DNA of 28,423 bases, taken from contig JBAXAI010000043.1 of assembly GCA_037142615.1 (NCBI GenBank), positions 1-28,423 on the forward strand, given 5' to 3'. Source of the stretch: Spirochaetales bacterium. Its GTDB lineage: Bacteria > Spirochaetota > Spirochaetia > JABEVK01. Position 1 is the first letter of the stretch. Each line of letters begins with the position of its first letter. The notes under the pieces were generated by a model. The model ran no database searches. It was given only the letters and a program-made list of their open reading frames with translations, and was not told where the DNA came from. Shown here one piece after another: positions 1 through 28,423 of the stretch. A program made the position numbers and the translations under genes.

Positions 1-32
1 CCGCAAGCTGCCCGCTGTAGTTCATTTCCGGC

Positions 33-809
33 ACCACCACCATCCGCACCTTGCTCGGGCTCATCCACCCCACGGCGGGCACGGCTACGCTCTGGGGCAA
101 GTCGGCCGCCAAGAACCCCGAAGTGCTGCGCGACGTCGGGTACCTGCCCAGCGAAGTGTTTTACGACGACGGCATGAAGGTGATCGACCTGCTCAAATAC
201 TCGGCCAGCTTCTACCGGAAGGATTGCCTGCCCCGAATCCGCGAACTGGCCGATCTGCTCGACCTCGACCTTAAGCGACGTATCGACGACCTGTCGTTCG
301 GCAACCGGAAGAAAGTCGGCATCGTTCAGGGCTTGCTCCATGAGCCCAAGCTCATCCTCCTTGACGAACCTACCGCCGGCCTCGACCCCCTGATGCAGCA
401 GACGTTCTTTGAGCTGATCGCCGCTGAGAACAAAAAGGGCGCCACGGTGCTGCTCTCGTCGCACATTCTGGCCGAGGTGCAGAAGATGTGCGAGCGCGTC
501 GCCCTGATCAAGGACGGCAGCATCATCCAGCTCGAAAAGATCAGCACGCTGCAGTCCAACACCGTCAAGCGCGTTGTAGCCGTCTTCCAGGGCGCCGCCA
601 ACACCGCCATTGCGACGATGGCGGGCGTGAGCAGTTGGAAGATTGCCGGGAGTGAGGCAACCTTTCTGTACCGTGGTGACGTCAATTTGCTGCTGGGGGC
701 GCTCACCCAGGTTCCTCTGGCCAACCTCAGCGTGGTCGAGCCCGACCTGGAAGAGATCTTTTTGCACTACTACACCCCCGGAGCTACCGCAACCGGAGCG
801 AAGTCATGA
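33..809 (+). CDS. ABC-2 type exporter ATP-binding subunit, 5'-incomplete
   Basis: Signature LSFGNRKK, Walker B ILLDEPT, H-loop SSH. Upstream of the listed TTG the frame reads TTTIRTLLG (tail of Walker A), but GxxGxGK is absent and an in-frame TAG lies at 18-20. Confidence 0.9.
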   Translation, partial: TTTIRTLLGLIHPTAGTATLWGKSAAKNPEVLRDVGYLPSEVFYDDGMKVIDLLKYSASFYRKDCLPRIRELADLLDLDLKRRIDDLSFGNRKKVGIVQGLLHEPKLILLDEPTAGLDPLMQQTFFELIAAENKKGATVLLSSHILAEVQKMCERVALIKDGSIIQLEKISTLQSNTVKRVVAVFQGAANTAIATMAGVSSWKIAGSEATFLYRGDVNLLLGALTQVPLANLSVVEPDLEEIFLHYYTPGATATGAKS

Positions 810-1609
810 ACATCGTGCTCCATGAGGCGCGAACCTTGGCCAAGTCGGCTTGGATCTGGGCCGTCGCCCTGTGCGCGCTGGCGGCGCTGTACTTGTCGCT
901 GTTTTCGGCCATAGCCCGCGACGCCGAGACCTTCATGGCCATTTTCGCCGCGTACCCGGCGGCCATCCAGCACGCGCTGGGCGTAACACTCGACAGCGTG
1001 GCGTCGTTACCCGGCTTTTACACCATGGTGCTCACCTTCGTCACCCTGTGCACGGCCATCCAGGCGACCAACGCCGGGGTGGGCATTTTGTCGAAAGAAG
1101 CCCGCGATGGCACCTCTGACTTTTTGTACACCAAGCCGGTGTCGCGGTTTGCCATCGTCACCTCCAAACTGGTGGCGGTCGTGCTGGTGTTGCTGGCCAC
1201 CGACGTCGTCTACTACCTCGTGTCGAGCTTCCTGCTGATCGGTCTGGCCAACGCTCCCGGGGCCACAAAGGTCGACCCCACCGTGTTTGCTCTGCTCGAT
1301 CTCACGATTCTGGGCGTGCAGTTCATGATGTTCTCGGTCGGGCTGGCGTTTTCGCTGTTGTTCCGACGCCTGCGCAATGTGCTGCCAGTCTCGCTGGGGC
1401 TGACCTTCGGGCTCTACCTTGTGGGAGCGCTGATGCCCACCGACGACGCAGCCCGCTGGGTGTCGCCGTTCCAGTACTTTGACCTGCACGACATCGTCGT
1501 CAATACCCGCTTTGACCTGGGCGCCTGGGGAGCAGCGGGCCTTGTTTTTGTCGGCGGCCTTGTGGCGGCCTACATCGTCACGCTCAGGAGGGACCTCCAT
1601 GTTCGCTAG
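806..1609 (+). CDS. ABC-2 type exporter permease
   Basis: Multiple TM helices, SKEARDGTSDFLYTKPVSR motif typical of this permease family, C-terminal RRDL; ATGA overlap with the ATPase. Confidence 0.9.
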   Translation: MNIVLHEARTLAKSAWIWAVALCALAALYLSLFSAIARDAETFMAIFAAYPAAIQHALGVTLDSVASLPGFYTMVLTFVTLCTAIQATNAGVGILSKEARDGTSDFLYTKPVSRFAIVTSKLVAVVLVLLATDVVYYLVSSFLLIGLANAPGATKVDPTVFALLDLTILGVQFMMFSVGLAFSLLFRRLRNVLPVSLGLTFGLYLVGALMPTDDAARWVSPFQYFDLHDIVVNTRFDLGAWGAAGLVFVGGLVAAYIVTLRRDLHVR

Positions 1610-2411
1610 TCAGGTGTTGGGGCGCGAGCTTCGCGCTGGCGTCAAGTCGCTGTTGATCTGGGCGGTGGCCCTGCTGTTTGGCGTGGTGAGCGGCATGACC
1701 AAGTACACGGCGCTCAGTGCGGCCGGGGGCGGGGCCACCATGGGTGAGCTGATGAAACAGATGCCCGAGTCGCTGCGGGCATTGCTTGGGTTCGGCAACC
1801 TCGATGTGACCACCATGGTGGGTTACATCGTGCTCTTGGTGTTGTATTTTGAGCTGGCGCTCGCGATCCATGCGGGGTTGCTCGGGGCCGGTACCCTGTC
1901 GAAAGAAGAGCGACTGCACACGACCGAGTTTCTGTATTCCAAGCCGGTGGCCCGCTTCGCCGTGGCGACCGCCAAGTTCGCTGCCGCGCTGGTGCAGTTG
2001 GCCGTGCTCAACCTGGTCACCCTGGGGGCGACCCTTGCGATACTGCCTGCCTACAACCACGGACCCGACATCACCTCGCAGGTGCTGAACCTCTTTGGCG
2101 GGGTCGCGTTTGTGCAGGTCGTCTTTTTGACGGCAGGATTTGCCTTGGCCGCGCTGCTGCGCGACTCGCGCCGCGCTGGAGCCTGGGCGTCGGTGCTGGT
2201 GGTGGCCACCTACTTCTTGGACCGGATGGCCCCGTTGTCGACGGTGGTTGCCGACTTCGACGTGTTGTCGCCGTTCTCGTGGTTTCACCTGGACGAGCTG
2301 GCCGCCGGACAGGCGCTCAGTGCGGTGGCGATGGCGGTGTCAGCCCTTTTGGCGGTGGCAATGCTGGCTGTCACGCTGTGGGGTTTTCCGAAGCGGGACT
2401 TGCGGGTCTAG
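1599..2411 (+). CDS. ABC-2 type exporter permease (second, paralogous)
   Basis: Start placed at ATG 1599 (MFASQVLGRELR) after AGGAGG; SKEERLHTTEFLYSKPVAR motif; ends KRDLRV like the preceding permease. Confidence 0.9.
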   Translation: MFASQVLGRELRAGVKSLLIWAVALLFGVVSGMTKYTALSAAGGGATMGELMKQMPESLRALLGFGNLDVTTMVGYIVLLVLYFELALAIHAGLLGAGTLSKEERLHTTEFLYSKPVARFAVATAKFAAALVQLAVLNLVTLGATLAILPAYNHGPDITSQVLNLFGGVAFVQVVFLTAGFALAALLRDSRRAGAWASVLVVATYFLDRMAPLSTVVADFDVLSPFSWFHLDELAAGQALSAVAMAVSALLAVAMLAVTLWGFPKRDLRV

Positions 2412-2437
2412 ATCTGCGGGTCTAGACTGCGCAGACC

Positions 2438-3838
2438 ATGGACAAAGAATACGGTCTCCGGCTAAACCGGCAAGCCTTCCTGCAATCGGTGGGCATCCTT
2501 TTCGTGTTGTTGCTGCTCGCCGGAGGCCTGACCCTCCTGTTTCCGCCCGGTGAGTTCGACCGCGTGCTCAAAGAAGGCGTGGCCTCGGTGGTTCCTGGGA
2601 CCTATCACTTGATGCCCGGCGCCGAGGCTTTGCCTCTGTGGCGCTGGTTCACCGCGCCCGTCGAGGTGTTGTGGTCGGCCGACGGCACCCTCACCATCGT
2701 CATCCTTTTGTTCATTTTGCTGGTGGGTGGGGCCTTTGCGGTGTTCGACGCCTCGGGGTTGTTCCAGTCGCTCATCGACGCCTTCTTGAGGCGCTGGGGC
2801 AACCAGCGCGACGCGGTGATCGTCGTGTTCGCCACGGCGTTCATGCTTCTGGGATCCATTTTCGGCATCCTCGAGGAAGTGGTGCCGCTCATCCCCGTCG
2901 TGGTTCTGGTGGCGCTCAAGCTGGGCTGGGACCGCAACATGGGGCTCGGGCTCATCTTGTTGCCGGTGGGATTTGGTTTTTCGGCGGCGTTGTTCAATCC
3001 GTTTACCATCGGTGTGGCGCAAAAGTTGGCCGGAGTGCCGTTGTTTTCGGGGCTCGACTACCGCTTTTTGATCTTTTTGGTCACCGAAGCCGTGTTGCTG
3101 GTGTTCTTGCTGCGCTACCGACGCAAGCTCGAGCGTGCTCCAGGCTGGATCGCCCCGGTGCCCGAAGTGGTTCAGTCGCCCGACACCCGGGGCCAACTCG
3201 CGCTGGCGATCGGCTTCGGCCTGCTGTTGGTGCTGATGATGGTGTTCCCGGTGATCGGCCTGTCGGACCTGTCGCTGCCGGTGATCGCGCTGGGGTTCTT
3301 GGTGTTGGCCTTCGTGACGGCGCTCCGCCGCGGGTTGAAGGTCGGCTTTGTCGGCAAGGTCTTCGTCGGAGGCATGGGCGGCGTGGCCCCGGGTCTTGTG
3401 CTCATTTTGCTGGCCATGGGCATCAAGCACATCATCGCTACCAGTCACGTGATGGACACGCTTCTGTTCCGCACGGCGGGCTTGCTGGAGGGGCAGGGGC
3501 CGCTGCCGGCCGCTGGCGCCATGTACCTGGTGGTGTTCTTTTTGCAGTTCTTTATCCCTTCGGCCACCGCCAAGGCCTTCTTGGTGATGCCGCTGCTCAC
3601 CCCTCTGGGCGACCTGGTGGGCGTCACCCGCCAAACGGTGGTGCTGGCGTTCAACTTTGGCGACGGGTTCAGCCATCTGCTGTACCCGACCAACCCACTG
3701 CTGCTGATTGCCCTGAGCCTCGCCAACGTGGGCCTCGGCAAATGGCTCAAGTGGACCATCGGTTTGCAGGCGATCCTGTTTGTGCTCACGTTTGTGTTCC
3801 TGATGCTGGCGGCGGCGTTCCGATATGGGCCCGTCTGA
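2438..3838 (+). CDS. YfcC/AbgT-like (C4-dicarboxylate anaerobic carrier-like) transporter
   Basis: ~12 TM segments; motifs PGEFDR, NPFTIGVAQKLAGVPLFSG, FFIPSATAKA, FNFGDGFS..YPT characteristic of the YfcC family. Confidence 0.85.
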   Translation: MDKEYGLRLNRQAFLQSVGILFVLLLLAGGLTLLFPPGEFDRVLKEGVASVVPGTYHLMPGAEALPLWRWFTAPVEVLWSADGTLTIVILLFILLVGGAFAVFDASGLFQSLIDAFLRRWGNQRDAVIVVFATAFMLLGSIFGILEEVVPLIPVVVLVALKLGWDRNMGLGLILLPVGFGFSAALFNPFTIGVAQKLAGVPLFSGLDYRFLIFLVTEAVLLVFLLRYRRKLERAPGWIAPVPEVVQSPDTRGQLALAIGFGLLLVLMMVFPVIGLSDLSLPVIALGFLVLAFVTALRRGLKVGFVGKVFVGGMGGVAPGLVLILLAMGIKHIIATSHVMDTLLFRTAGLLEGQGPLPAAGAMYLVVFFLQFFIPSATAKAFLVMPLLTPLGDLVGVTRQTVVLAFNFGDGFSHLLYPTNPLLLIALSLANVGLGKWLKWTIGLQAILFVLTFVFLMLAAAFRYGPV

Positions 3839-4973
3839 CCTCGAACTTTTCCCGGCGAGTTTTGAGGCCAGCCGCGAACGGCTGCTCGGCTGGGTGCCAC
3901 GGCTCACCGAACGCTGGCCCGCCACCACTTGGCAGGACGTCGCGGTCGGCCCGAGCGGCGAACCGATGACGCTGGTGAAGGCTCAAGCCGCTTCCGATGC
4001 CCCGGGTCACCTGCTGATCCTGGTGGCGGGGCTTCACGGCGTTGAGGGGTACGCCGGTTCTGCCGTCACCGAGTTGTTCTTGCAGGAGTTTATGACCCAG
4101 GTTGACGCTTCGACCCACTCCGTGTGGCTGATCCATGCCCCCAATCCCACCGGTTGGCGGGAGCGCCGCAAGGCGAACCACGACAACATCGACCTGAACC
4201 GCAGCTTTGTGACCCGGCAGGGCCCCGGTGGCGAACAGGCCTTGCCGTCCAACCCCCACCATGACGATCCCGCGCTCAGGGCCTTACTGGAACCGCCCCG
4301 GCCCCAGCCCTTGTTGCCACAGGTGGCCCGCATTTTGCTCGCAGCCGTGCGCGGGCAAACGGCGGCGCTTACTCAGGCCCTGACGATGGGACAGTACACG
4401 AGCCCCCAGGGCCTGTACTTCGGCGGCACAAAAGAGCCCGTCGCCACGACCTCGCTCAAGCAGACCTTCGAAAAGGCCCTGACGAGTGCCGCTTCCGTGA
4501 CCGTACTCGATTTGCACACCGGGTATGGCCCACGGAACACGCTGGCCGTGGTGAACAGCCGCTACGAACCGGTGTCGCCCGGTGATTGGGCCCGCAGGCT
4601 GAGTTGGCCGCTGGTACAGTCCGCCGACGGTGACAGCTTTTACGCCATCCACGGCGACATGACCGACTGGCTGACCTTGCGCCAGCAGCAATTGGCGCCG
4701 CAGAAGCCCTTTTGGGCCACCACACTTGAGTTTGGTACCTGGGGCGACGGCCTTGGGGCACAGATTCGCACCTTGAGGGCCAGCGTCAACGAAAATGCTG
4801 CCTATTGGAGGGGAACACCCGCCCAGAAACGCCGCTGGTCGGCCGCTTTGGCAGACCTGTACGCGCCGAGGTCCTTGCGCTGGCGGCGGGCGGTTGTGAG
4901 CCAGGCCCGGGAGTTGTTGCCACGCGTCTTGTCGCTCCATCCTCGTCTTGCATCCGGACTTCCCGCAACCTAG
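3825..4973 (+). CDS. DUF2817 / M14-like zinc carboxypeptidase-family hydrolase
   Basis: HxxE motif GLHGVEG, NIDLNR motif, DLHTGYG third Zn ligand, late TLEFGT glutamate. Confidence 0.8.
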   Translation: MGPSDLELFPASFEASRERLLGWVPRLTERWPATTWQDVAVGPSGEPMTLVKAQAASDAPGHLLILVAGLHGVEGYAGSAVTELFLQEFMTQVDASTHSVWLIHAPNPTGWRERRKANHDNIDLNRSFVTRQGPGGEQALPSNPHHDDPALRALLEPPRPQPLLPQVARILLAAVRGQTAALTQALTMGQYTSPQGLYFGGTKEPVATTSLKQTFEKALTSAASVTVLDLHTGYGPRNTLAVVNSRYEPVSPGDWARRLSWPLVQSADGDSFYAIHGDMTDWLTLRQQQLAPQKPFWATTLEFGTWGDGLGAQIRTLRASVNENAAYWRGTPAQKRRWSAALADLYAPRSLRWRRAVVSQARELLPRVLSLHPRLASGLPAT

Positions 4974-4983
4974 AATTGTTGGG

Positions 4984-5343
4984 ATGGCGGGTTCCGTGCC
5001 GTTCCGTGTCTATTACCTCGACGACGAAGAAGGTCTGCTCGAAGTGTTCCAAGAAGCCTTCGACGACGACGACCGCGAGGTGAAGGTGTTCAGCAACGTG
5101 GAAGCCGCGCTCGACGCCGTTCGTAGCCAGCCGCCCGACTTGATGGTGCTCGATTACCGCCTCCCCGGCGCCAGTGGCGAAGAAATCGCACGTCAGATGG
5201 ACCCAGCAATCCCCAAAGTGCTGGTTTCGGGCGACTTCCTCTGCTGCGACGACCACCCGGCCTTTGTCCGTGTGCTCGCCAAACCGGTTCCGGTCGCCGA
5301 GTACCTGGCGCTGTTCGCGTTGTTGCAATCTGGTCAGCTTTGA
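4984..5343 (+). CDS. Single-domain response regulator (receiver)
   Basis: YLDDE acidic pocket, DLMVLDYRLPG phospho-Asp, VSG, terminal KP; start placed at ATG 4984. Confidence 0.85.
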   Translation: MAGSVPFRVYYLDDEEGLLEVFQEAFDDDDREVKVFSNVEAALDAVRSQPPDLMVLDYRLPGASGEEIARQMDPAIPKVLVSGDFLCCDDHPAFVRVLAKPVPVAEYLALFALLQSGQL

Positions 5344-5372
5344 CCGGGCCGGGGTAGACCAGGAGGCGGGGA

Positions 5373-6821
5373 ATGCAGGCAGACTTGCAGCGTTTGGAGT
5401 TGGTTCTGGAAGGGGCCAGGCTTGGTTCCTGGGACTGGTGGCTGAAGACCGACGAAGTTGTTTTTGACTCCCGCTGGTGCCGCATGCTGGGGCTCGACCC
5501 TGCCACCACGCCGATGACGCTCAGTACTTGGGAAAACTTGGTTCACCCCGACGACCTGCCGGCGGCCTACCAGGATATCGAGACCTACCTGCAAGGCAAG
5601 ACCCCGTTTTACGAAAACACCCACCGCATGCGCCACGCCGACGGCCACTGGCTTTGGATTCTGGACCGTGGACGCATCAGCGAGTACGGGCCCGACCGCA
5701 AACCGGTGCGTTTCACCGGCTGCCATTTTGAGATCACCGAGAGCAAGGAACTGCAGGCCCTTTCCGAGTCTATCCAAAAGATGGCGAAGATCGGCGGTTG
5801 GGAACTGGAAGTCGCGACTTCGACAGGCCGCTGGACCGACGAGACCTATCGCATCCACGGCCTGCCACCGGGGGCGACCGTAAACGCGGAGATCGGTATC
5901 GGGTTTTATGCTCCCCGTGACCGCGAGACGATCGGACGGCATCTGGAGCAGTGCATTCAGGGAGTCCCGTATACCGCCACGTTCGAGATAAAGGATGCGC
6001 AAGGTCGCCTGAAGTGGGTCCGGACCACCGGCGAACCTCTGCGGGACTCACAAGGCACCATTACGCGTCTGCGCGGCACCTTTCAAGACATCACCGAGCA
6101 GAAGCTGACCGAGGACCTCTTGCAAGAGGAGCGCTCCAAGTCGATTCATGCCTCGAAGTTGGCTTCGCTGGGCGAGATGTCGGCCGGCCTGGCACACGAG
6201 ATCAACAACCCGTTGGCAGTGGTCCTTGGCAACCTGGAACTGCTCGGGCGCAGTGCCGACAACCCCGAAAAGTTCGCCACGCGGCTGGAATCGACCGTCA
6301 AGGCCGCCAAACGGATCGAAACCATCGTCGGTGGCCTCAAGCGTTTTTCGCGGCGCTCGGATGGCATTCCTCCGGTGCTGGCGAGGCTCGCTGATATCAT
6401 TGACGATGCCGTGGTGCTCACCGGTGCCCGCGCCAAACGAAACGACTGCCATGTTGCTGTGCACTGCCCGCTGGACCTCTACCTGGTGTGCGAAGCGGTC
6501 GAGATCGAGCAGGTGCTCGTCAACCTGCTCAACAACGCCTTCGACGCGATCGCCAACCTCCCGACCCGCGACGTGTACCTGTCGGCGCTCAAGAGCGGCG
6601 ATCAAATTGTCCTGAAGGTCCTCGATTCCGGTCCCGGCATTTCAGACGAAGTGGAGCAGAAGCTGTTCCAACCGTTTTTCACGACCAAGCCGCCCGGCGA
6701 AGGGACCGGGCTGGGGCTGTCGATCAGTCGCGATATTCTCGCCCGGCATGGCGCCACCCTAGCGCTCAACCGGGAGCAGGCGCAGACCTGCTTTGAAATC
6801 CGTTTTGCGGCGACGCCGTGA
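5373..6821 (+). CDS. Cytoplasmic PAS-PAS sensor histidine kinase
   Basis: Two PAS/PAC repeats (VHPDD..., W...RG), H-box AHEINNPL, N-box NLLNNAFDA, DSGPGI, FQPFFTTK, GTGLGL; no TM helix. Confidence 0.93.
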   Translation: MQADLQRLELVLEGARLGSWDWWLKTDEVVFDSRWCRMLGLDPATTPMTLSTWENLVHPDDLPAAYQDIETYLQGKTPFYENTHRMRHADGHWLWILDRGRISEYGPDRKPVRFTGCHFEITESKELQALSESIQKMAKIGGWELEVATSTGRWTDETYRIHGLPPGATVNAEIGIGFYAPRDRETIGRHLEQCIQGVPYTATFEIKDAQGRLKWVRTTGEPLRDSQGTITRLRGTFQDITEQKLTEDLLQEERSKSIHASKLASLGEMSAGLAHEINNPLAVVLGNLELLGRSADNPEKFATRLESTVKAAKRIETIVGGLKRFSRRSDGIPPVLARLADIIDDAVVLTGARAKRNDCHVAVHCPLDLYLVCEAVEIEQVLVNLLNNAFDAIANLPTRDVYLSALKSGDQIVLKVLDSGPGISDEVEQKLFQPFFTTKPPGEGTGLGLSISRDILARHGATLALNREQAQTCFEIRFAATP

Positions 6822-6834
6822 GGGAGGTAGTCTG

Positions 6835-7623
6835 ATGCAAGTCCGGCTGACCCTTGTGGATGCCGCCTGTGTGCTCCTGGAACTCGGAGCGCTGCGCGTG
6901 GTCACCGATCCCGTTCTGGATGCCCCCGGCAGGCTTTACCATCACGGGTGGGGTGCCGCTTCGCGCAAGACGGGTTCCCCTCCGAACCAGGTGTTGCAGG
7001 GCGGGGCCGAGGTGCTTCTGCTAAGCCACCACCAGCACCACGACAACTTCGACGCTGGGGGTCGCGCGTTTGCCCAGACGGTGCCCTTGGTCCTCTCGAC
7101 CCCGGCCGCCGCGAGGGCCTTGCCTGGCGTTGTGGGTCTGGCCCCTTGGCAAACCTACGCTGTCGAAACTCCGCTGGTCCCCGGCCTGAGAGTCACTGCG
7201 ACGCCGGCCCAGCATCGCCCTGGCTGGCTACCCGAGTTCCTGTCTGGGCCGGTCACGGGCTTTGTGCTGGAGTGGGAAGGCCAGACCGACGGTGTCCTTT
7301 ACCTGACCGGCGACACCGTGTACTTTGCCGGTATCGACCAGGTAGCCCAGCGGTGGAAGATCGGCACCTTGGTCGCGAATGTTGGTTCTGCGCAGTTCCG
7401 CTATCTCACGGGTCCTGGACGCTTCACCATGAACGCCCGCGATCTGCTGCGGGCAGTCGAAGTCCTGAAGCCCGCCCGGATCTTCCCGATCCACCATAGC
7501 GGTTGGAGCCATTTCCGCGAGCAGACCGACGCGCTGAAGAAGGCGCTCGAAGGCGTCCCGAGCTTCGCCGCAAAGACGATTTGGCTGGAGCCGGGGCGAG
7601 TCGAAAGTGAGGTGATAGAATGA
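6835..7623 (+). CDS. MBL-fold metallo-hydrolase
   Basis: VVTDP, LLSHHQHHDNFD metal motif, TPAQH, LYLTGDT, PIHH; ATG 6835 follows GGGAGG. Confidence 0.85.
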   Translation: MQVRLTLVDAACVLLELGALRVVTDPVLDAPGRLYHHGWGAASRKTGSPPNQVLQGGAEVLLLSHHQHHDNFDAGGRAFAQTVPLVLSTPAAARALPGVVGLAPWQTYAVETPLVPGLRVTATPAQHRPGWLPEFLSGPVTGFVLEWEGQTDGVLYLTGDTVYFAGIDQVAQRWKIGTLVANVGSAQFRYLTGPGRFTMNARDLLRAVEVLKPARIFPIHHSGWSHFREQTDALKKALEGVPSFAAKTIWLEPGRVESEVIE

Positions 7624-8171
7624 ATTGGTTCGTTCGGTTTGTTCTTCTGACGGCGCATGGTCTTTACCTCAAGTACGCCGAGAGAGCGCTTCAGGAGCAC
7701 TATCCTCACATCGCGCGGCTCGCTGCGGCGCTTTCAGTTTCCGAAGGCATTCATGCCCTGAACTGCCAGAAGGTGCTCGCCGATCTCGGAGTCGCCCCCG
7801 CGCCGTACCACGACCCCAAGCTTTCCATCGCGGATACGCCTACCAACCTGAGTCACGCCTCGGCGGCCGAACTCGACGAAATCGATACACGGTATCCGGC
7901 TTACCTGGAGCGCATCAAGGTCGAGAACGTCACCGGGGCCATCGGTGTGATCACGCGCTCGTGGCAGGCTGAACGGCAACATCGCGACCTGATCGAAAGA
8001 CTACGTCAGGGGTCGGGATTCCTGTTCGGCGTCATGGTCCAGGCCCTGGAAGCGCTGCCAGACCAGTACTACGTCTGCTCGTTCTGCGGTTCGACCCTCA
8101 CCTGGTTGCCCTCAGACAAGTGCCCGATCTGCGAAGGCCCGGTCAGCCGCTACAACGAGGTTACCGACTGA
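7620..8171 (+). CDS. Rubrerythrin-family protein (ferritin-like four-helix bundle plus rubredoxin-like C-terminus), N-terminus apparently shortened
   Basis: ExxH motifs SEGIH and AERQH, ELDE...YP, C-terminal CSFCG...CPIC; ATGA overlap with the MBL gene. Confidence 0.75.
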   Translation: MNWFVRFVLLTAHGLYLKYAERALQEHYPHIARLAAALSVSEGIHALNCQKVLADLGVAPAPYHDPKLSIADTPTNLSHASAAELDEIDTRYPAYLERIKVENVTGAIGVITRSWQAERQHRDLIERLRQGSGFLFGVMVQALEALPDQYYVCSFCGSTLTWLPSDKCPICEGPVSRYNEVTD

Positions 8172-8186
8172 AGCCTTCGGGCTCAG
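8168..8186 (+). terminator. Small cUUCGg hairpin at the rubrerythrin stop (possible weak terminator or stabiliser)
   Basis: CTGAAGCC-TTCG-GGCTCAG; no adjacent U-tract. Confidence 0.3.
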
Positions 8187-8263
8187 CAGACACCGTTCTG
8201 AGTTAATTCCTATTTACAGATCTTGGAGGTCCCGGTAAGATCACGTCATCTGCTAGACAGGAT

Positions 8264-8734
8264 GTGACACGAATGGGGCGATTCCATAGACTTTGCTGGA
8301 CGACTGTTTTTCTGATGCTCGCGATGGCGTTAGTGATCGAAGCGGAAACGCCTCCGCGCTTTGCGCTCGTGATCGGCAATGGCAGCTATGTTGAACTCGG
8401 CAAGCTGGCCAACCCGACCAACGATGCCAGCGACATGGCCGACGCGCTCAGGTCCATCGGCTTTCAGGTGGACTTGCTGCTCGATGCGAATGTCGTGGAC
8501 ATGCAGGATGCCGTGGTTCGGCTGGGCAACCGGTTGTCCATTTCGACCGAGGCGACCGGGTTCTTCTACTACGCCGGGCACGGGGTCCAGTCCAACTCAG
8601 CCTCGAGGCGCGCTAGCTTGGAAACTCCGCCATCCAGGCCATGGAATCCCACTCCGGTACGCCCCGTGTGCCAATCCGAGCCATCATGGTTCGAACTCTT
8701 GCAGGAGAACATCGCTCGGTTCCGCAAAGGCTGA
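8264..8734 (+). pseudogene. Truncated caspase-family (peptidase C14) protein with signal peptide
   Basis: Hydrophobic leader, RFALVIGNGSY, LANPTNDA, GFQV, FFYYAGHG (catalytic His). Homology stops at ~8596; the DACR catalytic Cys motif is absent. Confidence 0.8.
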
Positions 8735-8841
8735 AACGGCGATTGGCCCCCCGGGGGACGCCTAGACCTTGGCTCGGCGTGGTGGGCGTGTCAGGGTGAC
8801 CGACTCGCGCCCAAGGATTGACGCCCCCCCGATTGAGTTGC

Positions 8842-8870
8842 TTGCCAGCAATGACAGCAACGAGTACCAT
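8842..8870 (+). promoter_or_regulatory. Sigma70-type promoter of the antitoxin gene with repeated operator-like motifs
   Basis: TTGCCA-17 bp-TACCAT, 6 nt before ATG 8877; tandem TG(C/A)CAGCAA x2 (8843-8860) and inverted TTGCT/AGCAA overlap it. Confidence 0.6.
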
Positions 8871-8876
8871 GACTAC

Positions 8877-9110
8877 ATGGCAAGCACGATGACAATCCGC
8901 AATCTTCAGGATTCCCTGAAGCAGAAACTCCGCGTCCGGGCGGCACTTCATGGCCGGTCGATGGAGGCCGAGGTTCGCGAGATTCTTGCCCAATCTTTGG
9001 GTGATGAGGCAACTCTGACTCCCCAGACCGGAAGGTTTTCGCACTTGGTTGGGGTGTGGAAGGACCGGTTGACCACCGACCAGGTGCTCAGCGTCACCCG
9101 GGGCGAGTAA
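8877..9110 (+). CDS. FitA-like Arc/ribbon-helix-helix antitoxin (orphan)
   Basis: MASTMTIRNLQDSLKQKLRVRAALHGRSMEAEVREIL matches the FitA/plasmid-stability RHH pattern; ends TRGE as many VapB-type antitoxins do. Confidence 0.85.
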   Translation: MASTMTIRNLQDSLKQKLRVRAALHGRSMEAEVREILAQSLGDEATLTPQTGRFSHLVGVWKDRLTTDQVLSVTRGE

Positions 9111-9190
9111 GTGGCGGAAACTCCCCCGAAAGGCTCAAAGATCCTGCCACCCAAAGTTTGAACCGAGTCGCCATTCGGTGTTACCGGGGG

Positions 9191-9280
9191 ACGCCGAGAT
9201 CGCCGCGCGTAAGGCCCGCAGGGCCGTCGCACGGTAGCTCGGCGTGGGGGGCGTGTGAGAAGGTTCGACCTTGGTCGAAC
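9191..9280. repeat. Nested hairpin (9191-9245) and palindrome GTTCGACC-TT-GGTCGAAC (9263-9280)
   Basis: ACGCCGAG/CTCGGCGT outer stem enclosing GGCCC-GCA-GGGCC; separate perfect 8-bp inverted repeat. Confidence 0.6.
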
Positions 9281-9368
9281 TCAAAACACGGTGCAAAACT
9301 GACGCCCCCCGGCTCTTTGACGCAAGCAAAACCCACACAATCGCTGTTAGGGGTGGCAGAGGTAACCT

Positions 9369-10247
9369 ATGCCATATTCCCCTTTGACTTATGACCGCGT
9401 GTTCCGCTACGTGTTTGGCGAACCCGAGGGATTTCCGCTGCTGACCAGCCTGATCAACGCCTATTTCGAGATCGCCAAACTACCACCCGTGGTGTCGCTT
9501 GAGCTTCTCAATCCCGACCTGGCACCGCTGGCCATTGGCGAGAAGCGCACTGTCCTGGACGTGCTGGTACAGGACGAAACCGGAAGGAAAATCAACGTCG
9601 AGATCCAGACCACCCGCAAGTCGGCCTACTTTGAGCGTAGCCTGTTTCATTGGGCGAGATTGTATGCCAGGCAGTTGGTCGAGGGCGAGAACTATGCCGC
9701 GCTTCGGACAGTGGTAACGATCAACTTCCTCGAATACGAGACCTCGAAGGAAGAGCCACCCATTCACCAATCCCGGTTGCCCTTTACAGACCACTTGGTC
9801 ATCTTTCACGTGGAGCTCCCAAAACTGCTTCGCAGGAACACTGGCGACTTGAATTTCGCTGAGACTTGGGGCAAATTTCTGGAACAGCCCAGTGAAGACT
9901 GGACGCAAGCCCCAGGGCTTGGGCTGGTTCTGCAAGCCGCACAGCGCCGAATGGAGGAATATATGGCACTTACACCGCAGGTCTTGGGCGAAATCTACCG
10001 TGAACGCGCCCAGTTCGACGCCAACACCGAGAAGTACTTTGCTCGCAAGGAAGGCCTGGAAGAAGGCCGGGCTCAAGGCCTCAGCGAAGGCAAGCTGGAA
10101 GGCAAGCTGGAAGGAAAGTTGGAAGGAAAGCTGGAAGGAAAGCTGGAAGGAAAGCTGGAAGTTGCGCAGTTGATGCTGGCGCAGGGGATGCCCGTGGCCC
10201 AAGTGCTTGCCCTGACAGGACTCACGAGCAGCGATTTGGACCCATGA
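9369..10247 (+). CDS. Rpn family recombination-promoting nuclease / PD-(D/E)XK nuclease-family putative transposase
   Basis: DRVFRYVFG, LDVLV...INVEIQ (PD-(D/E)XK core), RSLFHWARLY, VVTINFL, ELPK, C-terminal EGxxEG repeats followed by an HTH-like LTGL tail. Confidence 0.92.
   Translation: MPYSPLTYDRVFRYVFGEPEGFPLLTSLINAYFEIAKLPPVVSLELLNPDLAPLAIGEKRTVLDVLVQDETGRKINVEIQTTRKSAYFERSLFHWARLYARQLVEGENYAALRTVVTINFLEYETSKEEPPIHQSRLPFTDHLVIFHVELPKLLRRNTGDLNFAETWGKFLEQPSEDWTQAPGLGLVLQAAQRRMEEYMALTPQVLGEIYRERAQFDANTEKYFARKEGLEEGRAQGLSEGKLEGKLEGKLEGKLEGKLEGKLEVAQLMLAQGMPVAQVLALTGLTSSDLDP
9963..10247 (+). CDS. Putative intragenic small protein (RpnS-like, in-frame C-terminal fragment of Rpn, 94 aa)
   Basis: GGAGGA at 9953-9958 then ATAT then in-frame ATG 9963 (MALTPQ...), placed just before the repeat/helical C-terminus. 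Confidence 0.5.
   Translation: MALTPQVLGEIYRERAQFDANTEKYFARKEGLEEGRAQGLSEGKLEGKLEGKLEGKLEGKLEGKLEVAQLMLAQGMPVAQVLALTGLTSSDLDP
10086..10160 (+). repeat. 12-bp coding tandem repeat GAAGG(C/A)AAG(C/T)TG x6 (EGKL repeats)
   Basis: Six consecutive units visible in the sequence. Confidence 0.95.
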
Positions 10248-10456
10248 CAGAGTTCAGCACCGACATCGTTGCCCGCATGATCGAAGACATCGCCCGCCTC
10301 AGCGCTCAGATTCTGACAGCCCGCCAGTTCGGCCTCGAGGACGAAGTACTCACCGAATTGGCCACCCTGGACGAGCAGGCCGACAAGCTTGACCCGGAGG
10401 CGCAAGCGAAGGTAAAGGCGCTGGTAGCGAGTCTGCGCGAGCAGCTTATTCTGTAG
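10244..10456 (+). CDS. Hypothetical 70-aa helical protein
   Basis: ATGA overlap with the rpn stop, host-like codon usage, amphipathic helical pattern (DIVARMIEDIARLSAQIL). Confidence 0.65.
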   Translation: MTEFSTDIVARMIEDIARLSAQILTARQFGLEDEVLTELATLDEQADKLDPEAQAKVKALVASLREQLIL

Positions 10457-10490
10457 TTCGGCATCCTCCCAACGGCCGAGTTAAAAGCCG

Positions 10491-10584
10491 GGCGCTCGGC
10501 TGCGCCGAGCGCCTACAGTTGTCCGCTGGCGCGGTCAACTGTCACCTATGCGCTCCGTTGACGACACGGAGTTGAACCTCGCCA
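10491..10584. repeat. 94-bp structured direct repeat, copy 1
   Basis: Matches 10726-10819 with 2 mismatches; three hairpins GGCGCTCGGC-TGC-GCCGAGCGCC, ACAGTTG...CAACTGT, CTCCGT...ACGGAG. Confidence 0.95.
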
Positions 10585-10599
10585 GCCCCCAACGGCCGG

Positions 10600-10892
10600 A
10601 GTCAAAAGCGGGCAGTGTCAAACGCGGCCCCGATGTTGAAGGCCAAATCACGGGGTGGCAGAGGGAAAGGGCGACGCGAACGTTACGAAGTACGTGAGCA
10701 GCGTCATTTCTCTCTGACGGGCCCCGGCGCTCGGCTGCGCCGAGCGCCTACAGTTGTCCGCTGGCGCAGTCAACTGTCACCTATGCGCTCCGTTGACGAC
10801 ACGGAGTTGCACCTCGCCAAAACTCCAACGGGACCCTGGGAACAATCTGCGGCGTCCGGGGCAGGCAATTGTCCCACTGCCCGCTTTTGGCT
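10600..10892. mobile_element. MITE/REP-like element bounded by inverted repeats
   Basis: CAAAAGCGGGCAGTG (10603-10617) is the exact reverse complement of CACTGCCCGCTTTTG (10875-10889), extending to 17/18 bp; interior is non-coding and stem-rich; no clear target-site duplication. Confidence 0.5.
10726..10819. repeat. 94-bp structured direct repeat, copy 2
   Basis: See copy 1; differences are GCGG/GCAG and GTTGAA/GTTGCA. Confidence 0.95.
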
Positions 10893-10897
10893 ACAAT
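10869..10897 (+). promoter_or_regulatory. Putative sigma70 promoter of alaS
   Basis: TTGTCC-17 bp-TACAAT, 10 nt before ATG 10908; no SD sequence. Confidence 0.55.
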
Positions 10898-10907
10898 AAG
10901 CGCCACC

Positions 10908-12704
10908 ATGACAGCCGCCGAACTTCGCCGCAAATACCTCGAGTTTTTTCAGTCCAAGGGCCACGCCGTGATCTCGGGCAAGAGCCTCATCCCCGAAAAC
11001 GACCCCACGGTGCTTTTCAACACCGCCGGGATGCAACCGCTGGTGCCGTACCTGCTGGGTGAAAAGCACCCGCTGGGCGTACGCCTTGCCGACGTGCAAA
11101 AGTGCGTGCGCACGGGCGACATCGACGAGGTGGGCGACCCCAGTCACCTGACCTTTTTCGAAATGCTGGGCAACTGGAGCCTGGGCGACTACTTCAAAAA
11201 GGACGCCATCGCCTTCAGCTACGAGTTCCTCACCAGCAAGGCTTGGCTGGGCATCGACCCCAAGAAGCTCTGGGTGACCGTGTTTGCCGGTGAGCCCGGG
11301 ATTCCCCGCGACGAGGACTCGGCCGACATCTGGAAGAGCCACGGCATCCCAGCCAGCCGCATCAGCTACCTGCCACGCAAGGACAACTGGTGGGGCCCCG
11401 CCGGCACCACGGGCCCCTGCGGTCCCGACAGCGAGATGTTCTACGACACGGGCCGCGTGTGCGCCAAGGGCGACGCGTGCGAGGGCCCAGCGTGCAACTG
11501 CCGCAAGTGGCTCGAGATCTGGAACGACGTGTTCATGCAGTACAACAAGGACGCCGACGGCAAGTACGTGTTGCTGGCCAAGCCCAACGTCGATACCGGC
11601 ATGGGCGTGGAGCGCACCAGCACGATCTTGCAGGGCAAAATGAGTGTGTACGAGACCGAACTGTTCGGCCCCATCCTCGCGGCCGTCGAAAAGGCCTCGG
11701 GGTACAAGTACGGCACCGACGAGGTACGCGACACCTACGTGCGCGTGGTGTGCGACCACGTGAAGACCAGTTGCTTCATCCTGGGCGACGACCTGGGCGT
11801 CAAACCCAGCAACGTGGGCCAAGGCTACGTGCTGCGCAAGCTCATCCGCCGCGCGGTCCGCAACGGCCGCAAGCTCGGCGTCTCCACCACCTTCCTCAAG
11901 ATTCCCGCCGCCGCTGTCCTTGAGATCTACAAAGGCGTGTACGATGAGGTCGTCGGCCGCGCCGAGATGATTTTCGAAGAACTCACCCACGAAGAGGAAC
12001 GCTTCCTCAAGACCCTCGAGCATGGCGAAAAGGAATGGGAGAAAATGCTCCCCGGCCTGCTCAAGAATCCGCAGAAAGTGGTCTCGGGCCGCACGGCGTT
12101 CAAGCTCTACGACACCTACGGTTTCCCCGTCGAGATCACCACCGACCTGGCCGCCGAAAACGGCATGACCGTGGACCGCGCCGGCTTCGACGAGGCGTTT
12201 GCCAAGCACCAGGAACTGAGTAAGGCCGGCGCGGACAAGACCTTCAAGGGCGGGTTGGCCGACCACAGCGAGATGACCACCGCGCTGCACACCGCGACGC
12301 ACCTCATGCACAAAGCGCTCCAGATGGTTTTGGGCGACCACGCGAGGCAAAAGGGCAGCAACATCACCCCCGAGCGGCTGCGTTTCGACTTCAGCCATGA
12401 TGCCAAAATGACCCCTGAGCAACTCGTTGAGGTAGAACGCCTTGTGAACGAGCAGATTGCCCGCAAGTTGCCAGTCACGATGACGCTGATGAGCATCACC
12501 GAGGCCAAGGCCCAGGGTGCCATGGCGCTGTTCGGCGAAAAGTACGAGGACACGATCAAGGTGTACCGCATCGGTGACTTCAGCATGGAAGTCTGTGGTG
12601 GGCCCCACGTCGAGAACACCGGCACGATGGGCAAGTTCAAGATCCAAAAGGAAGAAGCCTCGAGCGCGGGTGTGCGTCGCATCCGCGCGGTTCTCGAACT
12701 GTGA
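10908..12704 (+). CDS. alaS: Alanine--tRNA ligase (short form, ~598 aa, no C-Ala domain)
   Basis: LFNTAGMQPL, QKCVR, HLTFFEMLGNWSLGDYFK, EIWNDVFMQY, VDTGMGVER, GYVLRKLIRRA, LYDTYGFP, editing HTATH and CGGPH, GVRRI. Confidence 0.98.
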   Translation: MTAAELRRKYLEFFQSKGHAVISGKSLIPENDPTVLFNTAGMQPLVPYLLGEKHPLGVRLADVQKCVRTGDIDEVGDPSHLTFFEMLGNWSLGDYFKKDAIAFSYEFLTSKAWLGIDPKKLWVTVFAGEPGIPRDEDSADIWKSHGIPASRISYLPRKDNWWGPAGTTGPCGPDSEMFYDTGRVCAKGDACEGPACNCRKWLEIWNDVFMQYNKDADGKYVLLAKPNVDTGMGVERTSTILQGKMSVYETELFGPILAAVEKASGYKYGTDEVRDTYVRVVCDHVKTSCFILGDDLGVKPSNVGQGYVLRKLIRRAVRNGRKLGVSTTFLKIPAAAVLEIYKGVYDEVVGRAEMIFEELTHEEERFLKTLEHGEKEWEKMLPGLLKNPQKVVSGRTAFKLYDTYGFPVEITTDLAAENGMTVDRAGFDEAFAKHQELSKAGADKTFKGGLADHSEMTTALHTATHLMHKALQMVLGDHARQKGSNITPERLRFDFSHDAKMTPEQLVEVERLVNEQIARKLPVTMTLMSITEAKAQGAMALFGEKYEDTIKVYRIGDFSMEVCGGPHVENTGTMGKFKIQKEEASSAGVRRIRAVLEL

Positions 12705-13444
12705 TTCCCGACCTCGCCGCTTGGCAGTGGGCGCTCACCGGCACCTCGGGCTTCTTCGTCGGCATGGCCAAAACCGGCGTCGCTGGCTTGGGCCTCATTT
12801 TTGTGCCCATCATGGCCTTTGTGTACGGGGCGCGCGCCTCGACGGGTGTGCTGCTGCCCATGCTCAGCATGGGCGATGTGTTCGGCGTCAGCTACTACCG
12901 GCGCCACGCCGACGTCAAGCATCTGTTCCGGCTCGTCCCCTGGACCTTGATCGGGCTCGGGCTGGGCATTTGGCTCGGCGCCTCGCTGCCTGATGCGCTG
13001 TTCAAGAAGCTCATGGGCGCTCTGGTGCTCGTGCTCGTGGTGCTGATGTTTTGGCAGGAGAACCGCAAGGACAAGGAATCGGTGCCGACGGGGTGGTGGT
13101 TCCACGCGCTCGCGGGCACGGCGGCCGGGTTCGCGACCATGGTCGGCAACGCGGCCGGCCCGGTGATGAGCCTGTACCTGATTTCGATGCGCCTGCCCAA
13201 GAACGCCTTCATCGGCACTTCGGCGTGGTTCTTTTTGGCCATCAACGCGGTGAAGATCCCGCTGCAGATCATCTTCTGGAAGAACATCGACCTGTCGACG
13301 CTCACCATCGACCTGATGGCGCTCCCGTTCATCGCGGCAGGCGCCTTTGTCGGCCTCAAGGTGGTCGGCAAGATCCCCGAGAAGTGGTACAAGCCGTTCA
13401 TCCTGGTCACCACCGCGCTGACTGCGGTCTTCCTCCTCCTGTAG
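12701..13444 (+). CDS. Sulfite exporter TauE/SafE family membrane protein
   Basis: GMAKTGVAG, STGVLLPML..GD, GFATMVGNAAGP, FIGT.AWFF..IN..KIP; GTGA overlap with alaS. Confidence 0.88.
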   Translation: MIPDLAAWQWALTGTSGFFVGMAKTGVAGLGLIFVPIMAFVYGARASTGVLLPMLSMGDVFGVSYYRRHADVKHLFRLVPWTLIGLGLGIWLGASLPDALFKKLMGALVLVLVVLMFWQENRKDKESVPTGWWFHALAGTAAGFATMVGNAAGPVMSLYLISMRLPKNAFIGTSAWFFLAINAVKIPLQIIFWKNIDLSTLTIDLMALPFIAAGAFVGLKVVGKIPEKWYKPFILVTTALTAVFLLL

Positions 13445-13460
13445 TTTTCCCGAAACAAAG

Positions 13461-13494
13461 AAAAAGGCCGACCCATACCCGGGTCGGCCTTTTT
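13461..13494. terminator. Bidirectional rho-independent terminator
   Basis: AAAAAGGCCGACCC-ATACCC-GGGTCGGCCTTTTT between the convergent tauE and uraA genes. Confidence 0.92.
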
Positions 13495-13511
13495 ATTTTG
13501 AGAACGAGCGG

Positions 13512-14870
13512 TCAGTCGATTTCCGAGACCGATTCGTCGGGTTCAGCGGTCCACTTCAGCTTGTCGAAGATGAAGAACACCAGGCTGATGAAGATACCGA
13601 CCAGCGTCGCGAGCACCATGCCGGAAAGAGCGGTTCCGCCGACGTTGATCGACAGGCCCGAGATACCGACGACGAACACGATGGCCGACAGCAGCAGGTT
13701 GCGGCTCTTGGAGTAGTCAACCTTGGCTTCGACCAGCATGCGCAAGCCCGAGGCCGCGATCACGCCGTACAGCATCAGGCTGATGCCGCCGATGACCGGG
13801 GTGGGAATCGAGCTGATCAGGGCGCTGAGGTGACCAAAGAACGCGATGATGATCGAAATGACGGCGGCGCCGCCGATGACCCACACCGAATAGACCTTGG
13901 TGATCGCCATGACGCCCATGTTCTCGCCGTAGGTGGTCGTGGGGCAGGAGCCCGTGAAGCCCGACAGCATGGTCGACAGGCCGTCGCCGAGCATCGAGTT
14001 GTGCAGGCCAGGATCCTTGATCAGGTTGCGCTCAACGATGTTTCCGGTGACGAACAGGTGGCCGATGTGCTCGCTCATAACAACCAGCGACGCCGGCAGG
14101 ATGATGAGAATGGCACCCAGGTCAAACTGGGGGAAGATCATCTTGGGGAAGGCGAACAGCTGAGCGGTGCCGAGGGCGGCAAAACTCATGACGTGGGCGT
14201 CGGGGTACACGGCGTTCAGAATGAGCGCGAGCACGTAGCCCGCTACCAAACCGACCAGAACAGGAACGGCGGCCCACACCTTGCGGAAGACCATCGAACC
14301 GACGACGACGACACCCAGGGTGAACATCGAGATGACGGTCATCATGGGGTCAATGACGCCCGAGGCGAACTTGTCGCCAAAGGCCATCGAGGCAGCCACG
14401 TTGGCCAAGCCCAGACCGATGAGCGAGACGATGGGGCCCATGGCGGCGGCGGGCAGCACGATGGAGATCCACTTGCGGCCGGCGAACCGGATGATGAGCG
14501 ACACGATGACGAAGGCCAAGCCCGCGACCACGAAGCCGCCGGTGACTTGCGCGAACCCGACTTCAGCGCCGACGCCGCCGGTGGCGATTGACGTGGCCAG
14601 AATGGCACCGGTGGGCGCCAAGAAGGCGAACGACGAGCCGAGGAAGGCGGGGGCCTTTCCCTTGGTGACGAGGATGTAGATCAAGGTGCCGATACCGTTC
14701 ATCAGAAGCACGAGCGACGGGTCGACAACCTGCACTTTCGCAAAACTATTGAACAGGATGGGGACCAACACCGATGCCCCGAACATCGCGAACAGATGCT
14801 GGAAACTGAGCGGGATCGCCTTCAGGATGGGAACCTTTTGTTCAACCTGGATGATCTCTCGAATAGCCAT
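13512..14870 (-). CDS. uraA: Uracil permease (NCS2/NAT family)
   Basis: SFQHLFAMFGASVLVP, FLGSSFAF, EHIGH, PTTTYGENMGVMAITKV NAT signature of the UraA type; AGGAGG SD. Confidence 0.93.
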   Translation of the reverse strand: MAIREIIQVEQKVPILKAIPLSFQHLFAMFGASVLVPILFNSFAKVQVVDPSLVLLMNGIGTLIYILVTKGKAPAFLGSSFAFLAPTGAILATSIATGGVGAEVGFAQVTGGFVVAGLAFVIVSLIIRFAGRKWISIVLPAAAMGPIVSLIGLGLANVAASMAFGDKFASGVIDPMMTVISMFTLGVVVVGSMVFRKVWAAVPVLVGLVAGYVLALILNAVYPDAHVMSFAALGTAQLFAFPKMIFPQFDLGAILIILPASLVVMSEHIGHLFVTGNIVERNLIKDPGLHNSMLGDGLSTMLSGFTGSCPTTTYGENMGVMAITKVYSVWVIGGAAVISIIIAFFGHLSALISSIPTPVIGGISLMLYGVIAASGLRMLVEAKVDYSKSRNLLLSAIVFVVGISGLSINVGGTALSGMVLATLVGIFISLVFFIFDKLKWTAEPDESVSEID

Positions 14871-14901
14871 AGAAGCCTCCTAAGATTACAACTCTGCCGC
14901 C

Positions 14902-14930
14902 ATGCTACGCCCGTTCTGTGCTGGCGTCAA
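14902..14930 (-). promoter_or_regulatory. Sigma70 promoter of uraA with AT-rich upstream element
   Basis: TTGACG-17 bp-TAGCAT on the minus strand; AT-rich tract at 14931-14980 upstream. Confidence 0.7.
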
Positions 14931-14986
14931 TGTAAATCCGAATTAATACGTTAAATCTATATCTAGAAACAATTAAAAGTCGTATC

Positions 14987-15010
14987 TCTCCCCGTGGACG
15001 CTCGGGGAGA
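14987..15010 (-). terminator. Hairpin downstream of the Mo-hydroxylase large subunit (possible operon terminator)
   Basis: TCTCCCCG-8 nt-CGGGGAGA; the U-tract is displaced by ~9 nt. Confidence 0.4.
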
Positions 15011-15042
15011 ATGCTGGTTTGCGCAGAAGTCCTCCTTGGGTT

Positions 15043-17499
15043 CTAGGGTGTGATGGCGTGACTGGGGTCATGCCTCCGGGTAGCGGGATCCGACCGGCAC
15101 GAGCCAGCCGGGGTCTTGGTGATCCAGTTGTTGATCGGTTCGTGATCGCGCATCGAACGCCACACGTCTTCGGCCCTAATGGGCATGTGGGTCAGTTCGG
15201 CGTCGACCGCCTGCTGAATGGCGTTACCGAGGGCCGGCGCCACCGAAATCATGGGGTGCTCGCCCACGCCGCGGGCGCCGTACGGGCCGTCCAGTTGCGG
15301 GGTTTCGACGACGATGCTCTCGATCACGTCGGGGATGTCGCGCGAGGTGGGGATCTTGTTGTCGGTGAAGCTCGGGTTGAGCAGGTGACCCGCCACGTCG
15401 AAGATGTAGCCTTCGCAGACGGCTGTTCCCAGGCCCTGGATCATGCCGCCGATACACTGGCCGCGCACGATGTCGGGGTTGATCACCTGGCCCACGTCGA
15501 ACACCGACGACACTTGCCTCACATGGAACTCGCCGGTGTGCGGGTCGACCTCGGCGATGACGCCGTGGGCGCCGTAGGTCCAGTCGAGCGCGGGGTTGCC
15601 CTGGCCGGTCTCTTTGTCGAGGTTGCTCAGGCCCTGCGCCACGTAGCGGCCGACGCCGATGAGAGGCCCGCCGATGGCGTTGCCGTCGGGGAAGGCATAG
15701 CCGATCGACATCGCGGCAAACGTGACGCCCGTCTGGGGACGGTGGCGCACAAACACTTTGGTGTCGTCGTGGTCGAGGTCGGCCGGTTGGGCCCGGAGAA
15801 TCTGCCCCGCAACCTCATAGGCGTTCTTCAGCAGGTCGTCTGCGGCTAGGATGCAGGCGTTGCCCGACAGCAGCAGGCCCTTCGAGGCCACGGTCTGCCA
15901 GTCGTAGGGGTCTCGGTCGGTGTCTTTTTCGACGGTGACCTTCACCTGGTCGAGGCGGAACTTCAGGCGTTCGGCGACAATCTGGCCTAGCGCGGTGGCC
16001 GAGCCCTGACCCATTTCGGTGAGCGCGAGGTTGACGTTCACACTGCCGTCGGAGTTCATTTTGATGATGGTGGCGGTGGCCGTGAACGGCGGCATGGCTG
16101 GGGCCTTGTGGAGCGCCGCGATGCCCTTGCCGATCTTGAGGCCGGTGGCCTTTTCGCGGGCGAGCTCGTCGGGGGTGAGTTGGCCGTAGTTGATGGCTTG
16201 GGCCGCCGCGTCCAGACACTTCACGACGTTGCCGGTGTGTTCGGTGATCACCTCGCCGGTGAGCGTCACCGAGCCGGGGCGCAGAGCGTTCTTCAGGCGG
16301 AACTTGAGAGGGTCCATGCCGATGGCGTGGGCCACCAGTTCCATGTGCCGCTCGAGCCCCCAGAAGAACTCGACGTGGCCAAAGCCCCGGTAGGCGGTGC
16401 CGTAGGGTTTGTTGGTGTAAATGGTGTAGGCGTCGAGGTGTGCGTTGGGAATCTCGTACGGGCCGGCTGCAGAATAGCCCGACGCACGGGTGACGTTGAC
16501 GGCGTAGTCGGCGTAGGCCCCGGCGTCCCAGTACATCCACATTTGCTGGGCAAGGATCTTGCCATCGCTGCTGACCCCGGTCTTGATGCGGTAGGTGAGC
16601 GCCGAGCGGCAGGGGAGAAGGCTGAACTCTTCTTCGCGGGTGGCCTGGAACTTGACGGGAGCGCCGCCAGCCTTGCGGCTGAGGCAGGCCACCAGCGGTT
16701 CGATGTGGATGCCTGCCTTGCCGCCAAAACCGCCGCCGACGTGGGGAATCACCACGCGCACCTTGTTGAGCGGCAGCTTGAACGCGTAGCAGAACAGGTT
16801 GCGTACCGTGAAGGGCGACTGAGCGCTGGTCCAGATGGTCACGTCGTCGCCGAGCTTCCACTGCACGATGGCGACGTGGGTCTCCATGGGCACGTGTTGC
16901 ACCGAAGGGTTGGTGTATTCGCGGTCGATGATCCACTCGGCCTCTTCAAAACCCTTTTCGACGTCGCCCTTACGGAGCTTGGTGAGGTTGGCGATGTTGG
17001 TGCCGGGCATGGGCGTGAACGCGGCCTTGACGTAGTCGTACTGGCCCAGGTCGGGGTGCACCAGCGGGGCGCCTTCCTTCAGCGCGTCCATGTGGTTGAG
17101 GATGGGCGGAAGCACCTCGTAGGTGACCTCGATGAGGTCGACGGCCTTTTTCGCGATGGCCAAGGTGTCGGCGGCTACGGCGGCCACGGCCTCGCCAAAG
17201 TGGCGTACCTCACCCTTGGCCAGGATGTCCTTGTCGACGACGTACAAGCCCAGACGGTAGTCGAGTTCGGTGCCGACCAGCACGGCGCGGACGCCGGGCA
17301 GGGCCTCGGCCTTGCTGGTATCGATCTTGAGGATCTTGGCCCGGGCGTGCGGGCTCTTCTTCACCTGGGCGTGGAGCATGCCAGGCAGAATCATGTCGCT
17401 GGCGTAGATCGCCTGGCCGGTCATTTTTTCGAGGCCTTCAACGCGCGGGGCGTCGCGACCGACGTGCTTCAGCGTGGAGGGGTCTTGGTGGTCAAGCAT
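15043..17499 (-). CDS. Xanthine dehydrogenase-family molybdopterin-binding (large) subunit
   Basis: Start MLDHQDP..VGRDAPRVEGLEKMTG (ATG 17499); QHVPMETH, GGGFGGK, AYRGFG, EMGQG, GQCIGG..QG.G, GARGVGEHP (catalytic Glu). Confidence 0.95.
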   Translation of the reverse strand: MLDHQDPSTLKHVGRDAPRVEGLEKMTGQAIYASDMILPGMLHAQVKKSPHARAKILKIDTSKAEALPGVRAVLVGTELDYRLGLYVVDKDILAKGEVRHFGEAVAAVAADTLAIAKKAVDLIEVTYEVLPPILNHMDALKEGAPLVHPDLGQYDYVKAAFTPMPGTNIANLTKLRKGDVEKGFEEAEWIIDREYTNPSVQHVPMETHVAIVQWKLGDDVTIWTSAQSPFTVRNLFCYAFKLPLNKVRVVIPHVGGGFGGKAGIHIEPLVACLSRKAGGAPVKFQATREEEFSLLPCRSALTYRIKTGVSSDGKILAQQMWMYWDAGAYADYAVNVTRASGYSAAGPYEIPNAHLDAYTIYTNKPYGTAYRGFGHVEFFWGLERHMELVAHAIGMDPLKFRLKNALRPGSVTLTGEVITEHTGNVVKCLDAAAQAINYGQLTPDELAREKATGLKIGKGIAALHKAPAMPPFTATATIIKMNSDGSVNVNLALTEMGQGSATALGQIVAERLKFRLDQVKVTVEKDTDRDPYDWQTVASKGLLLSGNACILAADDLLKNAYEVAGQILRAQPADLDHDDTKVFVRHRPQTGVTFAAMSIGYAFPDGNAIGGPLIGVGRYVAQGLSNLDKETGQGNPALDWTYGAHGVIAEVDPHTGEFHVRQVSSVFDVGQVINPDIVRGQCIGGMIQGLGTAVCEGYIFDVAGHLLNPSFTDNKIPTSRDIPDVIESIVVETPQLDGPYGARGVGEHPMISVAPALGNAIQQAVDAELTHMPIRAEDVWRSMRDHEPINNWITKTPAGSCRSDPATRRHDPSHAITP

Positions 17500-17998
17500 G
17501 TTTGAGGACTCCCTTGGCCGAAGGCTGTCCGTCGGCCCCCGTTTGGCCCGAGACCTCGAGGACGGCCTCGATGATCTGCTGGTACCCGGTGCAGCGGCAG
17601 AAGTTGCCCTCAATGCCGTCTTTGATGTCTTCCACCGTGGGCTTGGGGTTGGTTCGCAGCAACTCGCGGGTCGACAGGATCATGCCCGAGGTGCAGAAGC
17701 CGCACTGCACGGCGTGGTGCTTGTGGAAGGCTTCCTGGATTCGGGAAAGTTGGCCTTGCTGAGCCTCGCCCTCGATGGTCTCGACCACCTTTCCGTCGGC
17801 TTCGACCGCGAGCACCATGCAGGCGTTGACGGTGCGCCCGTCGAAAAACACGGTGCAGGCCCCGCACTCACCGGCGCCGCAACCTTCCTTGGTGCCGATG
17901 AGGCCGAGGTCTTCGCGGAGAAAATGCAAAAGCGTCTGGCTTTCGGCCACGCTGCGGGCGTAGGCCTTGCCGTTGACGGTGAGTTGGATGGCGATCAT
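17492..17998 (-). CDS. Xanthine dehydrogenase-family 2x[2Fe-2S] small subunit
   Basis: Start MIAIQLTVNG; GTKEGCGAGECGACTV, QCGFCTSG, GNFCRCTGY. Confidence 0.96.
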   Translation of the reverse strand: MIAIQLTVNGKAYARSVAESQTLLHFLREDLGLIGTKEGCGAGECGACTVFFDGRTVNACMVLAVEADGKVVETIEGEAQQGQLSRIQEAFHKHHAVQCGFCTSGMILSTRELLRTNPKPTVEDIKDGIEGNFCRCTGYQQIIEAVLEVSGQTGADGQPSAKGVLKHA

Positions 17999-18807
17999 TT
18001 GGTTTCCTCCCAGAGGCGTCGAAGGTAGGCTTCGACCATGAACAGGCGGTATTCCTTGGTGCAGCGGATGTCGCTGATGGGGCTGACAGCGGCCAGCGTG
18101 GCCTTCACCACGTCGTCGAGCGGCGTGTTGTCGGTGAAGCCTTCGACCAACACGGGCACCGGCGCGGCCGAGCTGACGCTGACGCTGAGCTTGCCGTTCT
18201 TGCGGGCCACGGCAACGCCGACAATGCCCAGGTCGTGGCCCGTGATGCGCTTGAGCTTGCGGTATTCGCCGCGGGTGCCTGCCGAGGCTGCCGGTACCAC
18301 GATGCGTTCGACGATTTCGTCGGGGGCGAGAGCCGTCTTTTTGACGCCGGTGAAGAACTGCTGGAAGAGCAGGTCGCGAGTGCCGCGTACCGAGCTCAGG
18401 TGAGCGACGGCACCCAAACACAGGAGTGCCGGGGCCATGTCGGAACACGGCGAAGCGTTGACCACATTGCCGATGACCGTGGCACGGTTGCGGATCTGAT
18501 AACTGGCCAAATCGTGAGCGCAGACGGCCAGGAGGGGGTACTCCCGGCGCACCCGTTCGTCGCGAAGCAAGTCATTGATGGTCGTCGTCATGCCGAGAAC
18601 CAGCCCTTCGGCGGTCCACTCCAGGCCGCTGGGCTCGGCGAGGCGCTTGAGGTCAATGACAACCTCGGGCTTCACCGAGCCGGCCCGGATACCGGTCAGC
18701 AGGTCCGTGCCTCCGGCCAACACCTTGGCTTTGCCCTGATGCTCGGAGACCAGACTCAACAGTTGTTTGCGGCTCTCGGGAGCCGCGTAGCGGAAATCGT
18801 GCAGCAT
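17995..18807 (-). CDS. Xanthine dehydrogenase-family FAD-binding (medium) subunit
   Basis: Start MLHDFRYAAP; LAGGTDL, ASYQIRNRATVIGN, ASPCSD, PISDIR..KEYR. Confidence 0.95.
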   Translation of the reverse strand: MLHDFRYAAPESRKQLLSLVSEHQGKAKVLAGGTDLLTGIRAGSVKPEVVIDLKRLAEPSGLEWTAEGLVLGMTTTINDLLRDERVRREYPLLAVCAHDLASYQIRNRATVIGNVVNASPCSDMAPALLCLGAVAHLSSVRGTRDLLFQQFFTGVKKTALAPDEIVERIVVPAASAGTRGEYRKLKRITGHDLGIVGVAVARKNGKLSVSVSSAAPVPVLVEGFTDNTPLDDVVKATLAAVSPISDIRCTKEYRLFMVEAYLRRLWEETK

Positions 18808-18817
18808 AGCGTTTCCT

Positions 18818-19783
18818 TTAGGCGGGGATTCCACCCCGGATGATGCGGGTTCCGGTTTCGCCCTGGAGGGCTCGTTTGAGGTTTTCAGCGTTGGTGATGA
18901 CGGCCTGGTGGCCGCCCGCGGCCAAGTAAGCCAGAACGGCCCGGATCTTGGGCTCCATGCTTCCCTTGCCAAACTGGCCTTGGGCCAGATAGGCCTCGGC
19001 CTCGGCCACCGTGAGCGAGGTCAGCTCGCGCTGCGTGGGCTTGTTGAAGTCCAGACAGACCTTTTCGACCTCGGTGGCAATGACAAACAGGTCGGCGTCG
19101 ATGGCTCCGGCGAGCAGGGCCGAGGCATAATCCTTGTCGATGACGGCTTCGACGCCCGAAAGCGTTCCGTCGGTTTCTTCCACCACGGGAATGCCTCCAC
19201 CCCCGGCAGCGATGACGGTTTCGCCCTTGTCGATGAGCACGCGGATGATGGTTTCCTGGACGATACGCAGTGGGGCAGGCGAGGGGACCACCCGGCGCCA
19301 GCCTCGGCCGGAGTCTTCCATCACCGTCCAGCCGTCTTCGACGCGGTGCTTTTCGGCGGCGGCGGCGTCCATGAACGAGCCGACAGGCTTGGTGGGGTGG
19401 GCAAAACCCGGATCCTTGCGGTCCACGACGGTTTGCGAAATCAGAGCCACCGCCCGGTTGGGCATTCCACGCTTGCGAAACTCGTTGTACAAAGCCACCT
19501 CGAACATGTAGCCGATGGACCCCTGGGTGTTGCTGCCGCAGTAGTCGAGCGGGGCGGGGGGCAGTTCGGCCGAGCTGAGTTCCGACTTGCGCAGCAGAAA
19601 GCCGACTTGCGGACCGTTGCCATGGGTGAGCACCACCCGCCAGCCGTCGGCGATGAGATCGACGATGTGGGGCACCGTGAGGCGCACCGACTCGTACTGG
19701 TCGTACAGCGAGGTGTGCTGGGGGTCGCGGATGAGGGCGTTGCCCCCGACGGCGACGACGGCGGTGCGGATTGCGGTGCTCAT
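18818..19783 (-). CDS. arcC: Carbamate kinase
   Basis: VAVGGNAL, THGNGPQVG, TQGSIGY, PTKPVG, EDSGRGWRRVVPSP, GGGGIPV, VEAVIDKD, GSMEPKI; ATG 19783 after an SD. Confidence 0.96.
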   Translation of the reverse strand: MSTAIRTAVVAVGGNALIRDPQHTSLYDQYESVRLTVPHIVDLIADGWRVVLTHGNGPQVGFLLRKSELSSAELPPAPLDYCGSNTQGSIGYMFEVALYNEFRKRGMPNRAVALISQTVVDRKDPGFAHPTKPVGSFMDAAAAEKHRVEDGWTVMEDSGRGWRRVVPSPAPLRIVQETIIRVLIDKGETVIAAGGGGIPVVEETDGTLSGVEAVIDKDYASALLAGAIDADLFVIATEVEKVCLDFNKPTQRELTSLTVAEAEAYLAQGQFGKGSMEPKIRAVLAYLAAGGHQAVITNAENLKRALQGETGTRIIRGGIPA

Positions 19784-20604
19784 GCTGTTGCTCCTTCGAT
19801 GTTCCAGGCCCCGAGAAAACCCTGGGCCGCGTCGGTTCCCGAACTGTGTCCTAGCGCTGCCAGGGCCTCGACCGTGCTTGCCAGATCGTCGCGATGACCC
19901 AGCGCGGCCTGGCCAAAAGCGACCAGCGCAGCGCCAAAGCGGCCCCGGAAAGCCTCGGTGACAAAGGCCGCTGAGATCGCACCCGTCCGGGTCTCCCAGT
20001 CGATGTTCTCGGCGCGGACCGACAGGTCGCCCAGCCTTCCCTGCGCCTCCAAGCCGGCCAAAAATCCGCAAAGCAGATCGTCACCCGCCGGTGTGAGGCC
20101 GGGGCCGAGCCCGACAAGCTGCTCGACGGCCTGCCATTGCTGAACCGTCGAGCCGCTGGCCACCGCGTCTTGCAGGCGTCTCAAACCCGCGTTCAGCACC
20201 GACAGGTACAGGTTGCGGTCTGACCGAGCGGCCACCACGGCGGCGATAGCCTTTGCCGCCAACCTCAGCGTGGGGCGCGGGTCACGCTCTTTCGAGGCCG
20301 CACCCGCCGACCGGCTGTGGACCCGCTCGGTTTCGGGCTCGGCAAATCTGAGTCCGAGCGAACCGATGTTGAGCGTCACCACGTGACCGGTTTCCAGACC
20401 CGACTCGTCGAAGTTCAACCCCGGAGCCAGCACGGCTCGCGGGTGGGCCAGCCCCGGGTCGGTCACTACGGACACCAGAACCCCTGTTTCGGCCCGCAGG
20501 TTCACGGCGCGCGAAAACACGCTGTGCACCGTGAAGTTGCCTCCGGAGCGGGGGAACGACGAGCCCGCGCGGCAACCGCTCAGGCTAGCGACCCAGGTGT
20601 GCAC
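19780..20604 (-). CDS. DUF2877 protein (YahE/YlbF(AllH)-like carbamoyltransferase subunit)
   Basis: VHSVFSRAVN, LVGLGPGLTPAGDDLLCG, TGAIS, GHSSGTD motifs; start (GTG 20604) is uncertain. Confidence 0.88.
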   Translation of the reverse strand: MHTWVASLSGCRAGSSFPRSGGNFTVHSVFSRAVNLRAETGVLVSVVTDPGLAHPRAVLAPGLNFDESGLETGHVVTLNIGSLGLRFAEPETERVHSRSAGAASKERDPRPTLRLAAKAIAAVVAARSDRNLYLSVLNAGLRRLQDAVASGSTVQQWQAVEQLVGLGPGLTPAGDDLLCGFLAGLEAQGRLGDLSVRAENIDWETRTGAISAAFVTEAFRGRFGAALVAFGQAALGHRDDLASTVEALAALGHSSGTDAAQGFLGAWNIEGATA

Positions 20605-21250
20605 GCACCAAGGCGTCCTTGATCGCCGCTTCCACGTTGGTTTTGCCCCATTCGATGTTGCGCCGCAACGCCACCGAAACCGTCGCCAGATCCTTCTGCC
20701 GCAACGCCGCGATGATTTCGAGGTGGTCGACGCAGGTCTGCCGCAGCCGCTCGGTGTTGGTAATGTCAGACCGGCGCACAAAATGAATGTGACTGTCGAT
20801 GGCTCCCAGCGCTCGCACCAGCACGCGGTTGCCTGTGGCCTCGGCCAGCTCGCGGTGAAACCCCTCGTCTTCTTCGGCGGCTTTGGGCGAAAGAGCGGGC
20901 AAACCATCGCGCAGCTGCGTCCAACGGGCCTCCATGCGGTCGAGCACCGCGCCATCGACGCCGGCCCGGCACAGACGGGCCACCACATCCAGTTCCAGCA
21001 CCAGGCGCACATCGTACGAGTCTTTGATTTCCTGCAAATCGAGGTCGCGAACGGTGTAGCCCTGGCGCGCGTTTTTTCGCACCAAGCCGCGCTCCACGAG
21101 CATGTTGAGCGCCTCGCGGACCGGGCTCCGGCTGACCTGGAACTCGGCGCAAAGGCCTTCCTCGGTCAGTCGATGGCTCGGCGGGTACTCCCAACCCAGA
21201 ATCCGGAGGCTGAGCTGCTCGTAGATGTCCCCGCTCAGATTCACGATCAT
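20585..21250 (-). CDS. GntR (FadR/FCD-type) transcriptional regulator
   Basis: wHTH LTEEGLCAEFQVSRSPVREAL..L...GLV; FCD domain R..LE, D..FH, GN..L, DH..I. Confidence 0.93.
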   Translation of the reverse strand: MIVNLSGDIYEQLSLRILGWEYPPSHRLTEEGLCAEFQVSRSPVREALNMLVERGLVRKNARQGYTVRDLDLQEIKDSYDVRLVLELDVVARLCRAGVDGAVLDRMEARWTQLRDGLPALSPKAAEEDEGFHRELAEATGNRVLVRALGAIDSHIHFVRRSDITNTERLRQTCVDHLEIIAALRQKDLATVSVALRRNIEWGKTNVEAAIKDALVRAHLGR

Positions 21251-21627
21251 TGGAATACGAAGATCTTCACCGGCTTGCCGGGCCTTTCGTCGGATTCCTC
21301 GACGCTCGCGGTCAGTTTGAGCCCGGTTTTGGGCTCGTCGACCTCGACGCGGCCCGAGGCCCGCAGTCCGTTCTCAAACTGCACGATGCCGAACTGCAAG
21401 AACTTCTTGTTGTAGCCCTCGGGCAGATTCCACACCCTCGTCCAGGTGAGCAGGGTGCAGGGACCGCCCATTTCAAAGGTGGTCCAGTTGCGCTTGGTCA
21501 CCGGGTCGCGCCGGGCGCCGCACTTGCGACAGATCATCGGCGCCGGGTAGTAGCTCGTGCCGCACTTGTCGCACGTGTACCCCAGAATCTCGGGGGCTTT
21601 CACGTCGTACATGCTGAAGTCAATCAT
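21247..21627 (-). CDS. DUF35-type Zn-ribbon plus OB-fold protein (thiolase partner)
   Basis: CDKCGTSYYPAPMICRKCG zinc ribbon followed by an OB-fold (LLTWTRV, GIVQFENG); adjacent to the thiolase-fold gene. Confidence 0.88.
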   Translation of the reverse strand: MIDFSMYDVKAPEILGYTCDKCGTSYYPAPMICRKCGARRDPVTKRNWTTFEMGGPCTLLTWTRVWNLPEGYNKKFLQFGIVQFENGLRASGRVEVDEPKTGLKLTASVEESDERPGKPVKIFVFQ

Positions 21628-21636
21628 GGCGTCCTC

Positions 21637-22836
21637 CTAGTCCTTGGCACAGATGACGGCGACGACGTTGTTACCGAAGCCACCGAAGTTGACCGACATC
21701 CCGTACTTGGGATCCTTGACCTGACGGCCTTCTTCGGCCTCGCCCCGCAGTTGACGCACCAGTTCGACAACCTGGCTGACGCCGGTGCCGCCCACGGGGT
21801 GTCCTTTCGACTTCAGCCCCCCCGAGGTGTTGATCGGCATGCGACCGGTGATCGCGGTTTCACCCTTGCGGGCGGCCAGGAACGACTTGCCACGCTCAAA
21901 AAAGCCGACTTCTTCGCTGATGGCGAGTTCCAGGATGCTGAAAGCGTCGTGAAGTTCGGCAAAGTTGATGTCGCTGGGCTTCAGGCCTGCCATCTTGTAG
22001 GCTTTTTCGCCGGCGATGCGCACAGCGTTGAGTTGAAGCGGGTCGGCCCGGTTGTGCACGCAATGCGTGTCGGTCGCGCTGGCCACTCCGGCGATGCGAA
22101 CCGCCTTCTTGGCAAACAGCTTGGCCTTGGGTGAGTCCATGTTGACCAGCAGCAACGCGGCCGCTCCGTCGGAAACCGGGCACGTCGAGTACATGCGCAG
22201 CGGTTCGGCGATGTAGTTGTTCACCACGTCGGCCTCGGGACCATCGGCGATGGCCTCGACCGTGCAGGTGGCCTGGATGTGGGCGTACTTGTTCTTGGCC
22301 CCGTTGTCGTGGTTTTTCACGGCCAGAAGCGCCAAGTCACGCTCGGTCAGGCCGTACTTCTCCATGTACATCCGCGTGAACATGCCGCCAAACCCGGGTA
22401 GTGTCAGGCCCATGTTGTATTCGGTCTCGGTGTCGAGCATGGTCGATACGATATCGGTGGCGTTCCAGCCCGAGACCTTGCGCATGATCTCACCGCCGAC
22501 CACCAGCACGACGTCGGCCATTCCCGACAGGATGGCCATCGTGCCCAATTTGACGGCGCTGGCCCCCGAGGCGGGACCGTTCTCGACCAGTTCGGCCGGA
22601 ACTGGCTCCATGTCGAGGCGGCTGACCATGGACGACGCCACGGCACTTTGGTGACAGAACAGGCCCGACGCCATGTTGGCGACGAACACTTGGTCAATCT
22701 CTTTGCGGTGTTCCAGGAAGCCCGCATCCAACAGCGCGTCGGTGGCCGCGTAGGCCAGAACGTCTGCCAGATCGTACTCGCTGGAGTTGCCGAATCGGGT
22801 GTGCCCTATGCCGACGATTCCTACTCGGGGTGCCAT
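21637..22836 (-). CDS. SCP-x/archaeal-type thiolase-fold protein, catalytic Cys replaced by Pro
   Basis: VGIGHTRFG, ENGPASG (canonical ENACASG), KNHDNG..N..AH, PVSDGAAA, AELHDAF, NTSGGLKSKGHPVGGTG, NFGGFG. Confidence 0.9.
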   Translation of the reverse strand: MAPRVGIVGIGHTRFGNSSEYDLADVLAYAATDALLDAGFLEHRKEIDQVFVANMASGLFCHQSAVASSMVSRLDMEPVPAELVENGPASGASAVKLGTMAILSGMADVVLVVGGEIMRKVSGWNATDIVSTMLDTETEYNMGLTLPGFGGMFTRMYMEKYGLTERDLALLAVKNHDNGAKNKYAHIQATCTVEAIADGPEADVVNNYIAEPLRMYSTCPVSDGAAALLLVNMDSPKAKLFAKKAVRIAGVASATDTHCVHNRADPLQLNAVRIAGEKAYKMAGLKPSDINFAELHDAFSILELAISEEVGFFERGKSFLAARKGETAITGRMPINTSGGLKSKGHPVGGTGVSQVVELVRQLRGEAEEGRQVKDPKYGMSVNFGGFGNNVVAVICAKD

Positions 22837-22839
22837 ACC

Positions 22840-23526
22840 TTACCTCTTGAAGCCGGGGAGCTGGGGATAGTCCGTCGGCATGATGAGCTTTTCGCACGAC
22901 TTGAGGTCGGCGTCGGACACGGGGCGGCTGCCGGTGCACTTGATGTCGCGCACGGCATTCCAGAGCTTGCGGGTGAGCACGAAGGTGGGCACCCCGCCGA
23001 GTTCGTGGCGCACTTCGGGGAACTGGGCCGAACGGTCTTCGAGCTGGTATTCGATCATCCAGCGCTTGAAGCCGTTGGGGCTTTCGGCGACGATCCAGAC
23101 TTCGTCTTCGCCCAGGATGTCGATGTGGTGTTCCATTTTGGCGGCGAACAGCTGGGCACCGACGCGCAGGCCACGCTTGATGGTCATGGTGTGCAGGCTC
23201 ATGCCCAGGCCGGCGCTGACGTGGCGGCTGGTGACGATGCCGGCGATGACGCCGTTGATGGCGCCGACGAGAACGAACTCATTGGCCACGCGGTAGCGGT
23301 ACCAGCCGAGGATTTCGGAGTACATGCGGGCCGCAACAATGTCGTAATAATCTGAAGGGACGCCGATGAGCGGGAACACGGTGCCCAACAGGGCTCCGAC
23401 TTCTTCGCGGCGGGCTTCCCGTACCACCATTTTTTCGCCGCTGGCGAGGGTGATCACCTTGGCGGGGTAGGGCTTGAGCTCGATGGCCGGTGGCCTCAGT
23501 TTCTTTTCCATGTCGTCGATTGCCAT
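22840..23526 (-). CDS. Uncharacterised protein with probable GNAT (N-acyltransferase) fold
   Basis: VVREARREE opening strand, VLVGAINGVIAG hairpin, KRGLRVGAQL resembling acyl-CoA-binding motif A; strong SD (AGGAG) and host-like codon usage. Confidence 0.65.
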   Translation of the reverse strand: MAIDDMEKKLRPPAIELKPYPAKVITLASGEKMVVREARREEVGALLGTVFPLIGVPSDYYDIVAARMYSEILGWYRYRVANEFVLVGAINGVIAGIVTSRHVSAGLGMSLHTMTIKRGLRVGAQLFAAKMEHHIDILGEDEVWIVAESPNGFKRWMIEYQLEDRSAQFPEVRHELGGVPTFVLTRKLWNAVRDIKCTGSRPVSDADLKSCEKLIMPTDYPQLPGFKR

Positions 23527-23563
23527 ATTCTTCTCCTTTTGAAGTTGCCTCTGTGGGCGTTAA

Positions 23564-24436
23564 TTACTTGCGGATCGCTTCTTGGTGCAGCCAGGCGTTT
23601 TCGGACCCGGCGATGTCGCCGTACTTGGTCAGCTTGGCCTTGGCCTTCTTCTTCATCAGCTCTTCGTAGCGGTCGTCGTCCACATGGGCCACGATGCGGG
23701 CGATCGAAGCTTCGCCGTCGACGAACTTCCACGGGTAGCAACCGATGGTGGCCCGCTGGTTGAGCAGCAGGTCGATGTCGCCGCCGACGCACTCAGCGTG
23801 AATCAGGCCGACGTTGAACATCTCGATGTGCATGAGCTGGTACTTGTCTTCGGTGAACACCTCTTCGAGTTTTTTGCCGTACTTCTTTTGGAAGTGCGCG
23901 TCGCACTCCTTGGCCTGCTTGGGCATCCACTCGCGGATCTTGGTGTTCATGGGGTGGTCGGCCGAGCCGCAGTCGACACCGATCCAGCGTAGCTTTTTGC
24001 GTTTGGCCCACTCGGCAAACTCGCGGTCGGGACCCGGGTGCTTGATCATGTAGCGGATCTCGTCGGCGGTCGGCTGGTCCCAGCCGTAGTGGTGGTGGCC
24101 GGTGTGGATGAGCAGGATGTCGCCTTCTTTCACTTCGACGCGGTCTTCGACCATTTTCGAGGTGTAGACGTCGTAGTCGTCGCACACGTCGGACAGGTCG
24201 ACGATGGCGCCTTCATGGACGAGAAAGTCCATGTCCAGACTGGCGATATCTTTCCCCGGCGTATAGAAATGAATCTCGCCGTCAAGGTGCGTGCCCAGGT
24301 GGTTGCTGTGCGTGACCACTTGGCCGTTGGCCCCGTTGGGCGCCAGGCGCTTGAAATACTGCACCTGCAGAGGAATGTAGGTGGGCCAGGGCGGCGTGCC
24401 GACTCCCAGCGGAATGGACAGATCGATGACTTTCAC
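23564..24436 (-). CDS. Cyclase-family (kynurenine formamidase/isatin hydrolase-like) metal amidohydrolase
   Basis: VIDLS.P, HLGTHLD (HxGTHxD), GDILLIHTG, IGVD..S.D, H......G..H.E, P.K..DGEAS..R; GTG start after AGGAG. Confidence 0.9.
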   Translation of the reverse strand: MKVIDLSIPLGVGTPPWPTYIPLQVQYFKRLAPNGANGQVVTHSNHLGTHLDGEIHFYTPGKDIASLDMDFLVHEGAIVDLSDVCDDYDVYTSKMVEDRVEVKEGDILLIHTGHHHYGWDQPTADEIRYMIKHPGPDREFAEWAKRKKLRWIGVDCGSADHPMNTKIREWMPKQAKECDAHFQKKYGKKLEEVFTEDKYQLMHIEMFNVGLIHAECVGGDIDLLLNQRATIGCYPWKFVDGEASIARIVAHVDDDRYEELMKKKAKAKLTKYGDIAGSENAWLHQEAIRK

Positions 24437-25875
24437 AAAGTGCTCCTTTGATGGGGGGTGGTGTAGCGTTCGGCGAAGGCCTTGAGCGCGTCTTGAAAGC
24501 AGTTTTCCGGCGGTTTGACCAAGCCGGCGCCGACCATGCCGATGCCGGGGGTTTTGTGCGCGATGCCGGTGTTGATCACGGGCAAAATGCCCTTTTCGAC
24601 CACCAGCCGCACGTCGATGGCGGTCGGGGTGCCACGGAAGTCGAGCGCGGGAATCTTGTAATGCTCGCTTTCGGCGAGGGTGATCTCGTACATGCGCTCG
24701 GTGAAGGCGATGGCGTCGGCAGGGGTGCCGCCGACGAACTTGACGATGGCTGGGGCGGCCGCCATGGCAAACCCGCCGATGCCGGCTGTTTCGGTGATCA
24801 CGGAGTCGCCGATGTCGGGGGCCGCGTCGGCGGCGGTGTAGCCGGGAAGGTACAGTCCTTCGACGATGCCTGCGGGACCGGTGAACCAGCGGTCGCCCAA
24901 GCCCGACAGCTGGATGCCGAAGTCGGTGCCGTTGCGCGCCATCGCGATGATGACACTGCTGCCCTCGATGCCCCGGGCCGCGTCAACGACGCATTTGCTG
25001 GCGGGCATCGACAGGTTGAGGAAGAAGTGGTCGTTGCCGTTGAGGAAGTTCAGCACCTTGGCGATGACTTCGCGCGGCCGGTCGAGCAGCACCAAGTGCG
25101 GCGCGAGCTCGCGGATCACCAGCGACGTGCCCGCGCGGTTGCGGTTGTGGCCTTCGTCGCCCATTTGGAGCACCTGCGCCAACAGGCCTCGCAGGTCGAG
25201 GGGCCCGTGGGCGGCCAGAGCCTCGCTCATCACCGGGGCCAAGTCGGTCTCGATCCACTTCAGGCGCTCTTGCACCTCTTCGCCGAATGCGCCGTAGCGC
25301 AGCACCTTGCCCAAGCCTTCGTTGAAGGTGGCGAAGGCCCGGTTGCCGTAGGTCTCATTTTCGAAGATCCACACGGGCATGCGGCTGGTCATGATGCCCG
25401 CCATGGGGCCCACGGCGTTGTGGTGGTGGCAGGGCTCGAAGGTGATTTTGCCCGAAGCGGCCAGCGCCTCGGCTTCCTCCCGGGTCTTGGCCAAGCCTTC
25501 GTAGATCAGGCCTCCGATGACCGCGCCGCGCATCGGGCCGGCCATGCGGTCCCACGTGATGGGTGGGCCGGAATGAAGCACCAGGTGCGAGTGCATACCG
25601 GGAACGACGTCGCGGGCCGTGCCGACACCGATGAGCATCGGTTTGCCCTTGAGGATGCGGCTCACGGCCTCGGCATTTGCCTCCTCGACGTTCACGGTGG
25701 AATGCGCCGCGATTCGGTCGAGCGCGGCAAGCAGGGCCAGGTCGCCACCGGCCGGCGGGCGCCAGTCGACCTGAACCACCGGCACCTCGTGCGCGGCGAG
25801 GGTCTCGCCAAACGAGGCCAGGCCGAGGTTCACCACCTTGAGCGGGCTCTGAAACAGGTTGAGGACGGCGTTCAT
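24433..25875 (-). CDS. yahG: DUF1116 protein (YahG/YlbE(AllG)-like carbamoyltransferase subunit)
   Basis: LHSGPPI, PCHHHNAVGPMAG, NEGLGKVLRYGA, MGDEGHNRN, NDHFFLN, MARNG..FGI, DIGDS.ITET.G.GG, P.INTGIAH; N-terminal VVNLGL..F...DWRPPAGG segment as in YahG. Confidence 0.9.
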   Translation of the reverse strand: MNAVLNLFQSPLKVVNLGLASFGETLAAHEVPVVQVDWRPPAGGDLALLAALDRIAAHSTVNVEEANAEAVSRILKGKPMLIGVGTARDVVPGMHSHLVLHSGPPITWDRMAGPMRGAVIGGLIYEGLAKTREEAEALAASGKITFEPCHHHNAVGPMAGIMTSRMPVWIFENETYGNRAFATFNEGLGKVLRYGAFGEEVQERLKWIETDLAPVMSEALAAHGPLDLRGLLAQVLQMGDEGHNRNRAGTSLVIRELAPHLVLLDRPREVIAKVLNFLNGNDHFFLNLSMPASKCVVDAARGIEGSSVIIAMARNGTDFGIQLSGLGDRWFTGPAGIVEGLYLPGYTAADAAPDIGDSVITETAGIGGFAMAAAPAIVKFVGGTPADAIAFTERMYEITLAESEHYKIPALDFRGTPTAIDVRLVVEKGILPVINTGIAHKTPGIGMVGAGLVKPPENCFQDALKAFAERYTTPHQRSTL

Positions 25876-27422
25876 CGGGTGGTCCCCTTTTCCAGGATTC
25901 TCTTGGCCAGCATCGAGGCCTGGTAGTTCGACGGCATCACGACGACCCCGGCGGCCTCGAGTTTGGCCCTTTGGCCGGCGAGTCCCTGGTAGTCGCCCTC
26001 GGTGCCGGTAATCGAAGCCACGATGGGAAGGTAGCCCCCCCGCTTTTCGGCAGCGGCCTTGGCGGCAATCAGCGACCCGACCAGCGCCCCGGCGGGGTCA
26101 CGGTGCGAGCCGTAGCCGAGAACCACGTCAACGAGCATCACGGCGATCTCGGGGTCGTCTACTTCGGCGTCGATGCGGTCGGTTCGGGTGCTGGGGTCGA
26201 TCATGGGATGAGGTCGGCCGACGGTAAACACGTCGTCACCCAGATCGACCACCGTGTGGCCGACAGATTTCTGCGGATCGGGTGGCACAAAGGCCGGGTC
26301 GGTCTGGTTATTGGACCACACCGCGCCGGTCAGACCGTGCAGGAGCAACCACGCTTCGTCGGCCAGGGTTCCGCCGGTAAAGTACCCGCGGATATACTTT
26401 TGCGTCTTGGAAAGGCGGGCGGCCTCGCGGCTCGCCAGGCGTTCCAGTTCCTGGGCAGACGAGGCCTCGGGCCCGAGTCCCGCCGCCATTCTCGCGGCTT
26501 CTTCCAGATTGCTGGCCCAGCGGATCAGCGGGTGTGCTTTGGCCTTGGGGTCGGGCTTGAGCCCGATGAAATGCACCACCGACGGTTTGCCGGCCTTTTC
26601 GAGCGCGGCAAGCACTTTGTCGGCCACAGCGCGGGCCGGCGGTTTGCTGACGACCACCAAGCTCGTGGTGGCGGGGTCTGCCGCCAGAGCTTCGAGCGCG
26701 GTCAGCATCGTAAGCCCGCCGACTTTCTCGTTCTTGAGGTCGCGGCCGCCGGTGCCGATGGCTTGGCTCACGCCGATGCCGTAGCGGTCGAGCAGGCAGC
26801 TGACTTCCTGCAGGCCCGTGCCAGACGCGGCGACGATGCCCACTTTGCCTCGGCGCACCACATTGGCGAAACACAGCGGCGAACCGTTGACGATGGCCGT
26901 GCCGCAGTCGGGGCCCATGACCAGGAGGCCCTTGGTGCGGGCGAAGGTTTTGAGCTCAATTTCTTCTTCCAACGGCACATTGTCGCTGAACAGCATCACG
27001 TGGAGCCCTTTTTCGAGCGCCTTCCGGGCTTCGCGGGCGGCGTAGGCCCCGGGCAGACTGATCACGACCAGGTTGGTGCCTTCCTGAAGGGCGAGGGCCC
27101 CGGCCAGGTCGCGCGGCTGGGCGGCTTGACCGGCTCCGGTGGCGCGCGGAGCCGCCTTGCGGACGAGCAGCGCCTCGGCGGACTTCACGGCGGTGTCCAT
27201 TCCGGCGTCGTCGGTCTCGAGGGCGATCACCAGGTCATTGGGCCCGGCAAGGGCCAGACGATCGGCGTCGAAACCCGAAGTGGCCAGCAGGTCGCGGTTC
27301 ATCGGGGTGCCCAGCGTGACGGTCGCCTGGGTAACCCCGGCCAGGTCCTGCAGCTCCTTGCTCATCAGCATCAGGAACACGGAATCGTAGTAGGAATCCT
27401 TTTTGACAATGACGTTCTTCAT
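25872..27422 (-). CDS. fdrA: FdrA/YahF-family acyl-CoA-synthetase-like protein (carbamoyltransferase subunit)
   Basis: YYDSVFLM, ISLPGAYAA.EA, MLFSDNV, MGPDCGT, ASGTGLQE, AIGTGGRDL, SKPP, GGTL..EA, DLGDD.FT.GRPHPMIDP, DVVLGYG. Confidence 0.95.
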   Translation of the reverse strand: MKNVIVKKDSYYDSVFLMLMSKELQDLAGVTQATVTLGTPMNRDLLATSGFDADRLALAGPNDLVIALETDDAGMDTAVKSAEALLVRKAAPRATGAGQAAQPRDLAGALALQEGTNLVVISLPGAYAAREARKALEKGLHVMLFSDNVPLEEEIELKTFARTKGLLVMGPDCGTAIVNGSPLCFANVVRRGKVGIVAASGTGLQEVSCLLDRYGIGVSQAIGTGGRDLKNEKVGGLTMLTALEALAADPATTSLVVVSKPPARAVADKVLAALEKAGKPSVVHFIGLKPDPKAKAHPLIRWASNLEEAARMAAGLGPEASSAQELERLASREAARLSKTQKYIRGYFTGGTLADEAWLLLHGLTGAVWSNNQTDPAFVPPDPQKSVGHTVVDLGDDVFTVGRPHPMIDPSTRTDRIDAEVDDPEIAVMLVDVVLGYGSHRDPAGALVGSLIAAKAAAEKRGGYLPIVASITGTEGDYQGLAGQRAKLEAAGVVVMPSNYQASMLAKRILEKGTTR

Positions 27423-27431
27423 GAATACGTC

Positions 27432-27459
27432 AGGATATACCCGATTGTATACAAGTCAA
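27432..27459 (-). promoter_or_regulatory. Operon promoter with GntR-type operator TTGTATACAA (27445-27454)
   Basis: TTGACT-16 bp-TATCCT on the minus strand, 9 nt before the fdrA ATG; a perfect 10-bp palindrome abuts the -35 box. Confidence 0.75.
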
Positions 27460-27490
27460 GAGAAATGTTGAGCCCTATGAATTGGGGGCC

Positions 27491-28219
27491 TCAGCCGAGG
27501 GGAACGCCGTAGGTTCGCTCCAAGACCGCTGGGACAAGAACCTCGGCGGCCGGCCCGCTGGCGATCACCTTGCCCCCGCTCAGCGCAAAGGCGGTGTCGG
27601 CCACCAACCTGGCAAAACCCAGGTCGTGCGTTGACAGCAGAATCCCGCGACCGCTGGTAGCCAGTTGGCGCAGAGCGCTGCCCACCGCCCTCACGTGGGC
27701 CGGGTCGAGCATGGCCGTGGGCTCGTCGAGCAGCAGCCACGGCGCGTCTTGAACCACGCAGCGCACGAGCCGCACCAACTGGAGTTCGCCCAGCGACACC
27801 TCGGTGACGGGGCGGGTTTCGAGCGCCTCGAGCCCCAAGTCGGCAAAGGCCCGCCGGGCTGCGTCGGCATCGTCGGCGCTGGCGAACGAAAAGGGAGCCC
27901 GGCGGTGCGCCGAGCCAAACAGGGCAAACTCCAGGCAAGTGAACGCGAAGGGGACCCGCTCGGCCTGTGGCAAGAACGCCAGCGTCCGGGCCCGCTGCTG
28001 GTCGGTCAACGACGCCAGTGCCCTCCCGTCGGCGTGGGCTTCGCCCCGGGCGGGGCTCAGGCGTCCGCAGGCCAGCGACAGCAAGGTTGATTTGCCGCTG
28101 CCGTTGGCTCCCAGCAAAACGGTCACCTGGCCGGCTTCCACGGTCAGTGAAATGTCTTCGAGCACGTTGCGGGTCGAAGTGGCGTAGCGGAAGCTGACGC
28201 CGTGCAGGTTGAGGCTCAC
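27491..28219 (-). CDS. Iron-siderophore/cobalamin-type ABC importer ATP-binding subunit
   Basis: GANGSGKST, AFLPQ, LLLDEPT.MLD, STHDL; GTG start at 28219 overlapping the permease stop. Confidence 0.9.
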   Translation of the reverse strand: MSLNLHGVSFRYATSTRNVLEDISLTVEAGQVTVLLGANGSGKSTLLSLACGRLSPARGEAHADGRALASLTDQQRARTLAFLPQAERVPFAFTCLEFALFGSAHRRAPFSFASADDADAARRAFADLGLEALETRPVTEVSLGELQLVRLVRCVVQDAPWLLLDEPTAMLDPAHVRAVGSALRQLATSGRGILLSTHDLGFARLVADTAFALSGGKVIASGPAAEVLVPAVLERTYGVPLG

Positions 28220-28423
28220 CGTTCGATCCGTCCCCGGGCCAGGAACCCGACAAAGGCCAGCGCCCCGAAAGCCGACACCGCCGCGCCCAGCGGCAACTCG
28301 CCGGCGAAGCTCGCCCGGGCCGCCACGTCGCACAAGGCCAAAAAGCCGGCTCCCAGCAGCATCGACGCCGGGACCGAGAACCGGGCTTGGGGACCCACCA
28401 GCGCCCGGGCCGCGTGGGGTACC
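28216..28423 (-). CDS. FecCD/BtuC-family ABC permease, C-terminal part (runs off the window)
   Basis: VPHAARALVG, P.SMLLGA.FL..CD..AR, ELPLG motifs. Confidence 0.9.
   Translation of the reverse strand, partial: VPHAARALVGPQARFSVPASMLLGAGFLALCDVAARASFAGELPLGAAVSAFGALAFVGFLARGRIER

Follow-up and report, generated by a model that had tools for sequence, protein, structure and literature searches.

A candidate GntR-controlled operon for oxygen-independent, energy-conserving pyrimidine breakdown in a Spirochaetales bacterium

Which compound is degraded by an operon that joins a molybdenum (Mo) hydroxylase, an AllFGH-type carbamoyltransferase and a carbamate kinase with a cyclase-family hydrolase and a trio of GNAT-fold, thiolase-fold and DUF35 proteins? 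The question is raised by the window analysed here, the whole stretch of 28,423 nucleotides (positions 1 to 28,423 of contig JBAXAI010000043.1) from the Spirochaetales bacterium assembly GCA_037142615.1, a genome 96.7% complete. ORF calls and profile searches place 12 tightly packed genes on the minus strand (27422-15043), which carries all the features described below, with 4-nt start/stop overlaps at 25872-5, 24433-6, 21247-50, 19780-3 and 17995-8, a further overlap of 8 nt at 17492-17499 between the 2Fe-2S and Mo subunit genes, and gaps of 3-55 nt elsewhere. The co-oriented genes and junctions listed in an initial annotation are all present, but its "twelve-gene operon" has to be amended, one of the 12 genes being the regulator and the unit most likely comprising 13; transcription most likely extends past a 172-nt gap to a uracil permease gene of the NCS2 type (14870-13512), and an intrinsic-terminator-like hairpin with a 15-bp stem and a T run (13461..13494) marks the end of the unit. 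The reading favoured here, to which about an even chance is given, is that this GntR-controlled operon serves an oxygen-independent, energy-conserving breakdown of pyrimidines, with uracil as the most likely substrate and thymine as a possible second one.

The carbamoyltransferase is encoded by three genes. The AllF/FdrA-like subunit (516 aa, 25872..27422; CoA_binding and Ligase_CoA domains) scores 532 bits against the FdrA model NF004760 (cut-off 433) and matches FdrA of PDB 3dmy with an E value of 1.6e-89; it is followed by the AllG/DUF1116 subunit (480 aa, 24433..25875; PF06545, 328 bits), while five genes lie between allFG and the gene for the AllH/DUF2877 subunit (249 aa, 19780..20529; PF11392, 77 bits), for which a GTG start just preceded by GGAGG was chosen. 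The adjoining carbamate kinase (18818..19783) scores 371 bits against the arcC model TIGR00746 (cut-off 358). Identity to the E. coli proteins is 42% for AllF, 47% for AllG, 36% over 114 aa for AllH and 37% for the carbamate kinase AllK. By Kim & Kim (2024, PMC11326118; 2022, PMC9843812), AllFGH is described as an oxamic transcarbamylase acting with AllK, in which oxalurate and Pi are interconverted with carbamoyl phosphate and oxamate (PMC11326118).

The presence of all these subunits, together with the Mo subunit's top NCBIfam match to XdhA, albeit below the cut-off, would suit the canonical oxalurate branch by which purines or allantoin are used anaerobically, with the Mo enzyme as xanthine dehydrogenase and the allantoin genes located elsewhere. 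This explanation is nevertheless highly improbable. No allantoin or urate gene occurs among all the larger ORFs scanned in the window, as the initial annotation had stated, and tblastn with E. coli queries found no homologue of AllC or AllE in the same genome, which makes an oxalurate/allantoin role unlikely; the protein closest to AllD is only a generic Ldh_2 protein, 32% identical. Moreover, the adjacent permease is an equivalog of uracil rather than of purine or allantoin permeases, and the oxalurate branch offers no role for the cyclase and the trio, whose conservation (75-93% identity across phyla) is the highest in the cluster.

The Mo hydroxylase consists of an FAD-binding subunit (17995..18807; PF00941 and PF03450), a 2Fe-2S subunit (17492..17998; PF01799 and PF00111) and a molybdopterin-binding large subunit (15043..17499; PF01315, PF02738 and PF20256). 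The large subunit reaches 500 bits against its top NCBIfam model, XdhA, whose cut-off is 780, and among solved structures it comes closest to 4-hydroxybenzoyl-CoA reductase (1rm6), with CO dehydrogenase and quinoline oxidoreductase as further near relatives; judged by these matches, it is an XDH-family hydroxylase and the equivalog of no named enzyme, and nothing in its sequence points to uracil specifically. A rather unlikely alternative is that the same logic of hydroxylation, ring opening and phosphorolysis of an N-carbamoyl amide with ATP gain applies to another N-heterocycle or ureide, such as orotate, a hydantoin, a pyrimidine with substituents, or a ring derived from purines, xanthine included. 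The missing equivalog and the non-pyrimidine aromatic or heteroaromatic substrates of the nearest solved relatives argue for it, as does the permease of locus L013, the only one of seven tested that is closer to xanthine permease, with three more falling below the uracil cut-off. Nonetheless, the window permease scores 548 bits against the uracil permease equivalog NF007995 (cut-off 477) and is joined above that cut-off by those of L003 and L056 (three of the seven); the three below it score uracil permease well above xanthine permease, the uracil model being the best match in L064 and a close second to a generic NCS2 model in L005 and L027. UraA-like genes also lie within the cluster in L053 and L056. 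The permeases thus appear to point to uracil, and the initial annotation, which had left the substrate open beyond its being different from that of the allantoin route, is supported on the latter count by the lack of AllC and AllE and gains a favoured candidate.

The gene neighbourhoods also weigh against a purine-derived substrate. In L054 the order allF-allG-cyclase-trio is followed by genes for an aldehyde dehydrogenase, an M20 amidohydrolase, dihydropyrimidine dehydrogenase subunits of PreT-like and PreA-like type and a dihydropyrimidinase-type amidohydrolase; this single locus ties the block to pyrimidines through the reductive, not the oxidative, route. In L060 and L061 the genes for the cyclase and the GNAT-fold protein flank an amidase gene (PF01425) that the window and the majority of loci lack. 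Directly downstream in L060 is an MdcA-like gene (PF16957, 769 bits); L028 has a partial copy of such a gene. These amidase and MdcA-like neighbours fit a C3 remnant of malonyl type, as expected from pyrimidines but not from purines; taken with the CN-hydrolases described below and the reductive pyrimidine genes, they point to pyrimidines and malonate.

The ring-opening step is proposed to fall to the cyclase-family metal hydrolase (290 aa, 23564..24436; PF04199, 105 bits) acting as an amidohydrolase. The motif HSNHLGTHLDGEIH is retained in the window protein and its equivalent in 52 of 56 loci; the closest structures belong to kynurenine formamidase and isatin hydrolase, the structure model having a pLDDT of only 67.6. 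The protein scores 45 bits against the arylformamidase equivalog (cut-off 223) and belongs to a highly conserved clade of its own, with 79-92% identity across phyla. A search for the barbiturase/AtzD family gave no match in the same genome, but the control search was likewise without a match in any genome, so that this negative carries no information.

The trio is a candidate for an uncharacterised three-protein enzyme of the operon. Its first member, U228 (228 aa, 22840..23526), has no Pfam or NCBIfam family match; its AF2 model (pLDDT 82.7) finds GNAT acyltransferases as the best Foldseek matches (E about 1e-6, TM about 0.5), and the best 120 of its 2850 homologues are 78-93% identical. The second (21637..22836; Thiolase_N and Thiolase_C_1) is of the SCP2/archaeal type, with PDB matches 7yvy (E 1.7e-82) and 6esq (E 5e-66), and carries Pro88 at the position of the thiolase nucleophilic Cys: in the alignment to 7yvy, ENGPASG stands opposite EAACASG, and the motif [VI]ENGPASG is present in 76/76 loci, Pro replacing the nucleophilic Cys in all 76 homologues. 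The third is a DUF35-type zinc-ribbon/OB protein (21247..21627; PF12172 zf-ChsH2, 32.5 bits) with four Cys invariant across 14 sequences. CoA chemistry is suggested for the trio by the GNAT and thiolase folds only.

A survey of 80 loci, of which 62 had at least 4.3 kb upstream and 41 both flanks, addresses the conservation of the cluster. The cyclase, AllG and AllF genes are present in 47 of the 62, and the whole set, Mo hydroxylase included, occurs with its gene order kept in 30 of the 41, so that the cyclase/GNAT/thiolase/DUF35 block is indeed conserved beside allF-allG; as many of the loci come from related genomes, the counts suggest more independent cases than there are. Carriers of the full set belong to Spirochaetota, Caldisericota, Eisenbacteria, Acidobacteriota, Alphaproteobacteria and Anaeromyxobacter, and horizontal spread of the operon among many anaerobic bacteria is the best reading. 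Candidate carriers in culture are Sphaerochaeta sp. PS (L032), Sphaerochaeta halotolerans and Gracilinema caldarium. The carbamate kinase gene lies inside only 8 of the 30 full loci and is absent from 22; each of the five tested genomes whose locus is without it carries an arcC-like gene elsewhere (two above the cut-off, two within 3 bits of it and one in two pieces). Similarly, among five loci with no nearby Mo hydroxylase, three genomes encode a 73-76% identical Mo subunit elsewhere and a fourth has a broken copy. No published account of this gene cluster was found in literature searches.

In 6 of the 41 fully flanked loci the trio is present but allFG, cyclase and Mo genes are not; it is therefore a separable module whose role may be more general. 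Among trio-only loci, a CN-hydrolase gene adjoins in 13 from Verrucomicrobiota, Lentisphaerae or Kiritimatiellia, and a nitrilase-like gene and a monocarboxylate symporter gene in L080. It could hence be supposed that two unrelated modules stand side by side, one for ureides (Mo hydroxylase, AllFGH, carbamate kinase and cyclase) and one for amides or malonate (the trio), and the CN-hydrolases adjoining the solitary trio favour this. Such an arrangement is improbable, since wherever allFG is present the trio sits mid-cluster between the cyclase and allH in an order constant across several phyla, and is joined to its neighbours by gaps of 3-37 nt under a single upstream operator; RNA-library contigs over trio and flanking genes alike weakly point the same way.

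The upstream promoter/operator of the initial annotation was detected as promoter-like hexamers (27471-27432) overlapping the perfect 10-bp palindrome TTGTATACAA (27445-27454). Of 47 related loci, 26 have the exact palindrome no more than 260 nt upstream of allF, and the count rises to 33 if one mismatch is allowed; it also occurs at L083, the second allF'G' locus of the same genome, where a GntR paralogue (67% identical) is encoded. It is a candidate operator for the GntR/FCD-family regulator of the cluster (20585..21250; PF00392 and PF07729), which would probably repress the operon through it. The permease gene has a promoter-like site of its own at 14930-14902. Metatranscriptome-library contigs with full identity to the window include parts of uraA and of the GntR, thiolase and U228 genes, and span the DUF35/thiolase and carbamate kinase/FAD junctions; they give a weak hint of expression and, together with the gene overlaps and the single conserved operator, weakly support co-transcription.

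In the aerobic oxidative pathway, uracil is converted to barbiturate and then to ureidomalonate, the actinobacterial enzymes being uracil/thymine dehydrogenase, barbiturase and ureidomalonase; ureidomalonate is an acyl-urea analogue of oxalurate, longer by one carbon. In the favoured uracil route, uracil would be imported by the UraA-type permease and receive a water-derived oxygen on C6 from the three-subunit Mo hydroxylase, giving barbiturate and two reducing equivalents. The cyclase-family hydrolase, in place of barbiturase, would open the cyclic amide to ureidomalonate (N-carbamoyl-malonamate), which the AllF-AllG-AllH homologue would split with phosphate into carbamoyl phosphate and malonamate, as E. 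coli AllFGH does with oxalurate; carbamate kinase would then convert carbamoyl phosphate and ADP to ATP, CO2 and NH3. The C3 amide would be left to the trio, most likely by CoA-assisted decarboxylation of the malonyl unit to a C2 product; should hydrolysis of malonamate come first, the window operon is without an enzyme for that step. The pathway outlined in the initial annotation gains from the conservation and from the lack of AllC and AllE, while its ring chemistry is still a proposal and its CoA step fold-based. If true, this would be an undescribed uracil route in which ATP is recovered from the urea carbon of the ring.

Four known systems invite comparison. The operon shares with E. coli AllFGH-AllK the FdrA-type, DUF1116 and DUF2877 families together with a catabolic carbamate kinase, and the proposed chemistry, in which phosphate splits an acyl-urea into carbamoyl phosphate and an amide and ATP is then formed; in contrast, its subunit genes are split, allantoin genes are lacking in the window and AllC/AllE in the genome, the set shares its operon with the trio and with genes for a Mo hydroxylase, a cyclase-family hydrolase and a uracil permease, and ureidomalonate rather than oxalurate is the proposed substrate. 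With the aerobic oxidative pyrimidine pathway, which appears as a pathway figure in 10.1101/2025.05.19.654654, it would share barbiturate, ureidomalonate and a hydroxylating dehydrogenase, but an unrelated hydrolase of cyclase fold is proposed to open the ring, the ureido group would be freed by phosphorolysis with ATP gain instead of hydrolysis to urea, and the carriers are anaerobes. Kynurenine formamidase and the Mn-dependent isatin hydrolase have the fold and the His/Asp metal motif in common with the cluster cyclase, and isatin hydrolase likewise opens a cyclic amide, the role proposed here; the cluster cyclase is about 80 residues longer and forms a separate clade. Finally, the DUF35 relatives comprise the archaeal thiolase/HMG-CoA synthase/DUF35 complex (PDB 6esq), the PhlACB acylase (PMC6392133), streptococcal HMGS/ACAT/DUF35 (PMC12960953) and the steroid aldolases Ltp2 and Sal with DUF35 (PMC12329534). 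The trio resembles the thiolase/HMGS/DUF35 complexes in combining an SCP2/archaeal-type thiolase and a DUF35 zinc-ribbon protein with a third catalytic partner, and, like Ltp2 and Sal, seems to employ the thiolase scaffold for chemistry other than that of thiolases; it differs in that the third partner has a GNAT fold rather than being a thiolase-fold HMGS or KAS III, in the Pro that replaces the nucleophilic Cys in all 76 homologues, and in its context of nitrogen-ring and amide catabolism instead of isoprenoid, polyketide or steroid metabolism.

The minus strand of the window encodes, between 27422 and 15043, twelve genes that overlap by 4 or 8 nt or are separated by gaps of 3–55 nt. All three subunit families of the AllFGH carbamoyltransferase and the coupled catabolic carbamate kinase are gathered in this single operon: AllF/FdrA (NF004760, 532 bits against a cut-off of 433), AllG/DUF1116 (PF06545, 328 bits), AllH/DUF2877 (PF11392, 77 bits; start placed at GTG 20529, with GGAGG ahead) and the kinase (TIGR00746, 371 bits against a cut-off of 358), whose gene overlaps the allH stop codon. 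The other products are a cyclase-family protein (PF04199, 105 bits), a GntR/FCD regulator identified by Pfam and NCBIfam, a Mo hydroxylase with molybdopterin (PF01315, PF02738, PF20256), FAD (PF00941, PF03450) and 2Fe-2S (PF00111, PF01799) subunits, and a trio composed of the 228-aa protein U228 (22840–23526), a cysteine-less thiolase-fold protein (21637–22836; thiolase N- and C-terminal domains PF00108, 89 bits, and PF22691, 146 bits) and a DUF35 zinc-ribbon protein (21247–21627; PF12172, 32.5 bits). After a gap of 172 nt a co-oriented gene encodes a uracil permease (14870–13512; equivalog NF007995, 548 bits against a cut-off of 477) and is followed by a terminator-like hairpin (13494–13461), the only strong one in the region; promoter-like hexamers and the perfect palindrome TTGTATACAA (27445–27454) lie upstream of allF. 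The genes, their packing and their family assignments were all recovered as described in the initial annotation, and the twelve members of its operon are all present, one of them being the regulator, but a thirteenth gene probably belongs to the transcription unit.

AllF has a match in the solved structure of E. coli FdrA (3dmy; E 1.6e-89), and identity to the E. coli proteins is 42% for AllF, 47% for AllG, 36% over 114 aa for AllH and 37% for the carbamate kinase AllK. E. coli AllFGH converts oxalurate and phosphate to carbamoyl phosphate and oxamate (PMC11326118), and allFGHK genes are described in metagenomes beside biuret and triuret genes (PMC12625717). The genes leading from allantoin to oxalurate (allB, allC, allD, allE) were not detected in the window by ORF family scans, which agree with the initial annotation on the absence of allantoin and urate genes from this stretch. 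In the same genome, tblastn with E. coli queries returned no AllC or AllE homologue, the AllD query retrieved only a generic protein of 32% identity, and a search for Ldh_2 gave two generic matches that are not diagnostic for AllD.

The Mo hydroxylase has the three-subunit architecture of the xanthine dehydrogenase family, and its Mo subunit reaches no equivalog cut-off, the best score being 500 bits for XdhA NF043082 (cut-off 780), followed by 465 bits for NF007426 (cut-off 916); it is not a xanthine dehydrogenase equivalog. Among solved structures, the Mo subunit comes nearest to 4-hydroxybenzoyl-CoA reductase, CO dehydrogenases and quinoline 2-oxidoreductase. The cyclase-family protein is closest by sequence to kynurenine formamidase, with whose His/Asp metal motif its own motif HSNHLGTHLDGEIH aligns, and it is not an arylformamidase equivalog (TIGR03035, 45 bits against a cut-off of 223). 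Its predicted model (pLDDT 67.6, with the metal-site segment 11–54 below 50) matches the folds of kynurenine formamidase and of the Mn-dependent isatin hydrolase, an enzyme that opens a cyclic amide; these matches confirm the family only. Ring-opening enzymes of the barbiturase/AtzD/TrzD family (PF09663) were not matched in the genome of the window, but the control likewise matched 0 of 14 genomes, which makes this result uninformative.

U228 is recognised by no GNAT sequence model (no Pfam or NCBIfam match), although its AF2 model (pLDDT 82.7) has a GNAT fold and gives 232 PDB matches in Foldseek at E ≤ 0.001, headed by GNAT acyltransferases (E about 1e-6, TM about 0.5); the ESM Atlas returned only clusters named 'N-acetyltransferase'. 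The stretch R118-G-L-R-x-G-A124 is invariant and occupies what we take to be the place of the GNAT CoA-pyrophosphate loop. Three longer proteins were considered as U228 fusions, two of which (P0122 and P0123) have weak Thiolase_N matches; P0123 was rejected as a true fusion, its joining stretch being Arg-rich and poorly aligned, as in a frameshifted gene call, and none of the three was counted as Rosetta-stone evidence. For the thiolase-fold protein the best structural matches are archaeal-type thiolases (7yvy, E 1.7e-82; 6esq, E 5e-66), and Pro88 lies opposite the nucleophilic Cys of 7yvy and is Pro in 76 of 76 homologues; since Pro replaces the nucleophile, thiolase activity through an acyl-enzyme is ruled out. 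The HDAF, GHP and NTSGG stretches are invariant, and the polar residues retained are those used by thiolase-fold enzymes to polarise a carbonyl. A complex prediction for the thiolase-fold protein, DUF35 and U228, run with alignments, scored 0.07 against a mark of 0.32, a result that bears neither way on binding.

Homologues of U228 form 2850 protein clusters, and the best 120 of these are 78–93% identical and come from sources that include Treponema, Sphaerochaeta, Gracilinema and Lentisphaerae. In a scan of about 186,000 species genomes, one genome per species, at least 252 carry the trio. The locus counts rest on the best 80 of the 252 stretches encoding a U228 relative, on which the 13 window proteins were mapped by tblastn (E ≤ 1e-10, at least 50% coverage) and in which ORFs of high-GC loci were chosen by codon-position GC; many of these loci come from related genomes, so that the counts are not independent events. 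Among these 80, the thiolase gene comes after U228 in every one of the 74 loci long enough to show it, and DUF35 was found in 65 of the 66 with at least 3 kb downstream. The adjacency of the cyclase, GNAT, thiolase and DUF35 genes to fdrA-DUF1116, on which the initial annotation depended, is kept: where at least 4.3 kb of upstream sequence is available (62 loci), cyclase, AllG and AllF are all encoded in 47, the cyclase alone in one and none of these in 14, and the whole set occurs, essentially in the window order, in 30 of 41 loci with both flanks, the remainder being trio-only loci (6) and allF-allG-cyclase-trio loci with no Mo hydroxylase nearby (5). Record titles place the full sets in Spirochaetota, Caldisericota, Ca. 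Eisenbacteria, Acidobacteriota, Alphaproteobacteria and Anaeromyxobacter, and the trio-only loci in Verrucomicrobiota, Kiritimatiellia, Lentisphaerae and one Desulfovibrionaceae MAG.

Three of the five genomes with no Mo hydroxylase nearby encode a 73–76% identical Mo subunit at another place, the fourth has a stop-interrupted copy and the fifth a 43% identical fragment at a contig end. In the genome of locus L047 the Mo-subunit ortholog is present only as overlapping pieces in different frames (G005:C34:95743-97891), 59–71% identical and with TGA stops inside, as if the copy were frameshifted or in decay or the assembly were at fault. Of the 30 full loci, 8 include the carbamate kinase gene; five genomes whose locus has none were tested, and each proved to have an arcC-like gene at another place (two over the cut-off, two within 3 bits of it, one in two pieces). 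For 11 of the 30 full sets tblastn gave no AllH match, and clustering of the flanking ORFs of the 80 loci gave a divergent 345-aa AllH (PF11392, 60.6 bits in locus L052) at the AllH position in ten loci, eight of them among the 11, together with clade-specific synteny in Verrucomicrobiota. The same clusters contained no recurrent cytosine deaminase or uridine phosphorylase. They also included a 145-aa protein with no Pfam match in 14 loci, mostly from Sphaerochaeta and Caldisericota, encoded on the opposite strand just past the NCS2 permease (for example L027:19222-19659). Separately, a trio-only locus of Verrucomicrobiota encodes after DUF35 a protein with a BURPS668_1122-family deaminase domain (L009:12413-13018, plus strand; PF14424, 100.6 bits) and an apparent signal-like N-terminus.

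Among 12 genomes of the window's own order only 2 encode U228, and this patchy distribution, with a cluster identity of 75–93% across phyla, points to horizontal spread. The feature is real, conserved and mobile.

A conserved operator candidate accompanies the cluster. Of 47 loci, 26 have an exact copy of the palindrome TTGTATACAA in the 260 nt before allF, and the number rises to 33 when one mismatch is allowed; ten palindrome-free loci also have no GntR gene (L047-L050, L060-L062, L065, L076, L078), and three have the GntR gene with no palindrome match (L055, L057, L059). A second allF'-allG' locus in the window's genome has the palindrome too, beside the gene of a GntR paralog with 67% identity, and this good phylogenetic footprint makes the palindrome a putative GntR operator. 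That second locus (L083:1897-9388; contig C6, 116.9–124.4 kb), where the GntR gene is divergently oriented, is a carbamoyl-phosphate locus with no AllH and encodes AllF', AllG' and a carbamate kinase 46%, 52% and 51% identical to those of the window, together with a 538-aa membrane protein with no Pfam match, a protein with an allophanate-hydrolase C-terminal domain (PF21986) and an isochorismatase-family hydrolase; its products may together degrade a biuret- or allophanate-like ureide by phosphorolysis. As for expression, the metatranscriptome library X14 includes contigs with the exact sequence of the window; parts of uraA, GntR, thiolase and U228 are covered, and the DUF35/thiolase and carbamate kinase/FAD junctions are bridged, the latter by only 34 nt. 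The contigs listed leave out the Mo subunit, cyclase, allG and allF, and X23 contributed none, but missing cover proves nothing. These contigs give a weak hint that the operon is expressed, as the library may contain DNA and contigs cannot prove a single transcript.

The substrate is indicated by the transporters and by one neighbouring gene set. Seven cluster-associated permeases were scored: those of the window, L003 and L056 exceed the uracil-permease equivalog cut-off; that of L064 has uracil permease as best match, below the cut-off and well above xanthine permease; those of L005 and L027 match generic NCS2 first and uracil permease as a close second, again below the cut-off and well above xanthine permease; and that of L013 resembles a xanthine permease. 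Two loci, L053 and L056, have their UraA-like gene within the cluster itself. Uracil would thus be the substrate taken up by the window's permease, an indirect indication from family assignment. In a Rectinemataceae MAG (L054:12537-19562) the allF-allG-cyclase-trio block is directly followed by pyrimidine genes, namely an aldehyde dehydrogenase, an M20 amidohydrolase, a PreT-/PreA-like dihydropyrimidine dehydrogenase and a dihydropyrimidinase-type amidohydrolase, and the same genome encodes an orthologous Mo hydroxylase (76% identity) on a separate contig. This set, present in 1 of 80 loci, consists of reductive pyrimidine genes and ties the block to pyrimidines and not specifically to an oxidative route; searched against the window's genome, its PreA, dihydropyrimidinase and M20 proteins gave only a 30% identical DHODH-like match.

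In the pathway proposed, uracil would be imported and hydroxylated to barbiturate, whose ring would be opened by the cyclase-fold hydrolase to give ureidomalonate, an analogue of oxalurate one carbon longer. By analogy with the oxalurate reaction, the AllFGH homologue would convert ureidomalonate to carbamoyl phosphate and malonamate, and the carbamate kinase would use the carbamoyl phosphate to form ATP. The amide product would be removed by the trio, probably via a malonyl-CoA-like intermediate decarboxylated in the cysteine-free thiolase site, and this removal would also pull carbamoyl transfer forward. This specific chemistry is put forward with moderate confidence. The initial annotation had envisaged a substrate that is hydroxylated, ring-opened to an N-carbamoyl amide and phosphorolysed for ATP, with the remaining carbon handled by CoA chemistry; this outline holds and is sharpened to a pyrimidine, probably uracil, leaving a malonyl-type C3 amide.

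The neighbours of the trio bear on the nature of this remnant. In two loci an amidase-signature enzyme (PF01425, 230 bits) is encoded between U228 and a divergent, 51% identical cyclase (L060:8459-9799, L061:4569-5903); in 13 trio-only loci, from related Verrucomicrobiota, Lentisphaerae or Kiritimatiellia, a CN-hydrolase gene is divergently adjacent; and in the Desulfovibrionaceae locus L080 a nitrilase-like gene and a MctC/ActP-type monocarboxylate symporter gene precede the trio. The trio is therefore repeatedly tied to amide, nitrile or carbamoyl hydrolases and to a monocarboxylate importer. It is tied twice to malonate chemistry by genes resembling the malonate decarboxylase alpha subunit MdcA, one convergent just after the trio (L060:12164-13795; PF16957, 769 bits) and the other a partial gene, 61% identical as a fragment, at the same place in a Verrucomicrobiota locus (L028:11491-12021). 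Such neighbours are as expected if the substrate of the trio is malonamate or a close C3 relative. The trio may instead act on malonate after hydrolysis; malonamate may also be decarboxylated directly to acetamide. A bolder and rather improbable reading would make the trio a new kind of enzyme that converts malonamate directly to acetyl-CoA, CO2 and NH3, with an amide-to-CoA-thioester exchange on the GNAT subunit and malonyl decarboxylation in the cysteine-free thiolase site. Were acetyl-CoA the product, the trio and the carbamate kinase together would allow uracil fermentation with two substrate-level phosphorylations per ring, a fourth and energy-conserving route of pyrimidine catabolism.

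The remaining window ORFs encode an ABC-2 transporter, a DcuC-like carrier, a DUF2817 protein, a PAS histidine kinase and rubrerythrin, together with small mobile-element-like genes, a short AlaRS-like ORF, TauE and an ABC ATPase. On the plus strand at 2438–4973 the gene of the carrier, of the DcuC type for anaerobic C4-dicarboxylate transport, overlaps the start of the gene for the DUF2817 protein, which is succinylglutamate-desuccinylase/aspartoacylase-like; the two may form a small uptake-and-deacylation pair. The small mobile or defence-like genes (8264–10247, plus strand) have a lower GC content, 0.58–0.59, and include a short caspase-domain ORF (156 aa), a FitA-like RHH antitoxin ORF and a PD-(D/E)XK transposase-family ORF. 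The alanyl-tRNA-synthetase-like ORF (10869–12704, plus strand) has only 611 aa, comprising the class II core and SAD domain, standard AlaRS being longer, and its stop overlaps the start of the TauE/SafE exporter gene (12701–13444).

The established routes of pyrimidine catabolism are the reductive, Rut and oxidative ones, and to our knowledge none of the three conserves energy. If the proposed pathway is true, it would be a route usable by anaerobes, with water as the oxygen donor and ATP recovered from the ureido carbon by the same logic as in the arginine deiminase and oxalurate pathways. The recently identified AllFGH enzyme class would gain a second substrate family, and roles would be found both for a cyclase-family clade that is widespread and for the trio, whose members databases label 'acetyl-CoA acetyltransferase' or 'hypothetical'. 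Because carriers are found in freshwater and lake metagenomes and, going by record titles, among MAGs from numerous anaerobic lineages, the pathway may be of importance for how nucleobases are turned over where oxygen is absent. It can be tested directly in cultured carriers, namely Sphaerochaeta sp. PS (L032), Sphaerochaeta halotolerans and Gracilinema caldarium.

A search of the open literature, subscription journals and supplements aside, found no paper on this gene combination. In the literature covered, nothing characterised corresponds to the trio, which comes closest to the thiolase/HMGS/DUF35 complexes, PhlACB and the DUF35-dependent steroid aldolases. With the thiolase/HMGS/DUF35 tripartite complex it shares the DUF35 zinc-ribbon/OB partner gene beside the thiolase, whereas the third partner has a GNAT fold here and is a thiolase-fold condensing enzyme (HMGS or KAS III) there. 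The cluster as a whole is neither the oxalurate branch of allantoin use nor the aerobic oxidative pyrimidine pathway. It would work like the AllFGH/AllK branch but stands outside an allantoin context in the window and, for AllC and AllE, in the genome; it would also be alike in working to the oxidative pathway, but its proposed ring-opening enzyme belongs to another fold family than barbiturase and the ureido group is proposed to leave by phosphorolysis.
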